Positions 1-64,000 of a stretch of DNA of 64,000 nt are shown piece after piece. Both the position numbers and the translations under genes were made by a program. Origin of the DNA: Gammaproteobacteria bacterium (GTDB taxonomy: Bacteria > Pseudomonadota > Gammaproteobacteria > SZUA-152). How positions within the stretch are numbered: the first letter of the stretch is position 1; every line of letters starts with the position of its first letter. The stretch spans positions 54,158 through 118,157 of the forward strand of contig JAKIUN010000002.1 of NCBI GenBank assembly GCA_021647505.1, given 5' to 3'. Under the pieces are notes generated by a model, which did no database searches, was not told where the DNA came from, and saw only the letters and a program-made list of their open reading frames with translations.

Positions 1-1583
1 ACCCGCTGGCCACCCGCGCCGGACTGGAGATCCTCGCCCAGGGCGGCAACGCCTTTGATGCTGCGGTGGCGGTGACCGCCATGCTGGCCGTAGTAGAACC
101 CACTGGTTCGGGCCTCGGCGGCGGTGGCTTCTGGCTGCTGCACCGTGCCGGCGACGGCTTCGAAACCCTGCTCGATGGCCGCGAGACGGCCCCGCAAGCG
201 GCCCACAGGGACATGTATCTCGGCAGCGATGGCGAAGTGATCAAAGGCCTGTCCATCGACGGCCCGCTGGCCGCCGGCATCCCCGGCATTCCGGCAGGCA
301 TGACGCACCTGGCCGAACATTACGGTCGCCTGTCACTGGCGCACAGCCTGGCCCCGGCCATTCGCCAGGCTCGCGAGGGCTTTGCAGTCAGCGAGCACTA
401 CCGCCGTATGGCGACATTCCGCCTGGCGGCCCTGCGCGCCTCACCCGCCGCCGCAGCACTGTTTCTGCAAGATAACGAGATACCGCCCGAGGGCTATCAG
501 ATCCGCCAACCAGAGCTGGCCGACACCCTTGAGGCCATCGCCCGCCAAGGCCACGACGGTTTTTACCGAGGCCCGGTGGCGAAAAAACTGGTCGATGGCG
601 TGCGCAGCGCCGGTGGTATCTGGACGCTGCCGGATCTGACAAGCTACCGTGTCATCGAGCGTGAACCTATCCGCGCTCGCTACCGCAGCCCGCACGGCGA
701 AATGCGCATCACCTCGGCGGCGCCGCCCTCCTCCGGGGGGATCACGCTGGCAACCACATTGAATATCCTCTCCGGTTACAATCTCGACGCACAGGACAGC
801 GTCACCCGCAAACACCTGATCATCGAGGCCATGCGCCGCGCCTACCGCGACCGGGCGGTGTATCTGGGTGACCCGGATTTCACCCGCATCCCCGTCGAAC
901 GGCTGCTGCACCCTTACTATGCCGACGGCCTGCGCGCCGCCATCCGCCCCGACCGCGCCCTGCCCAGCGACTATCTGCCCGGCGTGGAGACTGGCCCCAA
1001 GGGGCGCGATACCACCCATTTCTCCATCCTCGACCGCGCGGGCAACCGTGTGGCCGCCACCCTGACCATCAATTATCCCTTCGGCTCCGGCTTCGTTGCC
1101 CCCGGTACCGGTGTATTGCTCAACGATGAAATGGACGACTTTTCCGCCCGCCCCGGCACCCCCAATGTATACGGGCTGGTCGGCGGTGAGGCCAATGCCA
1201 TCGCCCCGGGCAAACGCCCACTGTCCAGCATGTCACCCAGCTTTCTACAGACAGAGCATGGCGTGGCGGTGGTCGGCACCCCCGGTGGCAGCCGCATCAT
1301 CAGCATGCTGGTATTGGCCGCACTGGATTTTGCGACCGGCGGCGATGCCCGCAGCATGGTCGGCCTGCCGCGCTTTCATCACCAATACCTGCCCGATGTG
1401 GTGCACTACGAAACGGCAGCCCTCAGCGAAGATGAAGTGGCCGAGCTGGAATTGCGCGGCCATACCCTGCGCGAATTCACGCAGGGCTGGGGTAATATGC
1501 AGGTTGTGGTCTGGGATAAAAAGCACGCTGTTGTCAGCGCCGCCGCTGACCCCCGAGTGGAAGGCGAGGCCGCCACGCAATAA
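1..1583 (+). CDS. ggt: gamma-glutamyltranspeptidase (5'-partial; reading frame open from window start, codon phase from nt 3)
   Basis: GGT N-terminal signature (VVEPTGSGLGGGGF) and the T-nucleophile region (GRDTTHFSILD); the ORF continues upstream of the listed ATG at 66. Confidence 0.85.
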   Translation, partial: PLATRAGLEILAQGGNAFDAAVAVTAMLAVVEPTGSGLGGGGFWLLHRAGDGFETLLDGRETAPQAAHRDMYLGSDGEVIKGLSIDGPLAAGIPGIPAGMTHLAEHYGRLSLAHSLAPAIRQAREGFAVSEHYRRMATFRLAALRASPAAAALFLQDNEIPPEGYQIRQPELADTLEAIARQGHDGFYRGPVAKKLVDGVRSAGGIWTLPDLTSYRVIEREPIRARYRSPHGEMRITSAAPPSSGGITLATTLNILSGYNLDAQDSVTRKHLIIEAMRRAYRDRAVYLGDPDFTRIPVERLLHPYYADGLRAAIRPDRALPSDYLPGVETGPKGRDTTHFSILDRAGNRVAATLTINYPFGSGFVAPGTGVLLNDEMDDFSARPGTPNVYGLVGGEANAIAPGKRPLSSMSPSFLQTEHGVAVVGTPGGSRIISMLVLAALDFATGGDARSMVGLPRFHHQYLPDVVHYETAALSEDEVAELELRGHTLREFTQGWGNMQVVVWDKKHAVVSAAADPRVEGEAATQ

Positions 1584-1881
1584 GAAATGTGCAGGCATGA
1601 CTGTGGGTGGGTTTCGGTGAAATCATGCAGCGCTATCACCTGAAAGCATCGCAACGCTGACAAAACCGTCCTCATCGCGTCCAGGCCGACGCCATCGGTG
1701 TGACGCTCTGCCTGCCCGCCCTATTCCGTCCCAGCCAGCCGTCGGGCCGAAAGTACCACGTCTTCACCACCTACCCGCCAGTTGGTGAAAAACGACAGAT
1801 CACTGACAGGCACGTTATCCCCGTAGTAATATATAACCCTAAACTAATGAGAGCCTTCCACGGCAATATCAGGAAACCGGC

Positions 1882-2280
1882 ATGAATCAGCCCAATGACG
1901 TGCGTGACAGCGAAAACCACATCGAAGTCAAAGTCGCGACGAATTACATCGAAGAGCAGTCACAGCCGGAAGATGACCGCTATGTGTTCGCCTACACCAT
2001 CACCCTGCGCAACACTGGCAAGCAGCCGGCGCGGCTAATGACGCGACACTGGATCATCAATGACGCCAACGGCAACACCCAGGAAGTACACGGTGAAGGC
2101 GTGGTCGGCGAACACCCCTACCTGCGCCCCGGCGAGACCTTTCAGTACACCAGCGGCACGGTACTGGAAACCCCCGTCGGCAGCATGGAAGGCAGCTATC
2201 AAATGGTCAGCGACGCAGGGCAACCCTTCGACGCGGAGGTTCCCGCCTTCACCCTGTCACGCCCGAATGCCCTGCACTGA
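1882..2280 (+). CDS. apaG: ApaG (DUF525) protein
   Basis: 132 aa; strong similarity to ApaG consensus (RYVFAYTITLRN...GEGVVGE..L.PGE.F.YTSG..LETP.GSM.G.YQM). Confidence 0.8.
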   Translation: MNQPNDVRDSENHIEVKVATNYIEEQSQPEDDRYVFAYTITLRNTGKQPARLMTRHWIINDANGNTQEVHGEGVVGEHPYLRPGETFQYTSGTVLETPVGSMEGSYQMVSDAGQPFDAEVPAFTLSRPNALH

Positions 2281-2288
2281 AAGCCGCG

Positions 2289-3242
2289 TCAGGCCTCCCA
2301 CAGGGCGCGAATAGCCGCAATCCCCTGGCCACTCTGTAACCAGGCGGCCTCGCGGTCGTCCGGGGTCATGCCACCCAGGGCATAGACCGGAAACGGCGCC
2401 GGCTCCACCAGTTCCTCGAAACGTTCCCAGCCCAGTGGCTCGATATCCGGGTGACTGGTGGTCGCCGCCACCGGCGATAGCAGGGCGAAATCGGCACCGA
2501 TGGCGGCAGCTCGGGCCAGCTCATCGGCATCATGACAGGAGGCCGCCACCAGCCCCGCACCTGCGGCCAATGGCCGGGCCTTACACTTGCGCAAGGCACC
2601 ACTACTGAGATGCACGCCATCGGCCCCGGCCGCCGCCACCTGTACGGCATCGGCATTGAGCAGCAGGCGCGCCCCATGACGATGACACAGAGCCGCCGTC
2701 TCGCGCGCCAGCTGCAAGTACTCACTCTCACCCAGCGACTTGGCACGCAACTGCACCAAGCGAATACCGCCCCTCAGACGCAATTCCAGGTGATGCAAAA
2801 AATCCGCCGGCGACATACCGCCGAGATCGGGGGTGATCAGGTAGACATCAGGTAACTGCACGGCACGCACGATGGGTAGATTGGCGGCAGGGAACTCAAC
2901 ATCGTCCAGCGCCACAGGTGACACCCACCGCAGTGGCTGGCCCTCGCGGCCATGCGCCTCCCCCTCGAAGCTATCCACACGCCACACGTCCAGCAACACA
3001 GACTTGTCTGGGTAGTCATGGCGCACGCGGATCAGTGGCCGCGCTGCCGTGATGTGAATACCGACTTCCTCGTCCAGCTCACGCTGCAACGCGCGGCGTG
3101 CATCCTCGCCAGCTTCCAGCTTACCACCTGGAAATTCCCACATCCCCCCCTGGTGGGTATCATCGGCACGGCGGCTAATCAACACCCGGCCCTCGCCGTC
3201 GAACACCGCCGCTGCGGCCACTCTCACCACCGATTCACTCAT
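2289..3242 (-). CDS. mutT: Nudix (MutT-like) hydrolase fused to thiamine-phosphate-synthase-like (ThiE/TenI) domain
   Basis: N-terminal Nudix box (GGKLEAGEDARRALQRELDEEVGI); C-terminal TMP-synthase-like domain; lies downstream of secA as mutT does in E. coli and Pseudomonas. Confidence 0.75.
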   Translation of the reverse strand: MSESVVRVAAAAVFDGEGRVLISRRADDTHQGGMWEFPGGKLEAGEDARRALQRELDEEVGIHITAARPLIRVRHDYPDKSVLLDVWRVDSFEGEAHGREGQPLRWVSPVALDDVEFPAANLPIVRAVQLPDVYLITPDLGGMSPADFLHHLELRLRGGIRLVQLRAKSLGESEYLQLARETAALCHRHGARLLLNADAVQVAAAGADGVHLSSGALRKCKARPLAAGAGLVAASCHDADELARAAAIGADFALLSPVAATTSHPDIEPLGWERFEELVEPAPFPVYALGGMTPDDREAAWLQSGQGIAAIRALWEA

Positions 3243-3260
3243 GTGTCTTTGCCTCCAACC

Positions 3261-4478
3261 TCAAGTCCTGTATTCAGCATTGATGCGCACATAGTCATAA
3301 GACAGGTCACAGGTCCACACCTGCTCGCAGGCCTCGCCGCGACCCAGCACCACGCAAACATTGATCTCATCACGATCCATCACTGCCTGCCCGGCCTCTT
3401 CGGTGTATTCGGACGCTCGGCCACCGTCACGGACGATACACACGTCGTCGAGAAACAGCTGCACGGCGTCGATATCCAGACCCTCCAGGCCGGCACGACC
3501 GACCACGGCAAGAATGCGCCCCCAGTTGGGGTCAGCCGCGAAAAAGGCTGTTTTCACTAACGGTGAATGGGCGATGGCGTAGGCCACTTGCAGACATTCT
3601 TCACGGCTGCTCCCACCTTGCACGTCGATGGTAATAAGCTTAGTGGCGCCTTCGCCGTCACGCACGATGGCCCGCGCCAGTGACTCACAAACCCCACTCA
3701 CCGCCGCGCACAGCGCTTCAAAGGCCGAACCGTCGGCCTGCTCGACACGCAACGCCGCCCCGCCGGTGGCCATCAGCAGACAGGAATCATTGGTGGAAGT
3801 ATCGCCATCCACAGTAATGCGGTTGAAGGAGCGCGCCACGGCTCGTTCGAGACAGGCCTGCAACACCGGCTGCTCGACCTGCGCGTCGGTGGCGATATAG
3901 GCCAGCAGGGTGGCCATATCGGGACGGATCATGCCTGAGCCTTTGGCAATGCCGGTGACGGTCACCAGTACGCCGTCGATATTCACCTGCATCGAAGCCC
4001 CCTTGGGCACGGTGTCGGTGGTCAAAATGCCGTGCGCCGCATCAGCCCAGCCGTCATCGCCGAGAGCCGCCAGCAGGGCGGGCACGACGGTGGTGATTTT
4101 TTCCGCGGGCAAGGGCTCACCGATGACGCCGGTGGAAAAGGGCAATACGGCCGTCGCCGCACAGCCCGCCGCCTGCGCCACCGCCTCACAGCAGGCCAGA
4201 CCATCACGCATGCCCTGTTCACCAGTACCGGCATTGGCATTGCCAGTATTGGTGAGCAGATAACGTGGCGCAGTCTGCGACAGGTGCGCACGACAGATGT
4301 GCACCGGCGCGGCGCGGAAGGCATTGTGGGTAAACACTGCCGCCACCTGTGTACCTTCATCCAGCGCCATCAGCACCACGTCACGGCGCCCTTCCTGCTT
4401 GATACCGGCACAGGTGGCCGCCAGACGCAGCCCGGGCACAGCGTGCATAACTGGAAGTGGTTGCTTTTTAATGCTCAT
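3261..4478 (-). CDS. argJ: bifunctional ornithine acetyltransferase / N-acetylglutamate synthase ArgJ
   Basis: ArgJ family similarity throughout (ATML..I.TD..V..P, autocleavage region ...TLLAYIATDA). Start placed at internal ATG (MSIKKQ) because the upstream ORF extension is non-homologous. Confidence 0.85.
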   Translation of the reverse strand: MSIKKQPLPVMHAVPGLRLAATCAGIKQEGRRDVVLMALDEGTQVAAVFTHNAFRAAPVHICRAHLSQTAPRYLLTNTGNANAGTGEQGMRDGLACCEAVAQAAGCAATAVLPFSTGVIGEPLPAEKITTVVPALLAALGDDGWADAAHGILTTDTVPKGASMQVNIDGVLVTVTGIAKGSGMIRPDMATLLAYIATDAQVEQPVLQACLERAVARSFNRITVDGDTSTNDSCLLMATGGAALRVEQADGSAFEALCAAVSGVCESLARAIVRDGEGATKLITIDVQGGSSREECLQVAYAIAHSPLVKTAFFAADPNWGRILAVVGRAGLEGLDIDAVQLFLDDVCIVRDGGRASEYTEEAGQAVMDRDEINVCVVLGRGEACEQVWTCDLSYDYVRINAEYRT

Positions 4479-4721
4479 GATGTTCTCGGCTCTGGCAATA
4501 AAAAATGGGAACAAAAAACAGCCTACGGATGTTAGCGGCAACCCTACCCACGGCACAAGCCAGCCACTCACACAGCTCAACAACCACCTGCTAACGCGGG
4601 AGGTCAGCCTGGGTGAGCAGGCTTTCCATGCCCACGAGAAATGTGAATCAACCGCGTGAGCACACAAAACGAGCCCATCACCCTACCAGCGAGAGTTTTG
4701 CAAGAGGCTCGCGGGGCTAAT

Positions 4722-4760
4722 AAAAAAGCGCGCAAGATGTATCACCCCGCGCGCCCCTTT
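4722..4760 (-). terminator. putative rho-independent terminator downstream of secA
   Basis: GC hairpin (gcgcgc...gcgcgc) followed by a T-run on the minus strand, immediately 3' of the secA stop. Confidence 0.45.
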
Positions 4761-4781
4761 TACAACTTCACTTGGATCAGA

Positions 4782-7508
4782 TCAGCCAAGCTTGCCGTGA
4801 CATTGCTTGTATTTCTTGCCGGAACCACAGGGGCAGGGTTCGTTGCGCCCCACTTTCCGGCCTTCACGTACGAAAGGCCGGTGCTCAGGCTCTGTACCTG
4901 CCTGTGCTTTTTCGGGTGCAGCACCGGCGGTAGCCGACGGAACCTGCTCGTGCTGATAAGAAACGGGCGCCTCGGAACGCCGCTGTGCCTCCATCGCCTC
5001 GACGTCCTCTTCGGCACGAATCTGCACCTTGGAAAGAATCTCCACCACCTCGCGCTTGAAGCGTTCCAGCATGGCGCCAAACAGCTCAAAGGCCTCGCGC
5101 TTATACTCCTGTTTGGGGTTTTTCTGCGCATAACCACGCAAGTGAATACCCTGACGCAGATGATCCATAGTGGCCAGATGATCCTTCCACTGCTCGTCCA
5201 GCACCTTGAGCAACACGGCCTTTTCGAAGTGACGCAAGACCTCTTTGCCGGCCTGCGCCTCCTTCTCGTAATAGGCCTGCTCCAGTTCATCAAAAATACG
5301 CTGGCGCAGAGTCTCTTCGTGCAGGTCGTGGTCTTCATCCAGCCATTGCTGCACCGGCATGGCCATGCCGAAGCTGGCCTCCAGCGTCTTTTCCAGTCCG
5401 GGTACGTCCCACAGTTCGTCCAGTGAACCCGGCGGAATGTATTCGCTGATCAGATCACCGACCACATCGACGCGGATGTTCTTCACCATCTCCGACACGT
5501 CGCTGGTGGACATCAGTTCCGCGCGTTGCTCGTAGACTACCTTGCGTTGATCATTGGCAACATCGTCGTATTCCAGCAGATTTTTGCGGATATCAAAGTT
5601 ATGGCCTTCTACTTTACGTTGGGCATTTTCGATCGCCTTATTGACCCACGGATGTTCGATGGCCTCGCCGTTTTGCATACCCATCTTCTGCATCAGGGCG
5701 GCGACGCGCTCGGAGGCAAAAATACGCATCAGGTTGTCTTCCAGCGACAGGTAAAAACGGGTCGATCCCGGATCACCCTGGCGGCCAGAACGGCCACGCA
5801 GCTGATTATCGACGCGGCGTGACTCGTGGCGTTCGGTACCCGTCACATGCAGGCCACCCGCCTCCAGCACCTCCCCATGACGCTGCTTCCACGCCTGCCG
5901 GAGCCTCCCCTCCTCCGCCTCATCGAGATCACCGGCGGCCGCCAGCTCGGCATCCAGGTTGCCGCCAAGGACGATATCGGTACCGCGACCGGCCATGTTA
6001 GTGGCAATGGTCACCGAACCGGGCGCACCGGCCTGGGCGATAATCTCCGCCTCCTTTCCGTGGAATTTGGCATTCAGTACCTTATGCGGCACCTCGGCCT
6101 TATCCAGCAACTCAGAGAGATATTCCGAGGTCTCGATAGAGGCGGTACCCACTAACACTGGCTGCTGACGCTCACGGCACTCCTTCACGTCCTCGCAAAT
6201 AGCATCGAATTTCTCTTTACTGGTGAGGAACACCAAGTCAGTGAAATCCTTGCGTGCCACCGGTTTGGAGGGAGGAATGACCACCACTTCCAGGCTGTAG
6301 ATCTGCTGAAACTCGAAGGCTTCAGTATCGGCGGTACCGGTCATGCCGGCCAGCTTGTCGTAGAGACGGAAGTAATTCTGGAAGGTGATTGAGGCCAGGG
6401 TCTGATTCTCGTTCTGCACCGTCACGCCTTCCTTGGCTTCCACGGCTTGATGCAGACCGTCGGACCAGCGCCGCCCCGGCATGGTGCGGCCAGTAAATTC
6501 GTCGACGATGACAACATCATCCTCCTTGACGATATAGTCCACGTTACGTTGATACAGGGCGTGGGCACGCAGCGCGGCATTGACGTGATGAATCAGGCGG
6601 ATGTTGGCCGCATCATAGAGACTTTCGCCCTCCGGTAGCAGACCGATCTCGGCCAGCATCTCCTCCACATGCTGGTGGCCCTGCTCGGTGAGATAGACTT
6701 GTTTGGATTTTTCTTCCAGATAAAAATCGCCCAGCGGGCTATCTTCAGGCTCTTCGCCTTCCTGTCTCTCCAGTTTGGGTACAATCTCATTGATCTTCTC
6801 ATAGAGATCAGAGCTGTCGTCAGCGGGGCCGGAGATGATCAGCGGCGTACGCGCCTCGTCGATGAGGATGGAGTCAACTTCGTCGACAATGGCGTAGTGC
6901 AACTCACGCTGAACCTTATCCTCGAGGCTAAAGGCCATATTGTCACGCAGGTAATCGAAGCCGAATTCATTGTTAGTGCCGTAGGTGATATCAGCGGCAT
7001 AGGCGGCACGCTTTTCGTCCGGACTCTGCCCGGAAAGCGCCACACCCACCGACAGACCGAGAAAGTTATACAGTTTGCCCATCCAGGCGGCGTCGCGACT
7101 GGCGAGATAGTCATTCACCGTCACCAGATGTACGCCCTTGCCAGTGAGTGCATTGAGGTACACCGCCAACGTACCCACCAGGGTCTTGCCCTCACCGGTG
7201 CGCATTTCGGCGATTTTGCCATCGTTGAGCACCATGCCACCGATGAGCTGAACATCGAAGTGGCGCATGTCCAGGGCGCGTTTTCCGGCTTCACGCACCA
7301 CGGCAAAGGCCTCGACCAGCAAGTCGTTGACCTTGGTGCCGTCGGCCAGACGCTGACGGAATTCATCCGTCTTGGCGCGCAGTTCCTCATCGGACAGTTT
7401 CTGAATCTCTGGCTCCAGGGCACTGATTTGAGCCACGACCTTATTCATCTGTTTCAGCAGACGATCGTTTCGACTACCAAAAACCTTGGACAGCAATTTA
7501 CTTACCAT
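4782..7508 (-). CDS. secA: preprotein translocase ATPase SecA
   Basis: 908 aa from [16 protein letters not shown]; DEAD motor motifs; C-terminal zinc finger ([14 protein letters not shown]). Confidence 0.95.
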
Positions 7509-7618
7509 GTCTTTTTCACATCGATTCAGGAATGGACGGCGCACGCACGGGCACGCCGGATAAAAGCTGGGATTATAACGGGGATCAGAGGTTTAGAGAA
7601 TGATTATCGCTTCCCGCA

Positions 7619-8548
7619 CTAGCGGGAAGCCAGGATGTATTTCTTGGGATCGACGGGCTGGCCCTTGTAGTGCACCTCGAAATGCACATGGGGGCCAGTG
7701 GAGCGGCCGGTGGAACCCATCTTTGCCAGTGCCTGGCCCTTTTTCACCGCATCCCCCATACCGACCAGTATCGTCTCGTTATGCCCGTAGCGGGTGACAT
7801 AACCATTGCCGTGATTGATTTCCACCAGGTTGCCATAACCATAGCGACTGCCGGCCCAGGTTACCACACCGGCACCCACGGCAATCACTTCGCTGCCAGC
7901 CTTGCCCGCAAAATCCATGCCTTTGTGATGTTCACGGCGACCACTGAAGGGGTCGGTGCGCATACCATAATAAGATGAAATCCAGCCACGCTTGATAGGA
8001 CGCCCGGCAGGAAATACCGCATCTTGCAGATTACGGCTCATGAGCATGGTTTCCAGCAGACCCAGTTGATTGGCACGATCATCCAACTGGCGGGAAAGGC
8101 TCTCGAGTGACTGCACAAAATCCGGCAGAGGTGTCGCTTCAGGGGCGGAAGCCAATTCCGGACCACCCACAGCGGGCTTGGAGGAGAAATCAAACTCACC
8201 TTTGTCGAGATCAGCCACCTCGGTCAGGCGTTCCCCCAAGGCATCCAGACGAATGACCTTGGCCTGCAGCCCACCCAAGCGCAGAGCCAGAGCATCCATA
8301 TTTTCATGTGCCCTGCGCTGAGCGTCAGCAACCTCTTCACGCTGAGCCAACATCGCCTGCTGCCAAGCGCTCATCAGTAATTCGTCTTGGCTCTGGGGGG
8401 CTGCCTTCTGCGCCACCCAATAGCCACCAAACACCAACAGAGAGGGAACCATGACAAATGCCAGCACTGACGCCAATATCACCGCAGCGCGTGTCACCGT
8501 TACCGTACGCGTCCTGCCTCCCCGCTTGCCAACAAAGATAATATTCAT
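7619..8548 (-). CDS. M23 family metallopeptidase (murein-hydrolase-activator-like), N-terminal TM anchor
   Basis: LytM/M23 motifs (HKGMDFA...G..V.A.G.G.V...GYGN...I.H..G..T.Y.H, HVHFEV); start moved to ATG preceding the TM helix. Confidence 0.8.
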   Translation of the reverse strand: MNIIFVGKRGGRTRTVTVTRAAVILASVLAFVMVPSLLVFGGYWVAQKAAPQSQDELLMSAWQQAMLAQREEVADAQRRAHENMDALALRLGGLQAKVIRLDALGERLTEVADLDKGEFDFSSKPAVGGPELASAPEATPLPDFVQSLESLSRQLDDRANQLGLLETMLMSRNLQDAVFPAGRPIKRGWISSYYGMRTDPFSGRREHHKGMDFAGKAGSEVIAVGAGVVTWAGSRYGYGNLVEINHGNGYVTRYGHNETILVGMGDAVKKGQALAKMGSTGRSTGPHVHFEVHYKGQPVDPKKYILASR

Positions 8549-8653
8549 ACTGCGCCGTCCGCTCCCGTTTATCACCGCTTCGAGGTATCGCTTCCAGCTG
8601 TTACCACTGTGAACTACAATGGTGTCCTGTTTCAATCCGAAGACATTCGCGCC

Positions 8654-9133
8654 ATGCCTGTCCGTAAAAGAGCATTCAGCAAGAGTCTGGCCAGCATTCT
8701 GGCTGCGGACGACAACGGTCTGCAACCGCTGTTTGCTCACGCCCATCGGCTACAGACGCTAAACCGTCTGCTGCGCGGCGCACTGGGTGAACCCCTTGGC
8801 CCGCATGTCAGTCTATGCAACATCCACACCGACACCGCCATCGTTACCGCAGATTCACCCGCTTGGCTCACCCAGCTCCGCTATCAGGCGCCAACGATAC
8901 TGCACATCCTGCAAAGCCAGCCGGGACTCGAGTCCTTGCGCAAGGTACGATTCAAAGTGCAGCCCACCAGCGAGCCGACAGAGCCGGCATCGCCACCCCG
9001 CCGCGCCTCACTCTCTCCTTCAGGGGCAGAGATATTGGAAAGCGCAGCGGAGGGAATTCAGGACTCCGAACTTGCCGAAGCCCTGCGACGCCTGGCACTC
9101 AACGGCTCGGCAAAAGACGGCAGGCCACCGTAA
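8654..9133 (+). CDS. dciA: DUF721/DciA-like protein
   Basis: Residue pattern consistent with DUF721 (DciA) proteins, which often lie next to lpxC/secA; start chosen at MPVRKR to avoid overlap with the divergent M23 gene. Confidence 0.5.
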   Translation: MPVRKRAFSKSLASILAADDNGLQPLFAHAHRLQTLNRLLRGALGEPLGPHVSLCNIHTDTAIVTADSPAWLTQLRYQAPTILHILQSQPGLESLRKVRFKVQPTSEPTEPASPPRRASLSPSGAEILESAAEGIQDSELAEALRRLALNGSAKDGRPP

Positions 9134-9237
9134 CTTATCGAAATCTGGCGCAATAACTTTAAGTTAGAAACGCATCAAAACGCCCACAGCTGACCGTGCG
9201 GAGTAGCAATTCAGGCGCAAAGTAACAAGTTGAACGA

Positions 9238-10149
9238 TCAATTTGCCATCATGGGGTGGGTATAGGAAATAGGGGCGCTGCGCGAATCATCGAATGTCGC
9301 TGACTCCCAGGCCGACTCATCGGCCAACAGGGCTCGCAACAGACTATTATTCAATGCATGGCCAGACTTGCAGCCACTGAAAGCACCGATCAGACTGCAA
9401 CCCAGCAGGTACAGATCGCCAATGGCATCCAGCACCTTGTGTTTGACAAACTCGTCGTGATAACGCAGTCCGTCTTCGTTCAGCACGCGATAATCATCCA
9501 TCACGATGGCATTATCGTGACTGCCGCCGAGGGCAAGATTGTTCTCGCGCAGCTGCTCAATGTCGCGCATGAAACCGAAGGTGCGCGCACGGCTGACTTC
9601 CTTGACGAAGGAGGTGCTGGAAAAATCCACCGTGGTCGTCTGCACGCTGTTCTTGAACACTGGGTGTTCAAAATCGATATTAAAGGAGACCTTGAAGCCT
9701 TCGAACGGATCAAAACGAACCCACTTGTCACCGTCTTCCACGATCACCGTCTTTTTAATACGGATGAAGCGCTTGGGTGCATTCTGGTCTTCAATGCCCG
9801 CCGACTGGATCAGGAAGACGAAGGGTCCGGCGCTGCCATCCATGATCGGCACCTCGGCAGAACTGACGTCGATATAGGCATTGTCGATACCCAGGCCGGC
9901 CATCGCCGACAACAGATGCTCGACGGTGGAAATACGCACATTACCTTTTACCAAGGTGGTGGACAGACGCGTATCACCGACATTTTCCGGCCTGGCCTCG
10001 ATCTCAACCGGCTCATCAAGATCCACGCGCCGAAACACGATACCGGTATCTACCGCCGCCGGCCTCAGGGTCAGATAGACCTTTTCTCCGGTGTGCAGGC
10101 CAATACCCGTGGCGCGAATGACATTCTTCAGTGTACGTTGCTTGATCAT
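9238..10149 (-). CDS. lpxC: UDP-3-O-acyl-N-acetylglucosamine deacetylase LpxC
   Basis: 303 aa from MIKQRTLKN; LpxC family throughout (GIGLHTG..V.L.L.PA, HHDGI); follows ftsZ as in E. coli and Pseudomonas. Confidence 0.95.
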
Positions 10150-10354
10150 TTTTTCAGTCGATTCAAAGTATTCAAAGTATAAAGTTTCGCCCGGCACTCC
10201 AGCCACGCAGAAGCCGCGCATGGTACCACAGCGCTAAAACCCTGCCTAGTGAACAGATCCAGACCCCACGTCATCCGCAGACCCCGCCCTTATCGGCGAG
10301 ACCTCTCGATAACTTGAGGGCATTTCGATTTATTAGGCCAGCGGCCGCACGCAA

Positions 10355-11506
10355 TCAGTCCGCTTGTCGACGCAAAAAGGCCGGAATTTCCAGGTAGTCC
10401 ATATTACCGTCAGCGGTGGCGGCAAAGCGCTCACCGGCCACGGCCTTGTTGCGAATAACCGTCGGCCGATCCAGTTCACCGTAATCAACGCTACCCTCGG
10501 CGGTCTTTGGCGGCACCAGCTTGACCGGCTTGTCCAGGGTCTCGATCTTGCTATTTCCCAACCCCGTCGCCACTACAGTGACACGCAGACCGTTGGACAT
10601 TTCCGGATCGATCACGGTACCCACTACCACAGTGGCGTTTTCGGAGGCAAAGTCTTTTACGGTACTACCCACCGCATCAAACTCGCCAATGGTCATGTCC
10701 ATGCCGGCGGTAACATTCACCAGGATACCGCGTGCACCCGCCAGGTCGATGTTCTCCAGCAGCGGGCTGGCCACGGCGGCCTCGGCAGCGGCGCGGGCGC
10801 GATCCGTACCCTCGGCGTAGCCGGTGCCCATCATGGCCATGCCCATCTCCGACATCACCGTGCGCACATCGGCAAAATCGACGTTAATCAGGCCCGGGCG
10901 GGTGATCAGCTCAGCAATGCCCTGCACCGCACCCAGCAATACGTCGTTGGCGGCCTTGAACACATCCAGCAGGGTCATGTCGGCGCCCAGCACACTCATC
11001 AGCTTCTCATTGGGAATGGTGATCAGCGAGTCGACATACTCCGACAGCTCCTTGATACCCTGGTCGGCGATATCCATGCGCTTCTTACCTTCGAAGGGAA
11101 AGGGTTTGGTGACCACCGCCACCGTCAGCACACCCAGCTCCTTGGCAATCTGCGCCACCACCGGCGCACCACCGGTACCGGTACCACCACCCATGCCGGC
11201 GGTGATGAACACCATGTCGGCGCCCTCTATCAGCTCCACGAGACGCTCACGATCCTCCAGCGCGGCCTGGCGACCGATATCGGGATTGGCGCCGGCGCCC
11301 AGCCCCTTGGTGACATTGTTACCCATCTGTAACACGGTGCGCGCCGAGGAATTTTTAAGCGCCTGGGCATCGGTATTGGTGCAGATGAAATCCACCCCGT
11401 CGATGCTCTGCGCCAGCATATGCTCTACCGCATTACCGCCACCACCACCGACACCGATCACCTTGATGACAGCACCCGCTACGTTGGTCTCCATCAGTTC
11501 AAACAT
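10355..11506 (-). CDS. ftsZ: cell division GTPase FtsZ
   Basis: Tubulin signature GGGTGTG, IKVIGVGGGGGNAV N-terminus. Confidence 0.97.
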   Translation of the reverse strand: MFELMETNVAGAVIKVIGVGGGGGNAVEHMLAQSIDGVDFICTNTDAQALKNSSARTVLQMGNNVTKGLGAGANPDIGRQAALEDRERLVELIEGADMVFITAGMGGGTGTGGAPVVAQIAKELGVLTVAVVTKPFPFEGKKRMDIADQGIKELSEYVDSLITIPNEKLMSVLGADMTLLDVFKAANDVLLGAVQGIAELITRPGLINVDFADVRTVMSEMGMAMMGTGYAEGTDRARAAAEAAVASPLLENIDLAGARGILVNVTAGMDMTIGEFDAVGSTVKDFASENATVVVGTVIDPEMSNGLRVTVVATGLGNSKIETLDKPVKLVPPKTAEGSVDYGELDRPTVIRNKAVAGERFAATADGNMDYLEIPAFLRRQAD

Positions 11507-11572
11507 GGCCTTGACTCTCCTGGTTGAAATTGACTATTCGTCATTTGTAGAAAATTAAATGTTTAAAAAAAA

Positions 11573-12811
11573 TTAAAAATTGCCCTGAAACCAGTTCTTC
11601 ATGCGTGTCCACAGGCCCTTGCCAGCCCACTCGCCACGCTGTTCCCGGCGCTGTTGCTCACCGGCATGCTGATGGCCATACAGCAACAGACCAACACCCG
11701 TGGAGTGAATAGGATTACGTACCACATCCACCAGTCCACTGACATGCTGTGGCACACCCAGACGCACTGGCATATGGAACACCTCTTCCGCCAGTTCGAT
11801 AACGCCTTCCATCTTCGCGCAACCGCCGGTAAGCACCACGCCCGCGGCGCACAAATCCTCGAAACCGCTGCGCCGCAGCTCCGCCTGCACCAGCGACAGC
11901 AGCTCCTCATAACGAGGCTCCACCACCTCGGCCAGGGTCTGGCGCGCCAGACGCCGCGGCGGGCGATCACCCACGCTGGGCACTTCGATGCTCTCCTCCG
12001 GACTGGCCAGCTGAGTCAGCGCGCAGGCGTACTTGATCTTGATTTCTTCGGCGTACTGAGTGGGTGTACGCAGAGCCACGGCGATATCATTGGTCACCTG
12101 ATCGCCGGCGATAGGGATGACTGCGGTGTGACGGATGGAGCCATGGGTGAATATCGCGATATCGGTGGTACCACCGCCCATGTCCACCAGGCACACGCCC
12201 AGTTCCTTTTCGTCCTCGGTGAGCACCGAGTAACTGGAGGCCAACTGCTCGAGGATCACATCGTCCACTTCCAGCCCGCAGCGGCGTACGCACTTGATGA
12301 TGTTCTGCGCCGCCGACACCGCACCAGTGACCATATGCACCTTGGCCTCCAGGCGCACACCGGACATGCCCGCCGGCTCGCGGATACCTTCCTGCTCGTC
12401 GATGATGAATTCCTGCGGCAGGATATGCAGCACCTTCTGATCCGCCGGAATCGCTACCGCACGCGCGGCATCGATGACCCGCTCCACGTCGGCGTGGGTC
12501 ACTTCCTTATCGCGAATAGCGACGATACCGTGGGAGTTGAGGCTGCGGATGTGACTGCCGGCGATGCCCGCATAGACCGAGTCAATCTGACAACCGGCCA
12601 TCAGTTCCGCCTCCTCTACCGCACGTTGAATGGACTGCACCGTAGACTCGATATTGACCACCACGCCCTTTTTCAGCCCACGCGAGGGATTCGAGCCAAT
12701 GCCGATAATCTCGATTTCGCCCTCCGGGGTCACATCCGCGACGATAGCCACCACCTTCGAGGTACCGATATCCAGCCCTACCAGCAGATTCTGATCTGTT
12801 CGTTTGCTCAT
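11573..12811 (-). CDS. ftsA: cell division protein FtsA
   Basis: Actin-like ATPase motifs (LVGLDIGTSKV, DMGGGTTD); located between ftsQ and ftsZ. Confidence 0.95.
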   Translation of the reverse strand: MSKRTDQNLLVGLDIGTSKVVAIVADVTPEGEIEIIGIGSNPSRGLKKGVVVNIESTVQSIQRAVEEAELMAGCQIDSVYAGIAGSHIRSLNSHGIVAIRDKEVTHADVERVIDAARAVAIPADQKVLHILPQEFIIDEQEGIREPAGMSGVRLEAKVHMVTGAVSAAQNIIKCVRRCGLEVDDVILEQLASSYSVLTEDEKELGVCLVDMGGGTTDIAIFTHGSIRHTAVIPIAGDQVTNDIAVALRTPTQYAEEIKIKYACALTQLASPEESIEVPSVGDRPPRRLARQTLAEVVEPRYEELLSLVQAELRRSGFEDLCAAGVVLTGGCAKMEGVIELAEEVFHMPVRLGVPQHVSGLVDVVRNPIHSTGVGLLLYGHQHAGEQQRREQRGEWAGKGLWTRMKNWFQGNF

Positions 12812-12852
12812 TGACTCACTGCCCTACCATTCCGTTAACCCAATTCATTCCA

Positions 12853-13671
12853 TCAACCCAATTTGCCCAACTGCCCGCCCACCTGCGGCGCCATGCCGGC
12901 CTTCCAGCGCACCGCGAAACCATTGGTGTAACGCAAATCCACTCGTTCGATCGCCTCGGCGTGCACTGCCAGCGCCAATGGCCAGGCACGCATGAAGCGA
13001 TCCAGCACCGCCTCATCACCACCGCGTCCCAACAGCAGCAGCACGCCGTTGTCCAACTGCAGGCGCCAGGCACGACGCTGATTAAGACCCAATTCACGCA
13101 CCGACATCCCCAGCGTGGCCAGCAGCACCGACAAACGCTGATAGCGTGCCGCCACGGCCTCCGCTGCACCCGCCGGGGCATGGAACAGGGGTAACTGCGC
13201 CAGCGCCTCTGTCCCGACCGCTGCAAACAATTCCCCGCGCCTATTCACCAATGCCATCGAGCCATCGGCCTGCCGCCAGCGCGCCAGCGGTACCTGTTCC
13301 ACCACCCTCACCCGCAGGCTGTCCGGCCACACCCGGCGTACCGAGGCACGATCCACCCACGACAGGGACTCCGCCGCCAGCTTCACCGCACGCACGTCCA
13401 CGTTGAAAAATCCACCGCTGGCCGGCTCGCCGAGGGCTGCGTACAGATCGGCCTTGTCCAGATAGCGAAACTCACCCTTCACCTGCACCGCACGGATTGG
13501 CAGGGTATCGGGCTGTGCCAGCTGCCAGCCGCCATAACCCAACAGCGAACCGAGGCCACCAAACAGCACCAGCACGCCCAGCAGGCAGCGGTTCAACCAG
13601 CCCGGCGCCGACCACTGCGGCAAGCGCCGCACCGGCTTTTGCATCTTCGGCTGAATGCGCCGCGCACCCAT
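12853..13671 (-). CDS. ftsQ: cell division protein FtsQ
   Basis: Single TM + POTRA-like region; syntenic position; start ATG overlaps ddl stop (ATGA). Confidence 0.85.
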   Translation of the reverse strand: MGARRIQPKMQKPVRRLPQWSAPGWLNRCLLGVLVLFGGLGSLLGYGGWQLAQPDTLPIRAVQVKGEFRYLDKADLYAALGEPASGGFFNVDVRAVKLAAESLSWVDRASVRRVWPDSLRVRVVEQVPLARWRQADGSMALVNRRGELFAAVGTEALAQLPLFHAPAGAAEAVAARYQRLSVLLATLGMSVRELGLNQRRAWRLQLDNGVLLLLGRGGDEAVLDRFMRAWPLALAVHAEAIERVDLRYTNGFAVRWKAGMAPQVGGQLGKLG

Positions 13672-14588
13672 CAGGCCGCCTCCACAGTCTGCGCCAGAAT
13701 GCGCCAGGCTAGCTCATTGAAGCCGATGTCCGCCGCCTGCGCTGCCAAGGGCACCAGGCTGTGGCCAGTCAGGCCCGGTACAGTATTATTTTCCAGCAGC
13801 CACGACCGTCCCTCACCATCACGCATAATATCCACGCGGCCCCAGCCGCAGCCGTCCAACACGCTAAAGGCCTGCAGCGCCAGCGCCTGCATCTCTGCCT
13901 CGTCCTCTGCTGACAGGCCGCAGGGGCAGTGATAGCCGGTATCTTCGGCCTCGTATTTGGCGGCATAGTCGTAAAAACCGCTAGGCGCCTGTAGGCGAAT
14001 CACTGGCAGGGCCTTACCATTAAGAATGGCCACCGTGTACTCGTCACCCACGATCCATGGCTCGGCCATCACCCGCGCATCGAATTCCACCGCCGTACGC
14101 CAGGCAGGTTCGATACCGGCTGTCTCGGTGACTCGCGTAATACCCAGACTGGAGCCCTCACGCACCGGCTTCACCGCCAACGGCAGATCCAGCTTGGCAA
14201 CCACCGCACCCCAGTCGCTGTACTCATCGAGCAGGACGCAGGGCGGGGTGGGCAAGTCGGCGGCCAGCCACACCTGTTTACTGCGAATCTTATCCATGCT
14301 CAGCGCCGAGCCCAGCACGCCGCTGCCGGTGTAGGGCAGGCCCAGCATCTCTAGCAGACCCTGCATCACACCATCCTCGCCACCGCGGCCGTGTAGGGCG
14401 ATGAAGGCGCGGTCGAAATTACCCGTCTGCAACACGCGCACAATGTCATGGCCCACATCCACTCCGTGAGCATCCACACCACGCGACTGTAGTGCCACCA
14501 GCACCGCCGCGCCGCTTTTTAGCGACACTTCACGCTCGGCGGACAAACCGCCCATCAGTACCGCCACCTTGCCGAAGTTGCTGTTCAT
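13671..14588 (-). CDS. ddl: D-alanine--D-alanine ligase
   Basis: Ddl motifs (VAVLMGG.S.EREVSL.SG, ATP-grasp region); start moved to MNSNFGKVAV. Confidence 0.9.
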   Translation of the reverse strand: MNSNFGKVAVLMGGLSAEREVSLKSGAAVLVALQSRGVDAHGVDVGHDIVRVLQTGNFDRAFIALHGRGGEDGVMQGLLEMLGLPYTGSGVLGSALSMDKIRSKQVWLAADLPTPPCVLLDEYSDWGAVVAKLDLPLAVKPVREGSSLGITRVTETAGIEPAWRTAVEFDARVMAEPWIVGDEYTVAILNGKALPVIRLQAPSGFYDYAAKYEAEDTGYHCPCGLSAEDEAEMQALALQAFSVLDGCGWGRVDIMRDGEGRSWLLENNTVPGLTGHSLVPLAAQAADIGFNELAWRILAQTVEAA

Positions 14589-14703
14589 AGACCAAACCCC
14601 GGCGTTGAAATGCAAAGGACGCAGAGGTACTGAGGACGCAGAGAAATACGGGAATGGGTCGCAGCCATCCGTAAAAGGTTTCGTGCAATATTCAAACCCA
14701 TCA

Positions 14704-15603
14704 TCACAGCACTTCCCCCACGACATGCACCTCGCGTACCAGCCGCACGCCTTGCTCGCGTTCCACCGTATCGGCAACGCGCCGGATCAGGGCCTCCACC
14801 TGTACCGCGGTGGCGCCACCGGTGTTGATAATGAAGTTGGCGTGCTTTTCCGACACGCAGGCCGCGCCCTCGCAGACGCCCTTCAGCCCGCAGGCCTCGA
14901 TCAGCCGCGCGGCGAAGTCACCCTCGGGGTTACGGAACACCGAGCCGGCATTGGCCTGCTTGGTGGGCTGGGTCTCACTGCGCTTGGCCAGCAATTCCCT
15001 GATGCGCACCTGTGCCGCCGCCGTGTCGCCAAGCTGCAACTGCAACTCGGCGGTAACGAACCATTCGCCGGCCGGGCCCTGCACGCTGCGGTAACCGATT
15101 CGGTAGTCACCAGCGGTACGCGTGCGGCGCACGCCGTGACGATTCATGGTTTCCACCACACTGACGATGGGCCAGGTCTCTCCGCCAAAGGCACCGGCAT
15201 TCATGGCCAGGGCGCCGCCCAGGGTGCCGGGAATACCCGCCAGGAACTCGGCCCCCACCAGCCCGGCGCGGGCAGCCTCGCGCGCCACCTTGGCGCAGCT
15301 CACACCGGCCTCGACCCGCAGGCGCTTGTCGCCGACCTGTTGCAAGGCATTGAGCATCCCGCTAATGGCAATCACCGAACCGCGGATACCGCCATCACGC
15401 ACCAACAGGTTGCTGCCCAGGCCCAGCCAGAACACCGACTCACCCTCGGGCAGCTGCGACAAATATTCTGCCAGGTCGTCGATATCCGCCGGCTGGTAAT
15501 AGCGATCCGCCGGGCCGCCGATGCGCCAGGTGGTATGGCGCGACAGGGGCTCGTCGTAGCGAAGCTTGCCACGCAGGCCGATCATCTGCAGTGCCGCGTT
15601 CAT
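14704..15603 (-). CDS. murB: UDP-N-acetylenolpyruvoylglucosamine reductase MurB
   Basis: FAD-binding MurB signature (TTWRIGGPAD, GLGSNLL). Confidence 0.9.
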   Translation of the reverse strand: MNAALQMIGLRGKLRYDEPLSRHTTWRIGGPADRYYQPADIDDLAEYLSQLPEGESVFWLGLGSNLLVRDGGIRGSVIAISGMLNALQQVGDKRLRVEAGVSCAKVAREAARAGLVGAEFLAGIPGTLGGALAMNAGAFGGETWPIVSVVETMNRHGVRRTRTAGDYRIGYRSVQGPAGEWFVTAELQLQLGDTAAAQVRIRELLAKRSETQPTKQANAGSVFRNPEGDFAARLIEACGLKGVCEGAACVSEKHANFIINTGGATAVQVEALIRRVADTVEREQGVRLVREVHVVGEVL

Positions 15604-15781
15604 GCGGGTGCTCCGGCTTGGTTCCGCAATTCAACATCATGGCCACAGAGGCACAGGGCACACAGAGAAAAACCAAAATGGATTGGCGACATTTCCAATG
15701 CTTGCGGTTGATGTACGGCCAGTCCCAATAAACTCCGTGACCTCTGTGCCTCTGTGGCCCCCGTCTTGAAGCATCGAACCA

Positions 15782-17209
15782 TCACAAACCCTCCCCCGTC
15801 AGCTGCTTGGGCAGCTGCACTGCCGCCGCGCCGATGGAACCCGCACCGAGGGTGAGCAATACATCACCGTCACGCAGCAGGCCTCGCAGAATCTGCGGCA
15901 GCTCCTCGATATCTTCGACGAATACCGGGTCGACCTTGCCGCGCAGGCGGATAGCACGCGCCAGGGCACGACCGTCGTCGCCGCCCTGGGGTTGTTCGCC
16001 AGCGGCGTAGACTTCCAGCAGCACCAGTACGTCGGCCTCAGACAACACCTGGGCAAAATCCTCGAACAGGTCACGGGTACGCGAGTAGCGGTGCGGCTGG
16101 AAGGCCAGCACCACACGACGACCCGGCCAGGCCTTGCGCGCCGCCGTTAGCGTCGCAGCCACCTCACGCGGATGGTGGCCATAGTCGTCCACCAGCAACA
16201 CCGAGCCTGCAGGTGTATCCAGCTCGCCGTAGAGCTGGAAACGACGACCGATACCCTGAAATTCGAGCAGGGCCTTTTGCATCGCCGTATCGGAAACGCC
16301 CAGCTCGCTGGCCACGGCGATAGCGGCCAAGGCATTCAGGGCATTGTGTTCACCGGGCATATTGAGTGTGATATCCAGCTCACCCTGGTGGCCGCGGCGG
16401 GTGACGCGAAAGTGGGTATGCGGGCCATCCTGGCGCAGGTCAAAGCCACGCACGTCGGCGTCAGAGGCCATGAATCCGTAGGTCAACACCGGTTTGGAAA
16501 AGGCCGGCAACAACTCACAGACCACCGGGTCGTCGGCGCACAGCACCGCCAGACCATAAAAGGGCAGGTGATGCAGAAATTCGACGAAGGCCTGCTTGAG
16601 GCGTTCGAAATCACCACCGTAGGTGCTCATGTGGTCGGCGTCGATGTTAGTGACCACCGCCATCATGGGCGCCAGATAGAGAAAGGAGGCGTCACTCTCG
16701 TCGGCCTCAGCCACCAGGTAACGGCCCTCGCCGAGGCGGGCGTGGGCGCCGGCGCTGTTGAGCAAGCCACCAATGACGAAGGTCGGATCCAGCCCGCCCT
16801 CGGCCAGCAGACTGGCGATAAGACTGGTGGTGGTGGTCTTGCCGTGGGTGCCGGCGACGGCGATGCCGAAACGGAAACGCATCAACTCGGCCAGCATTTC
16901 AGCGCGCGGCACCACCGGAATGCGCGCAGCGCGGGCGGCCACCACTTCGGGGTTATCGGTAGCCACAGCCGTGGAGGTCACCACAACGTCACAGCCGCGC
17001 ACATTGTCCGCCGTGTGGCCGAGGTGCACCACCGCCCCACCCGCCTCCAGGCGCCGAGTAACGGGGTTTTCGCGCAAATCGGAACCGGAGACGTCATAAC
17101 CCAGGTTAAGCAATACTTCAGCGATGCCGCCCATACCGGCGCCACCAATACCGACAAAATGGATCCGCCGGATGCGGCTCCAGCCACTCTCCATGCCACC
17201 GGTGTTCAT
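15782..17209 (-). CDS. murC: UDP-N-acetylmuramate--L-alanine ligase MurC
   Basis: [18 protein letters not shown]-terminus, Mur ligase domains. Start ambiguous: GTG at 17224 or ATG (MNTGG) at 17209 or 17194. Confidence 0.9.
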
Positions 17210-17216
17210 CAAGCGA

Positions 17217-18329
17217 TCAGCCACGCGCCACCTCCAGACAGTGCTCGGCTACCCGCTCTGTGGCCTCGGGCAGGGCCAGCTTGTGCGCCGCCCTGCCCAT
17301 TTCACGCAAGCGCACCTCGTCCAGCTCTTGCAGCAATTGCACCAGCCGCTGCGCACTGAGTTCCTGCTGTGGCAACAACACCGCCGCACCGCCGTCGGCA
17401 AGATAGCCGGCATTGGCGGCCTGGTGGTCGTCCACAGCGTGCGGGTATGGCACCAGGATCGAGGCGGTACCGGCGGCGGCCAGTTCGGCCACCGTCATGG
17501 CGCCGGCGCGGCACAGCACCAAATCGGCCCAGCGATAAGCCTCAGCCATGTCGTCGATAAAGGGCTCGACACGGGCCTCGATGCCGGCCTCGGCGTAAGC
17601 CTCACGAGCCTGTTCGATATTGCGGCGGCCAGTCTGATGCCACACCTCGATCCGTGCGCCGGTGTTCAACACCAGCCCGGAGGCGTCGCTGCTGCCATAT
17701 GCCAGCAGGGCGAGGGCCTCGGGTACCACCTCATTGAGGCGTACCGCGCCCAGACTACCGCCCACCACCAGCAAACGCAGCACGCCGTCGTGGGGTTCAG
17801 CGGCAGCAAAATCCGTGGCCAAGCTCTTATCAAGAAATTCACGGCGCAACGGATTACCGGTGTGCAGGGCACCGCGCAGGGTATGGGGGAAGGCCTCCAT
17901 CACCCGGCTCGCCAGCGGCACCAACAGGCGATTGGTCAGCCCAGCACTGGCGTTCTGTTCGTGAATCAACAACGGCCGCCGCGACAGCCATGCCGCCACG
18001 CCACCGGGGCCGGTGACGAAACCGCCCATACCCAGCACCGCCGCCGGCTGCCGCCGGCGCATCACCGCCCGACTCTGCCACAGGGCTTGTAACAACTTGA
18101 ACGGCGCAGTGACCAGACTGGCCATACGTTTGCCGCGCAGGCCACTGACATCGATGAAGTCGATAGGATAGCCCGCCTGTGGCACCACCTCGGCCTCCAA
18201 ACCATCACGGGTACCCAGCCAGCTCACCTCCACTCCTCGCCCGCGCAGCTCGTCGGCCACCGCCAGCGCGGGGAACACATGACCGCCCGTACCACCAGCC
18301 ATCAGCAGGATGCGTGTCGGTGCGCTCAC
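17217..18329 (-). CDS. murG: undecaprenyldiphospho-muramoylpentapeptide beta-N-acetylglucosaminyltransferase MurG
   Basis: [16 protein letters not shown] motif. The ORF as listed extends into ftsW; a GTG start overlapping the ftsW stop (GTGA) gives a 370-aa protein matching MurG length. Confidence 0.9.
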
Positions 18330-19558
18330 GCGTTCACCCTCCGTGCCCGCTTCAGGATCGGTGTGTGCTTTTGCTCGGACTGGCGCGCAACACGACGCGC
18401 CGGCGGCTGCTCCTGTAACGAATGCTCGTGCGATACACGCAGCAACAGCGCACAGGCCATGCAGGTGACGACGATAGACGAACCACCGTAGCTCATCAGT
18501 GGTAGGGTCAAGCCCTTGGTAGGCAACACACCCATGTTCACGCCCAGATTGATAAAGGCCTGTATGCCCAGCCACAGGCCGAGACCGTAACTCAGATAGG
18601 CGGCAAAGTTGCTACCCATCTGTTGCGCCCGGTGGCCAATAACGAAGGCGCGCCACACCAGCAGTGCAAACAGGCCAACCACCACCAGCACACCCATTAA
18701 TCCCAATTCCTCGGCCAGCACAGCAAACAGAAAGTCCGTGTGTGCCTCGGGCAGGTAAAACAGTTTCTGCACGCTGCCGCCCAGGCCAACACCCCACCAC
18801 TCACCACGACCAAAGGCAATCAACGCCTGGGTCAGCTGAAAGCCGCTATCGAAGGGATCGGCCCAGGGGTCGGCGAACGACGTCATACGCGCCATACGGT
18901 AGGGTGTCGCCAGCACCAACGCCGCCGCCGCGCCCAGCGTGCCGGCAAATAACACGCCGAATTGCCACAGACGCACACCACCGAGAAACATCAGTCCCAG
19001 CACGGTGGCAGTAATCACTGCGGCAGCACCAAAATCCGGCTCGGCCAGTAGCAAACCACCGATCAAGATCACCAGCAGCATGGGCTTGAGAAAGCCCTTC
19101 ACCGAGCGCCGTACCTCTTCGCCACGGCGTACCAGGTACCCGGCCAGATAGATCACAATGAACAATTTCATCAATTCTGAGGGTTGCAGGTTGAACAGAC
19201 CCAGACCCAGCCAGCGGGTACTGCCGTTGATCTCACGACCCAGTCCCAACACCGCCACCAGCAACACCAGGCCGAACAGCAGCAGCACCGGGCCGAGGCG
19301 TTCCCAATACACCAGCCGGGTGCGTAGCACGAGGGCGCCTATCAGCAAACCAATAGTGACAAACACGGCCTGTCGCCAGAGGTAGTAAAAGGGCTGACCG
19401 GTCTGCCGCTCGGCAATGGAAATGGAGGCCGAAGTGACCATCACCAACCCCAAAGCCAGCAGGGCAAACACCGCACCCAGCAGCCAGGGGTCGAGCACGA
19501 AACGGCCACGGCGGGCATCGCTGAGGGGACGCAGCACGGGAATCACACGCACATTCAT
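18326..19558 (-). CDS. ftsW: cell division peptidoglycan polymerase FtsW
   Basis: SEDS-family polytopic membrane protein; start reset to MNVRVIPV (ATG overlapping murD stop, ATGA); the upstream ORF extension is arginine/glycine-rich junk. Confidence 0.9.
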   Translation of the reverse strand: MNVRVIPVLRPLSDARRGRFVLDPWLLGAVFALLALGLVMVTSASISIAERQTGQPFYYLWRQAVFVTIGLLIGALVLRTRLVYWERLGPVLLLFGLVLLVAVLGLGREINGSTRWLGLGLFNLQPSELMKLFIVIYLAGYLVRRGEEVRRSVKGFLKPMLLVILIGGLLLAEPDFGAAAVITATVLGLMFLGGVRLWQFGVLFAGTLGAAAALVLATPYRMARMTSFADPWADPFDSGFQLTQALIAFGRGEWWGVGLGGSVQKLFYLPEAHTDFLFAVLAEELGLMGVLVVVGLFALLVWRAFVIGHRAQQMGSNFAAYLSYGLGLWLGIQAFINLGVNMGVLPTKGLTLPLMSYGGSSIVVTCMACALLLRVSHEHSLQEQPPARRVARQSEQKHTPILKRARRVNA

Positions 19559-20886
19559 GACGCCTCCTCCAGTGCCCGTACGGCAAGAATGAAGGCATCG
19601 CCACGAGCGGCGAAACCATCGAACATGTCGAGGCTGGCACAGGCTGGCGATAGCAGTACTGCATCGCCCGGCTGCGCCAGCACGCGGGCACAGGCCACGG
19701 CGTCGGCCATACTGCCGGCGCGCTGTACCGGCACCACACCGTCCAGTGACCGTTCGATAATGCCTGCCGCCTCTCCCATCAACACAGCCGCACGACCCTT
19801 GCCTGCCAACACCGTACACAGAGGTGCAAAATCCGCACCCTTGCCCTGACCACCGGCAATCAGAACCAATGGGCCGTCCAAGCCGTCGATGGCCGCCAGA
19901 GTGGCACCGACGTTGGTGCCTTTGGAGTCGTTATACCAGCGCACACCGTCGATCTCCGCCACCCATTGAGTGCGATGCCAGAGCCCGGCGAAACGTTGCA
20001 GGGTGGTCTGCATGGCGGCGATGGGCAAACCCACCGCCTCGCCCACGGCCAGTGCGGCAAGGGCATTGGCCTGATTATGACGGCCCGCCATGCGCAGCTC
20101 GCGCACCGGCATCAGCGGCATCTCGCCCTTGGCCAGCCAGTCCTCACCGTCATGGTCGAGAAGGCCGAAATCGCTCGCCAGTGGCCGCCCCAGGGTAAAA
20201 CCCACCGTCTTGCGGCCTGGCACCTGCATAGCCACCACAGTCGGATCATCACAGTTCACTACCATCGCACCGTGGCCATGGTAGATGCGCTGCTTGCTGG
20301 CGGCATAGGCCGACACACTGGGATAGCGATCCATGTGGTCAGGGCTGATATTGAGCACCACGGCCACGGCCGCATCGAGAGAATAGGTGGTCTCCAACTG
20401 GAAGCTGGACAGCTCCAGAATGTAAAAATCGGGCTCGCTGTCGCTCAGCAGATCCAGTGCCGGATGGCCGATGTTGCCGCCCACGCGCACCACACGGCCA
20501 GCATCCGCGGCCATTTCGCCAAGCAAAGTAGTGACGGTGGATTTGCCGTTGGAGCCGGTAATGGCGACCACGGGCGCACGGGCGTGACGCGCAAACAGCT
20601 CGATGTCACCGATGATCTCGGCACCCCGCGCACTTGCGGCTTTGATTAAGGGCTCACTGACCGCCACCCCTGGGCTGACGATGAGCTGACGGGCATGCGC
20701 AAACCAGGCCGTGTCGAAACCACCCAGGGCAGCAGGTACATCGGCAAAGTCCCTTTCCAGCTCGTCGCGGCCGGGCGGATTGACACGGCTGTCAGTCACC
20801 GCCACGGATACACCACGCGCACGCAAAAAGCGCAGTACGGACAGCCCGGTAGCACCCAGACCAACCACCAGCGTCTCAGGCCGCAT
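19555..20886 (-). CDS. murD: UDP-N-acetylmuramoylalanine--D-glutamate ligase MurD
   Basis: MRPETLVVGLGATGLS aligns with the E. coli MurD N-terminus; alternative GTG start at 20925 overlaps the mraY stop. Confidence 0.9.
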   Translation of the reverse strand: MRPETLVVGLGATGLSVLRFLRARGVSVAVTDSRVNPPGRDELERDFADVPAALGGFDTAWFAHARQLIVSPGVAVSEPLIKAASARGAEIIGDIELFARHARAPVVAITGSNGKSTVTTLLGEMAADAGRVVRVGGNIGHPALDLLSDSEPDFYILELSSFQLETTYSLDAAVAVVLNISPDHMDRYPSVSAYAASKQRIYHGHGAMVVNCDDPTVVAMQVPGRKTVGFTLGRPLASDFGLLDHDGEDWLAKGEMPLMPVRELRMAGRHNQANALAALAVGEAVGLPIAAMQTTLQRFAGLWHRTQWVAEIDGVRWYNDSKGTNVGATLAAIDGLDGPLVLIAGGQGKGADFAPLCTVLAGKGRAAVLMGEAAGIIERSLDGVVPVQRAGSMADAVACARVLAQPGDAVLLSPACASLDMFDGFAARGDAFILAVRALEEAS

Positions 20887-20921
20887 CTGCGTCTCTTTTG
20901 TCGTTTGTACCGTCACCACTG

Positions 20922-22004
20922 TCACCGAATCTTCAGCGTCGCCAGCCCCACCAGCACCAGGATCACGGTAATGATCCAGAAGCGCACGATGACGCGGGGC
21001 TCGGGCCAGCCCTTGAGTTCGAAATGGTGATGCAACGGGGCCATGCGGAAGATGCGCTTGCCGGTGAGCTTGTACGAGGTCACCTGCATGATTACCGACA
21101 CCGTCTCCATCACGAACACGCCACCCATGATCAGCAGTACCAGTTCCTGATGCACCACCACGGCGACAATGCCCAGCGCCGCGCCCAGCGCCAGGGCGCC
21201 GATATCACCCATGAACACCATCGCTGGATAGGCGTTGAACCACAGAAAGCCCAGTCCAGCACCCACCAGCGCACCGCAAAACACCACCGTCTCACCCACC
21301 CCGGGGATGAAGGGAATAGACAGATAAGCGGCAAACTTGGCGTGACCGGTAACATAGGCAAAGATCCCCAGCGCACCGGCCACCATCACTGTGGGCAGCA
21401 CGGCGAGGCCATCGAGACCATCGGTGAGATTGACCGCATTGCTGGAACCGACGATGACGAAGTAGGCCAGCACCACGAAACCCCAGCCCAGCGGCACCGC
21501 CACATCCTTGAAGAAGGGCACGATGAGCTGGGTCTCCGCCGGCAGCTCGGCGGTGATATACACAAAACCCGCCGCACCCAATGCCACCACCGACTGCCAA
21601 AAATACTTGTAGCGCGCAATCAACCCGCGCGAGTCCTTTTTCACCAGCTTCTTGTAATCGTCCACCCAGCCGATGAGACCGAACAGCAGCGTGGTGAGCA
21701 GTACCACCCACATGTACTTGTTGCCCAGATCCGACCACAGCAGGGTGCTCACCGAAATGGCGACCAGGATCATCGCACCGCCCATGGTCGGCGTACCGGC
21801 CTTTTGCAGGTGGCTCTCGGGGCCATCGTCACGCACGACCTGCCTCACCTGATAGTGGCTCAGCCGGCGGATCATGGCCGGGCCGACGAGTAAAGAGATC
21901 AGCAACGCCGTCAACGCACCGAGAATGGCTCGTAGAGTCAGGTACTGGAACACGCCGAAGCCACTGTGAAACTGGGTCAGATAGTCGGTGAGGTAGAGCA
22001 ACAT
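20922..22004 (-). CDS. mraY: phospho-N-acetylmuramoyl-pentapeptide transferase MraY
   Basis: 360 aa from [26 protein letters not shown] (matches E. coli MraY start and length); ATGA overlap with murF stop. Confidence 0.95.
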
Positions 22005-23359
22005 CAGCTGCTTCCTTCCGTCAGCGCATCCACCACATATTCCATGTGTGCCGAGCGCGACCCCTTCACCAACAAGGTGCAACCGGCCTGCAGATCGGCC
22101 TGCAGGCGCTCGATGAGCAGCCCCTGAGTGGCAAGGTGCCAGGCCTGTCCGCCACCCAGCTCGGTGAAGGCATCCACGGCGAAACGCGACAGCTCCCCCA
22201 CGGCATACAGGTGCGTGACTCCGGCATCAAAGGCGTGGCGCCCAGCGCTGGCGTGCAAGGCCTCAGCCTCATCGCCCAGCTCGGCCATATCGCCCAGCGC
22301 CAGAAAGCGTTCACCCGACATACCTGCCAATACCTCCAGCGCCGCCAGCAGCGAAGCCGGATTGGCGTTGTAGGTGTCATCAAGGATGCGCGCACCATTG
22401 GTGCCGGCCTTCCAGCACAGCCGGCCCGGTACCGGAGACAGACTCTCCAGCCCGCTGCGGATATCCGCCAGCACGGCACCGGCAGCCAGTGCAGCGGCGG
22501 TCGCGGCCAGCGCATTCATGGCATTGTGGCGGCCCGGCAGGGGCAGACTGACACTCAGTTTGCCTTGCGGGGTGGAAATTTGCAGGGCATCATCCGCTCG
22601 CCACTGGCCGTGCACATCGGCCTCGGCATCGAGGGCGAAACTCAGTACCCGATGCGCACCGGTCTGTCCACGCCACAGCTCGGCGAAGACGTCGTCGGCA
22701 TTGACAATGGCGGTGCCACCTTCGGCCAGTCCCGCAAATATCTCGCCCTTGCTGCGCGCCACCGACTCCAACGAACCGAAACCGGCCAGGTGCGCGCCGG
22801 CAGCATTGGTCAGCACCGCCACGGTGGGCGCAGCGATGCGGGTCAAGTAAGCGATATCGCCAGGCTTGCTGGCGCCGGCCTCGATCACCGCGGCCTGATG
22901 GCTGTCGTCCAGTTGCAGCAGGGTCAGGGGCAGGCCGATCTCGTTGTTCAAATTGCCGTGAGTAGCCAGTACTTCTCTGTTCTGACCGAGAATGGCAGCA
23001 AGCATCTCCTTCACCGTGGTCTTGCCGTTGCTGCCGGTGATAGCGATCACTGGGATGTCGAAGCGCGCGCGCCACAAGGCAGCTAGCTCGCCCAGCGCGG
23101 CGTGGGGCTCGGCAACGACGATCTGTGGCAGCTCGGTTTTCATCTCATGTGCCACCAGCACCGCCACCGCACCGCGTGCAGCAGCTGCGGCGATATAGTC
23201 GTGGCCATCGAAATTCGGGCCCTGCAGAGCTACGAACAGTTGTCCCGGCTGCAACCGACGGGTATCGGTAGCAACGCCATCGAACACCCCATCCTCGCCC
23301 AGCAGGCGGGCATCAAGGGCCATGGCAATATCCTGCAGATAGAGATGACAGCCGCTCAT
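22004..23359 (-). CDS. murF: UDP-N-acetylmuramoyl-tripeptide--D-alanyl-D-alanine ligase MurF
   Basis: Mur ligase motifs (ITGSNGKTT), VATDTRRL near the N-terminus as in E. coli MurF. Confidence 0.9.
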
Positions 23360-24882
23360 TGGGTGCTCCCCGCGTTTTCCGTTGTCGATCCGCCCGGCCG
23401 CGCACGCAGGGCGGCACGCACCTGTTCGGCATCATTGAAGGGCAAACGCTGCCCGCCAAGCAATTGATAGTCTTCGTGTCCCTTACCAGCCACCAGCACC
23501 ACATCACCCTCGCTGGCACGGCTTACGGCATGGCGAATGGCTGCGGCGCGGTCGTTGATAACGGTCACCGCATCCGCGTTTTCAAAACCACTGAAGATGT
23601 CGGCGACGATCACGTCCGGGTCTTCGCTGCGCGGGTTGTCATCGGTGACGATGATCTGATCAGCGGTCTGCTCCACCGCGCGCGCCATCAACGGACGCTT
23701 GCCTTCGTCGCGGTCGCCGCCACAACCGAACACACAGATCAGCCGGCCTGCGCCGTGCGCGCGCAGGGCCTCAAGCACCTGGATGAGAGCATCCGGAGTG
23801 TGGGCGTAATCGACCACCACCAAGGGCTCACCCGCACCACCGCCGAGACGCTGCATACGACCCGGCACCGGTTGCACACACGACAAACGCGCCAAGACCT
23901 CGTCGAAACTCAGGCCGCAGGCCAGCAACGCGGCAAAGGCGGCAAGCAGGTTTTCGGCATTGAAGCGGCCTAGCAAAGGCACGCTCAACTCGCCATAGCC
24001 CCAGTCACTCTCGATGCGCAGGCGCAGGCCCTGGCTATTGAGTTGCAAATCCGTGCCCAGCAGCGAAGGCGGCAGGCGTGAATCATCGAAGCCGTAGCTG
24101 ACCGTGCCGACTGCACCGGGCATACCGGCCAACAGCGACTGACCGTAGTCATCGTCGAGATTGATCACCGCATATTTCAGTCCCGGGGTCTCGAACAAGC
24201 GGCGTTTGGCGCGGCCATAGCTGGCCATATCGCCATGGTAGTCCAAGTGTTCACGACTCAGATTAGTGAACACCGCCACGTCAAAGGCAACACCTGCCAC
24301 ACGCCCCTGGTCGAGGGCGTGAGAGGAGACCTCCATCACCACCTGCGGTGCACCCGCATCGCGCATTCCGGCCAACAGACCGTGCACAGTGATGGCATCC
24401 GGGGTGGTATGGGTACCGGACTGCAAGCCGCCGAACAGGCCGTTGCCGACAAGACCGTTACCGAGGGTGCCGATGACACCACAGGGGCCGTCGGCACGCA
24501 GAGCCTGGGCGATGAAGTGGCTCACCGAAGTCTTACCGTTGGTGCCAGTAACGCCGATCACGGTTAGGGCCTGTGAGGCATTACCGTACCAGCGCTCGGC
24601 AATGGCACCGAGCTTGAACTTCAATTCCGGCAGCGAGATCACGGGCACCCCGCTACGCTGCTCTTTTTTCACCCAAGTGGCCTCTTGCAGCACCGCCGCC
24701 GACCCGCGCTCGATGGCCTGATCGATAAACTGCCTGCCGTGCACCTGACTGCCCTCAAGGGCAAAAAACAGATCACCGAAGGCCACCTGGCGGCTATCCA
24801 GCGCCAAGCCACCAATCTCGACCTCGGGTAGATCGGGCAGCTTGACGATACCCGCGAGCAATTCAGGCAGGGAGCGGGCCAT
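23356..24882 (-). CDS. murE: UDP-N-acetylmuramoyl-L-alanyl-D-glutamate--2,6-diaminopimelate ligase MurE
   Basis: Mur ligase motifs (GVTGTNGKTS), DNPR motif (meso-DAP specificity); ATGA overlap with ftsI stop. Confidence 0.9.
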   Translation of the reverse strand: MARSLPELLAGIVKLPDLPEVEIGGLALDSRQVAFGDLFFALEGSQVHGRQFIDQAIERGSAAVLQEATWVKKEQRSGVPVISLPELKFKLGAIAERWYGNASQALTVIGVTGTNGKTSVSHFIAQALRADGPCGVIGTLGNGLVGNGLFGGLQSGTHTTPDAITVHGLLAGMRDAGAPQVVMEVSSHALDQGRVAGVAFDVAVFTNLSREHLDYHGDMASYGRAKRRLFETPGLKYAVINLDDDYGQSLLAGMPGAVGTVSYGFDDSRLPPSLLGTDLQLNSQGLRLRIESDWGYGELSVPLLGRFNAENLLAAFAALLACGLSFDEVLARLSCVQPVPGRMQRLGGGAGEPLVVVDYAHTPDALIQVLEALRAHGAGRLICVFGCGGDRDEGKRPLMARAVEQTADQIIVTDDNPRSEDPDVIVADIFSGFENADAVTVINDRAAAIRHAVSRASEGDVVLVAGKGHEDYQLLGGQRLPFNDAEQVRAALRARPGGSTTENAGSTQ

Positions 24883-26624
24883 CAGTGCACATCTCCATCA
24901 CCGCGCAGCAGCGCCAGGCGCTGGCCTGGCATGGAGGGCAGGTCATCGGGCGGGATGTCGAGCAGGCGCAGGGCGCCAGCCATGACCTTGCCGAACACTG
25001 GCGCGGCCACCACGCCGCCGTAATATTTTTCACCACGCGGCTCATCGATCATGACCACCATGACCAGTCGTGGCTCACTGGCCGGAGCGATGCCGGCGAA
25101 TACCGCAATAAAACTGTCTTCGACGTAGCCGCCGGCACCGGATTTTTTCACCGTACCGGTCTTGCCGGCGATGCGGTAGCCCGACACGGCGGCACGGGTA
25201 CCGGTGCCGCCCTCGGCCACCACACGTTCCATCATGCCGCGCACCGCACGCAGGCTGTCGGCACTGAACGCAGGCTCATACAGGGCCGCCAGCTCGTCGG
25301 CCTCACTACGCGAGCGGCGCAGAAAACTGACCGGTACTGGGCGGCCATCGGTGGCCAGCGCGGCGTAGGCGCGCGCCAGCTGCAGGGTAGTCGTGGACAT
25401 ACCGTAGCCGTAGGAGATGGTCGCACGCTGGATGTCACGCCAGCTGCCATAGTCGGTAAGCAGACCACCGGATTCACCAGGAAAACCACTGCCCGTGGAC
25501 TCGCCGAGACCGACGCTGGCGAAGGCCTTCCACAGGTGTTCCGGACTCTGCGCCAGGGCCAGCTTGCTGGCGCCCACGTTGCTCGACTTCTGAATCACGG
25601 TAGAGACATCGATGAGACCGTAGTCGCGAAAATCATGAATGGTCTTGCGGCCAACGCGGAAGTAACCGGGAGTCGTATCCACCGGCGTCTGCGAGTGGAA
25701 GCGGCCAGTCTCCAGCGCCGCAGCGACGGTGAAGGGCTTGATGGTAGAACCGGGCTCGAAGACATCGGTGACGGCGCGGTTACGCAGATGCGAGCGCTTC
25801 AGCTTGCTGCGGTTGTTGGGGTTATAGGCAGGTTGGTTGACCATCGCCAACACCTCGCCGGTGTGCACATCAAGAATCACCGCGGATCCGGCATCGGCTC
25901 GGTTACGGCGTACGGCGGCCTTCAGCTCACGATAGGCCAGGTATTGCAGGCGGAGATCGATGCTCAATGCTATGTCTTCACCGGGCTGCGGCTCACGCAC
26001 CCGCTCAACGCTCTCAACGATGCGGCCGAGGCGATCCTTGATCACGCGTTTGGCCCCGGGAATGCTGCGCAGGCGCTCGTCGAAGGCCAGCTCTACACCT
26101 TCCTGGCCAGCATCGTCCACATCGGTAAAGCCAACCACATGTGCGGTCACCTCGCCGGCGGGATAGAAGCGGCGGTACTCAGGGGCCATGGCCACACCGG
26201 GGATCTCCAGCTCGCTGACACGCTGTGCCATATCCGGATTGACGCGGCGCTTGAGATAGACGAATTCCTTGTGCTGACGCGCCACCAGCAGACGTTCAAG
26301 ATCGGCGCGTTTGATGCGCAGAGCCCTGGCCAACTTCGTCCAGCTGTCACGCTCGAGGATCAGCACCTTGGGATTGGCCCATACGGAATCCACCGGGGTG
26401 CTGATGGCCAGGGGCTCGCCAAAGCGGTCGGTAATCATGCCCCGGTGGGCGGGCTCGGAGACCACACGCAGGAAGCGTGCATCACCCTGCCCCTGCAGAA
26501 AATCCTTGTCCAGCACCTGCAGATTCACCGCGCGCACCGCCAGCCCACCTGCGGCCAGCGCAAACACGCCTAGCACCAGCAGACGCCGGCCACGATAAGA
26601 TAAAGACTTGTCTTGCTCACTCAT
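24882..26624 (-). CDS. ftsI: peptidoglycan D,D-transpeptidase FtsI (PBP3)
   Basis: N-terminal TM, transpeptidase motifs (STIKP, SSN, KTGT). Confidence 0.9.
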   Translation of the reverse strand: MSEQDKSLSYRGRRLLVLGVFALAAGGLAVRAVNLQVLDKDFLQGQGDARFLRVVSEPAHRGMITDRFGEPLAISTPVDSVWANPKVLILERDSWTKLARALRIKRADLERLLVARQHKEFVYLKRRVNPDMAQRVSELEIPGVAMAPEYRRFYPAGEVTAHVVGFTDVDDAGQEGVELAFDERLRSIPGAKRVIKDRLGRIVESVERVREPQPGEDIALSIDLRLQYLAYRELKAAVRRNRADAGSAVILDVHTGEVLAMVNQPAYNPNNRSKLKRSHLRNRAVTDVFEPGSTIKPFTVAAALETGRFHSQTPVDTTPGYFRVGRKTIHDFRDYGLIDVSTVIQKSSNVGASKLALAQSPEHLWKAFASVGLGESTGSGFPGESGGLLTDYGSWRDIQRATISYGYGMSTTTLQLARAYAALATDGRPVPVSFLRRSRSEADELAALYEPAFSADSLRAVRGMMERVVAEGGTGTRAAVSGYRIAGKTGTVKKSGAGGYVEDSFIAVFAGIAPASEPRLVMVVMIDEPRGEKYYGGVVAAPVFGKVMAGALRLLDIPPDDLPSMPGQRLALLRGDGDVH

Positions 26625-26886
26625 TACGAATTATTACCACGGATTCAGCGTCCGGCATTTTCATACCCAGACGTTTACGCGCCACGCGCTCCACCCGGCT
26701 GTGTGTCGCCCAGGTGCCCTGCTCCAGCTGTAACTGTCCCCATTCCACATTCATTTGGTCACGCAGTTTTTCCAGCGTTTGCAGCTGTACGAACTGCTTA
26801 CGCCCTTCATGCTTGGCATAGATCACACCAATGGCCGAGGCCAGTACCGCCAACACCAGCGCTATCAGCAAACCGCCGGTTCTCAT
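26617..26886 (-). CDS. ftsL: cell division protein FtsL
   Basis: 89 aa, single TM + coiled coil, positioned between rsmH and ftsI. Confidence 0.8.
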   Translation of the reverse strand: MRTGGLLIALVLAVLASAIGVIYAKHEGRKQFVQLQTLEKLRDQMNVEWGQLQLEQGTWATHSRVERVARKRLGMKMPDAESVVIIRNE

Positions 26887-27846
26887 TCACGAACATCCTC
26901 CGCCGCCACTGCCGGCCAGCCGTTCGGCCACGCGCAACACGGCACTGCGGGCACGCGGATTTTCGTCCAGCTCCCGCTTGCCGGCGCGAATGGCCTTGCC
27001 CACCAGCATCAAGCGGGGATTCAGCGCCGATTGCGGCACTGGCAGAGCGGGCGGAAACTGGTCGCCTTTGGCCTCGTCACGCATGAAGCGTTTGACGATG
27101 CGGTCTTCCAGCGAATGAAAACTGATCACCGCCAACCGCCCGCCAGGACTGAGTGCCTCCAACGCCTGCGGCAGACAGTCGCGCAGGTCATCCAGTTCAG
27201 CATTAATAAAGATGCGGATGCCCTGAAAGCTCTTGGTTGCCGGATCCCGGCCCGGCTCCCAGCTGGGGTGGGCCTGGCGGATGATCTCGGCCAGCTGCGC
27301 GGTGCGCGTAATCGGCGTCTCAGCACGCGCGCTGACGATGGCGCGGGCAATACGCCGGGAGTGACGCTCTTCGCCGTACTGGTACAGCACGTCGGCAATC
27401 TCGCGTTCATTGGCCGAGGCCAGCCACTGCGCGGCACTGCGGCCCTGTTCTGGATCCATGCGCATATCGAGCACACCGTCGTTGCGAAAACTAAAGCCAC
27501 GCGAGGCGTCGTCAAGCTGTGGCGAGGAGACGCCGAGATCCAGCAGAATGCCATCCACCTTGCCCTGCCAGCCGCGCTGTTTCACATGCAGCCCCAGTTG
27601 CGTAAAGGAACCACGCTCGATGGCAAACCGCCCGTCCGTACCAAAACGGCGCTCGGCCTCGGCCACCGCCTGCGGATCCTTGTCCAACCCCAGCAGACAA
27701 CCCTGCGACCCCAGCCGTTCGAGAATGGCACCGGCATGGCCGCCGCGACCAAAGGTGCCGTCGATGTAGATGCCATCAGCGCGGATCGTCAGCGCTGCCA
27801 ACACCTCGTCAAACAGCACCGGTCGATGTGTGAACGGCTGTGTCAC
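26887..27846 (-). CDS. rsmH: 16S rRNA (cytosine1402-N4)-methyltransferase RsmH (MraW)
   Basis: [10 protein letters not shown]...[15 protein letters not shown]-binding motif; GTG start overlapping mraZ stop. Confidence 0.9.
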
Positions 27847-28295
27847 AACGACAGCGATTCGAGTTCAGGCGGCAGGTCATCCAGATCATCCTCTTCCGCC
27901 AGCCATTCATTGCGGCGCTGGGTCCAGAGTTCCTCGTTCCAGATTTCGAATTTGTTGCCCTGGCCGGTCAACACAGCGCGCTTTTCCAGTCCGGCGAACT
28001 CGCGCAGCGACGGCGGCAACAACATGCGCCCGGCGGAATCCAGCTCCACCTCGGTGGCGTGGCCGATATACAGACGCTGCATGCGGCGGGCCGCCTTGTT
28101 AAAGCTGGGCAGCTTCTGCAGCTTGCGCTCAACGATCTCCCATTCGGGTAGCGGATACAGCAGCAGGCAATGGTCACGATCCACAGTCACCACCATCTGC
28201 CCGTCACAGGCATCGGCCAAACGCTGACGGTAACGCGCAGGCATGCCCATACGTCCCTTGACGTCCAGATTCAGTGTGTTGACTCCGCGAAACAA
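27843..28295 (-). CDS. mraZ: transcriptional regulator MraZ
   Basis: 150 aa; [15 protein letters not shown] aligns with the E. coli MraZ N-terminus; apparent TTG start codon. Confidence 0.9.
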
Positions 28296-28339
28296 TGATT
28301 GCTCCCATATGTTGACCCGAGGCGAGCAGGCGTGACATT

Positions 28340-28410
28340 AAAATCCACAATTACCCACTTCACCCCACTTCGCCACACTATAGGAACCACCCCCACCCAC
28401 TGTCAAGAAA
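28340..28410 (-). promoter_or_regulatory. Pmra promoter with MraZ operator (GTGGG direct repeats at 10-bp spacing)
   Basis: On the minus strand: TTGACA-18 bp-TATAGT followed by GTGGGGTGAAGTGGGTAATTGTGG (three GTGG(G) boxes spaced ~10 bp), the canonical MraZ-binding architecture. Confidence 0.5.
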
Positions 28411-28617
28411 TTAACGCGCTAAAATCCAGGAAATCTTTCTTTTCACACAATGACTTAGCGTCATGACAGCATTCCTGGCAGGCAGAAAAACGAACTACCT
28501 GACGGCAATCAAATCGTTGCTGTGTGAAGTTAAAGTAAAAGATTAGGTTTGGAGCCCAGAGGGGGCACAAAACGGAGAATCGTGCGAAAAAGGACAACAG
28601 AAGGAAAAAGCAATAAA

Positions 28618-28988
28618 AAAGGAAGCCGGCCTGTAAGCCGGGTTCTGTCGAGAACAGCCATTCATCTGGGCGCCACGTCACCGCGACGCTCGTGCGACCT
28701 ACCCGGGAGCAACGCGGGCCACGCCAATGCTCCCCTATTTGGTCTTGCTCCGGGTGGGGTTTACCCTGCCACCGCTGTTACCAGCGACGCGGTGCGCTCT
28801 TACCACACCTTTTCACCCTTACCTGTGCACCGGTGTGAACACCGGGCCATCGGCGGTCTGTTTTCTGCGGCACTTTCCGTAGGCTCTCGCCTCCCAGGTG
28901 TTACCTGGCACCCTGCCCTTTGGAGCCCGGACTTTCCTCCACATGTCTTGCAGGCAAGACACACAGCGACTGTCCAGCCGACTTCCGC
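28618..28988 (-). ncRNA. rnpB: RNase P RNA (bacterial type A)
   Basis: Reverse complement contains the universal RNase P RNA blocks GGAGGAAAGTCCGGGCTCCA...AGGGCAGGGTGCCAGGTAAC...GGTAAGGGTGAAA.GGTG.GGTAAGAGCGCACC...GGTAAAC.CCACCCGGAGCAAG.CCAAATAGG...ACAGAACCCGGCTTA; the P1 stem pairs GGAAGTCGGCTGG with CAGGCCGGCTTCC; T-run after the 3' end. Confidence 0.85.
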
Positions 28989-29096
28989 GCATAGTAAACG
29001 CCATTCCGGCCCCGAAATGCAAGCCTGTGGCGGTAAAGTGGACCCCGGATTCCAGACAGTAGTTTAAGCTGTCCCCCAGGATCTGAGGAACAGGTA

Positions 29097-29396
29097 ATGA
29101 GCGAGAAGAAGAAACGCAAGGTACACAGTGCAGAGTTCAAGGCGAAAGTGGGTCTTGAAGCCCTCAAAGGCGTGAAGACAATCAACGAGATTGGTCAGGC
29201 GTATGGAGTTCACCCCGTGCAGGTGGGTCAGTGGAAGAAGGCTATTCAGGAGCAGGCGAAGAGTCTGTTTGAGGGTAAGCGAGGCCCCAAGCCTGCTGCC
29301 GAACACCGACAGCCAGAGAAGCTGTTTTGCGAGATTGGCAAGCTGAAGATGGAGCTGGACTGGCTGAAAAAAAAGTCCGGGATCAGCCAGCCATGA
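29097..29396 (+). CDS. IS3-family transposase OrfA (HTH subunit)
   Basis: MSEKKKRKVHSAEFKAKVGLEALKGVKTINEIGQAYGVHPVQVGQWKK... characteristic of IS3 OrfA, including leucine-zipper C-terminus. Confidence 0.8.
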   Translation: MSEKKKRKVHSAEFKAKVGLEALKGVKTINEIGQAYGVHPVQVGQWKKAIQEQAKSLFEGKRGPKPAAEHRQPEKLFCEIGKLKMELDWLKKKSGISQP

Positions 29397-29515
29397 AGCG
29401 CTGGTTGTGGATTGAGCGGGAACATGAGATTCCGGTGGTTCGCCACCAATGCGAGTTAACCGGGGTCAAGCCTTACAATTTATACCTTATCAGAAAGAAG
29501 GGGTCAGGTCTTTGA
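29393..29515 (+). pseudogene. truncated IS3-family OrfB (integrase-core subunit) 5' fragment
   Basis: Only the first ~40 codons of orfB remain (…WIEREHEIPVVRHQCELTGVKPYNLYLIRKK…) before a stop; no DDE domain follows. Confidence 0.5.
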
Positions 29516-29682
29516 CTTGTAATCTCTACTCCGATAATCTCTTAGTTCCTGAGAGTCTCACAAGACACCGACATGACCCGCCCGATCATAAATCAAAGAC
29601 CTGACCCTGCATTTCTTTCGCTACGCTCATAAATTTCCGGCGAATTGGAGGCAAGAGGGAGAGTTCCCGCATTGTGGCTATC

Positions 29683-29725
29683 GGTAGGGTGGGCAGGCTT
29701 TTCATGCCCACGTGAAATATGCGCC
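29683..29725. repeat. half-copy (one hairpin unit, 42/43 identical) of the REP/MITE-like repeat family
   Basis: ggtagggtgggcaggcttttcatgcccacgtgaaatatgcgcc is the reverse complement of the second half of the full elements at 55947-56128 and 60040-60211. Confidence 0.7.
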
Positions 29726-29730
29726 TAGCT

Positions 29731-29797
29731 CAGCGGCAGGAATAAGGGGCGCGTATTTTTGCGAGCGCAAAAATCGTGACGCTTATTCCTGCCGCTG
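29731..29797 (-). terminator. long perfect hairpin (16-bp stem cagcggcaggaataag / cttattcctgccgctg, nested inner palindrome) 3' of the parE-like operon
   Basis: Perfect 16-bp inverted repeat with 35-nt loop itself partly palindromic; sits 10 bp downstream of the toxin stop on the minus strand; no obvious U-tract. Confidence 0.35.
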
Positions 29798-29807
29798 GAG
29801 ATTATAG

Positions 29808-30107
29808 TTATCTTTTTTTCAATTTATCCCTTATCCATGCCGGTTTCTTACGACAATCAAGAACAGCATATATAAGCACTGCGTCTTCCTCTATGTAGTA
29901 GTAAACAGAAAATGGAAATCGTTTTGACAGCAAGCGATGATATTTTCCAAAATGTATGGAGTGAATCCCAGCATTGAGAATCAATGAATCTATATCCGAG
30001 AAAAGAGTGTCCAAAAAATACGTACCGATACCCTCGGATTGTTTTTCATAGAACCAGTAGCCATCGATTAAGTCTTGGCTTGCCGATTTAAGTATTTTTA
30101 TCTTCAC
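29808..30107 (-). CDS. type II toxin, RelE/ParE superfamily
   Basis: 99 aa, low GC; ParE/RelE-like fold pattern; 4-bp overlap with upstream small antitoxin gene. Confidence 0.7.
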   Translation of the reverse strand: MKIKILKSASQDLIDGYWFYEKQSEGIGTYFLDTLFSDIDSLILNAGIHSIHFGKYHRLLSKRFPFSVYYYIEEDAVLIYAVLDCRKKPAWIRDKLKKR

Positions 30108-30322
30108 GAGATGTCATTTCTAATATTATTTTTGGCTTCCTCCCAATCAACAAATTGATCCTCTCCCCTCTTTAAGCGCCCTTCTCTTTCATTAAGAATC
30201 TTCTCATGCCATGGAGGAGATGAGAGGCTATCTGCCTTTTTGCATAAATCATCCCAGATGGATTCCATGGCTTGGAGTTTTTCTTCTACAGACATTGTAT
30301 CTAAAGGTAAAGTAACTGCCAT
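30104..30322 (-). CDS. putative addiction-module antitoxin (TIGR02574-like component)
   Basis: 72 aa; MSVEEKLQAMESIWDDL...PPWHEKILNEREGRLKRGEDQFVDWEEAK matches the 'putative addiction module component' family paired with ParE-like toxins. Confidence 0.65.
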   Translation of the reverse strand: MAVTLPLDTMSVEEKLQAMESIWDDLCKKADSLSSPPWHEKILNEREGRLKRGEDQFVDWEEAKNNIRNDIS

Positions 30323-30358
30323 TGTTTTCTCCTATGTTTTTTGTGCAAGATAACGCTT

Positions 30359-30420
30359 CACATCACCGGCAGCAAAAAGCAGAGCGAGGAACGACCGAGA
30401 TTTTTGCTGCCGGTGATGTG
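30359..30420 (-). terminator. perfect 20-bp inverted repeat (cacatcaccggcagcaaaaa / tttttgctgccggtgatgtg) between the 163-aa gene and the TA operon
   Basis: Perfect stem, 22-nt loop; located 26 bp 3' of the 163-aa gene stop and 37 bp upstream of the antitoxin start, so could be terminator and/or operator. Confidence 0.4.
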
Positions 30421-30445
30421 ATTGTTAGCAATATTTATATAGCCA

Positions 30446-30937
30446 TCAGATCTGAATGATTTCGTCTAGTTCTAATTGCCAACTTTTTAACTTATTCTGC
30501 ATTTCTGTTCGGAGTGTCAGTTCGGCCTCTTGTGCTTCCTTAAATACTTTTTTAACTTCTTCAACATCTAGCTCTTCACCTGTTTTGCCCTTGTAAATAA
30601 TCTCCCCGACCTTTGCACTTAAATTATTTATATTTTCTGCAATACTCTTGCACAGATAATGTTGACACTGTTGAGAAATACCAGCTTTTTCAGTAAAGGA
30701 AACCATAGCGTGCCCTATCATTTGCTGCGGTAATATTTCACCAATACCAACATCCATTTTTACTGTGCTAATTTGGTTAAGAGCCGTCTCCACCTTAGAT
30801 ATTTTCTTTTGAAGAATTTCTATCCTAATATTTTTTAAAGCTACTTCATTTTGTCTACGTGACGCTATCAATGTAGCTAAAAAGCTAACAAACGCTCCAA
30901 TAATAACCCCAAAAAAGCCAATAAGTGCAGTGTCCAT
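30446..30937 (-). CDS. hypothetical membrane-anchored coiled-coil protein (163 aa, low GC)
   Basis: N-terminal TM helix (LIGFFGVIIGAFVSFLATLIA) followed by predicted coiled coil; codon usage distinct from core genes; no recognisable family. Confidence 0.5.
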   Translation of the reverse strand: MDTALIGFFGVIIGAFVSFLATLIASRRQNEVALKNIRIEILQKKISKVETALNQISTVKMDVGIGEILPQQMIGHAMVSFTEKAGISQQCQHYLCKSIAENINNLSAKVGEIIYKGKTGEELDVEEVKKVFKEAQEAELTLRTEMQNKLKSWQLELDEIIQI

Positions 30938-31019
30938 ATTTTTCCTATTGCTAACGCTTATTATACGGCTTTTGCCTCGATATCATCGGTTTTGGCGTGG
31001 GCAATGTTCGCCTGTCGAA

Positions 31020-31066
31020 GGAGATTGAGCCTGGGTGGCAAACTTTTAATGCCCACGCGAAATACG
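31020..31066. repeat. degenerate copy of one hairpin unit of the REP/MITE-like repeat family
   Basis: cctgggtggcaaacttttaatgcccacgcgaaatacgagcc resembles gtagggtgggcacgttttttgtgcccacgcggttggcgc. Confidence 0.3.
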
Positions 31067-31115
31067 AGCCAACCGCCGCTGGCTGGCCAGTATGCGGCAC
31101 TGAGGCCCGGCGGGA

Positions 31116-32732
31116 TTACTCCCGCTTCAACGAAGACAGGCGCGCGAAACCCTGGCGCTCGGCCGCCGCCAGTTGGCTCTCGTGGATAGTAAAAACATTA
31201 ATCACGCCATCCGGGTCATCGCAGACCTGGAGATAGTCCTTACCGTCGGTGTCTTCCCAGTACTTGGCCACGTCGACACCGGCCTTCGTTAGAATTTTCG
31301 CCATCTCTACTGCGGGCGTCCCGCTGCCAACAGCACACTGCAGCGAATCCTTGTAACGATAAACATCCACCGGGGGGCTGTCGCCGCAACCCACAGTCCA
31401 GTCAGCCACCACCAGCGATCCCTCCAGGGTTTTCACCTGTCCGATGTGGAGCAGCCTCGCCGTATCACGGACGTACACCGCAAAGAGGAAGGGCCGCTGA
31501 TCCGGGGGATAGAAGCAGGAAATGACGGGCGAGTCGGGTGAGTCACCGACACCCGCCGTAATGTTGCCAAGAATGAGGCCGAGAGGCTCATCCTCAGTAG
31601 CGGTATGTACCGCTGCCACCGCCGTGACAGCATTCAACCCTTCCTCCCCCACTTGCAGCTCGATGGACTGGCGCAAAGGCTCCAGGTAGAGAAACCCAGC
31701 ACCATTGACCGGCGTGAAGTCGGCCTGCGCCTCGCTCAGGGCAATGCCTAGGCCGGGCAACATATCATCGACCAACATCCGTTGCAGGGAAAACACTGGC
31801 AGGTCAAGGGTAGTCTGCTCAGGCGCCAGGCCCTCGGTAAGCTGCTGCCAAAATCCAGCATCCAGTCGTCCGCGAACCGTATCGAAGCTGCCAGCCGCCG
31901 GGATGATCACCACCAGCGACAGGCCGTCTTCGGCCAGCGGCACGGCCACCGCCCGGTAGTCCTCGCCCTCGGCCACCGACAGCTCGCCGCCGATGTGCAG
32001 CATGGGCACCCGGCGCTGTTCCTCGTGCTCGCCAAAGCGGCCCTCGAACAGCTCTATCGCCAGATCATCCGACCAGGCAGTCTGCAAGCGGGTGGTCTGG
32101 GCAAGGATCAGGCGGCTGCGCTCGCCGATTTCCTCCAGCGCCAGGCGGTCATCCAACGCATCCTCGATGGCGCTGCGCGCCGAGATGAAGTCATCGCGGA
32201 AGTCCAGCCCGGCCATCTCGGGACCGAACAACTCGGCCTGAGCCTGGAGATAGTCACGATGGAAACGATAACCTTGCTGGCCCCACAATAAACGCTGGCG
32301 TTCGACAGCGTCGAGATCACCGATTCGCTGTTCCCACAGGCTGAGACCGGCCAGAATCTCGGCCCTGACCGAATCCTCCAGTGACGGCCAACCACCGGCG
32401 GTAGCGATGGCCTGCAGGGTCTCGCCCCTGGCGCCAAGGGTAAGGCCAGCCAGGAGCTGCTGCACATCGAAGGGTGCAGTGAGGGTATTTCCCTCACCCG
32501 CACGAAAACGGAAATCGTCGAAGGCAAAGGCCAGATGCACCGCTGCCGGGTCGCTGGCGGCAGCGGCCACCAATGCCTCGGGCGGGGTACGCCGGTCATC
32601 GCCCGGGTAGGATTCAATGGAGACCCTGTCGTCATCGATATCGACCGGCGTGGTGGCCTCCTCGGCACAGGCGGTGAGTAGCATGGCAGCCGTAAGAAGC
32701 CACACGGGTAGCGCTTTTCGTAAGCTCAACAT
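31116..32732 (-). CDS. serpin-family lipoprotein with ~100-aa C-terminal extension
   Basis: Lipobox (LLTAC) after signal peptide; serpin N-terminal block (N.L.APF.V..LL.GL.LGARGETL..I); reactive-centre-loop hinge (EEGLNAVTAVAAVHTA); C-terminal serpin motif (DQRPFLFAVYVRDTARLLHIGQV). ATG at 32732 chosen over the upstream TTG. Confidence 0.6.
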   Translation of the reverse strand: MLSLRKALPVWLLTAAMLLTACAEEATTPVDIDDDRVSIESYPGDDRRTPPEALVAAAASDPAAVHLAFAFDDFRFRAGEGNTLTAPFDVQQLLAGLTLGARGETLQAIATAGGWPSLEDSVRAEILAGLSLWEQRIGDLDAVERQRLLWGQQGYRFHRDYLQAQAELFGPEMAGLDFRDDFISARSAIEDALDDRLALEEIGERSRLILAQTTRLQTAWSDDLAIELFEGRFGEHEEQRRVPMLHIGGELSVAEGEDYRAVAVPLAEDGLSLVVIIPAAGSFDTVRGRLDAGFWQQLTEGLAPEQTTLDLPVFSLQRMLVDDMLPGLGIALSEAQADFTPVNGAGFLYLEPLRQSIELQVGEEGLNAVTAVAAVHTATEDEPLGLILGNITAGVGDSPDSPVISCFYPPDQRPFLFAVYVRDTARLLHIGQVKTLEGSLVVADWTVGCGDSPPVDVYRYKDSLQCAVGSGTPAVEMAKILTKAGVDVAKYWEDTDGKDYLQVCDDPDGVINVFTIHESQLAAAERQGFARLSSLKRE

Positions 32733-33114
32733 CCCTTTAATTCCTTTCAAGATCAACAATACTCAACAACCACCGGCTAAAGCTGGTGGGTTAGTTTTAC
32801 GGACTGAAAGTCATAATACGGGTTTAATCCGGCCCGGCAATGGCCATCAAAACACCGTGTAGGATGCCTGTGCCAACCGTAGATGCATTAAGCGAGCCTG
32901 CAAACCACATTGGTCGAGAACGATACCCCCTCACAATGACCAGCACGCAATCTCACACGAACGATGCGGTTCACTACCGCTCATCAGCATCCTACACGAA
33001 TGACCCAAGTGCCTTTCCATAGATAATATTCCCAAACCGACTCATGTGTGCCTTGCAATACGCTTCCCTCAGGTTTAAAAAGGGATTTAAGCCCTTGCCC
33101 CAAGGAGCACGATT

Positions 33115-34274
33115 ATGACACACCACCTGCGGCGTCTCATCATTATTGCGGTTCTGCTCGCCATCGGCGCCGGGCTGGGTTGGTACTGGTCACAACCAAA
33201 GCCGGTGGTGGTGCGCCTACAAGTGGTAGAACGCGGCAGCGTGCAGTCCAGCGTCGCCAACACCCGCGCCGGCACCGTCAAGGCCTGCCGCCGTTCGCGA
33301 ATCACGCCAGCCATCGGCGGCGTGATCACCAGCCTGCCGGCCAGGGATGGCGCCACGGTGAAAAAAGGTGAGTTGCTGCTGGAGCTGTGGAATCACGACC
33401 TGATTGCCCTGGTGGAACTGGCCAAACGCGAGGCCGAAGCCAACCGCGCCCGCGCCACCGAGGCCTGCGTGGTGGCCGATGTGGCCAAGCGCGAGGCCGA
33501 TCGTATGGTGCGCCTGCGCAAACAGAACATCGCCTCCGAAGAAACCACCGAACGCGCCGTGGGTGAGGCCAAGGCCAAGGCGGCGGCCTGTCAGGCGGCG
33601 AAGACGGCCAACCTGGTCGCCGAAGCACGCATCAAAGTCGCCCGCGAAAACCTCGAACGCACCCTGATGCACGCCCCCTTCGACGGCACCATCGCCGAGG
33701 TCAACGGCGAGCTGGGCGAATTCGTCACGCCTTCGCCGCCCGGCATCGCCACCCTGCCGGTGGTAGATCTCATCGACACCACCTGTCTGACCATTTCCGC
33801 CCCCATCGACGAGGTCGACGCCCCCGCCGTGAAACCGGGTCTGACTGCGCGCCTCAGCCTCGATGCCTTCCCCGGCGAGATCTTCGACGGCCGCGTGCGG
33901 CGCATCGCCCCCTATGTGCTGGAGATCGAGAAACAGGCACGCACCGTGGACATCGAGGCGGACTTCATCAACCCCGCCGACACCGCGCGGCTGCTGCCCG
34001 GCTACAGCGCCGACGTGGAAATCATCCTGCAGACACGCGACAACGTCCTGTATATCCCCACCGAGGCCCTGCTGGAAGGTCAGCGGGTGCTGGTCTACGA
34101 CCCGGATAGCGAAACCCTGCAATCACGCGAAGTGGAAACGGGTCTGTCCAACTGGAAGCTGACGGAGATCAGCTCGGGCCTGGAAGAAGGCGAACAAGTG
34201 GTATTGTCGGTGGATCGCAAGGGTGTGGAGCCCGGCACATTGGCGATACCAGAAAGCACCGCCGGACAATCCAG

Positions 34275-34278
<4 letters not shown>
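33115..34278 (+). CDS. HlyD/MacA-family periplasmic adaptor (membrane fusion protein)
   Basis: N-terminal TM, coiled-coil hairpin, lipoyl and beta-barrel regions typical of MacA/DevB; strong RBS (AAGGAG) 8 nt upstream. Confidence 0.85.
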
Positions 34279-34948
<670 letters not shown>

Positions 34949-34952
<4 letters not shown>

Positions 34953-36157
34953 AAACCATCGATATCGCCCGTTATTCGCTGGGTTCGCTCAACGGCGCAC
35001 GCAGCCGCACAGCGCTGATGCTGCTAGCCATGTCCATCGGCGTGGCCTCGGTGCTGGTGCTCACCTCGCTGGGCGAGGCGGCACGGCGTTACGTCTCGGG
35101 CGAATTCGCCTCACTCGGCACCAATCTGGTAATCGTTCTACCGGGCCGCACGGAAACGGCTGGCGGCGAGCCCTCGATGCTGATTGGCGACACACCGCGC
35201 GCACTAACCCTCGGCGATGCCCAGGCGCTGCTACGCTCATCACTGATACGGCATGTCGCGCCGCTCAATATCGGCTCGGCGCCGGTATCCTACGGTGGAC
35301 TGGAACGCGACATCCCCATCTGGGGCTCCACGGCGGAACTGCTGGAAATACGCCACTGGAAAATGGGACTGGGCCGCTTTCTACCCAAGACCGAGTGGGA
35401 TCGCGCCAGCCCGGTGTGTGTACTGGGACAAAAGGTGCGCAAGGAACTGTTCGGCAACCAGCCGGTACTGGGCGAATGGGTGCGCATTGGCGACCGGCGC
35501 TTCCGCGTCATCGGCATCCTGGAATCGGCCGGTGAATCCCTCGGCGTCGCCGTGGAAGACATGGTCATCGTGCCGGTCGCCTCGATCCAGAGGCTGTTCA
35601 ATACCTCGTCACTGTTCCGTATTCTTGTCGAGGCGCGCTCGCGCGAGGCCATCCCCCGCGTCATCGAACACATCACCCATACCATCCGCGAACGCCATCA
35701 GGGCGAGGAAGATATCACCGTCATCACGCAAGATGCCGTACTGGCCACCTTCGACAATATCCTCCAGGCACTGACCCTTACCGTGGCAGGCATTGCCGCC
35801 ATCAGTCTTGGTGTGGCGGGTATTCTGATCATGAACGTGATGCTGGTGGCGGTGGCACAACGAACCACCGAAATTGGTCTGCTCAAGGCACTGGGCGCAC
35901 CGGAGCAACAAATCGTCAACCTGTTCCTTGCCGAAGCGGCGCTGCTGTCCCTGCTCGGTGCCGGCTTGGGTTTGGTCATCGGTCAGGTTGGCAATGGGCT
36001 GATCGGTTATTTCTATCCAGACCTGCCCATGGGCACGCCCCTGTGGGCCTTCGCCGCCGCCATTGGCGTGGCACTGGGCACCGGCCTGCTGTTTTCGCTG
36101 CTGCCGGCACGGCGTGCGGCACGGCTGGATCCGGTACAGGCACTGGCGCGACGGTGA
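34949..36157 (+). CDS. ABC transporter permease, FtsX/MacB-LolC/E family (permease 1)
   Basis: 4-TM FtsX-like topology with large periplasmic loop; GTG start overlapping the ATPase stop. Confidence 0.85.
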
Positions 36158-36286
36158 TGGTGATGCGCCCTGAAATCCAGACCAGCCACCGGATGACTTG
36201 TCCAGCGCCCGGTGGGCAATGCCCACCCTACAAATCTTGCCTCCACCCCGGTAGGAGCGGGCCATGCCCGCTAAACAGCTCTTTCT

Positions 36287-36368
36287 TGCCACAGAGGCAC
36301 GGAGAACACGGAGAACACAGAAAAATAATTGATTTATTTTTCTCCGGGCCCTCCGTGCCTCCGTGGCA
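36287..36368. repeat. 19-bp inverted repeat (ttgccacagaggcacggag / ctccgtgcctccgtggcaa) with 44-nt AT-rich loop between the two permease genes
   Basis: Near-perfect long-range inverted repeat (one mismatch: cagagg versus cctccg arm) in the 270-bp gap; contains direct repeat cacggagaacacggagaacac. Confidence 0.4.
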
Positions 36369-36427
36369 AACGGTCTTTTATCGTGGGCATGGCCCACTCC
36401 TACGAAATCGTCACAGCGGGAGGCATC

Positions 36428-37627
36428 ATGCTCACCCGTGACCTCGTCCGTCTCTCCTTTTCCTCCATCGTCGCCCACCGCCTGCGCAGCCTGCTCACGG
36501 TGCTGGGCATCAGCGTCGGTATTGGTGCAGTCGTTCTTCTCACCTCCATCGGCGAGGGCATCCACAAGTTCGTGCTCAGTGAATTCACCCAGTTCGGCAC
36601 CACCCTGATCGGCATTAACCCGGGCAAAGCCACCACCTTCGGCACCTCGCTGGGCATCATGGGCACGGTACGACCACTGAGCATCGACGACGCCGAGGCC
36701 CTGCGGCGAGTACCACACACCCGCGCCGTGGTAGCCGCCACCCAGGGTAATGCCGAGGTCAAGGCCGGTGCAAAAACCCGCCGCACCACCGTCTATGGCA
36801 TGGGGGCGGACATGCCCGTCGCCTTTTCCATGAAAGTGCAACTGGGCCAGTTCCTGCCTCACGACGACCCGCGTTCACCACGCGCCTTTGCGGTACTGGG
36901 CAGCAAGCTGAAAACAGAACTGTTCGGCACGGAAAACCCGCTGGGCAAAAAGATCCGTATCGGCGGCGACCGCTACCGGGTCATCGGCGTAATGGAGAGC
37001 AAAGGCCAGGTGCTGGGCATGGATCTGGACGACACAGTTTACATTCCCGCCGCGCGCGCACTGGAGATGTTCAACCGCACCAGCCTGATGGAAGTGGATC
37101 TGCTCTACGAGGAAGGCGCAGACGTGGATGAAGTGGTCGCCAGTATCAAGCGCATCCTTATCAACCGCCACGGCCGCGAAGACTTCACCATCACCACCCA
37201 GCAACAAATGATGGACGTGCTGGGCAACGTCCTGAATGTACTGACCTTCGCCGTCGGTGCCCTGGGCAGCATCTCCCTGCTGGTGGGCGGCATCGGCATC
37301 CTCACCATCATGACCATCGCGGTAAAGGAACGCACCAGTGAAATCGGCTTGCTGCGCGCCCTGGGTGCGGAGCGTGGGCAGATCCTGCTGCTGTTCCTCG
37401 GCGAGGCAGCGGTATTGGCCGCCATCGGCGGTATCGCCGGGCTGATCCTCGGCGTCGGCGGCGCACAGCTGTTGAGCCTCGCCCTGCCCGCCCTACCGGT
37501 GCACACACCCTGGTCTTATGTGCTGGCGGCGGAGGCTGTGGCCATTCTCATCGGCTTTGCCGCCGGTGTACTGCCCGCCCGGCGGGCGGCGGCGATGGAT
37601 CCGGTGGAGGCATTGCGGACAGAGTAA
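36428..37627 (+). CDS. ABC transporter permease, FtsX/MacB-LolC/E family (permease 2)
   Basis: Paralogous to permease 1; start reset to MLTRDLVRLSFSS (the upstream ORF extension is intergenic). Confidence 0.8.
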   Translation: MLTRDLVRLSFSSIVAHRLRSLLTVLGISVGIGAVVLLTSIGEGIHKFVLSEFTQFGTTLIGINPGKATTFGTSLGIMGTVRPLSIDDAEALRRVPHTRAVVAATQGNAEVKAGAKTRRTTVYGMGADMPVAFSMKVQLGQFLPHDDPRSPRAFAVLGSKLKTELFGTENPLGKKIRIGGDRYRVIGVMESKGQVLGMDLDDTVYIPAARALEMFNRTSLMEVDLLYEEGADVDEVVASIKRILINRHGREDFTITTQQQMMDVLGNVLNVLTFAVGALGSISLLVGGIGILTIMTIAVKERTSEIGLLRALGAERGQILLLFLGEAAVLAAIGGIAGLILGVGGAQLLSLALPALPVHTPWSYVLAAEAVAILIGFAAGVLPARRAAAMDPVEALRTE

Positions 37628-37642
37628 CGGCTTCTTCAGAGA

Positions 37643-38482
37643 TTAAATAAACACCTTCAACACATCCGAAAACTCCGGCGTACGCAGATAGCCGTAGGAC
37701 TTGTGGTTGAGGCCACCCCAGTCATTCATCACCAGATCATCCTTGACCCTCACGCCAGCGTAGTTTTTTTCGTAGTCGTCACTCAGGTGGATATCCAGTG
37801 CAACGGGATCGCGGCGGTCGGCAAAATTGGTCCAATTTTTTACGATACTGGGCGTGCGAATAATCGGGCTTTCTTTGAGAATCATGTGTTTGACATGCGG
37901 CAGACCGAGCGGTGAGCCAATGGTCACGAAATGCTCGACCGACAAGGTCGGATCTTCACGGCCCAGTTCACGCAATACGTCATAGGCAATAATGGAGCCC
38001 ATAGAGTGCGCCACCAGCATCAGGCGCTTGTCACGATTTTCGGTAATAACTTGTGTCAGACGGCCGCGTAACGCCTTGCGTATTTCCTCTTCTTTGTAAT
38101 AGCGATATAAGTCCGGCAATTTTTCCTTCAGTACTTTTTCCGCCGTTTTATCCATATCCAGTTTATCTTTCATGAAATCCAGGAAGTCACCTCCCATATC
38201 CAAGACTCGCGAACGTACATAATCTATCCAGCCATCTTTGTAATATTTTAAATCACCGCTTTTGGCCCCACGATAGGCATCCGGTTTGGGGTCAGGGCTT
38301 GGATACATCACATCCGCCCAGTGAACGGATAAAAAATCCAGCGATTCGACTGGCAGACGACTGTTTTTCTTCAGCCCTTCGAGCATCGATTGCTCCCACC
38401 ACGCCGCCAAGGTTTCCTTTTCCGGCTTGTTGGCCAAGCCATGCACACCAATGATCAACTTGCTCGATTTATTTGAACTCAT
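37643..38482 (-). CDS. alpha/beta-hydrolase-fold protein (lipase/esterase-like, GxSxG = AHSMGS), lower-GC
   Basis: LIIGVHGL oxyanion-hole-like N-terminus, nucleophile elbow VAHSMGS, Lys/Glu-rich composition atypical for this genome. Confidence 0.6.
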   Translation of the reverse strand: MSSNKSSKLIIGVHGLANKPEKETLAAWWEQSMLEGLKKNSRLPVESLDFLSVHWADVMYPSPDPKPDAYRGAKSGDLKYYKDGWIDYVRSRVLDMGGDFLDFMKDKLDMDKTAEKVLKEKLPDLYRYYKEEEIRKALRGRLTQVITENRDKRLMLVAHSMGSIIAYDVLRELGREDPTLSVEHFVTIGSPLGLPHVKHMILKESPIIRTPSIVKNWTNFADRRDPVALDIHLSDDYEKNYAGVRVKDDLVMNDWGGLNHKSYGYLRTPEFSDVLKVFI

Positions 38483-38588
38483 TTTCTCTCTCTCCCTTTG
38501 ATTTATTTTGTCGGACGATGCTACCGCTACGACAAATAGGATGCAAAGGATGGGTCGAAAATCAGAGACAAATGGTCATATCACACTT

Positions 38589-38611
38589 TGTGTGTGTGTG
38601 GGGGGGGGGGG
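38589..38611. repeat. simple-sequence tract (GT)5-6 followed by G12 homopolymer in the hydrolase promoter region
   Basis: tgtgtgtgtgtgggggggggggg read directly; located 107-129 bp upstream of the hydrolase start on its template. Confidence 0.9.
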
Positions 38612-38649
38612 AATGCAGATGATAAGGGCCGTGCTATGTCCGGGGGGAG

Positions 38650-39435
38650 TTAAATGGCCGCTGCGACTTCCCGCAGCCGCTGAAGCTGTGATTCCCTACG
38701 CATGACATCCTTCATGGCCCTTTTGAAAAAGGGGCGCAAGGTGGATTTCAGGTGTTTTACCGCCTCACGGGCCGGGATGTTTTTCAGGCAACAGAAGATC
38801 GCCAGTGCATAGGTCACATCAAACTGGGACAGGTAGTTTTCACGTTCGACGGCCGGCCCGGAACAGCTGCCGCAGGATCGAATCCTGGCGGTATTGGCGC
38901 TGTCCGCCATGACCACGCCGAAGCCCATGAACACGGCCAGCAGCTCCGTCACATGAGGCCAGTTTTCTTCGCCGCCGGGCGGGGGCTCGTTGGCCGTGGT
39001 GCCGAGATAGTGGGCCAGGGTATGTGCGAAGTGGGCGATCATGACCTCCGGATCGCGTAGCTGATCCGCACGATAGATGATCGGCAGGGGTTGCGCCGCC
39101 TCCACCGCAATGGGCATCGCTCCCTCCATCGCCCGGACCAGGCCTGCAACCGGCAGGATCCGGAGCGGCAACTCCTCCACGACATCCTCATCCACCAGTT
39201 GACAGGGCCAGTGTTGCATGCTGGCAAAAAACCTGACCCTGTCGAAGATCAATCCGCTCATGCCCTCGGGGCTGGATTCCCGGCCGGGAAAATGTGCGTT
39301 GCTGGGCGTCACCAGGATCGTCTCGTCACGGAAGATCCGTGCATCGAAGTTGCGTAGCGCCCAGGCGAAGCTGTCGAACATCCATTGCACAGTGGCTTCA
39401 TCGAGCAGCTGGGTTGGTTTCAGAAACGGGAACAA
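38650..39435 (-). CDS. hypothetical protein (261 aa)
   Basis: Long ORF with genome-typical GC and codon usage, no recognisable motifs; co-directional and immediately upstream of the hydrolase. Confidence 0.45.
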   Translation of the reverse strand: MFPFLKPTQLLDEATVQWMFDSFAWALRNFDARIFRDETILVTPSNAHFPGRESSPEGMSGLIFDRVRFFASMQHWPCQLVDEDVVEELPLRILPVAGLVRAMEGAMPIAVEAAQPLPIIYRADQLRDPEVMIAHFAHTLAHYLGTTANEPPPGGEENWPHVTELLAVFMGFGVVMADSANTARIRSCGSCSGPAVERENYLSQFDVTYALAIFCCLKNIPAREAVKHLKSTLRPFFKRAMKDVMRRESQLQRLREVAAAI

Positions 39436-39882
39436 GGCATCGCCTCCATGTGGTGAAAGGGCTTGGGGAAGGTCTGCGAAAAAACGGACATGCTGTAGAT
39501 CATACGGGAAGTTTATCCCGGATTCCGCTGCATTTCATCCAGGCTACGGCACCGGCCAGCCACTCGTTGTAGGTGTGCTCCATCAGATCACTGGTGATCG
39601 CTTGTATGGAAAAGGCTCTCGTCCCGAGTCACTGGTCAAGGCGACACAGCCATCCACAGGCCGAAAAATACCGCAATAACACACTGTCACCGGTACAGCA
39701 TTTTCGTTACATTTTTTCCAGTCAGCGATATCGGCGGCAGCGGTATTTTTTCATCTCATTAGGATGCCGAAAGTTTGCTAGACTCTCAGACTCAGGGTAT
39801 GACCGGAGGGGAGGGCGGTAGCAATGCTGCGTAGCCTTCATGTCGCTCCGGTATTTAGTTCGCATTTTCAAGGAAATACACA

Positions 39883-40164
39883 ATGAACAGGAAAGTCATT
39901 GCCCTGGCGGTACTGCTCAGTGTCGCAACGCCTTTGATCAGCCATGCAGGATCGATAAGATCCGCAGAAGAAAATAGGGTGGCGGAGATCGGGCTTGTTG
40001 CCGGGACAGGCCAGGACAGCGTCTTTGAAGAGATCGAGAGCAGCACACTGGAAAAAACGGCCGTCTCTGCGGCGGCTGGGGCTGCCATCGGCTCGGTCTG
40101 GCCGGGCCCCGGCACCGCCATTGGCTTTGTGGTCGGCGGTATCTACGGATTTTTCTTCCGTTAA
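39883..40164 (+). CDS. small secreted protein with C-terminal glycine-zipper hydrophobic segment (93 aa)
   Basis: Signal peptide MNRKVIALAVLLSVATPLISHA; C-terminus AAAGAAIGSVWPGPGTAIGFVVGGIYGFFF (GxxxG repeats). Confidence 0.5.
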   Translation: MNRKVIALAVLLSVATPLISHAGSIRSAEENRVAEIGLVAGTGQDSVFEEIESSTLEKTAVSAAAGAAIGSVWPGPGTAIGFVVGGIYGFFFR

Positions 40165-40194
40165 CCCTCTCTCCTTTCCTTTACAGGGCACAGC

Positions 40195-40944
40195 ATGAAC
40201 ATCAGTTCCCGCTTCAGCGAATTCGGCATGACGGGCGCATTTTTCTGGATTGCGCAGATCATCTATTTCACCCTTGTGCACGACACAGAATTACAACAAC
40301 TGACGCCAGGCTGGATCGCATCACTCAACCACTATCAAACCCTCACCGAGGCCCTGCCACAGACCTTCAAGGACGTCGCCGGTTCCCTGCTTACAGCCTT
40401 TGGCCTCATCGGCATCTTCGTCACCGGCTTGATATTGAATCTGCTCGGTTCCTATTTTTTCCTCTTCGAGGACATCTACCTCAATCGTCACCTGAAAAAA
40501 AACCACGACTGGCTGGACAAGATGGTCAATGCATGCCCTGGTGCCGTCCATGACGACTATTTCAAATTACGCGAAGAATTCGGCGCCAATATTTTCGTTT
40601 CCGCCCGCCAGGGCCTCAAACGCCTTCAGCTCACCGGCTGTTGTACGAGGATGCAGTCTTTCCTGTTTTCCTATATCCATGTCTTCAGCGGCAACGGCTC
40701 ACCAGAAGTACTCAGCGACCATGTGCACCTGTGGCGCACCGCGCGCGCCATCGGCATTACCTTTTGGGTGCTCAGCATCGAGATTCTGATATTTGGCCTA
40801 CATGGCTCGGAATGGATAGCCATACTGCTGGCCCTACTCCTGTTCCTGGTAGCCATTTACACCACGCTGCGTTCCTACAACCGCATGTGCCACACGCTGT
40901 TTACTCTGGCTTGCGCCACCTACAGCAAGCAGCAGGACAAGTGA
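40195..40944 (+). CDS. hypothetical polytopic membrane protein (249 aa)
   Basis: Several predicted TM helices; 30 bp downstream of the small secreted protein gene, likely co-transcribed. Confidence 0.5.
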   Translation: MNISSRFSEFGMTGAFFWIAQIIYFTLVHDTELQQLTPGWIASLNHYQTLTEALPQTFKDVAGSLLTAFGLIGIFVTGLILNLLGSYFFLFEDIYLNRHLKKNHDWLDKMVNACPGAVHDDYFKLREEFGANIFVSARQGLKRLQLTGCCTRMQSFLFSYIHVFSGNGSPEVLSDHVHLWRTARAIGITFWVLSIEILIFGLHGSEWIAILLALLLFLVAIYTTLRSYNRMCHTLFTLACATYSKQQDK

Positions 40945-41072
40945 ACCATAAACATCCCCGGGGCAAGCCTTCTCGCTGATACTCGACTTTCGCTGCGTGA
41001 AAGCGGGGTATTTTCAGAGCAGTGCTAACTGATAGTTCTCATGAATTTTCGTATATTCTTGCCCTTGGTTTT

Positions 41073-41312
41073 TTATGGTTTTTTACATGAGCCCCCTATC
41101 ATCTTTTCATTTCTATGCTTTCCTACCGTCGTTGCAAAATAACCATCTGTCCAAAACTCACCACCCCATAACAGCTTCTTTACATGTGGACACTTCTTGA
41201 ATACCTCTCGAGCGGTTAAGGTCTTGATCATGGCCACTAATTTCACAACACTATACGTCGGTACTACTGAACTAAAAATGAACGTGGTCTTTATCCGTAC
41301 CAATTTCCACAA
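41073..41312 (-). pseudogene. IS200/IS605-family (REP-associated tyrosine transposase-like) TnpA fragment
   Basis: …VVPTYSVVKLVAMIKTLTAREVFKKCPHVKKLLWGGEFWTDGYFATTVGKHRNEKMI… matches the C-terminal half of IS200-like TnpA (PK.SVS..V..IKG.TAR..F...P..KK.LWGG.FWS.GYF..TVG); N-terminal HUH half and true C-terminus missing. Confidence 0.55.
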
Positions 41313-41584
41313 ACTGAACCTAATAACAGTTTTCTATCTCAAGACATATTTCCGACAGCGCTCTGCCAACCCCTTTATCAAAAACTACTCGACGATAACT
41401 AACTGTAAATAGAAAATGATATAGGAGAACTATTACATAGTGGTTCTTATGGATATATTGACTCATCCGCCCACTTTACGCCGCAAGCGGCGGGGAATAA
41501 AACCCAAGAAATTTAGGGATATCACGCGGCAGGAGGGATCGCTCCTACGTGCCGAGAGCTAAGGAACGTACACATTCCTTAGCT

Positions 41585-41611
41585 CCGTAACTGGATATTG
41601 TCGATCAGGCG
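41585..41611. repeat. 27-bp duplicate of the panC 3' coding end (att-like left repeat)
   Basis: ccgtaactggatattgtcgatcaggcg identical to 53622-53648 inside the panC 3' end; followed by an 11-bp-stem hairpin (gagctaaggaa…ttccttagctc). Confidence 0.7.
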
Positions 41612-41709
41612 GGCCGGCCACGGCGAAGATAACCAGCTCAGCAGCAACGCAAGCGCTGCCTGCCTCCCCCTACCCCCTACGGGTTTCTCATAGGAAGTAG
41701 TTTCTGGTA

Positions 41710-41753
41710 CCCTGCATAATCCCTGCATAATCCCTGCATAACCCCTGTATAAC
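41710..41753. repeat. 4 tandem 11-bp repeats (ccctgcataat x2, ccctgcataac, ccctgtataac)
   Basis: Read directly; 107-150 bp upstream of bcsG. Confidence 0.9.
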
Positions 41754-41756
41754 CAA

Positions 41757-41810
41757 GGATTCAGCATTGAAAAGGATTCAGCATTGAAAAGGATTCAGCA
41801 TTGAAAAAGA
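41757..41810. repeat. 3 tandem 18-bp repeats (ggattcagcattgaaaag)
   Basis: Read directly; 50 bp upstream of bcsG ATG. Confidence 0.9.
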
Positions 41811-41859
41811 GCAACTTGTACCTTGTGCTTGTTCCCTTACTTTGTTTTTTTTGGTACTA

Positions 41860-43614
41860 ATGCCAGCAACATCTCGGCCTTTAAAGGAATCTTCTAAAAC
41901 ATCGACTAATTCCAGTTCAAAGGTCACAGAACAGCAGGCTCCCGCGCACTCAGATGCCGTAACGGATCAGAAAAAAGGTTTTCCCTCGACCCTGGACTAC
42001 ATGGGTCTCGGCGCCTGGAATATTTATTTTCTTGCCAAGTTCTTTTTATTCTGGCAGCACTATATCGGCTTTCACCCTTTAGAGAATCTGGCATTCGCCG
42101 CTTTCCTGCTAATGCCCGTCAGATCTGCTACGGGTCGTTTTCTTCGCCAAGTGGTGGCGTTTCCTGCCGGTGTGGCGCTGCTTTACTACGATTCCTGGCT
42201 GCCTCCAGTGGCGCGGGTGCTCAATCAAGCCGACAACATGAAGGGGTTTAGTTCTACCTATCTTCTTGAGCTTGTGGGACGCTTTTTCGATGTACAGGTA
42301 GTAGCGGCACTGATTCTGATTTGGGCTGTCACGCGGATTATTTCCCGGTATTTGCGTATCGGAACGCTGGTTACCGTTACGCTTGCCTCCATGGTGATCT
42401 GGAGTACCCTGAAACAAGAGGATGTTTCCATGCCGTCTGTCTCCGTTACCAGTATCTCTCCGGCTGTTTTTGGCGCGGAGGCTACACCTTCTTCCGCCAA
42501 AAACGGCGATAGCCAAGATTCACTGAATGCAGTGCTGGAAAACTTTTATCACGAGGAAGCGAAGCGAAAAGTGAACTTTATAGCGCCAGCATCGGCTGCC
42601 GCGCCGTTCGATGTATTATTTCTGCACATTTGCTCACTTTCCTGGGATGATCTTGAGTTTACCGGGCTGAGCACGCACCCGCTGTTCGACCGTTTTGATC
42701 TGCTTTTCACCAACTTCAACAGTGCATCCTCCTACAGTGGCCCCGCCATGGTGCACCTGCTGCGAGCCACTTGTGGCCAATCCAGTCACCACGATCTGTA
42801 CCAGACAGCGCCGGGACACTGCTATCTGTTCCAAAATCTTGCCCAAGCCGGCTTTTCACCCCAGGTTGCACTGAATCATGACGGTCATTTTGACGGCTTT
42901 CTTGAGGTAATGCGGGAGCAAGGCAAGCTGAACGCCACACCCCTGTCACTGGATGGGATAGAAATCGCACAGCGATCTTTCGACGACTCGCCGATTCATG
43001 CTGATCTGCAAGTATTGAACCGCTGGCTGGAGCAACGCCAGCAAAGCATGAAGCCCAAGGTTGCCGCCTACTACAATACCATCAGCCTGCATGACGGCAA
43101 CCGCCTGGTCACCGGCCCCGGCAGCAAACTGAGCAGCCTGAAAAGCTATCCCCAGCGGCTGCGGACGTTACTGGATGATCTTGAGGCATTCCTGCGCCAA
43201 GTCGAGGCATCAGGGCGCCAGATGGTGGTAGTGCTGGCTCCGGAACACGGCGCGGCCCTCCGCGGAGACCGGATGCAGATCGCGGGTATGCGCGAGATTC
43301 CCAGCCCGGCCATTACCCGAGTGCCGGCTGCCATCGCAGTGATTGGCCCCAACCTGAAACGCAAGGGTAGGCAGGTACGAAACGATGCTCCGGTAAGCTA
43401 TCTGGCCATCAGCCATGTGATCGAGCAGGTGTTGCAGGAAGATGTCTTCGGTAACAGCAGTTTTGATCCCGCCAGGCTGGTGACGAACCTGCCGCAAACG
43501 GCCTTCGTTGCCGAGAACGAAGGCACGGTGGTGATGCGTTATGGTGACCAATACTACCTGCGCCTCGGAAAAGAAGACTGGAGCAAGTATCCCGTAGCGG
43601 AACTCCGGCCATGA
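41860..43614 (+). CDS. bcsG: cellulose biosynthesis protein BcsG (phosphoethanolamine transferase-like)
   Basis: Strong similarity to E. coli BcsG along full length (GLGAWNIYFLAKFFLFW, FHPLENLAFAAFLLMP, NFYHEEAKRK, FDVLFLHICSLSWDDLE, NFNSASSYSGPAMVHLLRATCGQSSH, YNTISLHDGN, MVVVLAPEHGAALRGDRMQIAGMREIPSPAIT). ATG at 41860 chosen; upstream TTG possible. Confidence 0.85.
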   Translation: MPATSRPLKESSKTSTNSSSKVTEQQAPAHSDAVTDQKKGFPSTLDYMGLGAWNIYFLAKFFLFWQHYIGFHPLENLAFAAFLLMPVRSATGRFLRQVVAFPAGVALLYYDSWLPPVARVLNQADNMKGFSSTYLLELVGRFFDVQVVAALILIWAVTRIISRYLRIGTLVTVTLASMVIWSTLKQEDVSMPSVSVTSISPAVFGAEATPSSAKNGDSQDSLNAVLENFYHEEAKRKVNFIAPASAAAPFDVLFLHICSLSWDDLEFTGLSTHPLFDRFDLLFTNFNSASSYSGPAMVHLLRATCGQSSHHDLYQTAPGHCYLFQNLAQAGFSPQVALNHDGHFDGFLEVMREQGKLNATPLSLDGIEIAQRSFDDSPIHADLQVLNRWLEQRQQSMKPKVAAYYNTISLHDGNRLVTGPGSKLSSLKSYPQRLRTLLDDLEAFLRQVEASGRQMVVVLAPEHGAALRGDRMQIAGMREIPSPAITRVPAAIAVIGPNLKRKGRQVRNDAPVSYLAISHVIEQVLQEDVFGNSSFDPARLVTNLPQTAFVAENEGTVVMRYGDQYYLRLGKEDWSKYPVAELRP

Positions 43615-44540
43615 ATCATGAGAGAGACAACATCCCCGGGAGCGAGCGGCTGCGGGAAGATATTTGTGGCCTGCTGCGCAACACCCAGGGACTAAGCAAC
43701 TACCACGAACTGCGCCACTGCGATGAGATCCAGGAAATACTGCAGCGCTGGCCCTTGTTGGATCTGAAAACAGAGCAGCAAACTCGATCTGCCAATTTGC
43801 CGTCAGCCCATAAACGGCCTGTCAACGTGACCCTGGTCACCGGTGCCGTAAGTGGCGTGGGAACCACGACCGTGGTGGCCAACTTGGCCAGGGCGTTGCA
43901 GCAGCAAGGCAGGAAAGTGATGGTGGCAGATCTTTCTTGCCGCCAAGATCTGTATTTTCACCTGGGCGGGGCGTCTGCAGTACCCGCTAACGATAGCGAT
44001 GCGGGCCATCGTATTTCCTTGCTCTCTGACCCAGAGGATCCTGGTGATGTCCAGGATGTCCCACGGGCAGCATCGCCCTGGTTGGCAGACCAGCTATCAA
44101 CACTCCCGGTCAATGTGATCGACCACTTGTTGATCGATTGCCCATGGCATGCCCAGGTTGCGTTTCAGCAGGCATGCGCGTTGGCCGGACGTATCCTGCT
44201 GGTGACCACCGCCGAGCAGCCCATCACTTTCCATCAGATTGGCCTCGCCCTGGCCCATGTGACTTCAGCGAGCCAGCCGGACACCATCAACACTCACCTG
44301 TTGATCAACCGGTTCAATTTTGCCGTACCGCTGCAACGGGATATCCATACGCTGTTGCACAGCAGGCCCCCCATCGCGCTGGTGCCAGCAGAAATACCCC
44401 ACGAAAGCCGCATTGCCGACAGCCTCGCCCGGCTGCGAGACATTGTGTCTCTCGTTCCTGGTTGCGCGGCGACCCACAGGTTCCACCTCTTGGGAAATTG
44501 GTTGATTGATCAAGCCACACAGCAGGGAAAGACGGTTTAG
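43611..44540 (+). CDS. bcsQ: cellulose synthase operon protein BcsQ (MinD/ParA-family ATPase) with ~65-aa N-terminal BcsR-like extension
   Basis: Deviant Walker A (TLVTGAVSGVGTTTVVANLARAL) and YhjQ-like body; N-terminal 60-70 aa not part of canonical BcsQ, possibly a fused BcsR. Confidence 0.75.
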   Translation: MNHERDNIPGSERLREDICGLLRNTQGLSNYHELRHCDEIQEILQRWPLLDLKTEQQTRSANLPSAHKRPVNVTLVTGAVSGVGTTTVVANLARALQQQGRKVMVADLSCRQDLYFHLGGASAVPANDSDAGHRISLLSDPEDPGDVQDVPRAASPWLADQLSTLPVNVIDHLLIDCPWHAQVAFQQACALAGRILLVTTAEQPITFHQIGLALAHVTSASQPDTINTHLLINRFNFAVPLQRDIHTLLHSRPPIALVPAEIPHESRIADSLARLRDIVSLVPGCAATHRFHLLGNWLIDQATQQGKTV

Positions 44541-47104
44541 TGAAAAATGGCAGCCCTGCTGAAGGAACAGCGATACCGATGAATTCTGACTCAAATCGCC
44601 ATTCCAACACCGTCAGCCACCGGTCACTGTTGTTCCGGATGCCCCGCGGCTTTTTCCGGGAGCGAATCGCACCACTGTTCCCCCATGTGGATTTTCGCAA
44701 CCTCCGGCCCACAGATCTAATCCGCATCCTGCTGCAGGCACTATGGCTGGCAGTGTTTCGGCAAAACCCCCCGTCATTCCGGCCATCTGTGCGTGTCCGC
44801 TGGCTTCGCCAGCGCATGAAACAGGGGGGCAAGCGCCTGATCCGGCTGATACCCGGCGGCTTACACCAAAAACTGTCTTGGACGCACTTTCGTAAACCAT
44901 TAGAGGCTATCGCCGGACATGATCTGCGTTGGAGCCGACCGCTAGGTCTGGCCGCCTACCTGCTAGCGGCCGGCATCCTCGTGATTGCCATCATTACCCC
45001 GTTCAGCTTGCTCAGCCAGCTGGTGTTCATGGTGCTACTGTGGTTGATCGCCCTCTCGATCCAGCGTATTCCCGGAAATCTGGCCACCTTGATACTGGTC
45101 GTACTCTCTGTCATCGCCTCTAGCCGGTATCTCTGGTGGCGCATTAACTATACCCTCAACTGGGATGACCTCATTGACCTGACGTTGGGCCTTGGCCTGC
45201 TGGCCGCCGAGTTGTTTGCCTGGCTGGTGCTGATACTTGGCTATTTTCAGACCGCCCGACCCTTGCAGCGCCGACCGGTGGAACTTCCCGCAAATCCAGC
45301 GCAGTGGCCAACCGTCGACGTATTCATTCCAACCTACAATGAACCACTGGAGGTGGTTAAACCGACGGTATATGCCGCATTGGGCATGGACTGGCCCAAG
45401 GAAAAGCTCAACGTCTATCTGCTGGATGATGGACGGCGACCGGCATTTCGCCAGTTCGCACAGGAAGCAGGTGTCATTTACATGACACGCCCGGACAACA
45501 GTCATGCCAAGGCAGGCAATCTCAACCATGCCCTGGCCAGAAGCAAAGGTAAATTCGTCGCTATTTTTGATTGCGACCATGTCCCCACCCGCTCTTTCCT
45601 ACAGGTGAACATGGGCTGGTTTCTGCGTGATCCCAAACTGGCGTTAATGCAAACACCTCATCATTTCTTCTCTCCAGACCCTTTTGAGCGAAATCTGAAC
45701 AATTTCCGTACCGTGCCCAACGAAAACGCGCTTTTCTACGGACTCGTGCAAGGTGGCAACGACCTGTGGAACGCTACCTTTTTCTGTGGCTCCTGCGCAG
45801 TGCTTCGGCGCAAGCCGTTGGAAGAGATTGGCGGTATTGCCGTAGAAACCGTCACTGAAGATGCACATACCGCCCTGCGTCTGCACCGTCTCGGCTACAA
45901 TTCCGCCTATCTCAAGATCCCCCAGGCAGCCGGGCTGGCAACCGAGAGTTTCGCGGCCCACGTCGGTCAGCGCATCCGCTGGGCGCGCGGCATGGCACAG
46001 ATACTCCGCCTCGACAATCCGCTACTGGGCAAGGGCCTGAGCATATGGCAGCGTCTGTGCTACGGCAACGCGATGCTGCATTTCCTGTCAGGGATACCCC
46101 GTCTGGTCTTTCTCAGTGCGCCACTCGCATTTTTGCTCCTGCATGCCTACATTATCTACGCACCGGCGCTGCTGATACTGCTCTATGTGGCGCCACATCT
46201 CATTCACGCCAGCATCACCAACTCCCGTATCCAGGGAAAATACCGCTACTCTTTCTGGGCCGAGATCTACGAAACCGCCCTCGCCTGGTATATTGCCCGT
46301 CCGACCACCACGGCGCTCATCGCCCCTCACAAGGGCAGCTTCAATGTCACCGCCAAAGGCGGCCTGATCGCCGAAGAACATTTCGACTGGCGTATCTCCA
46401 AGCCATTTCTTGTCCTGATTGTACTGAATCTGCTGGGTATTATCGTAGGACTGGGACGTTTGGTTGGAGGCCCTGACCATGAAGTGGGCACTGTACTTCT
46501 CAACCTTGCCTGGGCCAGTTACAACCTGCTGATTCTGGGGGCCGCCCTTGGCGTGGCCATGGAAGCCCGGCAGGTGCGCCGTGCACATCGTGTCGATTTC
46601 CTTTTGCCAGCGGCACTGCTACTGCCAAACGGTCAGCACCTGCTGGCAGAGGTACAGAACTTCTCGCTTGACGGCATGAGTCTGTCTTGCAAGGAAGACG
46701 GTGATCTGAAAATCGGCGCATCCGTGCAGGTGTCATTACGTCCTGGTCTGCGCAGTTATGCTTTCCCGGCCACCTTGGTGCGCCTTGAAGGCAACTCACT
46801 TGGATTACAGTTCCAGAAATTGACGCCCCAACAGGAAGCAGACCTGGTGAAATGCACCTTTGGGCGGGCGGATATCTGGATGGACTGGGCCGCCAACAGG
46901 CCACATGACCGTCCTCTTCGCAGTCTAAAAGCAGTGATGTTGAAAGGCATGGAGGGCTATCAGCGCCTGTTTCATTGGGCCCTTCCATCCCATGCCCAGC
47001 CTCTGATCAGGCAGACACGCAGCCTGCTTAAGTATTTCTCCACCTATCTGCCGCGCCGTCCAGCGGTTCAGTCCCATCGCGCGACCTTAAGGAAGGCCCC
47101 ATGA
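44540..47104 (+). CDS. bcsA: cellulose synthase catalytic subunit BcsA (UDP-forming), C-terminal PilZ domain
   Basis: GT2 motifs (DDG, DCDH, TED, QRIRWARG) and PilZ (RRAHRV…DGMSLS); start either GTG at 44540 or ATG at 44579. Confidence 0.9.
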   Translation: MKNGSPAEGTAIPMNSDSNRHSNTVSHRSLLFRMPRGFFRERIAPLFPHVDFRNLRPTDLIRILLQALWLAVFRQNPPSFRPSVRVRWLRQRMKQGGKRLIRLIPGGLHQKLSWTHFRKPLEAIAGHDLRWSRPLGLAAYLLAAGILVIAIITPFSLLSQLVFMVLLWLIALSIQRIPGNLATLILVVLSVIASSRYLWWRINYTLNWDDLIDLTLGLGLLAAELFAWLVLILGYFQTARPLQRRPVELPANPAQWPTVDVFIPTYNEPLEVVKPTVYAALGMDWPKEKLNVYLLDDGRRPAFRQFAQEAGVIYMTRPDNSHAKAGNLNHALARSKGKFVAIFDCDHVPTRSFLQVNMGWFLRDPKLALMQTPHHFFSPDPFERNLNNFRTVPNENALFYGLVQGGNDLWNATFFCGSCAVLRRKPLEEIGGIAVETVTEDAHTALRLHRLGYNSAYLKIPQAAGLATESFAAHVGQRIRWARGMAQILRLDNPLLGKGLSIWQRLCYGNAMLHFLSGIPRLVFLSAPLAFLLLHAYIIYAPALLILLYVAPHLIHASITNSRIQGKYRYSFWAEIYETALAWYIARPTTTALIAPHKGSFNVTAKGGLIAEEHFDWRISKPFLVLIVLNLLGIIVGLGRLVGGPDHEVGTVLLNLAWASYNLLILGAALGVAMEARQVRRAHRVDFLLPAALLLPNGQHLLAEVQNFSLDGMSLSCKEDGDLKIGASVQVSLRPGLRSYAFPATLVRLEGNSLGLQFQKLTPQQEADLVKCTFGRADIWMDWAANRPHDRPLRSLKAVMLKGMEGYQRLFHWALPSHAQPLIRQTRSLLKYFSTYLPRRPAVQSHRATLRKAP

Positions 47105-49392
47105 AGACAGGACGATTACTCTCCTTTTTAACCTTGTTCCTCTTAACCTTATTCCTCTGTCTGTGGAGCATGCAGATACCTGCCAAGACGACGCCGGCGG
47201 GTGCAGCACAGCAGGACACGCCGACAAACTCGCAGAATTTGCCGGCAACACAACGCAGCTATACCTTTGAGGAACTCGGCGCCAGCCACCCCCTGACCCT
47301 GAGCGGCTCCAGCGGTAGCATGGCGCTTTCTTTCGGTGTACACGGTGATGAACTGGTCACTGCGGCCCGGGCGCGAATTACCTATACCTACTCGCCATCA
47401 TTGCTGCCGCATCTTTCGCACATCAAGGTAATACTGAACGATGAGGTACTGGCAACGCTGTCCCTGCCTCAGGAAGAGGCAGGGCAACCAGCCACCCGTG
47501 AAATCGCTCTTGACCCACGCTTTCTGTCCGATTTCAATCGCCTGAGATTCGAGATGGTAGGTCATTACCAGACCGGATGCGAAGACCCGTTCCACTCCAG
47601 TCTGTGGGCACGCATTAGCAATCAGAGTGAATTATTGCTTGAGATTCAGCCAGTAAAGCAGGCAGTGAACCTTGCCGACTTCCCCGAGCCTTTCTTCGAC
47701 CCGAGAAACCTGCATCGCCTGTCTCTGCCTTTCGTGTTTGCTGATGGGGCGGGTCACGAAACCCTGGCGGCAGCGGCAGAACTTGCCTCCTGGTTTGGCA
47801 TCCAGGCCGCCTGGCGTGGCGCCCGTTTCGATGTGCTGATTGACCAGATGCCGGAACGCTATGGCATGGTATTCGCCACCAACGAAAAGCGGCCTGCTTT
47901 TCTCGCACAGCAGGCGCCGGTGACTGGCCCCACGCTTGCCCTCATTGAGCACCCGAACAACTCCTGGGGCAAATTGTTGCTAATCATGGGGCGCAACGAA
48001 GCAGACCTGCGCATGGCGGTGCATGGACTCGTGCTGGGGGAGGCCACCCTTTCCGGCACCACCGTCGAAATCCGCGACTTTGTGCTGCTGAAGGAGCGCA
48101 AACCCTACGATGCTCCCAGCTGGATACGTCTGGACCGTCCCGTGAAGCTCGGTGAACTGATCGAAAACCGCCAGGAGTTACAGGCTGCCGGACGCCAACC
48201 TGGCGCCATCGACATCGAATTGCGTATCCCTGATGACCTGTTTACCTGGCGCAGCGCCGGTATTCCGCTGAAACTGAAATACCGCTACTCCGCACCACTG
48301 AAGGAAGATGAATCACGCCTTACCGTGAAGCTCAACGACCAGTTTCTCACTGCCTTCAATCTGGCGGATGGCCGAGGAGGACTCAAGGAGGGAGTCACCA
48401 TTCCCCTGTTTGGCGAGCTGTTGAGCAACACCAATGAAGTGCTGTTGCCCTCATTTGGCCTACGTCACCGCAACCAGTTGCAGTTGCAGTTTTCCTTTGG
48501 CCACCACCAAAATAGTGGCTGCGGCAGTTACAACCTGGATAACATGCAAGCCGCCATCGACGATGACTCGGTGATCGATCTCCGCGGTTTCTCCCACTAC
48601 ACCGCACTGCCAAATTTACGTTTCTTTGCCAATTCCGGCTACCCCTTCACCCGTCTGGCAGACCAGTCTGAAACCGTTGCGGTCATCGCTGCGGAACCTC
48701 AGGCTGATGAGATCAGCACTCTGTTGACACTGGCCGGTCGCCTGGGTGAATCCACAGGGTATCCCGCTACCCGATTGCAGGTTGTGCCACCAACCGCAAC
48801 GGAAAAACTTCAGAACCGGGAGATACTAATTATCGGCAGCCGCGCCGCCCAGCCTCTGATGGAACACTGGGGAGTGGATCCCGCATCCAAACTGGGTGAG
48901 CAGGGAACTATCAGCACCCCCGCGCTGGCGGTAAACCCACGCTATGACTGGTTCGGTTTCGGCACAGCCCCGATTTTGTCACCGATCACGCAAATCACTA
49001 CCCGCGCCAATGGGCCATTGGCTGCAATTGTAGCCTTTGAATCTCCGCTCAGCGCCGGCCGCAGCGTTGTAGCGTTCATGTCGAACATCCCTGGTAGCTT
49101 GTTGTCGCTACTTGATGCGCTGGAAAACCCGGATACCGCATTAGCAATAAATGGCAGTGCGGTTTTTGTCCGTGACGGAAAGGTAACCAGCAGTAGCAGC
49201 ACCTTGGTGGGCCAAAGCTATTTTGTTGGCGACCTGTCCCTGTGGAGCCGTGTTCACTTTTTCTTTTCACGCCATCCGCTACTGCTGATTTTCCTTACTG
49301 TCGGAGCAACCCTGATCATGGCGTTCGCCCTGTGGCGTACCCTCAAGGGCGTCGCCCGGCGACGCATGGAGGTGGGAGAAAGGAGCCCATGA
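47101..49392 (+). CDS. bcsB: cellulose synthase regulatory (periplasmic) subunit BcsB
   Basis: 763 aa, signal peptide, C-terminal TM anchor, BcsB-family similarity; ATGA overlaps with bcsA stop and bcsZ start. Confidence 0.85.
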   Translation: MKTGRLLSFLTLFLLTLFLCLWSMQIPAKTTPAGAAQQDTPTNSQNLPATQRSYTFEELGASHPLTLSGSSGSMALSFGVHGDELVTAARARITYTYSPSLLPHLSHIKVILNDEVLATLSLPQEEAGQPATREIALDPRFLSDFNRLRFEMVGHYQTGCEDPFHSSLWARISNQSELLLEIQPVKQAVNLADFPEPFFDPRNLHRLSLPFVFADGAGHETLAAAAELASWFGIQAAWRGARFDVLIDQMPERYGMVFATNEKRPAFLAQQAPVTGPTLALIEHPNNSWGKLLLIMGRNEADLRMAVHGLVLGEATLSGTTVEIRDFVLLKERKPYDAPSWIRLDRPVKLGELIENRQELQAAGRQPGAIDIELRIPDDLFTWRSAGIPLKLKYRYSAPLKEDESRLTVKLNDQFLTAFNLADGRGGLKEGVTIPLFGELLSNTNEVLLPSFGLRHRNQLQLQFSFGHHQNSGCGSYNLDNMQAAIDDDSVIDLRGFSHYTALPNLRFFANSGYPFTRLADQSETVAVIAAEPQADEISTLLTLAGRLGESTGYPATRLQVVPPTATEKLQNREILIIGSRAAQPLMEHWGVDPASKLGEQGTISTPALAVNPRYDWFGFGTAPILSPITQITTRANGPLAAIVAFESPLSAGRSVVAFMSNIPGSLLSLLDALENPDTALAINGSAVFVRDGKVTSSSSTLVGQSYFVGDLSLWSRVHFFFSRHPLLLIFLTVGATLIMAFALWRTLKGVARRRMEVGERSP

Positions 49393-50564
49393 TGCGAAAT
49401 ACCAGAGAAACACTGACTCGACAATATAGAGTGGTTGCTGCACTAGGGTGTTCCCTGTTGCTGCTGGCCTGGCTAACGCCGGCTGCGGCTGCGGCCTGCC
49501 CGCCCTGGCCTTTGTGGCAAAGCTTCCAGTATCATTTGCTGAGCGAAGATGGCAGAGTGATCGACTACCATACTCCCGCGCAGCATTCCACTTCCGAGGG
49601 GCAGTCCTATGCACTGTTCATGGCGCTGGTAAACAATGACCAGAAGCTTTTCGACCTGCTGCTGCGCTGGACCGAGAACAACCTCGCACACGGCAGTCTC
49701 GAAGCCCATTTGCCTGCCTGGCAGTGGGGACGCAAGAAAGATGGCGACTGGGGAGTGATCGATACCAACAGCGCCAGCGATGCAGACCTCTGGATAGCAT
49801 ACGGCCTGGCCGAGGCAGGACGCCTCTGGCGCAGACCAGACCTGACGAAAATGGCCAAATCCCTGGCCAGGCGCATCCTGAAGGAGGAAAGCCAACGCCT
49901 GCCCGGCCTGGGATTGATGCTGCTTCCTGGGATCCGGGGGTTTGCCCTGCAAGCGGGGCGCTGGCGCCTCAACCCCAGCTATCTACCACTACAATTGCTG
50001 CGGCGGATGGAGACATTGCAACCAGGCGCAGGCTGGCGGGAAATACTGGAAAACACGGTTACCATGCTGCACGCCAGCGGTAACGGCTTCATCCCAGACT
50101 GGATCATCTATGATGCCCGGCTTGGCTTCCTTCCCGATGAGGTGCATGGCGCCAGTGGCAGCTATGGCGCCATTCGCAACTATTTGTGGGTTGGAATGCT
50201 CTCACCGGACGAACCCCTGCGGCTGCCGCTACTACAGCTTATGCGCCCCATGGCGGAACGGGTGAAACAACTCGGTGCCCCTCCCCGTAACATCAATACC
50301 AAAACCGGGCAATCCAGCGGTCTTGGATCGCCCGGGTTCTCCGCATCCCTGATGCCACTGCTGAAAGCCCTGAAGTACCCCCAGGAACTCGCACTGCTAC
50401 AAGGCCAGACACAGCGGATTCTGCAACATCCGAACCACTATTATGATCAGGTTCTGGCGCTATTTGCCTTGGGTTGGATGGAAGGACGCTACCAATTCGG
50501 CCGCGATGGCAGGCTGCAACCCCTCTGGAAGTCATCATGTACGGAAAACTCAAGTCATTCCTGA
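49389..50564 (+). CDS. bcsZ: endo-1,4-beta-glucanase BcsZ (glycoside hydrolase family 8)
   Basis: Signal peptide then GH8 core (SEGQSYALFMALV, DADLWIAYGL); start reset to MMRNTRE (RBS GGAGAAAGGAG upstream) rather than ORF-tool start inside bcsB. Confidence 0.85.
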   Translation: MMRNTRETLTRQYRVVAALGCSLLLLAWLTPAAAAACPPWPLWQSFQYHLLSEDGRVIDYHTPAQHSTSEGQSYALFMALVNNDQKLFDLLLRWTENNLAHGSLEAHLPAWQWGRKKDGDWGVIDTNSASDADLWIAYGLAEAGRLWRRPDLTKMAKSLARRILKEESQRLPGLGLMLLPGIRGFALQAGRWRLNPSYLPLQLLRRMETLQPGAGWREILENTVTMLHASGNGFIPDWIIYDARLGFLPDEVHGASGSYGAIRNYLWVGMLSPDEPLRLPLLQLMRPMAERVKQLGAPPRNINTKTGQSSGLGSPGFSASLMPLLKALKYPQELALLQGQTQRILQHPNHYYDQVLALFALGWMEGRYQFGRDGRLQPLWKSSCTENSSHS

Positions 50565-53419
50565 TACTGCTGCTCGCCGGTACTAGCCCTTGCTTTGGAG
50601 ACAGCAACGTTTTTTCCACACTGTTGGAACGGGCGGAATTCTGGCACTCCCTTGGCCGCAATGACTTTGCCGGGCAGGCGCTGAAAAAAGCCATACGAGC
50701 CGAACCGGATAATCCTGCCGGCTTGGTGTTGCAAGCTTTTTTGGATCTTGATCTGGACAGACGCCCGGCGGCCGAGAAGCTGCTCCAGCAGCTGCGACAA
50801 CACCATCCTAAAGCCCCCCAGACCATGGTGTTGGAACAAGTACTGGATATCACCGGCCGGAGCAGAACACAGCTCCACAAGGCACGCCTGGCGGTGCGTC
50901 TGGGCAGGCGGCAGGAAGCGCTGCAAGTTTTTCGTCAGCTGTTCGCGGGAACCCCGCACCCCTCTCCGCTGGCGTTAGAGTACTGGGGGCTCCTGGGACG
51001 ACAGGCAGTCCACCGGGAAGAGGCCATGAAAGGTTTGCAAACACTGGTGCGCACCTATCCCGGCAATCTGCGCTACCGGATGGCGCTGGCCCGGCAACTG
51101 GCCAGAAAAGATCCTCCTGCGCCTGAAAGTATCGAAACTTTCATCGAACTCAGTCAGTACTCCCAACTCCGCCGCGAAGCCAGGTCAGCCTGGCGCAACG
51201 CCGTCCTGGCGCTGCCGGCAGAGCATGATGCTCTACCGGCACTGCGGCAATACATCGAACAGGCCCCAAAAGACAGCGGTGTAGCACAGCGAATCCAGAA
51301 AATCGAGTCTGCGATCATTGCCCAAAAGAAACGGGATCGCGATCCCGTGCATGCAGGCTTGTTGCGCGGCATAACACTCATGGAAAAAGGCCGTCTGGAT
51401 GCCGCCGATCCACTGCTGGGGGCCGCCGTCAAAAAATGGCCCGGGGAGGTAAGGCCCGTAGGCGCCATAGGACGGTTACGGCTGAAACAGGCTCGTTACC
51501 GCGAAGCTATTTCCTGGTTCCAGCGGGCGCTGGAACTGGAACCGGACAATGCCAGCAAATGGCGCTCCCTGTTGCATGCCGCAAACTACTGGGGATTCAT
51601 CAAACAGGCGAAGTCGGCGCTACAACGAGGTGATTTGCACCAGGCGGATGCAATATCACGCAAGGCCGTCGCGCTCGATGCGCAAGAAGCGTATGGCATC
51701 GCTCTGCTCGCCCAGGTACAGTCGCAACTAAAAGACACCCATGAAGCAGAGCGGCTTTATCGCCAAGCACTGACCGTTGACCCGCAAAGTAGCACGGCAC
51801 TGCGTGGGTTGATCAATCTTTATGCCGATAATCAGCGTCTGGATGATGCATTTGCATTGCTTGATGAGCTGACATCCTCTCAGCAGCAGACACTGGGGAA
51901 ATCCTACACGACACTGCGGGCCTCTCTGCTGCAAAAACAAGCCGATCAGCATCTCCGGGACGGCGCCCCGGAGATGGCAATCACCGCCTTGCGGCAGGCC
52001 GTTGACTTCGATCCGGAGAATCCCTGGCTGCGCTTTGATCTGGCTGATCTGCTGCTGGTGGGAAACGAGATGGAACAGGCTGTCGAGGTGTTCGAGACGG
52101 GCCTCGCCCTCGCGCCACAGAATCCGCAAATGCGCTATGCCTATGCATTGCTGCTTTCCCGCCTGGGCAGGGAAACGGACGCACTGGAAATACTGGATGA
52201 ACTGCCGAGTAACCAGCTGCCGCCAAACGTACTGGCCTACCGCAATCGCCTGCAACACAAGCAGCAGATACAGCAAAGTCCCAGGCTTTTCTCCGGACTA
52301 CATATGAGGTTCCGCGATGCAACCGGAGGGCTTTCCAGCCTGACGTCCCATGAACTGCCCATAGAGGCACAGTGGCCATTGTACCAAGGACAAATGTTCG
52401 CACATGTTGCCCCCGTACACCTGGATGCAGGCAAACTTGACTTGGGCAACCCGGATATCCGGAGCCTTTTTGGCGCAGGCGCCTTGTGCCTGAAAAACTG
52501 CGCTGACTCACCACTGGTGCAGATAGAGAGAGGCACATCCTTTGCTATCGGATACCGAGATATCAACTGGCGTGCAGATCTGGGCCACTCACCTTTAGGC
52601 TTTCCCATTTCCCACCTGCTTGGGGGTGTGGAAATCGATGGCGACCTGCGGGGTGTTAGCTGGAGCCTGGGACTCTCCCAGCGACCGGTCACCAGCACTC
52701 TACTGAGTTATGCCGGCATGGAGGATGCGGAAACCGGCAAGGTCTGGGGGGGGGTTGTTGCCACTGGCCTGCATCTCGGACTCAGCGGGGATCAAGGTGA
52801 TTCATACGGGTTCTGGGGCAGTTTTGGTATTCATAACCTGCACGGGGAAGGGGTTGCTGACAACTTTCGGTTGCGGGCTTTGAGCGGCATTTACTGGCGT
52901 TTACTCAACCGGGAGAATACCCAGCTGCGTGGCGGATTAAACATAATGGCCTTGCGTTTTGACAAAAACATGGGTGAGTTCACTATCGGTCACGGCGGTT
53001 ACTATAGTCCCCAGTCCTATGTTTCGCTTTCACTGCCGATGAGTTTTTATGGGCGCAGGGATCGCTGGTCATGGGAGTTACGCGGCTCAGTTTCCTACTC
53101 GGTTTCCCACTTCGACCGCAGCCCCTACTTTCCTGAAGCCCCGAGTCTACAGGCCAAAGCCGAACGGCTGGAAGCAATAACCGGGATCACGCCATATTAT
53201 GGTGCCTACACCAGCTCCGGCGCTAGCTACTCCTTCAGTGGAGCGGTGGAATATCGGCTCAATCCCCACCTGCATATGGGCACGAAAATGAAGATCGAAC
53301 GCGCCGACTTTTATGCGCCAGACCACTTCCTTCTCTACTTCCGCTACAGCGCCCACCCCCACCTGGGTCCAATGCCCTTGCATCCGCGTCCGACAGTCCC
53401 TTATTCCGACGTTAACTGA
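50537..53419 (+). CDS. bcsC: cellulose synthase operon protein BcsC (TPR periplasmic scaffold + C-terminal outer-membrane beta-barrel)
   Basis: Signal peptide MYGKLKSFLILLLAGTSPCFG, multiple TPR repeats, C-terminal BcsC barrel region (GGYYSPQSYVSLSLPMSFYGRRDRW); shorter than E. coli BcsC (fewer TPRs). Confidence 0.85.
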   Translation: MYGKLKSFLILLLAGTSPCFGDSNVFSTLLERAEFWHSLGRNDFAGQALKKAIRAEPDNPAGLVLQAFLDLDLDRRPAAEKLLQQLRQHHPKAPQTMVLEQVLDITGRSRTQLHKARLAVRLGRRQEALQVFRQLFAGTPHPSPLALEYWGLLGRQAVHREEAMKGLQTLVRTYPGNLRYRMALARQLARKDPPAPESIETFIELSQYSQLRREARSAWRNAVLALPAEHDALPALRQYIEQAPKDSGVAQRIQKIESAIIAQKKRDRDPVHAGLLRGITLMEKGRLDAADPLLGAAVKKWPGEVRPVGAIGRLRLKQARYREAISWFQRALELEPDNASKWRSLLHAANYWGFIKQAKSALQRGDLHQADAISRKAVALDAQEAYGIALLAQVQSQLKDTHEAERLYRQALTVDPQSSTALRGLINLYADNQRLDDAFALLDELTSSQQQTLGKSYTTLRASLLQKQADQHLRDGAPEMAITALRQAVDFDPENPWLRFDLADLLLVGNEMEQAVEVFETGLALAPQNPQMRYAYALLLSRLGRETDALEILDELPSNQLPPNVLAYRNRLQHKQQIQQSPRLFSGLHMRFRDATGGLSSLTSHELPIEAQWPLYQGQMFAHVAPVHLDAGKLDLGNPDIRSLFGAGALCLKNCADSPLVQIERGTSFAIGYRDINWRADLGHSPLGFPISHLLGGVEIDGDLRGVSWSLGLSQRPVTSTLLSYAGMEDAETGKVWGGVVATGLHLGLSGDQGDSYGFWGSFGIHNLHGEGVADNFRLRALSGIYWRLLNRENTQLRGGLNIMALRFDKNMGEFTIGHGGYYSPQSYVSLSLPMSFYGRRDRWSWELRGSVSYSVSHFDRSPYFPEAPSLQAKAERLEAITGITPYYGAYTSSGASYSFSGAVEYRLNPHLHMGTKMKIERADFYAPDHFLLYFRYSAHPHLGPMPLHPRPTVPYSDVN

Positions 53420-53597
53420 ATCGAGTCAGACCGGGCTCAAAAAAACCGATATTTCGAGAGCTGAAATGATGGGCAATACAAATGAAGAAACGAACAATTG
53501 GGAAGAAAACCTCACCAGCAGCGGCAGCACTATCTACAGCAACGAATTCACCATCCACGTCTTCAGCGACAACGGGAAAAACGAATGTGTGAGGGAA

Positions 53598-54470
53598 TCA
53601 CGCTGGAGCAGCTCCGTGACGCCGTAACTGGATATTGTCGATCAGGCGCGTCTCACCCAGCCAGGTGGCGGTGAGGATGACCAACGCCGTGTCTGCCGTC
53701 GTGGCAGGCTGCAGATCATCGGCACGGCACACGGTAAAATATTCCGGACAGAAACCAGCCTCTCTCAGAGTCTTCTCGGCATCGGATTCGATAGCGGCAA
53801 TGTCTCCCTCGCCGGATATCAGCCGCTCTTTGGCGGTCTGCAATGTCCGGTACAAGGCGGCAGCCCGTTGCCTTTCTTCCGCGCTAAGGTACTGATTGCG
53901 CGAACTCATGGCCAGGCCATCGGCCTCGCGCACGGTCGGTACACCGATGATCTCGACGGGGAAGCACAATTCCTCGGTGAAACGGCGGATCACCAACAAT
54001 TGCTGGTAGTCCTTTTCACCGAACACCGCCACATCCGGCTGCACCATGTTGAAAAACTTGGCCACCACAGTAGCCACACCGACGAAATGACTGGGGCGAA
54101 ACACGCCACAGAGGATGTCGGAAATACCCGGCACCATCACCCGCGTCACATTCTTGAAGCCCGCCGGATACATCTCTTCCTGTGCAGGGAAAAACAGCAA
54201 ATCCACACCGCTCTCCATCAGTTTTTTCTGGTCGACTTCGAAGGTGCGCGGATAGTGCTCGAAGTCGCCGCCACTGGCATCGCTGAACTGCATGGGATTG
54301 ACGAAGATGCTGACCACCACATGATTCGCCTGCCGTCGCGCCGTCTCGACCAGTTGCAGATGGCCGGCATGCAGGTTGCCCATGGTCGGCACCAGGGCGA
54401 TGCGCTCACCGGCCTGCCGCCACAGACTGACTCGCCGACGCAGGTCGGCAATGGTGGTAATACTCTGCAT
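53598..54470 (-). CDS. panC: pantoate--beta-alanine ligase
   Basis: PanC signature (ALVPTMGNLHAGHLQLV, HIS motif), 290 aa. Confidence 0.9.
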   Translation of the reverse strand: MQSITTIADLRRRVSLWRQAGERIALVPTMGNLHAGHLQLVETARRQANHVVVSIFVNPMQFSDASGGDFEHYPRTFEVDQKKLMESGVDLLFFPAQEEMYPAGFKNVTRVMVPGISDILCGVFRPSHFVGVATVVAKFFNMVQPDVAVFGEKDYQQLLVIRRFTEELCFPVEIIGVPTVREADGLAMSSRNQYLSAEERQRAAALYRTLQTAKERLISGEGDIAAIESDAEKTLREAGFCPEYFTVCRADDLQPATTADTALVILTATWLGETRLIDNIQLRRHGAAPA

Positions 54471-54472
54471 AG

Positions 54473-55267
54473 CTAGAAACTATGCGCGCTGGAGGGAAAG
54501 CTGCCGCCCTTGACGGCCTGCACATAGGCGGCCACGGCGGCGGAGATGTCGCCACTATCGGCGAGAAAGTCGTGACTGAAGCTGGGCCGCTTACCCGGCG
54601 TGATGCCCAGCATGTCGTACAACACCAGCACCTGCGCATCCACATCCGGCCCGGCGCCGATGCCGATCACCGGGATTTCCACGGCACGAGTGATCTCGGC
54701 GGCCAGAGTCGCAGGTACACATTCCAACAACAGCATGTCGGCACCGGCGGCCTGCATGGCGCTGGCATCACTGATCATATCCAGGGCCCCGGCCTCGTCG
54801 CGGCCCTGCACCCGGTAGCCGCCCTGCTTGTGCACCGACTGCGGCAACAGACCCAAGTGCGAACACACCGGGATACCTCGCGCCGCCAAGGCCTGCACGG
54901 TTTCCAGCAGGACGCTGCCGCCCTCCAGTTTCACCATCTGCGCACCGCCTTCCTTCATCAGACGGCCGGCACTGTGCATAGCCTGCTCGGGCGTGGCATC
55001 GGCCATGAAGGGCATGTCCACCATCAGCAGTGCCTTTTCGCTGCCGGTGCGCACCGCACGGGCATGGTAGATCATCTCGTCGAGGCTCACCGGCAGGGTG
55101 GTTTCCTGGCCCTGGATCACCATCCCCAGAGAATCGCCCACCAGCAGAATTTCTACTCCGGCGGCGTCCAAAATATGCGCAAAACTGGCGTCATAGGCGG
55201 TCAGACAGGCAATTTTCTCGCCCCCCTGCTTCATCTTTTTCAACCGTGTCGTGGTGATACGATTCAT
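54473..55267 (-). CDS. panB: 3-methyl-2-oxobutanoate hydroxymethyltransferase
   Basis: PanB signature (KIACLTAYDASFA, LLVGDSLGMV). Confidence 0.9.
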   Translation of the reverse strand: MNRITTTRLKKMKQGGEKIACLTAYDASFAHILDAAGVEILLVGDSLGMVIQGQETTLPVSLDEMIYHARAVRTGSEKALLMVDMPFMADATPEQAMHSAGRLMKEGGAQMVKLEGGSVLLETVQALAARGIPVCSHLGLLPQSVHKQGGYRVQGRDEAGALDMISDASAMQAAGADMLLLECVPATLAAEITRAVEIPVIGIGAGPDVDAQVLVLYDMLGITPGKRPSFSHDFLADSGDISAAVAAYVQAVKGGSFPSSAHSF

Positions 55268-55279
55268 GCTCAGAACTCC

Positions 55280-55933
55280 TCAGAACGCAAAGGAACCGGG
55301 GTTAAAGTAGTGACGGCCGCTGCGCACCTCGCCCAGACGCTCCACCAGACGTTGATAGTCACCCGTGTTGTTGACCAGGTCAATTTCAGCGGCATTGACG
55401 ATCAGCAGCGGGCTATCACTGTAGTAATGGAAAAAGCGCGTGTAGGCCTCTACCAGACGTTGCAGATAGTTGCTCTCAATGAAACGCTCGAAGGCACGGC
55501 CGCGCTTTTGCACCCGATCCAGCAATACTTCCACTGGCGCCTGCAGATAGATCACCAGATCCGGGCTAGGGACGTCGAGGGTGAGGCTGGCATAGACCTG
55601 TTCATAGAGACGCAGCTCATCGTCGTCCAGATTCAGCTGTGCGAACAGACGATCCTTTTCGAGCAGAAAGTCGGCTACGCGCACGGGGGCGAAAAGGTCA
55701 TTCTGACGCAACGCCTGCATCTGCCGGGTACGCTGAAAGAGGAAGAATAACTGTGTCGGCAAGGCCGCATGGCGCGGGTTCTTGTAGAAGCGTTCGAGGA
55801 AGGGGTTTTCCTCCGCCCCCTCCAGCAGCAGCTCGCCTTCATAATCCTCGGCGAGACGCCGGGCGAGGCTGGTCTTGCCCACCCCGATGGGACCTTCGAT
55901 GACGATATGATGAGGAATGTCTGCGGTATTCAT
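55280..55933 (-). CDS. deoxynucleoside kinase family protein
   Basis: P-loop IVIEGPIGVGKTSLARRLAE and dNK-family body; sits between folK and panB as in several pseudomonads. Confidence 0.75.
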   Translation of the reverse strand: MNTADIPHHIVIEGPIGVGKTSLARRLAEDYEGELLLEGAEENPFLERFYKNPRHAALPTQLFFLFQRTRQMQALRQNDLFAPVRVADFLLEKDRLFAQLNLDDDELRLYEQVYASLTLDVPSPDLVIYLQAPVEVLLDRVQKRGRAFERFIESNYLQRLVEAYTRFFHYYSDSPLLIVNAAEIDLVNNTGDYQRLVERLGEVRSGRHYFNPGSFAF

Positions 55934-55946
55934 GGTATGTAAATCC

Positions 55947-56128
55947 GGATCAGGGCACTTCTGTTAATCGCTCGCGGCCTCTGGCTCGCAGCCATGTAGG
56001 GTGGGCACGTTTTTTGTGCCCACGCGGTTGGCGCATATTCCACGTGGGCATGAAAAGCCTGCCCACCCTACCAGGTTTTTTGTGGGGAGCCGTCAGGATC
56101 AGGGTACGTCTGTCAATCGCTCGCGGCC
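55947..56128. repeat. full copy of REP/MITE-like double-hairpin element bracketed by 33-bp direct repeats
   Basis: Core catgtagggtgggcacgttttttgtgcccacgcggttggcgcatattccacgtgggcatgaaaagcctgcccaccctaccaggttttttgtggggagccgtcag flanked by ggatcagggcacttctgttaatcgctcgcggcc (55947-55979) and ggatcagggtacgtctgtcaatcgctcgcggcc (56096-56128). Confidence 0.8.
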
Positions 56129-56210
56129 CGTAGCCCCGATGGGCGTTGTTTGTCAGGTTGCACAGAGGACGCGACACCACGATTGATCGACGTGCCTTAC
56201 TTAGCCAGTA

Positions 56211-56714
56211 TTAATCAGCTCGTATCCGACTGGTTTTTTCGATAACGAGCAGCGACCCGCGCTCGCATCGGGCCAACAGCTCGCCCAGCACACCAAGGCC
56301 GGGAATGACCAGCCCGGGTGCTATCTCGGCCAGAGGATACAGGACGAAGTTGCGTTCATACAGCCCCGGGTGGGGCACCGTCAACGTGGGCAGGTCGATG
56401 GTCTGATCGGCATACAGCAGCAGGTCGAGATCCAGTGTACGTGGCCCCCAGCGTTCACCGCGCACACGCTGGTGGGCAGCCTCCACGGCCTGTAATCCGG
56501 CCAGCAGGGCCAATGGTGACAGCGCCGTTTCCAGCGCCGCCACGGCATTGAGGTAATCAGGCTGATCCTGCGATCCCATGGGCGCGCTGCGATACAGGGA
56601 GGACTGTGCCAGCAGTTGGCTTTGCGGCAGCTGCGCCAATTCGGCGAAGGCACGCCGCAGCCGGGCCTGCGGATCAGCCAGATTACTGCCGAGGCCGATG
56701 TACGCCGTCACCAT
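56211..56714 (-). CDS. folK: 2-amino-4-hydroxy-6-hydroxymethyldihydropteridine diphosphokinase
   Basis: HPPK signature (AYIGLGSNL, RWGPRTLDLDLL). Confidence 0.9.
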   Translation of the reverse strand: MVTAYIGLGSNLADPQARLRRAFAELAQLPQSQLLAQSSLYRSAPMGSQDQPDYLNAVAALETALSPLALLAGLQAVEAAHQRVRGERWGPRTLDLDLLLYADQTIDLPTLTVPHPGLYERNFVLYPLAEIAPGLVIPGLGVLGELLARCERGSLLVIEKTSRIRAD

Positions 56715-56726
56715 GTAGCAATCCTT

Positions 56727-58031
56727 CTATTCTGTGCTGGCAGGCTTCTTGCGCCGACGCCGACGGCGGCGCTTCTTGCCACCGCTCTCACCGGCAGGTG
56801 CGTCACGGCTCAAGGTGGCACGAGACTCTTCATCGACGGCCTGAAAATCCGTCCACCACTGTGCCAGCTCTTGCAACTCTTCGTCACCACTTTCGGCACG
56901 CAGCAGCAGGAAGTCGTAGGCGGCGCGAAAGCGCGGCATCTCCAGAAGACGCGCGGCACGCTTGCCGTTGCGGCGTGGCAGGCGCGCCTGCATCACCCAG
57001 ATCTCGCGGGTCTGCAGACTGAAGCGCTTGGGCAGAGCGACGTAGCGGATGGACTGGCCAATAACCGTCTCGCCGGCCGACTGCAGAGCCTGGATCTCGC
57101 TCATACCCTCGGCCTGTAGGACTTCGGCGCGGTCACGCACCGGCTCCCACAGCAGCACCGCAAACAGGAAGGCCGGCGTTACCGGCTTGCCCTCGGCGAC
57201 GCGGGCGTCGGTGTTTTCCAGGCCACGCAACACCATCTGGTGCGGGAAGCCATTCTCCTCCTGCGCCAAACAGGCCTCGGTCATGGGAAACAGATGACGG
57301 AACAGGTCATAGTGGCGCAGTAACTCGAAGCTGGCCACACCATGCCCGGAGAGAAACAGCTTGAGAATTTCCTCGTACAGGCGCGCCGATGGCACCGCCT
57401 CCAGGGTCTCTCCCAGTTCGAAAATGGGCGTCTCGCTGCCCGGATGGATACGAAAACCCAGTTTGGAGGCAAAGCGTATCGCCCGCAGCATGCGTACCGG
57501 GTCTTCACGGTAGCGCTGCCCGGCATCGCCGATGACACGCAGCAGGCCGGCCTCGAGGTCTTCCAGTCCACCGGTGAAATCCACCACAGAAAAGTCGCGG
57601 ATGTTGTAATAGAGGGAGTTGATGCTAAAGTCACGCCGCCAAGCGTCCTCTTCCAGGGTACCGTAGACATTGTCGTGCAGGATCATACCGTCCTCGCCAG
57701 CACCCTCATGGCTGCCGCGAAAGGTCGCCACCTCAATGATCTCACGGCCAAAGTGCACATGCGCGAGGCGGAAACGACGGCCGATGAGGCGGCAATTGCG
57801 GAACAAGGCACGAACCTCGTCTGGATGCGCATCGGTCGCGATGTCAAAATCTTTGGGTTCACGGCCAAGCAGCAGGTCACGCACACCGCCACCCACGAGA
57901 TAGCTTTCAAAACCCGCAGCCCTGAGACGGTAAAGAACCTTTAGCGCTGTCTCGGCGATATTGGCGCGGGTAATGATGTGTTCGGGGCGGGGGACGATTC
58001 TGGGCGTCCCATTTTGATGATCAGTTTTCAA
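56727..58031 (-). CDS. pcnB: poly(A) polymerase I
   Basis: Nucleotidyltransferase motif (YLVGGGVRDLLLGREPKDFDIAT), basic C-terminal tail. Confidence 0.9.
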   Translation of the reverse strand: MKTDHQNGTPRIVPRPEHIITRANIAETALKVLYRLRAAGFESYLVGGGVRDLLLGREPKDFDIATDAHPDEVRALFRNCRLIGRRFRLAHVHFGREIIEVATFRGSHEGAGEDGMILHDNVYGTLEEDAWRRDFSINSLYYNIRDFSVVDFTGGLEDLEAGLLRVIGDAGQRYREDPVRMLRAIRFASKLGFRIHPGSETPIFELGETLEAVPSARLYEEILKLFLSGHGVASFELLRHYDLFRHLFPMTEACLAQEENGFPHQMVLRGLENTDARVAEGKPVTPAFLFAVLLWEPVRDRAEVLQAEGMSEIQALQSAGETVIGQSIRYVALPKRFSLQTREIWVMQARLPRRNGKRAARLLEMPRFRAAYDFLLLRAESGDEELQELAQWWTDFQAVDEESRATLSRDAPAGESGGKKRRRRRRRKKPASTE

Positions 58032-58079
58032 TTTTTATTGTGTTTTTCAAAGCGTGTCGTCCGTTACACAGAAAACGGC

Positions 58080-58107
58080 TTGAGCAATCAGTAAGGGCGC
58101 GTATAAT
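58080..58107 (+). promoter_or_regulatory. putative sigma70 promoter (TTGAGC-16 bp-TATAAT) upstream of tRNA-Glu
   Basis: Near-consensus -35/-10 hexamers with 16-bp spacer followed by GC-rich discriminator; 67 nt upstream of tRNA 5' end. Confidence 0.35.
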
Positions 58108-58173
58108 ACCACCCTTTTCGCGCAACACACCTTTATTCATGCGTAAGTCCCCGTGTTGCTCGAAGCGCTTGCC

Positions 58174-58248
58174 GCTCCCTTCGTCTAGTGGTTAGGACAC
58201 TGGCCTCTCACGCCGGTAACAGGGGTTCGAATCCCCTAGGGAGCGCCA
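58174..58248 (+). tRNA. tRNA-Glu (anticodon CUC)
   Basis: Cloverleaf folds perfectly: acceptor stem GCTCCCT/AGGGAGC, anticodon loop CT-CTC-AC, T-arm GGGGTTCGAATCCCC, CCA end; body nearly identical to tRNA-Glu of E. coli except anticodon CTC instead of TTC. Confidence 0.85.
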
Positions 58249-58368
58249 CTATTTATCCGCCCCCCTTTCATCGTTCATCTCACTTTGCCATGCGCGCGGC
58301 CGGTAATCCTTGCGCCACCCTGGCAGTTCTGGTAACAAAGACTCCGTAATATCAGGGGAAGATAGCCA

Positions 58369-58677
58369 ATGATCAATTTTGAAGAAAAACGCGACTTTAT
58401 TCGCATGACCGCAGATCATCCACTGCACTTTCACGTCATGGAATCCGGGCAAACGGGCCGCGGGATCTGCGTCAACCTGAGCGCCACCGGGATACTGTTC
58501 CACACCGATCAGCCCATCGCCACCGGCACACAGCTGAGCATTAATATCACGCCAAAATATTCCGTGGTATCCCCCTTCGATGCCGATATCGAGGTACTGC
58601 GCTGCATCCCCAACGGCGTTGAAGACGAGTATGAAGTCGCAGGCAAGATTCTTTCTATCCTTAATCCTCAGCCTTAA
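58369..58677 (+). CDS. stand-alone PilZ-domain (c-di-GMP-binding) protein
   Basis: RxxxR motif (KRDFIR) and (D/N)xSxxG motif (NLSATG), 102 aa. Confidence 0.7.
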   Translation: MINFEEKRDFIRMTADHPLHFHVMESGQTGRGICVNLSATGILFHTDQPIATGTQLSINITPKYSVVSPFDADIEVLRCIPNGVEDEYEVAGKILSILNPQP

Positions 58678-58681
58678 CTGA

Positions 58682-59938
58682 TCAGGGCTCGAAGCGAATC
58701 ACGTCGCCAGGCGCCAGGCGGGCAATGTCCTCGGCCAACTCTCCCACCGAGAACAGACGTTGTACCTGCGTCACAATCAAGTTCGTGGCCGGATTTTCCG
58801 CATAGCCCAGCGCGCGCTGGCCCGGGTAATCCTTTACCGGCACTTCGCTGAGCTTGTAGGTATTCAGCACGTCACCCACACGGATGTCGGCCAATCCACC
58901 GGCATCGAAATAGACCTTGTTGCCTTCGGCGCGGATCACTCGTGCAGTAAAGGGCTGTGAACCGACATCACTGACGATCAGTGCCACCATTCTGTCCAAC
59001 ATCTGATCCACTTCCCGGCCGAAAGGCGAAGCGAAGAATTTTTCACTCATCATCACAGTATTAGCGGGATGCAATACCGTCAAAAAACGCTCTTCCACCG
59101 TTTCACTGACCCTGTGCCGTGCCACCAAGGCTCCAGAAATACCGTCATGAATAAACAAGTCCAGTTCCAAATGACGCATTTTGGTGCCGAGAAAATGATT
59201 GCTCACACTCATGTCGCGAATCACCCCTGTGATGACGAACTGCACACCCAGGGATTCGGCGAACTCCGAAGCCACCTGATGCGGCTCACGCGCCGGCGGC
59301 AGAGCACCGAGAATGCGCCGCTGGGAAATGACGCCCTCTTCGCTCAGCGGCAGTAAGTATTGACTGGCGTTCACTGTCAGCACTCGGCCATCACTGATCA
59401 GGCGTCGTTCCAGTTCGCGCGCCAGTTCCGTTTCGATCTTCGGCAGGTCGTGAATCTGGGTTCGGTCGAGAACGTGGAACTGGCTCACGGCGACCTTGCG
59501 GCGGTAACGATTTGCCGCTTCGGCATTGCCATTCGCGTACCGGCTGGCCTGTCCGGTATCGCCAGCGCCACCCGGCTCCGCCTTCATTAGCGCCTGTAGC
59601 AGCGCATCATCTGGCACCTGGGCACGAATCTTCACATAATAATGATCTTCATCCGCCCATTCGCGGAGAATCACCACATGGGTCACGCGCCCCTGTGCGG
59701 AAAAACGCATATTGTCCGCCACCACACCGTTACGGGTCGTCACCGTGGTGATGGAGATGCGTGCATTGGCCTGCATCAGTGCCTGGCGAATAGCATCCTG
59801 CAGGGCCATACGCTTGGCCTGCGCCGTCGAGTCGCCGATGCGCGCCGCGCCCTCGGCCTCTACGGTCTGCGCCTGTGCCAGTCCGCCCGGCAGCGGCACA
59901 ATCAGCAATAACAGCAGGATTTTTAACAGCTTGGACAC
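58682..59938 (-). CDS. flgT: FlgT-like protein (flagellar H-ring assembly protein T family)
   Basis: Signal peptide; N-terminal domain resembles Vibrio FlgT (VEAEGAARIGDSTAQAKRMALQDAIRQALMQA vs YEATGQAVI.GD...AR..A.QDALRQAS.QA); adjacent to motY; GTG start. Confidence 0.5.
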   Translation of the reverse strand: MSKLLKILLLLLIVPLPGGLAQAQTVEAEGAARIGDSTAQAKRMALQDAIRQALMQANARISITTVTTRNGVVADNMRFSAQGRVTHVVILREWADEDHYYVKIRAQVPDDALLQALMKAEPGGAGDTGQASRYANGNAEAANRYRRKVAVSQFHVLDRTQIHDLPKIETELARELERRLISDGRVLTVNASQYLLPLSEEGVISQRRILGALPPAREPHQVASEFAESLGVQFVITGVIRDMSVSNHFLGTKMRHLELDLFIHDGISGALVARHRVSETVEERFLTVLHPANTVMMSEKFFASPFGREVDQMLDRMVALIVSDVGSQPFTARVIRAEGNKVYFDAGGLADIRVGDVLNTYKLSEVPVKDYPGQRALGYAENPATNLIVTQVQRLFSVGELAEDIARLAPGDVIRFEP

Positions 59939-60039
59939 AACATTCCCTCCATCGCCACCCGGGTGGCGCTCACGTCACACCCACAGCGGCAAACATCCCA
60001 ACATTCTTGAAGTCTGACGGCTTCTTAAAAAGTCTCTAA

Positions 60040-60211
60040 TTTTGTGGGGAGTCGTCAGCCACAGGCGCCATAACACGTTAAAGCCATGTAGGGTGGGCAC
60101 GTTTTTTGTGCCCACGCGGTTGGCACATATTCCACGTGGGCATGAAAAGCCTGCCCACCCTGCCAGGTTTTTGTGGGGAGCCGTCAGCCACAGGCGCCAT
60201 AACACGTTAAA
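60040..60211. repeat. full copy of REP/MITE-like double-hairpin element bracketed by 43-bp direct repeats
   Basis: ttttgtggggagtcgtcagccacaggcgccataacacgttaaag (60040-60083) + core (98% identical to the 55993-56095 copy) + tttgtggggagccgtcagccacaggcgccataacacgttaaag (60169-60211). Confidence 0.8.
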
Positions 60212-60244
60212 GAATGCAGATCCCGTGCCGACATTTTCTGCATC

Positions 60245-61228
60245 ATGGCGTACAGATGCAGCACAGCCGCCTGTCGGTGCAAAAAAGCGGCCCTCGGCCT
60301 GGTACTGCTGCTGTTATGCCCCCCACCCCTGCTGGCCAACACCCAGCATTTCCAGGCACCGCTCAATGCGGTGAAATGGGAGCCCTCCGCGAGACAAAAG
60401 TCCTCAGCTGGGCAAGAGCCCTCAGCGAGACAGGAGCCCCCCACAGAAAACCTGTACTGCAGCCTCAGCCACGACATCCCCCTTTACGGACGCGCCACCT
60501 TTGCCAAATCCGCAGGCCATGAACTGGGTTTCCGTATGACGACGAAATGGAATATCGGACTCAATGCCAAGCGCGCCCGGCTGCGCGCCATGCCGCCGGA
60601 ATGGCGCCCGCAGGCGACGGGCCAAAACCTGGGAGATATTCGCATACAGCCAGGCAATACACCCTTCCGGCTGGATGAATCCCTGACACGGCGGCTGTTG
60701 ATGGCATTGCAAAACGGCATGGAGGTCTCTTTCACCTACCCTGTCGAGCTTGATGGGCAGGATCACATCAAGGTCTCTTTGCCGGGGGTCAGTTTTCGTC
60801 CGGCGATGGATGTATTTGCTTCCTGCCTGAGCCGGTTGCCGGTATACGACTTTGCCGATTTCAGCGATACCGTGGTGCACTTTGCCGCCGGCACCGATGG
60901 ACTCAGTCCCAAAATCCACAAGCAACTGGATGCTATTGCCAAATACCTGGCCACTGACCCGACAGTGAAAAAAATCATCATCGAGGGCCACACGGATGAC
61001 ATCGGCCAATACCGCGCCAACGATAAGCTGGGACAGCGTCGCAGCTCAGCAATTCGCGACTACCTGTTAGCTATGGGTGTACCAACCGGCAAATTCGAGC
61101 TGCGCTCCTTGGGTGAACGCAGGCCCATCTATACCAACACCACGGATGAAGGCCGAGCCCGTAACCGGCGGGCCCGTATCACCCTAGAACGCAGCAGTGA
61201 CGAGGCAATGCACGTCCACAGTCACTGA
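60245..61228 (+). CDS. motY: sodium-type flagellar motor T-ring protein MotY (OmpA-like C-terminal domain)
   Basis: N-terminal domain matches MotY (F.APL...W...S...CSLSHDIPLYGRATF vs Vibrio Y.ASLDQSHW.L..S.LECTLRHDIPGYG.A.F); C-terminal OmpA/PG-binding motif (IEGHTDDIG..AND.LGQRRS.A…R..NRRA). Confidence 0.65.
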   Translation: MAYRCSTAACRCKKAALGLVLLLLCPPPLLANTQHFQAPLNAVKWEPSARQKSSAGQEPSARQEPPTENLYCSLSHDIPLYGRATFAKSAGHELGFRMTTKWNIGLNAKRARLRAMPPEWRPQATGQNLGDIRIQPGNTPFRLDESLTRRLLMALQNGMEVSFTYPVELDGQDHIKVSLPGVSFRPAMDVFASCLSRLPVYDFADFSDTVVHFAAGTDGLSPKIHKQLDAIAKYLATDPTVKKIIIEGHTDDIGQYRANDKLGQRRSSAIRDYLLAMGVPTGKFELRSLGERRPIYTNTTDEGRARNRRARITLERSSDEAMHVHSH

Positions 61229-61250
61229 CGCGACGAATCGAACGGATACG

Positions 61251-61283
61251 AAAAAGGCCGGGATCAACCGGCCTTGTATATTT
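61251..61283. terminator. bidirectional rho-independent terminator
   Basis: aaaaa-GGCCGG-gatcaa-CCGGCC-ttgtatattt between convergent motY and the SecB-like gene. Confidence 0.6.
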
Positions 61284-61311
61284 CGCGAGAAACGCGGGAA
61301 CACAATAATTT

Positions 61312-61824
61312 TTACACTTCGCCGTCAGCCTCACTCATTTCATCTCTTGGAGGAATGATGTACACAGGCACTTCGAAAGCAGGTGAAAACCCTATCCTTG
61401 CACAAGTAGACTGCACATACTCGCGCCAATACGGCCATACATGATAGCCTACATTATCAGCAGAGAATGCCTTAAGCTCTTCTTCTTTTAACTGACTCTT
61501 AGATAAATATTTAGCTTCAAAGACACCAACGATTTCCAATATCGGTTTGTATTCATCATTGACACTCTCTTCTTTCTCATTCAAAAAGATTAGACGAATA
61601 CCAACGGAGTAAGTAAAACGGTAATCCCAAACATTCTCTCCGCCCTCAGGATCTGTCAATGAAATTTCTTTTATCCTGACAAACGATCTGAAACTCTGTG
61701 CAGCTGTTTCATCTCTATCTAAAGTTGAGGGGTCTATATCATCCCTAACAAATATTTTGCTCTCTTTCAGATTTACCGATTGAATACAAAGATTGTTTTG
61801 AGCTATGTTCAAACAACTATTCAT
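61312..61824 (-). CDS. SecB-like chaperone (third gene of a toxin-antitoxin-chaperone module)
   Basis: 170 aa, low GC; C-terminal region NVGYHVWPYWREYVQSTCARIGFSPAFEVPVYI matches the SecB signature (…YPY.REYV.....R....P..L) including the M. tuberculosis SecB-like TAC chaperone. Confidence 0.55.
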   Translation of the reverse strand: MNSCLNIAQNNLCIQSVNLKESKIFVRDDIDPSTLDRDETAAQSFRSFVRIKEISLTDPEGGENVWDYRFTYSVGIRLIFLNEKEESVNDEYKPILEIVGVFEAKYLSKSQLKEEELKAFSADNVGYHVWPYWREYVQSTCARIGFSPAFEVPVYIIPPRDEMSEADGEV

Positions 61825-61826
61825 AA

Positions 61827-62255
61827 TTAAGCGGCCTGATTCTCCCAGGCCTTAAAATCACGGTAGTCAAATACATTCTCAGACTTACGGATCAATTCGT
61901 CTGTCCTCAGATCAACCTTCTCCGTTACCCAAGAAATTTTACCCGTAGCTTCCAGACTCTCCAGCACGGACTCAACTTGAATAGTAATTTTTGGCTTTAC
62001 ATCCAAGGCAAAACAAATATCAGAGAGAGTTCCTAGAGTCATATTACGAGCACCACCCAAGATTTGAGTGACATAAGAACGAGATTTCCCCAGACGTCGT
62101 GCAAGCTCTTTCTTGTTAACATTCAAATCTTCGAGAGTGACTAAAATATCTTCAGTCACGTTATACACAAGTTCTTCTCGTGCATACACTCTTTCATCTG
62201 CTCTGCTGAACTCTTTATTTTCAGAGAAAAATAAGTTTTTAGCGCTCATCTCCAT
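61827..62255 (-). CDS. XRE-family HTH antitoxin with C-terminal extension (candidate chaperone-addiction region)
   Basis: HTH (LNVNKKELARRLGKSRSYVTQILGGARNMTLGTLSDICFAL) followed by ~60-aa tail; overlaps upstream toxin gene; start chosen at MEMSAKNL (ORF-tool start at 62300 also possible). Confidence 0.55.
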   Translation of the reverse strand: MEMSAKNLFFSENKEFSRADERVYAREELVYNVTEDILVTLEDLNVNKKELARRLGKSRSYVTQILGGARNMTLGTLSDICFALDVKPKITIQVESVLESLEATGKISWVTEKVDLRTDELIRKSENVFDYRDFKAWENQAA

Positions 62256-62658
62256 TCTCCTCGATTCTTCGCCAATTAGCCCCAACCTTGTGCGTATCAC
62301 GTTCTCTCAGATTATCATAATCCTTATAGACATAATGACTGATAAAATACGTATTCTTATACCTCTCCGACAACCAACAATAACCTCGAACAGGTATTCG
62401 TTTCAGGACGTTAAACTTCTTAGCTTTCTGCTGCCCTTTCCTTTTAGGCAGATCACCTTCTTGCGGAAAATTTTCCCTGGACATTCTCTGCCCATCAGAA
62501 AGCCTTTCTATCTGCTGAATGATTCCGCGCGTAAACGACTCACGCCTCCTGGCATCGACTCTATTCAGAGTCTCGCTATAACTTTTCAGTGCTCCCTCAC
62601 AGTGTATGACCGTAAATTTAGACCCGTTGTAGCTGTCCTTGGGTTTGTCGTTTTTCAC
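62239..62658 (-). CDS. putative HigB/Gp49-like (RelE superfamily) toxin
   Basis: Basic 139-aa protein, C-terminal half …KFNVLKRIPVRGYCWLSERYKNTYFISHYVYKDYDNL resembles HigB/Gp49-like toxins; GTG start; first gene of operon with HTH gene. Confidence 0.45.
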   Translation of the reverse strand: MKNDKPKDSYNGSKFTVIHCEGALKSYSETLNRVDARRRESFTRGIIQQIERLSDGQRMSRENFPQEGDLPKRKGQQKAKKFNVLKRIPVRGYCWLSERYKNTYFISHYVYKDYDNLRERDTHKVGANWRRIEENGDER

Positions 62659-62674
62659 TTCGAAACCGAACTAT

Positions 62675-62694
62675 AGTTAATATATATGTTAACT
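62675..62694. promoter_or_regulatory. 20-bp palindrome agttaatatatatgttaact upstream of the toxin gene (candidate antitoxin operator)
   Basis: 19/20 self-complementary, centred 27 bp upstream of the toxin start in an AT-rich promoter region. Confidence 0.45.
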
Positions 62695-62839
62695 GCAATA
62701 TTTTTTCAAATAAATTCGGATGGAATATAGCCATAAAACTATTGCAGCCTTCAAAATATAACTTATTATTCAATGAGTTATATTTTGTCACGAGCGATTA
62801 AATCAAATAACTTTACAGATATATCCCTATAGCTGACTC

Positions 62840-63331
62840 CTAGAACGGAATATCGTCGTCAAAACCACCATCGTCGAAACTACCACTGGACTGGCCGGAA
62901 GACTGACTCTGCCCCTGACTCGGGTTCTGGCCCTGACTCTGGCTTTGCCCCTGGTTTTGCTGCTCCCCGCCAAACTGATTACCACCACCGCCGCCACGAG
63001 CATCCAACATCTGCATCTCATTGGCGATAATCTCGGTGGTATAGCGGTCGTTGCCGCTCTGATCCTGCCATTTTCGGGTCTGTAGCCGGCCCTCGATGTA
63101 GACCTTGGAGCCCTTTTTCAGGTATTCACCGGCGATCTCCGCCAGACGGCGAAAAAACACCACGCGATGCCATTCAGTGCGCTCCTGCATCTCACCGGTA
63201 TTCTTGTCCTTCCAGCTATCGCTGGTGGCCACCGTAACATTGGCCACTGCGCCGCCATTGGGCATGTATTTTACGTCGGGATCCTGACCCAGATTGCCGA
63301 TCAGGATAACCTTGTTGATACCTCGTGCCAT
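62840..63331 (-). CDS. ssb: single-stranded DNA-binding protein
   Basis: OB-fold N-terminus ([43 protein letters not shown]), Gly/Gln-rich linker, acidic tail DDDIPF. Confidence 0.95.
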
Positions 63332-63389
63332 TGTTCTCTCCTAATCTGAGTTCATTGTAATCGATATTAATCTGCCGCCACCGACTTGC

Positions 63390-64000
63390 TCACGGCTTTT
63401 CTTCGCCCTCTGCAACGGGCTCATCTTTTTCCGCAAAGGCCCGCAGGGCTTCCCGATCCAGCGCACGCAGATCCACCTTCAGATAGGCAATGCCATCCTC
63501 GGCAAGCACCACCGCCTCGGCAACACCGGTAACCTTGGTGAACTCCCCCACCAGATGGCGTGCCTGCTCTTCGTCGATCTTGCCCACCCGAACCAGGTGA
63601 CTACTGAGATAGCGCGGGCTCTGCATGGTGGCGGCGACACAGAACCACACCACCGCCACGGCGACACAGAAACCGAATACTGCCTCAAAACCACCGATGC
63701 TGTACAACCAACCGCCCAGCACACCGCCAAAAAAGGCGCCCATAAACTGCGAGCTGGAGTAAACACCCATCGCGGTACCCTTGTTGTTGGGCGACACCAT
63801 CTTGGCGATCAATGACGGCAGGGTGGCCTCCAGGGCATTAAAGGCGGTGAAAAAGACAAATAGGCCGATGACGATGCCATACAAGGAATCATGGAAGGTC
63901 ATGAAGATCACTTCGGCCAGCGCCAGTGCTAATACACAGGCGGTAAAAATGGGTTTTATGCGGCGCTTCTTCTCCGCGATAATCACAAAGGGAATCATCA
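63390..64000 (-). CDS. MFS transporter (C-terminal part; N-terminus beyond window end)
   Basis: Polytopic membrane protein with MFS TM7-12-like segments; ORF open to window edge; MFS-ssb adjacency as in Pseudomonas. Confidence 0.75.
   Translation of the reverse strand, partial: MIPFVIIAEKKRRIKPIFTACVLALALAEVIFMTFHDSLYGIVIGLFVFFTAFNALEATLPSLIAKMVSPNNKGTAMGVYSSSQFMGAFFGGVLGGWLYSIGGFEAVFGFCVAVAVVWFCVAATMQSPRYLSSHLVRVGKIDEEQARHLVGEFTKVTGVAEAVVLAEDGIAYLKVDLRALDREALRAFAEKDEPVAEGEEKP

Follow-up and report, generated by a model that had tools for sequence, protein, structure and literature searches.

An islet of low-GC DNA beside rnpB is probably a two-cassette integron remnant carrying a toxin-antitoxin pair and an uncharacterized membrane protein

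What kind of element is an islet of low-GC DNA, lying next to the gene for RNase P RNA in a gammaproteobacterial genome, whose cargo is an antitoxin/ParE-like toxin pair and a 163-aa membrane-anchored orphan protein, each followed by a long perfect hairpin? Every feature that an earlier note had listed at this locus was found at or near its given position in the window, the 64,000-nt stretch of DNA analyzed here. The low GC content was borne out: it is 0.35-0.42 across about 29700-31050, compared to 0.60-0.67 on either side and ~61% for the genome, and the two gene-plus-hairpin units delimited below have values of 0.371 and 0.390 against 0.61 in their flanks.

Comparison with relatives, using rnpB as a conserved anchor (28618-28985, minus strand; Rfam RF00010, 330 bits), indicated that the islet is foreign and not ancestral. 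The earlier note had expected rsmI at this position and inferred broken synteny, and this proved right: rsmI lies beside rnpB in relatives L012 and L014, the latter found via RsmH and showing the ancestral rnpB-rsmI junction, while rsmI is absent from the 64-kb window. None of L012, L013 and L014 has the islet, with rsmI or other inserts present at rnpB, so that the conservation in all relatives that would have spoken against a foreign origin was not found. In blastn comparisons, the homology of these three relatives to the window runs leftwards from rnpB and ends at 29022-29027, which is the left end of an IS3-family fragment.

The two perfect inverted repeats that had been reported are both present. 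The hairpin behind the toxin gene pairs 29731-29746 with 29782-29797, giving exactly the described 16 perfect bp as a basal stem within arms of 29 nt, topped by an apical stem-loop. The hairpin behind the orphan gene pairs 30358-30378 with 30401-30421 around a 22-nt loop, and its stem is 21 perfect bp long, not 20. Folded as DNA, both had z-scores of -5.8 to -8.7, and none of 200 shuffles folded as well. Their supposed likeness to terminators did not survive: no T-run follows either stem (the following sequences are AGCGTTATCTTGCAC and AGCTAGGCGCATATT), and a terminator scan of 28500-31500 reported none there, which together rule out a terminator reading.

Integron integrases act on attC sites, which they recombine as folded single strands, and the hairpins carry the boxes of such sites. 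The site of the orphan gene, attC2 (30348-30432, minus strand), consists of R'' ATTGCTAAC, AA, the 21-bp stem, AGC and R' GTTATCT. Its cores, TGCTAAC ... GTTATCT, have the AAC and GTT exact and the rest of RYYYAAC/GTTRRRY partly matched, and TAAC and GTTA are paired in the fold. The site of the toxin-antitoxin pair, attC1 (29729-29814, minus strand), has an R'' (AAGATAAC, with the box AGATAAC) that overlaps the toxin stop codon, but there is no GTT after its 3' arm, where ...CCGCTGAG|CTAGGCGCATATT runs into a host repeat. By manual and comparative criteria, the islet thus contains one complete and one 3'-truncated attC, 540 nt apart.

Known attC sites are built of an R-box helix, an unpaired spacer usually of 5-6 nt, and extrahelical bases (PMC5027507). 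In attC2 the unpaired spacer is 2/3 nt and extrahelical bases are absent; indeed, both window stems are perfect and lack the two to three extrahelical bases on the AAC arm that make an attC an imperfect palindrome. Orthologous sites at four loci in other DNA (L178, L007, L005 and L002) do combine an R-box helix and an unpaired spacer with bulges of one base each on the arm that bears AAC, and the attC at L141 is likewise bulged on that arm. The L178 orthologue is colinear with attC2, from which it differs by three single-base bulges (G, T and A, 3+3 bp apart), all on this arm, and by one compensatory G:C to C:G swap in the window copy. With its R-box helix, short unpaired spacer, and three bulges 3+3 bp apart on the arm with top-strand AAC, it resembles the canonical sites VCR2 and attC-oxa2, which have three extrahelical bases (PMC5027507). 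The "perfection" of the attC2 stem is therefore explained by the loss of all three extrahelical bases. The L007 orthologue shares its R'', center and 3' arm with attC1 while the stem sequences differ, and it possesses in addition a bulged base and an R' GTTATGT located 9 nt past the stem. Both comparisons show a structure that is maintained despite changes in sequence. Since the window stems are perfect and their orthologues bulged, the window sites appear to be derived, and the sequence comparisons identify the hairpins as degenerate attC recombination sites rather than terminators.

The boundaries of the two units tell the same story. The orphan cassette (601 nt; 30354-30954, minus strand) opens with TTAGCAAT, the base before it being the G at 30955, and its last base is the G of the attC2 R'. 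The toxin-antitoxin cassette (29729-30353, minus strand) opens with TTATCTT, preceded by the G at 30354, and closes with the truncated attC1. Homology of the orphan unit to six other loci (L002, L004, L005, L006, L177 and L178), representing four or five distinct contexts, begins at G|TTAGCAAT, and the DNA upstream is unrelated. Homology of the toxin-antitoxin unit to four other loci (L007-L010), of which three are distinct since L007 and L008 match, begins exactly at G|TTATCTT, again with unrelated DNA upstream. These positions are as expected, because the cleavage point of integron integrases in the 3' core lies between G and TT; each ORF, together with its attC, thus recurs as a mobile unit in differing contexts, with homology breaking at the G|TT crossover.

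A further correspondence links each cassette end to its own hairpin. In the orphan cassette, the G plus 5' end (GTTAGCAAT) is the exact reverse complement of the R'' ATTGCTAAC (9/9), and in the toxin-antitoxin cassette the equivalent GTTATCTT is the exact reverse complement of AAGATAAC (8/8), compared to a background in which a match of this kind lies 300-1200 nt downstream for only ~1% of the window's GTT 8-mers. At L002 there is a genuine array: its consecutive cassettes lie on the same strand, include the orphan, and are separated by repeats of an attC type of the form GCCGAAC...GGGCCGCTGGTGATGCAAGCC-GTT. The attC-like repeats of L004 are less clear. Upstream of the orphan cassette in the window, the junction reads ...GCCGTATAATAAGCG|TT (30955-30985, minus strand), and the AAGC-G before this crossover resembles the attC 3' spacer in L007, L009, L178 and attC2. 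Judged by sequence comparison, this junction may be what is left of an upstream attC, its last few bases, or else a point of insertion into the genome (attG-type).

Together, these results indicate, with a probability that we place at about 0.87, that the islet is the remnant of an integron array, comprising two cassettes with no integrase nearby, that is, a CALIN, or cluster of attC sites lacking an integron-integrase, a class defined with IntegronFinder (PMC4889954; PMC9024848). Called genes within ±10 kb yielded no tyrosine recombinase or Phage_integrase match; a tblastn search of the whole window with the recombinase fragment encoded at L007 returned nothing better than E=0.43; and the parts of a complete integron (intI, attI and a Pc promoter) were not found in the window, where a serpin gene lies upstream of the cassettes instead. 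It is this lack of a nearby integrase gene that would make the islet a small CALIN. Formally, membership of the class rests on the IntegronFinder covariance model, which has to call two or more attC sites in a span of 4 kb; of the window sites it might call only one or none. In a simple scan for AAC...GTT with a stem, one that misses bulged sites, attC2 obtained a stem score of 21, but the scan lacked specificity, the window giving six matches compared to 0-4 in shuffles.

A CALIN comprises at least two attC sites but no intI, and an IS is nearby in 38% of cases (PMC4889954); CALINs with two cassettes are the commonest class, and genomic GWT sites can take cassettes (10.1101/2022.09.11.507474). 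The islet is similar in its two same-strand cassettes, its lack of intI within 10 kb, its adjoining IS fragment, its small size, and its cargo of an unknown-function cassette and a toxin-antitoxin module. It departs from a typical CALIN in that host REP-like copies flank it at an apparent chromosomal rearrangement junction, and in that both attC sites, which were assigned manually and by comparison, are degenerate: one is devoid of extrahelical bases and the other of R'. In the former respect attC2 equals the engineered "delta-EHB" mutants of PMC5027507, which lose strand selectivity and, for VCR2, 50-fold efficiency. Insertion at an attG site, or SALIN (10.1101/2022.09.11.507474), offers another point of comparison. 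The islet resembles this arrangement in being a small, isolated cassette cluster in a region without an integron platform, with a 5' junction at G|TT and upstream DNA that is neither attC nor attI. Its 3' junction, however, lacks R' and so does not show attC joined cleanly to the genome at G|TT, which prevents the reconstruction of a single insertion event; the relatives yielded no empty site.

The cargo of the second cassette was confirmed as a toxin-antitoxin pair, as previously proposed. The 72-aa antitoxin (30104-30322, minus strand) matches PF09720, "putative addiction module component", with 57 bits against a cut-off of 23, and is encoded directly upstream of the 99-aa toxin (29808-30107, minus strand); the two genes overlap by 4 nt (GTGA) and are translationally coupled. 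The toxin matches Pfam PF05016 (ParE_toxin) along its full length but below threshold (17.6 bits, E=0.006, gathering score 23), and a profile search against the PDB reached ParE2 at E=0.45 only. It has 3774 homologues, some of which, including an identical protein, are named RelE/ParE family toxin by NCBI, and one family member carries a precomputed PF05016 match. Its AlphaFold2 model (pLDDT 81) has the topology beta-alpha-alpha-beta-beta-beta, and the top Foldseek matches to this model were solved ParE toxins and PfiT (TM 0.70-0.74, E 1e-4 to 1e-2), with RelE/YoeB/YafQ lower (TM 0.35-0.53). From these models, the pair is predicted to be of the ParE type.

Toxin-antitoxin cassettes are the commonest defense/stabilization cargo of chromosomal integrons (10.1101/2024.07.02.601686). 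The pair described here has the hallmarks of those in sedentary chromosomal integrons (ParE/RelE-type in Vibrio, and PfiAT-type; PMC13108822; 10.1101/2024.07.02.601686): it is a two-gene type II module with overlapping genes, a ParE fold and its own attC, and the structural matches of its toxin include the PfiAT complex 9w3a. It differs from known integron examples in that its antitoxin belongs to PF09720, not ParD, its cassette is oriented the same as its neighbor, PADLOC matches neither toxin nor antitoxin, and its toxin shares only 14-21% sequence identity with the solved ParE/PfiT toxins. Antitoxin and toxin remain paired in L007-L010, and most distant toxin homologues lie outside cassettes. 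The closest homologue of the pair (93% identity, L007/L008) adjoins a truncated tyrosine recombinase of 221 aa whose best NCBIfam match is an integron integrase (TIGR02249, 86 bits, vs 77 for XerA). In the PDB the best matches of this protein are XerC/XerA, not IntI4, and its scores are about equal for XerA/XerC and IntI.

The orphan (30446-30937, minus strand) was examined by AlphaFold2 modeling, hydropathy and conservation. The earlier description of an N-terminal transmembrane helix holds: hydropathy shows a single hydrophobic helix at residues ~4-26, followed by SRRQ, and this helix is strongly conserved, with a small-residue motif. The body does not conform to the coiled coil that had been suggested; in the AlphaFold2 model (pLDDT 85) the transmembrane helix continues into a predicted four-helix bundle, not an extended coiled coil. 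The protein would thus be a membrane-tethered, cytoplasmic four-helix bundle. It has 12 close homologues and 48 cluster representatives among 1.84 billion proteins. The remote-homology search called for in the earlier note produced no clear homologue: the fold search returned only generic four-helix-bundle matches, and no family in PADLOC, Pfam, NCBIfam or PHROG scored above threshold. The orphan is a member of a rare family without an informative homologue.

These properties bear on one of the rival explanations, namely that the islet is a defense islet, in which a toxin-antitoxin module is joined by a membrane-anchored singleton of the abortive-infection type, each closed by a strong terminator hairpin. 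The toxin-antitoxin pair is real, and the conserved transmembrane helix with its small-residue motif, in a protein with no housekeeping homologue, would suit such a role. Two of the orphan's homologues adjoin defense-type genes, the neighbors including Mrr_cat, PDDEXK_GAPS4, AAA_15/21 and TIR-SIR2 genes, and about 18% of tested V. cholerae cassettes of unknown function gave phage resistance, one of them TM-only (10.1101/2024.07.02.601686). Adjacency in a cassette array does not imply shared function, however, so these neighbors establish no functional link. The orphan's best PADLOC match, PDC-S67 (E=0.005), covers residues 1-35, which is the transmembrane segment only; significant matches to PADLOC, Pfam and PHROG are lacking, and its structural matches are generic. 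Moreover, the hairpins have no T-run and do not appear in the terminator scan, and they can be recognized as attC sites from their boxes, boundaries and orthologues. We consider a dedicated defense islet unlikely. A role of the orphan itself in phage defense is possible; that it founds a new family of integron-borne, single-gene membrane effectors of phage defense, in which a conserved GxxxG-type transmembrane helix would oligomerize in the membrane under the control of the cytoplasmic four-helix bundle, is a speculative proposal to which we assign a low probability.

The surroundings of the integron remnant are themselves composite. On the rnpB side lies the 5' fragment of an IS3-family element (29024-29470, plus strand), recognized by Pfam HTH_Tnp_1 and by blastn to IS3/ISPpu29 copies. 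It contains the left end, orfA (the 99-aa ORF at 29097-29396, plus strand, that matches HTH_Tnp_1), an A7G frameshift-type motif read directly from the sequence at 29368-29375, and the first ~30 codons of orfB. Alignments to IS3/ISPpu29-type copies extend over about 29024-29466 only, which is some 440 bp from the start of the element, and the DDE part is missing, so that this is no intact IS3. A search of a plasmid collection with the islet gave matches confined to the IS3 part. The fragment that was said to bound the islet is thus present, but it does so on one side only, and the low-GC DNA begins only ~260 bp further on, past a MITE-like element and a REP-like copy. The 120-bp MITE-like element (29496-29615; terminal inverted repeats GGGTCAGGTCTTTGA) is outside the cassettes, and two tandem copies of it (87-92% identity) adjoin rnpB in L012.

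REP-like host repeats flank the cassettes. The window contains five copies of this family, compared to 0.07 expected. Copy A (29680-29728) is cut off at the array boundary; its match to copies C and D (56036 and 60128) holds as far as GCGCC, after which the sequence passes into attC1. Insertion of the array into a GTT of a REP element was considered, as the array ends a few bases from the REP consensus GGTTGGC, and was set aside when the other junction gave no support. Copy B (31030-31079), 77% identical to copy A, is part of the 3' flank of the serpin-like gene (31116-32759, minus strand, the same orientation as the cassettes; Pfam Serpin, 1e-27). REP-like sequences also occur downstream of the serpin gene in L091 and L093, and homology to the serpin locus stops at about 31097. 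In relatives (contexts L091-L096), other genes follow the serpin, neither the cassettes nor rnpB. The pre-insertion site was recovered from neither set of relatives: those found via RsmH share nothing with the window beyond 29027, and those found via the serpin diverge about 18 nt past its stop.

The cassettes would accordingly appear to sit at a rearrangement junction, composed of the IS3 fragment, the MITE and REP copies, that links the serpin locus to rnpB. Could this junction instead be an artifact of assembly, with the contig mis-joined via the IS3/MITE repeats and the cassettes truly located only at the serpin locus? The source is a metagenome-assembled genome, synteny with three relatives breaks exactly at the end of a repeat-class element, and unrelated genes follow the serpin locus in relatives, all of which fit a mis-join. 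But the orphan protein is recorded on two contigs, of 53.9 kb and 129 kb, and CALINs commonly adjoin IS-mediated rearrangements (PMC4889954). We regard an artifact as very unlikely, and it bears on the location of the islet, not its identity. The absence of rsmI from the 64-kb window is compatible with both a mis-join and a true join.

The notion that the hairpins are merely host REP/MITE-type repeats flanking foreign genes by chance, with no link to integrons, is prompted by the five REP-like copies (two of them flanking the islet) and the 120-bp MITE shared with L012, and can be rejected as extremely improbable, since neither hairpin sequence recurs within the 64-kb window, both accompany their genes in unrelated metagenome contigs, both have a low GC content like the cassettes and unlike the host, and both carry AAC/GTT boxes complementary to cassette 5' ends.

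For the two-cassette integron remnant, the following history is plausible. The cassettes probably came in either through insertion by an integrase or on a piece of an array. Read along the minus strand, cassette 1, from 30954 down to 30354, carries the orphan and ends in attC2, and cassette 2, from 30353 down to about 29729, carries the antitoxin/ParE-like toxin pair and ends in attC1. The latter pair may serve as an addiction module, counteracting loss of the segment, and both cassettes are presumably now largely immobile. The loss of bulges, seen in these two sites only, is the product that would be expected of replication template-switching ("quasipalindrome correction") once selection by an integrase ends.

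These findings overturn nothing in the current understanding of integrons. They re-file a puzzling islet with perfect hairpins as ordinary mobile DNA, integron cassettes outside an integron: an element of a known kind, carrying one uncharacterized membrane protein. They also provide a test that requires nothing beyond the sequence, namely that the 5' end of a cassette, with the G before it, should be reverse-complementary to the AAC box at the base of its own hairpin. The cassette gene pool gains a rare, uncharacterized membrane protein family, found in arrays that also carry defense genes. Finally, two natural attC sites without extrahelical bases, with orthologues that can be identified, bear on how arrays decay after loss of their integrase; more speculatively, stranded attC sites may be turned into perfect palindromes by template-switching, which would then be a readable mark of integron fossilization.

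The islet lies on the contig of a metagenome-assembled gammaproteobacterium, with rnpB (28618-28985, minus strand) as its left anchor. Beyond rnpB come the 5' part of an IS3-family element, whose orfA (29097-29396) matches HTH_Tnp_1 and to which IS3/ISPpu29 copies are similar over ~29024-29466 only, a 120-bp MITE-like inverted-repeat element (29496-29615; terminal inverted repeats GGGTCAGGTCTTTGA), and a REP-like host repeat in truncated form (copy A, 29680-29728). About 1.2 kb of low-GC DNA follows (37-39%, versus ~61% for the genome), holding three minus-strand genes: a 99-aa toxin (29808-30107), a 72-aa antitoxin (30104-30322; PF09720, 57 bits) that overlaps it at GTGA, and a 163-aa orphan (30446-30937). 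A second REP-like copy (31030-31079) and a serpin-like gene (31116-32759, minus strand) complete the layout. The hairpins 3' of the toxin (29729-29814) and of the orphan (30348-30432) have perfect stems of 16 bp (basal stem) and 21 bp, respectively, with fold z-scores of -5.8 to -8.7. The features listed in the earlier note (low GC, toxin-antitoxin pair, orphan, and a long perfect hairpin 3' of each unit) were thus borne out almost to the base. Its interpretation held only in part. Each hairpin is an attC site, and each unit that it closes is an integron cassette.

This identification rests on four agreeing lines: boundaries, self-complementarity, architecture, and context elsewhere. Among 5.8 billion proteins, the orphan has only 12 close homologues; the contigs of six were compared with the window at the DNA level. 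In all six, DNA homology to the orphan unit starts at TTAGCAAT, directly after a G, and the upstream DNA is unrelated; homology to the toxin-antitoxin unit starts at G|TTATCTT in four loci (L007, L008, L009 and L010). Integron integrases cross over at G|TT, and a cassette that circularizes through its attC must show complementarity between its 5' end and its AAC box. The G plus 5' end of the orphan cassette, GTTAGCAAT, is the exact reverse complement of its own AAC box, ATTGCTAAC (9 of 9 positions), as GTTATCTT is of AAGATAAC in the toxin-antitoxin cassette (8 of 8). By comparison, only ~1% of the window's GTT 8-mers have a complementary partner at cassette distance.

On the coding strand, the orphan's site (attC2) reads ATTGCTAAC-AA-[21-bp stem, 22-nt loop]-AGC-GTTATCT, with TAAC and GTTA paired. 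Orthologous or neighbouring sites in five other loci (L178, L007, L005, L002 and L141) fold as an R-box helix and, past a short unpaired spacer, a stem whose AAC-bearing arm has single-base bulges, matching the published attC layout (PMC5027507). One of these loci, L002, is a true cassette array, in which one attC type is repeated between same-strand cassettes, the orphan homologue included; sedentary chromosomal integrons likewise have a homogeneous attC type. The array neighbours of orphan homologues include defence-type genes: in L002 (1-5879), an Mrr_cat cassette and a PDDEXK_GAPS4 cassette of three genes; in a second array (L004, 1-5073), a TIR-SIR2 protein and an AAA_15/AAA_21 ATPase. 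The toxin-antitoxin cassette closest to that of the window (toxin 93% identical) adjoins a truncated tyrosine recombinase, whose top family match is integron integrase, with XerA scoring nearly as well. Just downstream of the toxin-antitoxin cassette in L007 is a Tn3-family-like terminal repeat (1445-1480; GGGGTCAGACTCGAAT...TAAG).

Two other readings of the hairpins fail. They are not terminators, as both stems lack a following T-run; nor are they host repeats, since each occurs only once in the window and moves together with its gene unit. The window does hold a REP-like family of ~80-nt elements (at 4628, 29704, 31049, 56036 and 60128; consensus GGTAGGGTGGGCAGGCTTTTCATGCCCACGTGGAATATGCGCCAACCGCGTGGGCACAAAAAACGTGCCCACCCTAC; alternating GTGGGCA/TGCCCAC motifs), with five copies observed versus 0.07 expected. 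The last two bracket a tRNA gene (58174-58245) and a 418-aa ORF (58682-59938, minus strand) that has no NCBIfam match, a site that may be another insertion point.

Both attC sites differ from their orthologues. In L178, the orphan homologue (78% identical in protein) is followed by an attC colinear with attC2 that has three extrahelical bases (G, T and A) in its 5' arm, spaced 3+3 bp; attC2 lacks exactly these three and has one compensatory G:C to C:G swap. The toxin-antitoxin cassette of L007 has an attC with one bulged A and, 9 nt past the stem, the R' box GTTATGT, whereas the corresponding window site (attC1) has neither and runs into REP-like copy A two bases past its stem. By these comparisons, both are derived, degenerate attC sites. 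An attC without its GTT core cannot be cut, and we infer that the window array is largely fossilized. In engineered sites, deletion of the extrahelical bases abolishes strand selectivity and lowers VCR2 efficiency 50-fold; attC-aadA7 and attC-oxa2 tolerate it (PMC5027507). Replication template-switching acts on quasipalindromes (PMC7202029) and, judging from these two sites, could have removed the bulges once selection by an integrase was gone. A further decayed site of this cassette family belongs to the closest orphan homologue (82% identity; L177, 655-760), whose attC is truncated after the loop, with unrelated AT-rich DNA in place of its 3' arm and R' box.

No tyrosine recombinase gene was called within 10 kb of the islet, and tblastn found none over the whole window. 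An attC cluster lacking integrase (CALIN) is defined as at least two attC sites without a nearby intI, and 38% of CALINs have a neighbouring IS (PMC4889954); two-cassette CALINs are the commonest class (10.1101/2022.09.11.507474). By this definition, the pair is a candidate CALIN.

Three close relatives, identified by their RsmH (88-94% identity), match the window on the dcw-mraZ-rnpB side as far as position 29022-29027, exactly the IS3 end, and have nothing in common with it beyond. The earlier note expected rsmI beside rnpB; in L014 it lies 93 nt away, and it was not found in the window. In L012 the order is rsmI, a different 99-aa ParE/RelE-like ORF (7985-8284), two tandem MITE copies (8496-8734; 87-92% identical) and rnpB, so the MITE-like sequence is mobile or dispersed in this clade. 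At this flank L013 has different low-GC DNA, and a GGGGTCAGACTCGAAT-like motif upstream of rnpB (about 395-420). Beside rnpB there seems to be an insertion hotspot, where small mobile modules have landed repeatedly in this lineage.

Relatives of the serpin locus diverge ~18 nt past the serpin stop and carry unrelated genes thereafter. The islet was not conserved in relatives from either side. Since the two loci are separate in relatives and homology ends on both sides, the cassettes appear to lie in junction DNA (REP, cassettes, REP, MITE, IS3 fragment) that unites them. There is a small chance that the adjacency to rnpB is instead a mis-join of the metagenome assembly through repeats; the cassette identity is unchanged either way. 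At the 5' junction, ..AAGCG|TTAGCAAT, the bases may be what is left of an upstream attC that was lost, or may mark a genomic attG-type site. A lipoprotein-type N-terminus (...LLTAC) characterizes the serpin-like protein, whose gene is divergent beside a MacAB-type ABC exporter and its membrane-fusion protein, a pairing kept in relatives. In L095/L096 (6001-8136) its C-terminal module of ~83 residues is repeated, giving a 711-aa protein, and sequences related to the REP-like family occur 3' of the serpin gene in L091 and L093.

The proposed ParE/RelE-type pair is ParE-type by the fold of the toxin model. In sequence, the toxin scores below threshold against Pfam ParE_toxin; its AlphaFold model (pLDDT 81) has a beta-alpha-alpha-beta-beta-beta fold and resembles ParE toxins of solved structure and the PfiAT complex (TM 0.70-0.74) more than RelE-type toxins. 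The family is very large and promiscuous (3774 homologue matches; 59-93% identical across phyla in the loci examined), and only some members are cassette-borne. By analogy with toxin-antitoxin cassettes of chromosomal integrons (PMC13108822; 10.1101/2024.07.02.601686), the pair is most likely an addiction module that would resist loss of the segment.

The orphan was recognized by none of the libraries searched, and the structure search that the earlier note called for returned generic bundles as the sole matches. Its single transmembrane helix stands, but the body is a predicted four-helix bundle (pLDDT 85), continuous with the N-terminal helix, and not an extended coiled coil. An SRRQ motif after the helix and the positive-inside rule suggest a cytoplasmic bundle. 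With 48 cluster representatives among 1.84 billion proteins, the family is small; all members are ~165 aa, some with an additional N-terminal extension, and the transmembrane helix is the best conserved segment. A role in defence or abortive infection is a reasonable guess, albeit an unlikely one, based on the anti-phage rate measured among cassettes of unknown function (10.1101/2024.07.02.601686) and on the neighbours in L002 and L004.

The islet is thus a familiar type of element, a set of integron cassettes left behind without an integrase, with a ParE-type toxin-antitoxin cassette among them. Of modest interest are two natural attC sites that lack extrahelical bases relative to identifiable orthologues, and a rare, uncharacterized family of membrane-protein cassettes.

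Follow-up and report, generated by a model that had tools for sequence, protein, structure and literature searches.

In the textbook example of the serpins, function relies on folding to a metastable state. Latency in the known serpins is a secondary inactivating transition, undergone with a loop of normal length and with strand s1C peeled off, and the non-inhibitory serpins ovalbumin, Hsp47, PEDF and maspin keep the reactive-centre loop exposed in the five-stranded native state. The hinge of inhibitory serpins follows the consensus ExGTEAAAA over P17-P9, and in a phylogenetic survey Proteobacteria count among the phyla with the most bacterial serpins (PMC8233489); Ser53 and Ser56 are conserved shutter residues (PMC3268027). 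The antithrombin insertion variant of PDB entry 4EB1 is relaxed and hyperstable, its insertion filling sheet A without cleavage, and AlphaFold usually imposes the native state on serpins, known latent or relaxed variants included (PMC11226102).

The serpin gene studied here lies in the window, the whole 64,000-nucleotide stretch of DNA that was analysed (Table 1). Its ORF spans 31116-32759 on the minus strand, and the ATG at 32732 gives a protein of 538 aa, with the stop codon at 31116-31118. An earlier note, made from the DNA alone, had assigned the product to the serpin family and pointed to a C-terminal serpin motif, and both claims are borne out. A search with the Pfam Serpin HMM (PF00079) scored 97.8 bits (E 1e-27), the cut-off being 27 bits, and aligned residues 79-433 with positions 19-367 of the 370 in the profile; phmmer matched 78 PDB serpins at E <= 0.01, and the motif RPFLFAVY...HIGQV is present; this stretch, CFYPPDQRPFLFAVY...HIGQV, carries the s1C-s4B-s5B signature (..PF.F....G.V) and is the most conserved of the family. 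Structure prediction agrees, since the AF2 model (pLDDT 81.7 and pTM 0.71 overall) retrieves solved serpins with Foldseek at E 5e-23 and TM(target) up to 0.84, among 411 PDB matches at E <= 0.001. The serpin fold that makes up the body of the protein is very divergent, and it carries a small beta-alpha-beta-beta-alpha-beta domain as a fusion.

Table 1. Features of the serpin gene and of the neighbouring exporter operon; positions are those of the window.
Feature	Position	Strand	Basis
Whole gene, 538-aa lipoprotein serpin with C-terminal domain	31116..32732	-	ORF list, translation; Pfam Serpin E 1e-27
Signal peptide and lipobox, residues 1-22, MLSLRKALPVWLLTAAMLLTAC	32667..32732	-	translation
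Family-specific N-terminal extension before helix A, residues 23-78	32499..32666	-	alignment; AF2
Serpin domain, residues 79-436	31425..32498	-	Pfam match to residues 79-433; Foldseek vs PDB
Reactive-centre-loop equivalent P17-P4', residues 363-383, EEGLNAVTAVAAVHTATEDEP; predicted strand s4A in sheet A	31584..31646	-	translation; register from SERPINB1 and alpha1-antitrypsin alignments; AF2
Hypervariable return linker, residues 384-405, LGLILGNITAGVGDSPDSPVIS	31518..31583	-	length, entropy, pLDDT; canonical serpins lack it
Cys406, P4'-equivalent position, start of strand s1C	31515..31517	-	invariant, 29/29
C-terminal domain, residues 449-538: putative staple Cys449, then beta-alpha-beta-beta-alpha-(beta) module with internal Cys466/Cys504 pair	31119..31388	-	AF2; profile search
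Divergent intergenic region, 382 bp	32733..33114	.	relatives' alignment
MacAB-like (type VII ABC) exporter operon	33115..37627	+	Pfam, NCBIfam matches; synteny survey
MFP, first gene of the exporter operon	33115-34278	+	
ATPase of the exporter operon	34275-34952	+	
Permease of the exporter operon, MacB-PCD-FtsX	34949-36157	+	
Second permease of the exporter operon, MacB-PCD-FtsX	about 36428-37627	+	

Family comparisons were made over 29 non-redundant sequences, all of them intact orthologues of the same architecture, and the gene is therefore not a chance occurrence; one orthologue (P0001) is 98% identical to the window serpin. The family is rare, with 28 matches in 5.8 billion proteins and 12 species genomes, and its hosts are without exception uncultured Gammaproteobacteria, known from Chromatiales/Ectothiorhodospiraceae-type MAGs. 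The remark that serpins are uncommon in Proteobacteria applies only in the sense that they are sparse, given that Proteobacteria belong to the serpin-richest bacterial phyla (PMC8233489). Recent horizontal transfer of the gene was ruled out by its composition (GC 62.3%, GC3 72%), which is like that of the dcw genes. A role in anti-phage defence was dropped after PADLOC gave no match for either the serpin or the small genes beside it.

The N-terminus, MLSLRK-ALPVWLLTAAMLLTA-C, fits the lipobox pattern [LVI][ASTVI][GAS]C, as had been proposed: L-T-A-C ends at Cys22, the candidate lipidated residue, and the lipobox Cys occurs throughout the family (29/29). The gene product is predicted to be a Sec/Lol-type lipoprotein. 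Residue +2 is Ala in the window protein and never Asp in the family, so that the outer membrane would be the destination by the rules of Escherichia coli. Between the lipobox and the serpin domain, the N-terminal extension has no Pfam match at E <= 10, contains a conserved motif (V.IE.Y..DG.R in the family alignment) and is modelled with a pLDDT of 71-90 from residue 31 on, including a short strand at 36-38.

The conformational state was predicted from one AF2 run on a 21-sequence alignment, and the prediction is the opposite of the metastable native state, in which sheet A has five strands and the loop is exposed. The model has strand s5A at residues 354-362, a two-residue turn and then a further strand at 365-378 (P15-P2), with pLDDT of 86-96, so that the reactive-centre loop, whose exposure the earlier note had wanted checked, is predicted to be inserted as s4A. 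This runs counter to AlphaFold's usual bias, since the native state is its normal output for serpins (PMC11226102). The best PDB matches are to cleaved or latent structures and never to native chains: the first 50 of the 411 Foldseek matches include cleaved serpins, the latent forms of PAI-1, conserpin and tengpin, and loop-inserted ovalbumin; antithrombin is represented there by latent L chains only, and none of the native I chains of the same crystals is found in these 50, though they are present among the sequence matches. Loop conservation also favours insertion: over P8-P4' the entropy is 0.78 bits, lower than in the serpin core (1.29) and in s5A (1.53), with P2 Ala and P3' Glu in 29/29 and P4' Pro in 27/29, and the even positions of the loop, which face inward, vary less (0.75 bits) than the odd ones (1.26 bits). 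With the hinge, shutter, linker and cysteine evidence given below, the chances are about even that the ground state of the serpin is relaxed and loop-inserted, and hence that the protein would not act as a suicide inhibitor.

The hinge, which bears on the opposing reading of a canonical inhibitory serpin, had been described in the earlier note as intact-looking. The description suits the string itself (EEGLNAVTAVAAVHTA, residues 363-378) and P15, a Gly in all 29 members, and it fails for much of the rest. P14 is Leu, Ile or Val in 29/29 and never Thr or Ser, and P17 Glu is found in only 16 of the 29 members. P13 is Ser or Asn and P12 and P10 are small (Ala/Ser and Thr/Ala), with P11 and P9 varying and including Lys, Arg, Glu, Gln and Asn; divergent members carry polar or charged residues at P13-P9. 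The 29 members do not follow the consensus ExGTEAAAA, and the P12-P9 residues of the window protein, AVTA, would not by themselves disqualify an inhibitory hinge. The shutter, mapped by comparing the family HMM with alpha1-antitrypsin (sequence verified against 2QUG), has been replaced as well: the equivalent of Ser53 is Ala (25 members) or Ser (4), that of Ser56 is Asp (26), that of Asn186 is Gln and that of His334 is Gln (27), each replacement being conserved inside the family. The position of Lys290, the partner of P17 Glu in the Glu342-Lys290 pair, is variable, and the combination of this pair with the shutter residues that marks inhibitory serpins is not found among the 29 members.

In such an inhibitory reading, which we consider unlikely yet worth serious weighing, the protein would be a lipid-anchored suicide inhibitor with P1 at A378 or T379 and an elastase- or subtilisin-like target, either endogenous or from competitors; the linker on the P' side would simply be tolerated, and the C-terminal domain, tethered by the disulfide, would serve as an exosite by the docking pole. 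The full serpin fold is there, the breach residue Trp194 is kept in 29/29 members, and an inhibitory hinge, too, needs the P15 Gly, here invariant, and small P12 and P10. From P17 to T379 there are exactly 17 residues, the canonical P-side length, and cleavage at A378-T379 or T379-E380 would leave a canonical P side of 16-17 residues. Miropin sets a precedent as an outer-membrane-anchored, surface-exposed inhibitory lipoprotein serpin (bioRxiv 10.1101/2025.09.05.674453). The strong conservation of the loop could equally mean one conserved target protease. Against these points stand the relaxed model, the erosion of P14, P17 and the shutter, and the charged or bulky hinge residues of divergent members. 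Thr at P1 followed by acidic P1'-P3' and then Pro would be an unusual protease site, no conserved protease or partner gene adjoins the serpin among the loci looked up, and an always-present linker of at least 22 residues has no role in such a model.

On the P' side, the loop departs from canonical serpins, its P side alone being of canonical length. From P4' to the Cys before s1C, every member has a linker of 22-36 aa, of which that of the window protein is the shortest. The span from the P1 equivalent to the P4' equivalent is 26-40 residues, compared to 3 in alpha1-antitrypsin, and the part of the loop from P1 to where s1C begins is 23-37 residues longer than in that protein, a further departure from an intact inhibitory hinge region. 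The linker has an entropy of 2.1 bits and a pLDDT below 50, with residues 383-403 disordered in the model. A linker of this length could bridge the ~70 A that separate s1C from the bottom of sheet A and leave s1C in place.

Four cysteines, C406, C449, C466 and C504, are present in 29/29 members. The earlier note had placed all four in ~100 additional C-terminal residues; the length of this extension is correct, and three of the cysteines are in it, while the fourth, C406, sits in the serpin body just before s1C. A protein with three tandem copies of the C-terminal domain (P0002) retains only the internal Cys pair in copies 2 and 3, and stand-alone homologues of the domain likewise keep only C466/C504, which suggests that Cys406 pairs with Cys449 in a disulfide.

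The extra C-terminal domain had been recognized correctly as well, and it is a discrete module: AF2 models it with a pLDDT of 90.5, and a profile search finds at least 1,466 protein clusters that contain it, most of them clusters of small lipoproteins. Outside the serpin family, its homologues are stand-alone small lipoproteins or secreted proteins, and it has no relative in Pfam, NCBIfam or PDB. The attempt to read a function from the neighbours of the stand-alone homologues was given up, as these are unrelated housekeeping genes that give no functional clue.

Taken together in a model, the uncleaved protein would be in the relaxed state with a six-stranded sheet A and not, as inhibitory serpins are, in a metastable state with five strands; residues 365-378 (P15-P2) would be s4A. 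The conserved A-T-x-x-E-P would form the bottom-pole turn, and from there the hypervariable linker of 22-36 residues would climb back along the molecule to s1C. A Cys406-Cys449 disulfide would fasten s1C to the tail that precedes the C-terminal domain. Since its trap would already be sprung, the protein could not use the suicide-substrate mechanism, and its putative role would be that of a hyperstable envelope scaffold or binding protein. The return linker would then be its sole fast-evolving exposed element, and the C-terminal module may contribute a binding function. We tentatively propose, at slightly below even chances, that this is the first natural serpin lineage with a relaxed, six-stranded and uncleaved ground state, in which the return linker (~25 residues) and the s1C disulfide staple may have turned a metastable inhibitor into such a scaffold. 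A literature search found no natural constitutively loop-inserted serpin, which is absence of evidence only.

The same structural evidence, that is, the AF2 strand at 365-378 and the Foldseek matches, would also be expected of a latency switch, in which a native inhibitory five-stranded form comes first and the loop then inserts spontaneously, as in PAI-1 or tengpin. The long linker would lower the barrier, and the AF2 model would therefore be the end state and not the only state. Both tengpin and PAI-1 appear in their latent forms among the best structural matches; tengpin's latency is controlled by its N-terminal extension, and the N-terminal extension is conserved in the present family. Nothing in the sequence, however, separates such a switch from constitutive insertion, the Cys406-Cys449 staple would probably block the classical route that extracts s1C, and the lost P17 Glu-Lys290 pair and shutter residues argue that a native state is no longer under selection. 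We judge a latency switch improbable.

The serpin gene diverges from a MacAB-like exporter operon, and the shared region of 380 bp that the earlier note had reported is confirmed as 382 bp, with an MFP, an ABC ATPase and two permeases beyond it. That note went on to suggest coordinated expression or export, so that the serpin and the exporter would form one functional unit for co-regulation, export or protection. The spacer has consensus promoter-like sites on both strands, and the arrangement recurs in 10 fetched loci. These 10 loci, however, all belong to one close, genus-level clade (pump proteins 82-100% identical, serpin at least 69%), and the pump is absent beside the serpin in 9/9 loci whose serpins are 41-64% identical; the neighbours there are unrelated, e.g., Dtd/metallophosphoesterase, radical SAM/GH57 or histidine kinase/MsrB. 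Within the spacer, only the pump-proximal ~95 bp are conserved among relatives. Lipoproteins exit the inner membrane via Sec/Lgt/Lol, and a lipoprotein has no need of a MacB pump. The permeases were ruled out as Lol-type lipoprotein extractors, scoring 35-53 bits with the LolC/E models, far below the cut-off of 362. With adjacency confined to one genus-level clade, coupling is unsupported and a functional unit very improbable; the pump appears to be a neighbour by descent in one genus, not a partner.

If the serpin is indeed relaxed and loop-inserted, it would be a natural counter-example bearing on the long-standing puzzle of how, and why, serpins reach a metastable fold, and a ready-made system for the study of the folding trap and of latency. 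The family-specific features are few and easily read, the loop being longer, P14 hydrophobic, the shutter rewritten and s1C stapled by a putative disulfide. It would also give the first structural context for a widespread unnamed periplasmic or lipoprotein domain. If the protein is an inhibitor instead, the finding would be a modest one, a new lipoprotein serpin clade with an accessory domain. A Pfam Serpin match with a Gly-containing hinge is, at all events, insufficient to call a protein a protease inhibitor, and the analysis exposes a large domain family that is nameless in Pfam and NCBIfam.

Compared to known systems, the neighbouring operon resembles MacAB-type (type VII ABC, MacB/FtsX) tripartite exporters in having an MFP, an ABC ATPase and two MacB_PCD+FtsX permeases, and differs in that its ATPase and permeases are separate polypeptides and its two permeases are distinct. 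Cellulosomal serpins carry dockerins, and another fusion (P0027) joins Serpin to PF03781, whereas the module added here is an unnamed, disulfide-containing beta-alpha-beta-beta-alpha-beta domain. Like ovalbumin, Hsp47, PEDF and maspin, the present serpin combines the serpin fold with a hinge off the inhibitory consensus, but its proposed loss of inhibition would have the opposite cause, the loop being already inserted. Miropin of Tannerella forsythia (Foldseek rank 42) is likewise a bacterial outer-membrane lipoprotein serpin (bioRxiv 10.1101/2025.09.05.674453), but it is a shown inhibitor from the Bacteroidota, with neither an extra C-terminal domain nor a long return linker. In 4EB1, whose L chain is at Foldseek rank 16, a pathological human variant forms the extra strand from inserted residues and leaves the loop native; here, the loop itself is predicted to be the extra strand and the insertion to be the return linker, conserved in a natural family. 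The predicted state is close to that of latent PAI-1, antithrombin, tengpin and conserpin, which are likewise uncleaved with the loop as s4A in a six-stranded sheet A. It differs from them in that 23-37 extra residues in every member would let s1C stay in place, an invariant Cys pair is placed to staple it, and the hinge and shutter signatures of the native state are eroded.

The minus-strand reading frame encodes a protein whose residues 1 to 22 (MLSLRKALPVWLLTAAMLLTAC) form a signal peptide terminating in the lipobox L-T-A-C. A Pfam search, as the earlier note proposed, matched the Serpin model to residues 79 to 433 (E 1e-27, 97.8 bits, cut-off 27), and none of the NCBIfam models matched. 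Among solved structures, the best sequence matches are to ordinary serpins, with E values of 1e-11 at best, which marks the protein as a very divergent serpin. The serpin body is followed by an extension of about 100 residues, and 382 bp lie between the gene and a divergent MacAB-like operon, in agreement with the architecture described in that note. It had placed four cysteines in the extension; three are there (C449, C466, and C504), but C406 lies inside the serpin body, immediately N-terminal to strand s1C. The composition of the gene (GC 62.3%, GC3 72%) is like that of the neighboring cell-division genes, ruling out recent import.

Features of the window and their coordinates
Feature	Position	Strand	Details
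RNase P RNA, bacterial class A	28618-28985	-	330 bits, full length; directly upstream of mraZ and dcw cluster
Low-GC islet	28986-31000		36-46% GC vs ~62% around; between RNase P RNA gene and serpin
IS3-type transposase HTH fragment	29097-29396		PF01527; in islet
ParE-like toxin	29808-30107		weak PF05016; in islet
Unstab_antitox antitoxin	30104-30322		E 1.7e-15; partner of ParE-like toxin
Membrane-anchored protein, no assigned function	30446-30937		163 aa; GC 35.8%; in islet
Serpin ORF	31116-32759	-	ATG at 32732, 538-aa product
Conserved 95 bp 5' of membrane-fusion protein gene	33020-33114		A3 columns 30-95; nearly invariant in 7 genomes
Divergent operon	33115-37627	+	membrane-fusion protein, ABC ATPase, two MacB_PCD/FtsX permeases
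Second permease	36329-37627	+	mechanical ORF from TTG, 432 aa; orthologues called 399 aa
Two genes downstream of pump	37643-39435	-	279-aa alpha/beta-hydrolase-like protein (weak DUF900 match, GC 48.7%); 261-aa protein without family match
Cellulose-synthesis operon, complete	41842-53419	+	BcsG, BcsQ-like ATPase, BcsA with PilZ, BcsB, GH8 endoglucanase, BcsC
tRNA	58174-58245		

Among 5.8 billion proteins, 28 matched the window protein, and 24 of them form a tight family sharing its length and C-terminal extension. Twelve loci were found among 185,579 species genomes, all from MAGs labeled Chromatiales, Ectothiorhodospiraceae, Porticoccus, or unclassified Gammaproteobacteria; searching with a profile of the C-terminal domain added ten further divergent serpin fusions. 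All 29 nonredundant members carry the lipobox Cys, none with Asp at residue +2, as well as C406, C449, C466, and C504. Within one clade, serpins from L008, L010, L013, L014, L019, and L022 (fetched relative loci) are ~70 to 77% identical to the window protein, compared to mostly 87 to 98% for the adjacent pump proteins, indicating that the serpin gene evolves fast relative to its neighbors.

AlphaFold2, run on a 21-sequence family alignment, modeled the protein at pLDDT 81.7 and pTM 0.71, with a strand at residues 354 to 362 (s5A), a two-residue turn, a strand at 365 to 378 (pLDDT 86 to 96), and disorder at 383 to 403. Relaxed serpins share this s5A-turn-s4A topology, and it is in this hairpin that the model places the reactive-centre loop, whose exposure the earlier note had wished to see predicted. 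The top 50 Foldseek matches in the PDB include cleaved Serpin 42Da, cleaved PAI-1, CBG, vaspin, and antichymotrypsin, together with latent PAI-1, latent conserpin, latent tengpin, and loop-inserted ovalbumin. Antithrombin appears among them through its latent L chains only, and the absence of native I chains from the same crystals works as an internal control (1AZX-L is latent and 1AZX-I native; PMC11226102). AlphaFold is reported to drive serpins to the native conformation, even variants that are experimentally latent or relaxed (PMC11226102), so the relaxed model opposes the usual bias of the method. With the conformational state assigned from one AlphaFold2 prediction, we give an even chance to the proposal that the relaxed form is the uncleaved ground state of this serpin, in which case the loop would already be inserted and protease trapping by the serpin mechanism would be impossible.

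The loop register was set by alignments to SERPINB1 and alpha1-antitrypsin, the latter (identical to 2QUG) mapped with the family HMM: E363 is P17, G365 is P15, T379 is P1, and C406 falls at the P4' position, the start of s1C. The inhibitory hinge consensus for P17-P9 is ExGTEAAAA (PMC8233489). The hinge had been described as intact looking, which is true of P15 (Gly in 29/29 members), but P14 is Leu, Ile, or Val in all 29 and never Thr or Ser, Glu occupies P17 in just 16 of 29, and divergent members have Arg, Gln, Asn, Glu, or Lys within P13-P9; the family loop is not canonical. The main rival to a relaxed ground state is a canonical inhibitor with A378 or T379 as P1: inhibition would be consistent with Gly at P15, small residues at P12 and P10, and a P side of 17 residues, and miropin is an example of an inhibitory lipoprotein serpin (bioRxiv 10.1101/2025.09.05.674453). 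We consider this rival rather unlikely. In the shutter, Ser53, Ser56, Asn186, and His334 are replaced by Ala, Asp, Gln, and Gln equivalents, each conserved in the family; Ser53 and Ser56 have been described as highly conserved and important in serpin conformational transitions (PMC3268027). Lys290, the partner of P17 Glu, is unconserved, and breach Trp194 is retained. The normally hypervariable part of the loop is among the best-conserved stretches of the family (mean entropy 0.78 bits over P8-P4', compared to 1.29 bits over the serpin core and 1.53 bits over s5A), with P2 Ala and P3' Glu in 29/29 members and P4' Pro in 27/29. From per-residue values, even loop positions are more conserved than odd ones (0.75 versus 1.26 bits). 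Even-numbered positions point into the core once the loop is inserted.

Directly C-terminal to P4' lies a hypervariable linker without counterpart in canonical serpins, 22 to 36 residues long (median 27; the window protein has the shortest), with an entropy of 2.1 bits and identities of 27% even between near relatives and 10% to distant members. In the family alignment (window residues 384 to 405), it keeps an x-x-[LVF]-[FLI] motif immediately after the conserved E-P. Most members also have a short alternating-hydrophobic stretch ~8 to 15 residues upstream of the Cys (e.g., GVIVTAP, LIITTP, and SVIITIP), which may be an extra edge strand; in the window protein it is weak (NITAGV). Equivalents of C466 and C504 are kept as an internal pair in stand-alone homologues of the C-terminal domain and are the only pair in repeats 2 and 3 of P0002, leaving C406 and C449 as the probable second disulfide. 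C406 is at the start of s1C and C449 is 13 residues past the last serpin strand. A disulfide between them would pin s1C and keep the extra domain at the normal protease-docking pole. By a textbook-based estimate, P1 and P1' are ~70 A apart in cleaved serpins, a distance that takes ~21 residues to span at full extension. Between T379 and C406 the window protein has 26 residues, plus P3-P1 slack, so by this estimate full loop insertion would be possible with s1C left in place, whereas in latent PAI-1 s1C must peel off. This anatomy agrees with a relaxed ground state, in which the reactive loop would be the sixth strand of the sheet, the conserved A-T-x-x-E-P its bottom turn, and the freely evolving linker the way back to s1C, which the disulfide would secure.

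Modeled alone, the C-terminal domain reached pLDDT 90.5 with a beta-alpha-beta-beta-alpha-(beta) layout. No sequence relatives were found in Pfam, NCBIfam, or the PDB, but the domain is common despite having no named family: among 1.84 billion cluster representatives, its profile matched 1,466 proteins at E <= 1e-3, 686 of them at E <= 1e-10. Most are 100 to 250 aa long, have a signal peptide or lipobox, and contain the domain in one to four copies, and they are called "hypothetical protein" or "Lipoprotein" where named (e.g., in Cellvibrio fontiphilus and Sinimarinibacterium); their gene neighborhoods gave no functional clue. The family member P0002 (711 aa; locus L010 8001-10136) has three tandem copies, and the profile matches 19 stretches of the homologous protein P0056 (1,614 aa).

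Coordination with the exporter, as the earlier note suggested, did not hold up across relatives. In a tblastn comparison of the window neighbors with each of the 28 fetched loci, the pump adjoined the serpin in 10, with serpins at least 69% identical and pump proteins 82 to 100% identical in every case, indicating one close, genus-level clade. In nine loci with serpins 41 to 64% identical, the neighbors are unrelated (e.g., Dtd and a metallophosphoesterase, radical SAM and GH57, or a histidine kinase and MsrB). Spacer conservation is limited to the 95 bp adjoining the pump gene, and the window has ~190 extra bases. The adjacency is thus best read as shared ancestry, and a pump-linked role of the serpin is very improbable.

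Within the conserved 95 bp is an inverted repeat, AAGGG-N7-CCCTT, that may serve the pump as an operator or a leader hairpin. Assignment of the permeases as LolC/E was rejected by NCBIfam model search. The orthologue length would put the second permease start near 36428, with a ~270-bp gap after the first. The two genes downstream travel with the pump in relatives (86 to 89% identical). L008 and L010 have other genes in place of the low-GC islet. In L010, panC is close to the orf261/abh279 pair, leaving no space for a bcs operon, which therefore appears to have been gained in the window lineage or lost in L010.

A PAI-1-like latency switch seems improbable to us. Serpins that are lipoproteins, latent, or fused to other domains are already known; our literature search found no description of one that combines a conserved loop, a return linker both long and obligatory, rewritten shutter residues, a putative Cys staple, and this C-terminal module.

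Follow-up and report, generated by a model that had tools for sequence, protein, structure and literature searches.

The 12-nt homopolymeric G run located upstream of an alpha/beta-hydrolase gene is most likely a hypermutable but neutral, or nearly neutral, microsatellite rather than an ON/OFF switch of gene expression; we assign this interpretation a probability of roughly 0.6. The tract lies upstream of all conserved elements that precede the hydrolase and is, therefore, most likely a microsatellite of this kind, and its length probably has no effect on hydrolase expression. All coordinates refer to the window, i.e., the whole analyzed stretch of 64,000 nucleotides.

In the scenario that we propose, an ancestral interrupted C/A-rich stretch (CCCCATCCACC-ACAC...) would have lost its interruptions in a single strain lineage, the host being an uncultured gammaproteobacterium of marine origin. 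The resulting pure run of 11 nt would have become prone to slipped-strand mispairing, and this would have produced the difference between 11 and 12 nt that is seen today. The tract occupies a dispensable, length-variable linker between the stop codon of the upstream gene (orf261) and the control region of the hydrolase, in which a conserved block, a predicted TTGCAT-17-TAGCAT promoter, and a Shine-Dalgarno sequence follow each other in this order, all of them downstream of the tract.

The initial annotation had described the tract as a candidate phase-variation switch. The tract is indeed real and probably slippery; however, the promoter-spacing mechanism, the recent import of the hydrolase gene, and the opa and pilC precedents were not borne out, and the pure tract is not conserved in relatives. 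What the analysis offers is chiefly a lesson in method: the presence of a long homopolymer close to a gene start does not suffice to call phase variation, and here the phylogenetic footprint locates a predicted promoter, with the tract falling outside. As a by-product, the footprint yields a conserved predicted promoter and operator architecture for a widespread family of DUF900/lipase-like hydrolases. Were the tract a working switch, it would widen the range of simple-sequence contingency regulation, both to metabolic enzymes and to gammaproteobacteria that are environmental rather than pathogenic, and the locus would have been caught at its origin, with the interrupted ancestral allele still present in the same species.

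The tract and its genomic setting

On the forward strand, positions 38589-38611 read TGTGTGTGTGTGGGGGGGGGGGG, i.e., a T(GT)5 dinucleotide repeat (38589-38599) followed by a G12 homopolymer (38600-38611), in agreement with the letters and coordinates annotated initially. The dinucleotide part can also be counted as (TG)6 by taking in the first G of the homopolymer. On the strand of the flanking genes, the tract is C12(AC)5 and lies 107-129 nt upstream of the hydrolase ATG (the annotated distance was about 110-130 bp); relative to the predicted transcription start, C12 is found at about -89 to -100 and (AC)5 at about -79 to -88. The tract is located in a 167-nt gap between two minus-strand genes, the 261-aa orf261 and the 279-aa hydrolase, and the G12 run is separated by 38 nt from the orf261 stop codon (38650). 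The stretch immediately upstream of the tract is TTATCATCTGCATT (38612..38625, minus strand).

The G12 run is the sole homopolymer longer than 9 nt in the 64-kb window, the next longest being a G9. The observed count of G10 matches was reached in 4 of 100 dinucleotide-preserving shuffles. Across 627 kb of related loci, one G8 is the only other G/C run of at least 8 nt, aside from the copy of the tract in the closest relative. The tract is, as had been claimed, unusual for such a genome; the value of 63% GC given for the host fits the flanking genes (60-63%), whereas the window as a whole has 58.3% GC. With G12 plus (GT)5, the tract has the length at which slipped-strand mispairing becomes frequent (about 8 nt or more for G/C). 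The G9 run (52746-52754), the second-longest G/C homopolymer of the window, lies within the coding sequence of a BcsC-like cellulose-synthase operon protein (ORF 50474-53419; Pfam BCSC_C, E = 5e-108), and a slip of +/-1 nt at this run would truncate the protein.

The hydrolase gene (37643..38482, minus strand, ATG at 38482) encodes a 279-aa DUF900/lipase-like alpha/beta-hydrolase. Its match to Pfam DUF900 has 26.5 bits (cut-off 20.5), with weaker matches to LCAT, PGAP1, and DUF676; it carries an invariant H-S-M-G nucleophile elbow and is similar to the PDB entry 7x2p, a 'putative lipase' (E = 4e-4). The lipase-like label thus holds at the family level, on matches that are weak. The family is large, with 3265 matches at E <= 1e-5, and the named homologues belong mostly to marine sulfur-oxidising and related gammaproteobacteria. 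The N-terminus, MSSNKSSKLIIGVHGL, is followed at once by the first strand and its HG oxyanion motif, and no N-terminal signal peptide or hydrophobic signal sequence was seen by inspection alone. The product is apparently cytoplasmic, unlike typical products of contingency genes, which tend to be, but need not be, exposed at the surface, secreted, or otherwise turned to the environment.

The upstream neighbor on the same strand, orf261 (38650..39435), is a conserved ORF without a match in the family search, which is syntenic in relatives at 78-100% identity. The gene order orf261-hydrolase-macB-macB is found in every relative whose hydrolase is at least 82% identical. The GC content of the hydrolase gene is, as originally noted, lower than that of the flanks (48.7% vs 60-63%), and this deficit is common to all syntenic relatives. 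Given the conserved synteny and the clade-wide GC deficit, the hydrolase is not a recent import, contrary to the original description of a horizontally acquired, foreign gene. Judging from these comparisons, it is an old resident of the clade; any transfer is old as well and has no bearing on how the tract arose.

There is no mobile element adjoining the hydrolase gene. The nearest one, 2.5 kb from the tract, is an IS200-like Y1 transposase fragment of 79 aa (41073-41312, minus strand), which is located in a 40%-GC stretch between a 249-aa membrane-protein gene and bcsG. Several other features of the window are worth recording. The gene for a bacterial class A RNase P RNA (28618-28985, minus strand; 330 bits vs a gathering score of 100) is neighbored by a segment (29097-30950) that starts with an insertion-sequence OrfA remnant (HTH_Tnp_1) ending near an A8 run (29367-29374). 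The remnant is followed by a low-GC (37-39%) islet that is flanked by palindromic REP-like elements and contains ORFs for a weak ParE-like toxin (29808-30107) and an 'addiction module' antitoxin (30104-30322). A 547-aa ORF (31116-32759, minus strand) has a serpin domain (Pfam Serpin, E = 1e-27); serpins are uncommon in bacteria.

Alleles in close relatives

The pure tract is represented by two sequences, both of them consensus sequences of metagenome-assembled genomes ('Gammaproteobacteria bacterium' MAGs): the window and L001 (GCA_021648705.1). L001 is 99.8% identical to the window over 6.8 kb and has C11 in place of C12. The two sequences differ by five SNPs and two indels in these 6.8 kb, and both indels are in repeats, one being the tract (11 vs 12) and the other a 6-bp repeat unit at 36185. 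The latter unit, GACCAC, is a near-duplicate of the adjacent GACCAG and lies in the gap between two MacB-type permease genes. Exact-protein look-ups with the hydrolase, with the TTG and M-start versions of orf261, and with the 249-aa neighbor returned only GCA_021648705.1; a metagenome scan with the flanks of the tract and a variable gap re-found only L004 (see below); and the nearest relative in a scan of the genome collection was at 86%, with none closer.

Five sequences from four other assemblies or sequencing runs (L002-L006), which are 97-98.4% identical at the nucleotide level and therefore conspecific, have the interrupted CCCCATCCACC instead of the pure run, the rest of the intergenic region being nearly identical. 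Their alleles can be written as CCCCATCCAC(C) followed by a variable (AC)n, with a total tract length of 19-21 nt, compared to 21-22 nt in the pure-tract lineage. Since five conspecific sequences carry the interrupted version, the pure run is very young and confined to its lineage. The pure tract is likewise missing from every syntenic relative at a greater distance; in L008, the homologous position holds a C7 run, which suggests that a C run beside the conserved block described below may be recurrent.

Length variation is not restricted to the C run. The number of AC units and a G interruption vary among the conspecific strains, and whole-unit differences between these strains are seen both in (AC)n and in the (GA)n of the ribosome-binding site. 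For example, L004 is one AC unit (a 2-nt gap) apart from L005 and L006 at 99.4% identity, whereas the interrupted alleles are identical inside the near-identical pairs L002/L003 and L005/L006. The difference between 11 and 12 nt is likely to be the result of biological slippage, and the length of the tract is probably unstable. The initial claim that the tract is prone to slippage agrees with its length, with the 11 nt of L001, and with the variation of (AC)n and (GA)n by whole units.

An alternative explanation is that the tract is an artefact of sequencing or assembly: the 11 vs 12 difference would be a consensus error, or a true GTGGTGGATGGGG would have been misread as a series of G's owing to G-biased, sequence-specific Illumina errors. 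Indel error rates are raised in long G runs, and GGT-to-GGG is a known systematic error of Illumina sequencing; such errors are strand-specific and rarely win the consensus. Both MAGs with the pure tract are in a neighboring accession series, probably from one project and one platform, and the interrupted form is seen in each of the five sequences that come from other datasets. Moreover, the pure and the interrupted alleles are equal in length in L001 and L005 (21 nt), as substitution-type errors would produce. However, three errors would need to win the consensus, against the reads of the other strand, in two separate assemblies, which the five SNPs elsewhere mark as distinct populations, and both flanks are perfectly colinear with those of the relatives, as would not be the case for poly-G at a contig end. 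We consider an artefact quite unlikely, and an error that accounts for the whole pure run is less likely than a consensus error in the 11 vs 12 comparison. It should be noted that homopolymers at the ends of MAG contigs can be artefacts: the L009 contig (CAJVYS010000126.1) has, at positions 11-40, a T15 followed by CAAGCAGAAGACGGC at the contig start, which looks like a remnant of the Illumina P7 adapter.

The transition from the L005 allele to the L001 allele consists of three changes to C within 5 nt and one G-to-A change, with the length unchanged. Compared to the background divergence of 1.3-1.8%, this is a clear excess: the probability of at least 3 changes in 21 positions is about 0.003-0.006 in this post-hoc test. 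The clustering of the three substitutions, all of which create C, could point to selection for a pure tract rather than to chance. If so, the locus might be seen at the birth of a contingency system in a free-living bacterium, in which three A/T-to-C substitutions, possibly selected, gave rise to a slipping C11/C12 run that, 3 nt away from a helically phased regulator site, tunes the hydrolase gradually and heritably via DNA structure rather than promoter spacing; we regard this as very unlikely.

The region upstream of the hydrolase

The upstream regions of eight lineages (the window, L008, L009, L010, L011, L017, L089, and L090) were aligned to obtain a phylogenetic footprint. The predicted -35 hexamer TTGCAT (38541..38546, minus strand) is part of CTTTGCATCC, which is invariant in all eight lineages. 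The predicted -10 hexamer TAGCAT (38518..38523, minus strand) is within G(T/G)TAGCATC, invariant across the lineages as well. The spacer between the hexamers is exactly 17 nt in all eight, its sequence being variable, and TAGCAT is followed by the ATG at a distance of 33-35 nt, with the Shine-Dalgarno sequence in between. This pattern of conservation suggests that TTGCAT-17-TAGCAT is an active sigma-70-type promoter of the hydrolase, with a predicted transcription start near 38511. A promoter consensus scan of positions 37500-40300 yielded no matches; it missed the conserved promoter because TTGCAT fits only three of the six positions of the -35 consensus. The Shine-Dalgarno sequence GGGAGAGAGAG (38485..38496, minus strand) includes (GA)5, which is (GA)4 in L002 and L003, where the distance to the ATG is shorter by 2 nt. 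There are, in total, three separate simple-sequence repeats, C12, (AC)5, and (GA)5, within 130 nt upstream of this one gene.

The only other conserved cis-element is the block GTGnnATATGACCA (38573..38586, minus strand), which is centered near -68 and is a candidate regulator-binding site; its ATGAC is invariant in alignment A2. In the order of the lineages given above, the distance between the block and the -35 hexamer is 35, 24, 35, 35, 35, 45, 46, and 46 nt, i.e., 24 nt in L008, 45-46 nt in L017, L089, and L090, and 35 nt in the others. The distances thus change by one helical turn at a time, as would be anticipated if a bound regulator had to keep to the same side of the DNA, and the block is a candidate site for such a regulator. 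The extra 10 nt in L017, L089, and L090 make a small GC hairpin.

The tract, at about -79 to -100, is upstream of the promoter, the Shine-Dalgarno sequence, and the block; it is 43 nt upstream of the predicted -35 hexamer and 3 nt from the block, on its distal side. Therefore, a 1-nt change of tract length alters no conserved spacing, and the classical promoter-spacing mechanism that had been proposed, with the tract in the promoter, is unsupported. In spacing switches such as Bordetella fim, Neisseria porA and opc, or hif, tract length sets a functional distance, the tract being in the -35/-10 interval or in the interval between an activator site and the core promoter; here, the predicted promoter (38546..38518) and the block (38586..38573) are both on the same side of the tract, and a switch of this type is not supported. 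A -35/-10 pair that spans the tract was found neither by reading the sequence nor by the consensus scan. With a spacer of 17 nt, the -35 candidates upstream of the tract (TTATCA and CTGCAT) would have to pair with CCCACA or ACACAC, and a -10 element at GATATG would require a -35 element inside the C run.

The segment upstream of the block is not conserved. The orf261 stop codon and the block are separated by about 11 nt in L009 but by several hundred nt in both L089 and L090. In L090 (560-1300), orf261 and the hydrolase have come to lie about 900 nt apart, with REP-like palindromes (GTAGGGTGGGCACCGCCCAC...) in between, which indicates that this segment tolerates insertions. A partly recurring motif, TCATCTGCA, is present upstream of the tract, 29-41 nt from the block and unphased; TCATCTG(C/T)A, from the TTATCATCTGCATT stretch, is also found in L017 and L090, its distance from the block (29-41 nt, hand-counted) being variable.

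The tract might still act as a contingency element of a graded type: slippage in the C run would shift the angular position or the DNA structure upstream of the block and would vary hydrolase expression in the population in a heritable and reversible manner, or, in a variant of this explanation, would alter read-through from orf261. The tract differs in length (11 vs 12) between two 99.8%-identical assemblies, was purified by directional, clustered substitutions, and is 3 nt from a conserved, helically phased block; the crowding of the three repeats into 130 nt and the C7 run at the same place in L008 also fit, and precedents for tracts upstream of a -35 element are sabA (PMC4081817) and the homopolymer of bhuR (PMC1891110). 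However, the tract is separated from the -35 hexamer by 43 nt and is distal to the conserved block, so that the phased element GTGnnATATGACCA falls between the tract and the promoter, whereas TCATCTGCA, the sole partly conserved motif on the other side, is unphased. Furthermore, the linker is nearly missing in L009, conspecific strains manage without the pure tract, the product looks cytoplasmic, and there is no second candidate contingency tract in a promoter within the 64 kb. We, therefore, regard a graded contingency element as unlikely.

The tract could also act on the upstream gene. The C-rich, G-poor transcript that follows the orf261 stop codon might be a Rho-loading (rut-like) site, or an insulator, which ends orf261 transcription before the hydrolase promoter, the homopolymer being an extreme form of the C-rich compositional requirement. 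In the 40-nt windows that start at 38640 and 38630, the transcript has 20-22 C vs 3-5 G; an excess of C over G is likewise present in the interrupted conspecific alleles, and no intrinsic terminator is predicted in the intergenic region between orf261 and the hydrolase. This evidence is purely compositional, however; a perfect homopolymer is not accounted for by rut function, and since the stop codon and the block are only about 11 nt apart in L009, no such region is conserved. We consider this explanation highly improbable.

Several other readings of the region were rejected. A sigma-54 promoter with TTGCAT as the -12 element would need a GG at -24, which, on inspection, neither the window nor L009 has; a CRP-like site at TGTGA is missing its second half-site, also on inspection; and the elements of a sigma-E/ECF promoter, via TCTGA or GACC...CGAC, are missing in L008. 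A translational switch in the 65-aa forward-strand ORF that contains the tract (38508-38705) is not plausible either: the ORF is frameshifted in L001 (-1 nt) and overlaps the hydrolase promoter, the conservation pattern of which is not codon-like. The Rfam search of the tract region returned only noise (E > 7), its RNA fold was insignificant (z = -1.06), and nothing in the comparative data calls for a role of G-quadruplexes or Z-DNA. The RNA results are consistent with the nearly neutral microsatellite that we favor.

Comparison with known systems

Neisseria opa (CTCTT repeats) and pilC (G tract), to which the tract had been likened, are switches that act through frameshifts in the coding region and are not precedents for promoter spacing. 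In Neisseria meningitidis porA, opc, and fetA, promoter homopolymers of G or C, 9-14 nt in length and variable by slippage, are inside the -35/-10 spacer or overlap it. The tract analyzed here is a G/C homopolymer of the same slippage-prone length class; however, it is outside the spacer.

The C-stretch in the fim2/fim3/fimX promoters of Bordetella pertussis (Willems 1990; Gogol 2007, PMC1891110) is a true promoter case, as had been claimed, and it shares several features with the tract: (i) the poly-C (about 7-22 nt in fim) is on the gene strand, upstream of the gene, in a GC-rich proteobacterium; (ii) its length is polymorphic between strains (here, 12 vs 11 nt in two consensus sequences); and (iii) interrupted versions occur in relatives. 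In the Bordetella survey, pure tracts of one species are interrupted in sister species (C6TC3, C9TC8; PMC1891110), whereas the interrupted CCCCATCCACC is found here in conspecific strains. The differences concern position and product. The C-stretch of fim is between the activator site and the -10 element (PMC1891110), whereas the run analyzed here is 43 nt above the predicted -35 hexamer, beyond the conserved upstream block, and fim encodes surface fimbriae, whereas the gene here encodes an apparently cytoplasmic hydrolase.

Tracts upstream of the -35 element can tune promoters via DNA shape, e.g., the T-tract of H. pylori sabA (PMC4081817). This 'rheostat' abuts the -35 element and stands between the core promoter and A-box UP-like elements (Aberg 2014, PMC4081817); in Bordetella, the bhuR homopolymer is 5 nt upstream of the bhuR -35 element (PMC1891110). 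As in sabA, the homopolymer analyzed here is outside the -35/-10 spacer and could act only via DNA shape or axial alignment, with a graded rather than an ON/OFF effect. Unlike in sabA, it consists of G/C rather than A/T, is about 43 nt further upstream, and has nothing phased or conserved upstream of it.

The tract also resembles an ordinary intergenic microsatellite to which no function is assigned: it is lineage-specific, is not found in close relatives, lies in an unconserved linker of variable length, and differs by unit-length indels between strains. It departs from an ordinary microsatellite in that a pure 12-nt G/C run is, in these genomes, far rarer than usual (one G8 in 627 kb of related loci) and in that the tract arose via an unusual cluster of substitutions.

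Follow-up and report, generated by a model that had tools for sequence, protein, structure and literature searches.

Prophages and islands that integrate in the 3' end of a gene carry a replacement for that end, as do e14 and phage 21 in icd of Escherichia coli. Non-autonomous islands flanked by att sites, such as CIMEs and MGIs, are mobilized in trans. Campbell-type integration is brought about by a single crossover through which a non-replicating circle enters via a cloned homologous fragment, as is the case for suicide plasmids. The locus described here, from a gammaproteobacterial metagenome-assembled genome (MAG), resembles each of these systems in part. Within the window (the whole 64-kb stretch of DNA that was analysed), a bcs operon for cellulose synthesis lies between two copies of a 27-mer from the 3' part of panC, an arrangement that a preliminary description had attributed to site-specific integration into panC.

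Insertion of the bcs operon between panC and orf249

The features of the locus are given below in window coordinates, with related lineages denoted by L numbers.

40195-40944, + strand: orf249, complete, encoding a conserved 249-aa predicted membrane protein; left junction copy
40981-41512 (boundaries approximate), - strand: IS200/IS605-family element with hairpin-forming ends (PF01797, E = 7.6e-14)
41513-41578, - strand: REP-type intergenic remains and most of a palindrome, collinear with L083, L097 and L098
41579-41639, - strand: panC 3' pseudogene fragment (ELVIFAVAG / RLIDNIQLRS-stop), left copy, holding the 27-mer
41640-42000, + strand: left end of the cargo and upstream region of bcsG, with two tandem arrays
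42001-53419, + strand: bcs operon (Pfam, NCBIfam and gene calls), made up of the next six genes
42001-43614, + strand: bcsG (CBP_BcsG, 1.6e-203; TIGR03368, 1.4e-201)
43611-44540, + strand: bcsQ (BcsQ, 2.5e-15; weak BcsR-like N-terminus)
44579-47104, + strand: bcsA (GT2 plus PilZ)
47101-49392, + strand: bcsB (BcsB, 2.1e-207)
49395-50564, + strand: bcsZ (GH8, 2.6e-58)
50537-53419, + strand: bcsC (BCSC_C, 4.9e-108)
53420-53552, + strand: right end of the cargo, 133 nt, with no detected homology
53553-53584, + strand: orf249 remnant (repeat match; the L088 alignment resumes at 53568)
53585-53597, no strand: 13-nt spacer separating orf249 from panC, with the same sequence as at the L088 empty site
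53598-54470, - strand: panC, intact, 290 aa (Pfam Pantoate_ligase, E = 9e-105)

The presence of bcs at the panC/orf249 junction is an insertion, and its status as an island is supported by comparison with relatives. In six related lineages, whose flanks share 73-90% nucleotide identity with the locus, panC abuts orf249 without bcs, and at empty sites (L088/L089, L083, L084-87, L097, L098, L101 and L106) panC is followed directly by orf249, its convergent neighbour (seen in L083, L084, L088, L097, L098, L101 and L106). The breakpoint is evident in L088, in which position 10904 aligns to window position 40927 and position 10903 to 53568. Empty-site junctions are of REP type in L098 and tight in L084 and L101, and in L093 the same junction shows deletions. 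Occupied sites, with bcs at this position, are found in three sequenced lineages (95.6–100% nucleotide identity); both junctions are the same in L090/L082 (97.6%) and L091/L092 (95.6% over 12,109 nt), which are independent assemblies from other samples, and an artefact of MAG assembly was rejected on these grounds. A fourth bcs-bearing lineage probably exists, judging from P0004 and P0242, both on 3214-bp Logan contigs. Among 80 further gammaproteobacterial loci, none has bcs at a distance of up to 10 kb from panC. The proposal that bcs was inserted as a cassette at panC thus agrees with the relatives, which have panC adjoining the gene found left of the island here.

The cassette is approximately 11.9 kb in size. 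Pfam and NCBIfam matches bear out the gene order bcsG-Q-A-B-Z-C as previously proposed, with BcsR represented only by a weak N-terminal likeness, and the repeat arrays upstream of bcsG are likewise confirmed. BcsG, BcsQ, BcsA (GT2 plus PilZ), BcsB, BcsZ (GH8) and BcsC are shared with those bcs operons of the E. coli type that include bcsG; the latter, however, have a divergent bcsEFG unit, whereas here bcsG heads the same operon, in which bcsE and bcsF were not found. Gene order is the same as in Thiolapillus L107, where bcs resides at another locus. The region upstream of bcsG contains an 11-bp array of 3.9 units (41710-41752) and a 17-bp array of 3.1 units (41755-41807), the 17-mer being present as a single copy in L090 and L091; this region has no Rfam family match and no similarity to its L107 counterpart. 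A 53-aa ORF (53466-53627), which covers the right end of the cargo and adjoining parts and is called in public assemblies, is probably spurious, though useful as a marker of the right junction. As a check of composition against the flanks, GC3 was lower in the six bcs genes (0.633 ± 0.020) than in the 34 other ORFs of the window (0.710 ± 0.046; Mann-Whitney p = 1.6e-4), a shift of modest size.

The absence of an integrase, already part of the preliminary description, holds more widely: Pfam scans of all large ORFs revealed no integrase or recombinase in the 64-kb window of this MAG, and gene calls of L090 and L091 extend this to the island of all three sequenced lineages; excisionase and relaxase genes were likewise not found in the island of the three lineages or in the window. 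At the cargo ends, neither terminal inverted repeats nor direct repeats stand out from those in shuffled controls. The sole transposase gene is a decayed IS200-family tnpA that is located outside the cargo and absent in L091, and an insertion sequence or composite transposon was rejected as the vehicle.

Two truncated junction copies of different alleles

The 27-mer (CCGTAACTGGATATTGTCGATCAGGCG, + strand) is present in two perfect copies, at 41585-41611 and 53622-53648 as previously reported, with no third copy at up to three mismatches. None of 100 dinucleotide shuffles of the window contained two copies, which all but rules out a chance repeat. It had been described as the final 27 bp of panC; in fact it corresponds to codons 275-283 of 290 (R-L-I-D-N-I-Q-L-R) and is followed by RHGAAPA and a stop codon. 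The shared upstream context agctccgt is real, and the indel that separates the copies there measures 8 bp (AGCTCCGT[GACGCCGT]AACTGG vs. AGCTCCGTAACTGG), not 6 bp. Homology between the copies runs beyond the 27-mer into panC (GAGCTGGTTATCTTCGCCG...), interrupted in the left copy by deletions of 5 nt and 6 nt upstream of the 27-mer. Across relatives the repeat is not maintained, with an identity of 26/27 in L090/L082 and approximately five substitutions within the 27-mer, along with an adjoining 19-nt deletion, in the left copy of L091. The 27-mer appears to be the best-preserved patch of a panC 3' pseudogene of approximately 60 nt rather than a discrete att core, and what was duplicated is not a 27-bp unit but the whole panC/orf249 junction in degenerate form, including a piece of orf249. 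The repeat is thus part of a larger duplication, of which the orf249 remnant at the other end of the cassette is a further element; membership in a larger duplication had been named in the preliminary description itself as evidence that would count against its model.

On the left, the pseudogene has its own TAA stop (41579-41581), and the copy ends within panC after approximately 60 nt of remnant, or approximately 95 nt by the numbering of the intact gene. The earlier reading of the left repeat as the displaced 3' end of panC is well founded: besides its own stop (...IDNIQLRS-stop) it retains its own downstream intergenic DNA, collinear with L083, L097 and L098. This DNA includes a REP-type motif (CGTAGGAGCGATCCC, 41535-41549) that occurs once in the window and, among the loci compared, only just downstream of panC or a panC remnant. 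A palindrome of 13 pairs (41556-41585), which had been taken for the original panC terminator, cannot be assigned that role, as it lacks a T-run, receives no call in a terminator scan, and is restricted to the window and L090, being missing in L091 and at every empty site. The IS200/IS605-family element is a later insertion that splits the intergenic region of the left copy; it is present in the window and L090 and absent from L091/L092, and its tnpA (Y1_Tnp match at 41073-41312) is decayed by a frameshift and in-frame stops. The adjacent orf249 has no Pfam or NCBIfam family match. Elsewhere in the window, a REPIN-like element of 113 nt (55980-56092) has an imperfect target duplication of 32–36 nt on both sides.

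The right copy comprises orf249 from nt 480 onward, internally deleted, followed by the spacer and the complete panC. In the orf249 remnant, nt 480-503 of the gene (22/23 identical to L083) are joined to the terminal ~20 nt of an L088-type orf249 tail, and the fusion runs through 11 nt of microhomology (AGCGACAACGG). The panC tail RRHGAAPA has a counterpart, RRHC(S/A)APV, at the empty sites of L088 and L093 and need not, therefore, have been supplied by the island. The two copies are different alleles: a short IQLRS-stop tail and REP-type intergenic DNA characterize the left one, a long RRHGAAPA tail and the 13-nt spacer the right one. They form a direct duplication with opposite truncations, as the left copy lacks the 5' part of panC and the right copy the 5' part of orf249. 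Since the 27-mer lies inside a panC remnant with its own intergenic region and an orf249 remnant marks the other end, bcs sits between two different, oppositely truncated copies of the junction.

Both flanks have a mosaic character. Identity of orf249 to L088 is 92.2% over nt 1-480 and 83.9% beyond, compared with ~90% throughout between L088 and L083, such that the 3' third of the gene differs in affinity from the 5' two-thirds; the breakpoint signal is weak (Fisher p = 0.01–0.04, uncorrected). In panC, sites agreeing with L088/L093 and with L083 occur at a ratio of 104:36, then of 3:29 (53633-53875) and, from the 27-mer onwards, of 16:1. Sequence comparison thus presents panC as a mosaic, with a 5' part like L088/L093, a segment from 53633 to 53875 like L083 and a tail again like L088/L093, and the haplotype polarity of the left copy is opposite to the panC switch at the 27-mer. 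Such a switch does not appear to be unique to the island, given that each of the three PanC tail types is combined, in relatives whose island status is unknown, with either haplotype of the ~90 aa before it; because tail types combine in this manner, the RLIDN codons may be a general recombination breakpoint.

Origin of the island

We consider it somewhat more probable than all alternatives together that the island arose by a Campbell-type reciprocal crossover with junction-bearing DNA and then spread by flanking homologous recombination. The chromosome would have recombined with a bcs-bearing DNA molecule, presumably circular, that also held a few hundred bp of the junction of a related strain, and a single reciprocal crossover (Campbell-type, or an equivalent duplicative insertion) would have placed bcs between two partial junctions. 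The IS200-family element entered the left copy afterwards, and the cassette with its immediate flanks may then have passed between diverged lineages via homologous recombination in panC and orf249. A dedicated integrase would not be needed, and the exchange would presumably depend on RecA. The 27-mer, which encodes the conserved RLIDNIQLR, is a likely exchange site because no other uninterrupted match between the junction alleles is as long, although 27 perfectly matching bp come close to the minimum for exchange by RecA. The presence of worn, partial junction copies rather than a clean 27-bp integrase site points to ordinary, homology-driven gain of an island. A more speculative extension, which we regard as doubtful, is that bcs is an integrase-free 'homology cassette' that keeps a few hundred bp of the panC/orf249 junction and cycles by RecA-dependent loop-out and re-insertion. 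With every cycle, sequence from the most recent host would replace a portion of the travelling copy, and the allelic difference between the two flanking copies would follow from this.

Site-specific integration as originally proposed is unlikely. In this scenario a tyrosine or serine recombinase, since deleted or acting in trans as for CIMEs and MGIs, joined an attP containing the panC 3' end to an attB in panC, with the 27-mer as core. The perfect 27-bp repeat at the 3' end of a gene, an intact panC whose displaced 3' remnant lies across the island, the empty sites of relatives and the switch of panC affinity at the 27-mer are all in line with it. However, the island of the three lineages and the window are devoid of integrase, excisionase and relaxase genes, homology extends past the limits of the 27-mer, and the repeat decays freely among relatives; the far junction includes an orf249 stub that precise excision would not acquire. 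In addition, a 20-mer core of the repeat has no match among IMG/VR viral contigs, and we found no literature on panC as an integration target. Of the att-like arrangement, the displaced panC 3' end and the layout of a reciprocal exchange stand, while the site-specific 27-bp core is not supported.

We assign a low probability to an ancestral bcs with duplicated junction that was repeatedly lost, the empty sites being deletions between copies. Exchange within the panC copies would yield a site with a short tail and REP-type intergenic DNA (as in L083), exchange within the orf249 copies one with a long tail and 13-nt spacer (as in L088); of these two kinds of empty site, the first does correspond to the left copy in the window and the second to the right copy, and L093 demonstrates that deletions occur at the junction. 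Yet bcs is confined to a tight cluster (at least 95.6% nucleotide identity), whereas six more distant lineages, down to 73% flank identity, are empty, and since REP-type (L098) and tight (L084, L101) junctions are both present in those distant lineages, these types predate the bcs cluster. In L088, orf249 does not show the unusual divergence of its 3' part that would be expected of an origin from a pseudogene copy; the distinct GC3 of bcs and its position at another locus in L107 are also at odds with repeated loss.

Equally improbable is an origin by one-sided (homology-facilitated illegitimate) recombination or by two separate events. A linear donor fragment with bcs in orf249 could have used panC homology as an anchor and joined illegitimately ~95 nt inside the recipient panC, or the junction could first have been duplicated locally in tandem, with bcs inserted later in an unrelated event. 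The abrupt start of the right copy at orf249 nt 480 and the abrupt end of the left copy within panC would fit, and the REPIN-like element likewise lies between imperfect target duplications. Such schemes nevertheless call for a donor, not observed, whose orf249 contains bcs, or for two events that coincide at one site, and alone leave the different alleles and the perfect 27-mer unexplained. A chance repeat or assembly artefact has a negligible probability despite the MAG source, in view of the shuffles and the recurrence of both junctions in independent assemblies from other samples.

Significance and relation to known systems

The locus is a clean natural example of the gain of a whole exopolysaccharide operon (phosphoethanolamine-cellulose type) at a housekeeping-gene junction, with empty and occupied sites both sampled and no mobile-element machinery, in a group of uncultured sulfur oxidizers from hydrothermal vents. 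It points to biofilm capacity as a trait that varies among strains of this group and is exchanged by homologous recombination. If true, a homology cassette would offer a general route for biofilm operons among vent Thiolapillus-like lineages without mobile-element machinery; the understanding of integration mechanisms is unchanged unless a cycle of excision and re-integration is demonstrated. For genome scans, the locus cautions that a perfect short repeat at a 3' end, while resembling an att site, can be just the portion of a more extensive, eroded duplication in which conservation is highest.

As in prophages and islands of the icd type, the insert is flanked by a direct repeat of the target's 3' end, the gene is intact, its displaced and decaying 3' remnant is found at the opposite border, and homology extends past a minimal core. 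Unlike them, the island has no integrase, phage or ICE gene, its cargo is a single biosynthetic operon, and the repeated unit includes the neighbouring gene and intergenic region, i.e., it is a piece of host junction and not an att site. With CIMEs and MGIs it shares the form of an integrase-less island between direct repeats at a conserved gene, but no cognate ICE or integrase was identified and the repeats are long, degenerate and host-derived. The likeness to Campbell-type integration comprises the insert between direct duplications truncated at opposite ends, the independence of a site-specific enzyme and the reversibility through recombination between the repeats. In contrast to suicide plasmids, this was a natural event in which the copies are different alleles and a circle and donor are presumed.

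The panC/orf249 junction in relatives

The bcs (cellulose-synthesis) island lies between panC and orf249, the gene of a 249-aa predicted membrane protein. The operon described between the repeat copies was recovered with its six genes.

Features of the bcs island and its flanks (window coordinates)
40195-40944: orf249, 249 aa, conserved, no known family
~40981-41512: IS200/IS605-family element with hairpin-forming ends; tnpA remnant at 41073-41430, minus strand
41579-41639: panC 3' pseudogene of the left copy, ~60 nt, encoding ELVIFAVAG…RLIDNIQLRS*
42001-53419, plus strand: bcsG (PF11658, 1.6e-203; TIGR03368), bcsQ (N-terminus weakly BcsR-like), bcsA (GT2 and PilZ), bcsB, bcsZ (GH8) and bcsC
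53466-53627, plus strand: 53-aa ORF spanning the right junction, antisense to the panC stop; called in public annotations
53598-54470, minus strand: panC, right of the island, as are panB, a deoxynucleoside kinase gene, folK and pcnB

In a genome-collection scan, GTDB species representatives reached PanC identities of at most 65%; relatives at 74-100% were found in a large protein collection, and their contigs were read. At empty sites, i.e., those without bcs (L088/L089, L083, L084-87, L097, L098, L101 and L106), panC directly abuts orf249 in convergent orientation, with flanks of 73-89% nucleotide identity to the window. The genes beyond orf249 at these sites (261-aa, 279-aa and MacB-type) are the same as those left of the island in the window, and L088 positions 10904 and 10903 align to window positions 40927 and 53568, respectively. 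A further relative, L093 (flanks 89-90% identical), is also without bcs and has lost orf249 by deletion. The bcs operon is thus an insertion at this site, as had been proposed. Both junctions of the occupied site recur in independent assemblies, those of L082/L090 (GCA_054043645.1; 97.6% at the nucleotide level) and those of L091/L092 (95.6% over 12,109 nt; UOFU01000382 and a Logan assembly). From P0242, an 87% identical homologue of the 53-aa right-junction ORF on a 3214-bp Logan contig, and the PanC relative P0004, also on a Logan contig of 3214 bp, we infer a putative fourth occupied lineage.

The panC/orf249 junction is a rearrangement hotspot, beyond the bcs insertion alone. Downstream of panC in L093 (10066-10316), orf249, a 92-aa gene and two cytochrome-like genes are deleted, and only ~12 nt resembling the orf249 tail are left. 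In L083 (3093-5275) and L088 (12366-14465), a Cornifin-like and a multihaem-cytochrome-like gene separate the 261-aa gene from the 92-aa/orf249 pair; the window has only ~760 bp there (39435-40195), so its lineage has apparently lost both genes.

The window contains a second insertion flanked by a long imperfect target duplication: a REPIN-like palindromic element of ~113 nt in the gap that separates folK from the deoxynucleoside kinase gene (55944-56128; arms at 55996-56027 and 56040-56071, GTAGGGTGGGCACG…). Imperfect direct repeats of 32-36 nt, 89% identical to each other, flank it. At this site L088 has a single 36-mer and lacks the element, copies of which occur elsewhere, at L088 2970-3075 and L001 989-1094.

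Two truncated copies of the junction

An exact search of the window returned the claimed perfect repeat, the 27-mer CCGTAACTGGATATTGTCGATCAGGCG, as two direct copies at 41585-41611 and 53622-53648. Allowing up to three mismatches gave no further copies in the window, and two copies arose in none of 100 dinucleotide shuffles. The preliminary description placed the 27-mer at the very 3' end of the panC coding sequence; it corresponds instead to codons 275-283 (RLIDNIQLR) of a 290-codon gene that continues with RHGAAPA and a stop, and the adjacent indel is 8 bp and not 6 bp. It is the longest block identical between the left and right junction copies, and the repeat is not maintained among occupied relatives: the two copies agree at 26 of 27 positions in L082/L090, and the left copy of L091 carries ~5 substitutions within it. 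The hairpin taken for the original panC terminator is a 13-pair palindrome (41556-41585) without a T-run that was not called by the terminator scan, and half of it was removed by a 19-nt deletion in L091; its role as an ancestral terminator is rejected.

In the orientation of panC, the left copy reads …GAGCTGGTTATCTTCGCCG(Δ5)TGGCCGG(Δ6)CC-CGCCTGATCGACAATATCCAGTTACGG-AGC-TAA. Directly after this panC remnant comes CTCGGCACGTAGGAGCGATCCC…, which occurs once in the window and, in the fetched loci, only directly downstream of panC (L083) or of the remnant (L091, L092 and L096); a close variant lies downstream of panC in L097 and L098. When the IS200-family element was excised in silico, the left flank became collinear with REP-type empty sites from panC across the intergenic region to the orf249 stop. 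The Y1 transposase gene of this element is decayed by a frameshift and stops. The element is found in the window and L090, is missing from L091/L092, and one of its two end sequences (41479-41513) recurs at L088 18181-18216.

In the right copy, panC is followed by a 13-nt spacer identical to that of L088 and then by the final ~20 nt of an orf249 tail of the L088 type. This tail is fused via the 11-mer AGCGACAACGG to orf249 nt 480-503 (22/23 identical to L083), where homology ends. On either side of the bcs operon there is therefore a copy of the whole junction, the two being truncated at opposite ends and representing different alleles: the left has a REP-type intergenic region after a short tail, the right the 13-nt spacer after a long one. 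At the ends of the cargo, neither inverted nor direct terminal repeats exceeded shuffled controls. The 53-aa ORF is composed of cargo tail, orf249 stub and spacer. It belongs to no family found, only two proteins among 5.8 billion are homologous to it, and its sole similarity to orf249 is the IHVFS(D/G)NG stub; it is probably not a gene and serves as a marker of occupied sites.

Tandem arrays precede bcsG (41710-41807) and may be regulatory sites. The CCCTGCATAAT array (x3.9) and variants of it are shared by all three lineages that carry bcs, and AAGGATTCAGCATTGAA (x3.1) is a single copy in L090 and L091, which points to a recent expansion in the window's lineage. An Rfam search of 40000-54600, arrays included, gave no match at E up to 0.1.

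Probable foreign origin, and mosaic flanks

The nearest named BcsG homologues belong to Thiolapillus sp. and to a metagenome of a hydrothermal vent; the BcsG relatives P0123 and P0128 are 81% and 70% identical, respectively. A foreign origin of bcs is supported by three observations: the same six-gene operon stands beside unrelated genes in Thiolapillus L107 (BcsG 72% identical); across 80 other panC loci from Gammaproteobacteria (relatives with PanC identity of at most 65%), bcs never lay within 10 kb of the gene; and the suggested codon-usage comparison revealed a lower GC3 in the bcs genes (0.633 vs. 0.710, p = 1.6e-4).

The flanks are mosaic. In panB-panC, we counted sites at which the window sides with L088 and L093 jointly and differs from L083, and sites with the opposite pattern. 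The counts were 104 and 36 from 55202 to 53898, 3 and 29 from 53875 to 53633, and 16 and 1 from 53625 onwards, i.e., from the 27-mer. This pattern fits a once-continuous L083-like block across the junction, now interrupted at the 27-mer by the island, and also an island that entered a different backbone along with its immediate flanks. A scenario with a native RRHGAAPA tail and a wholly foreign left copy is not sustained, given the L083-like character of the 250 nt that precede the right 27-mer. In orf249, identity between the window and L088 is 92.2% over nt 1-480 and 83.9% beyond, and L088 and L083 are ~90% identical in both parts; statistical support for a breakpoint there is weak (p = 0.01-0.04). 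PanC C-terminal tails are of three types (RRH..AP., IQ(F/L)QR and LRLRRD; relatives P0004-P0014, window 53598-53900). A caution on the mosaic is that each of these is combined with either of two haplotypes in the ~90 residues before it; the RLIDN codons are therefore a recombination breakpoint in this population regardless of the island, and the comparison indicates frequent recombination at this conserved stretch among vent lineages.

Mode of integration and comparison with known islands

Because of the two oppositely truncated copies, we prefer integration of the Campbell type, or a duplicative insertion equivalent to it. An incoming molecule carrying a fragment of the target region would have undergone a single reciprocal crossover, leaving the insert between direct duplications, each truncated at the opposite end; the island would afterwards have spread by homologous recombination in its flanks. 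We hold this best explanation with moderate confidence.

A site-specific recombinase, since lost or acting in trans, would be compatible with the repeat, which had been read as attL/attR. The absence of an integrase stands, as no recombinase gene was found in the island, the 64-kb window or the relatives, and recombination at a 27-mer core leaves the orf249 stub at the far junction unexplained; a 20-mer core of the repeat had no match in IMG/VR. We consider this origin unlikely. Ancestral presence of bcs with repeated loss would neatly yield both kinds of empty site, but it is disfavoured by the distribution and composition of bcs and by both junction types already occurring in distant lineages, which makes it improbable. 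We give similarly little credence to one-sided illegitimate recombination or two separate events. The IS200-like remnant is rejected as the insertion agent, being decayed, outside the cargo and missing from L091, and a chance repeat or misassembly is excluded by the shuffles (0/100) and by both junctions in independent assemblies.

Our literature searches on panC as an integration site and on Thiolapillus with cellulose returned nothing relevant. The gain of an accessory operon at a core-gene junction is a known kind of event, and the island would be of greater interest only if a homology-driven cycle of excision and re-integration were shown. The bcs island resembles gene-3'-end islands and prophages that bring a replacement end; unlike those that integrate at 3' ends, it lacks the integrase that defines them, and its structure fits homologous single-crossover integration.
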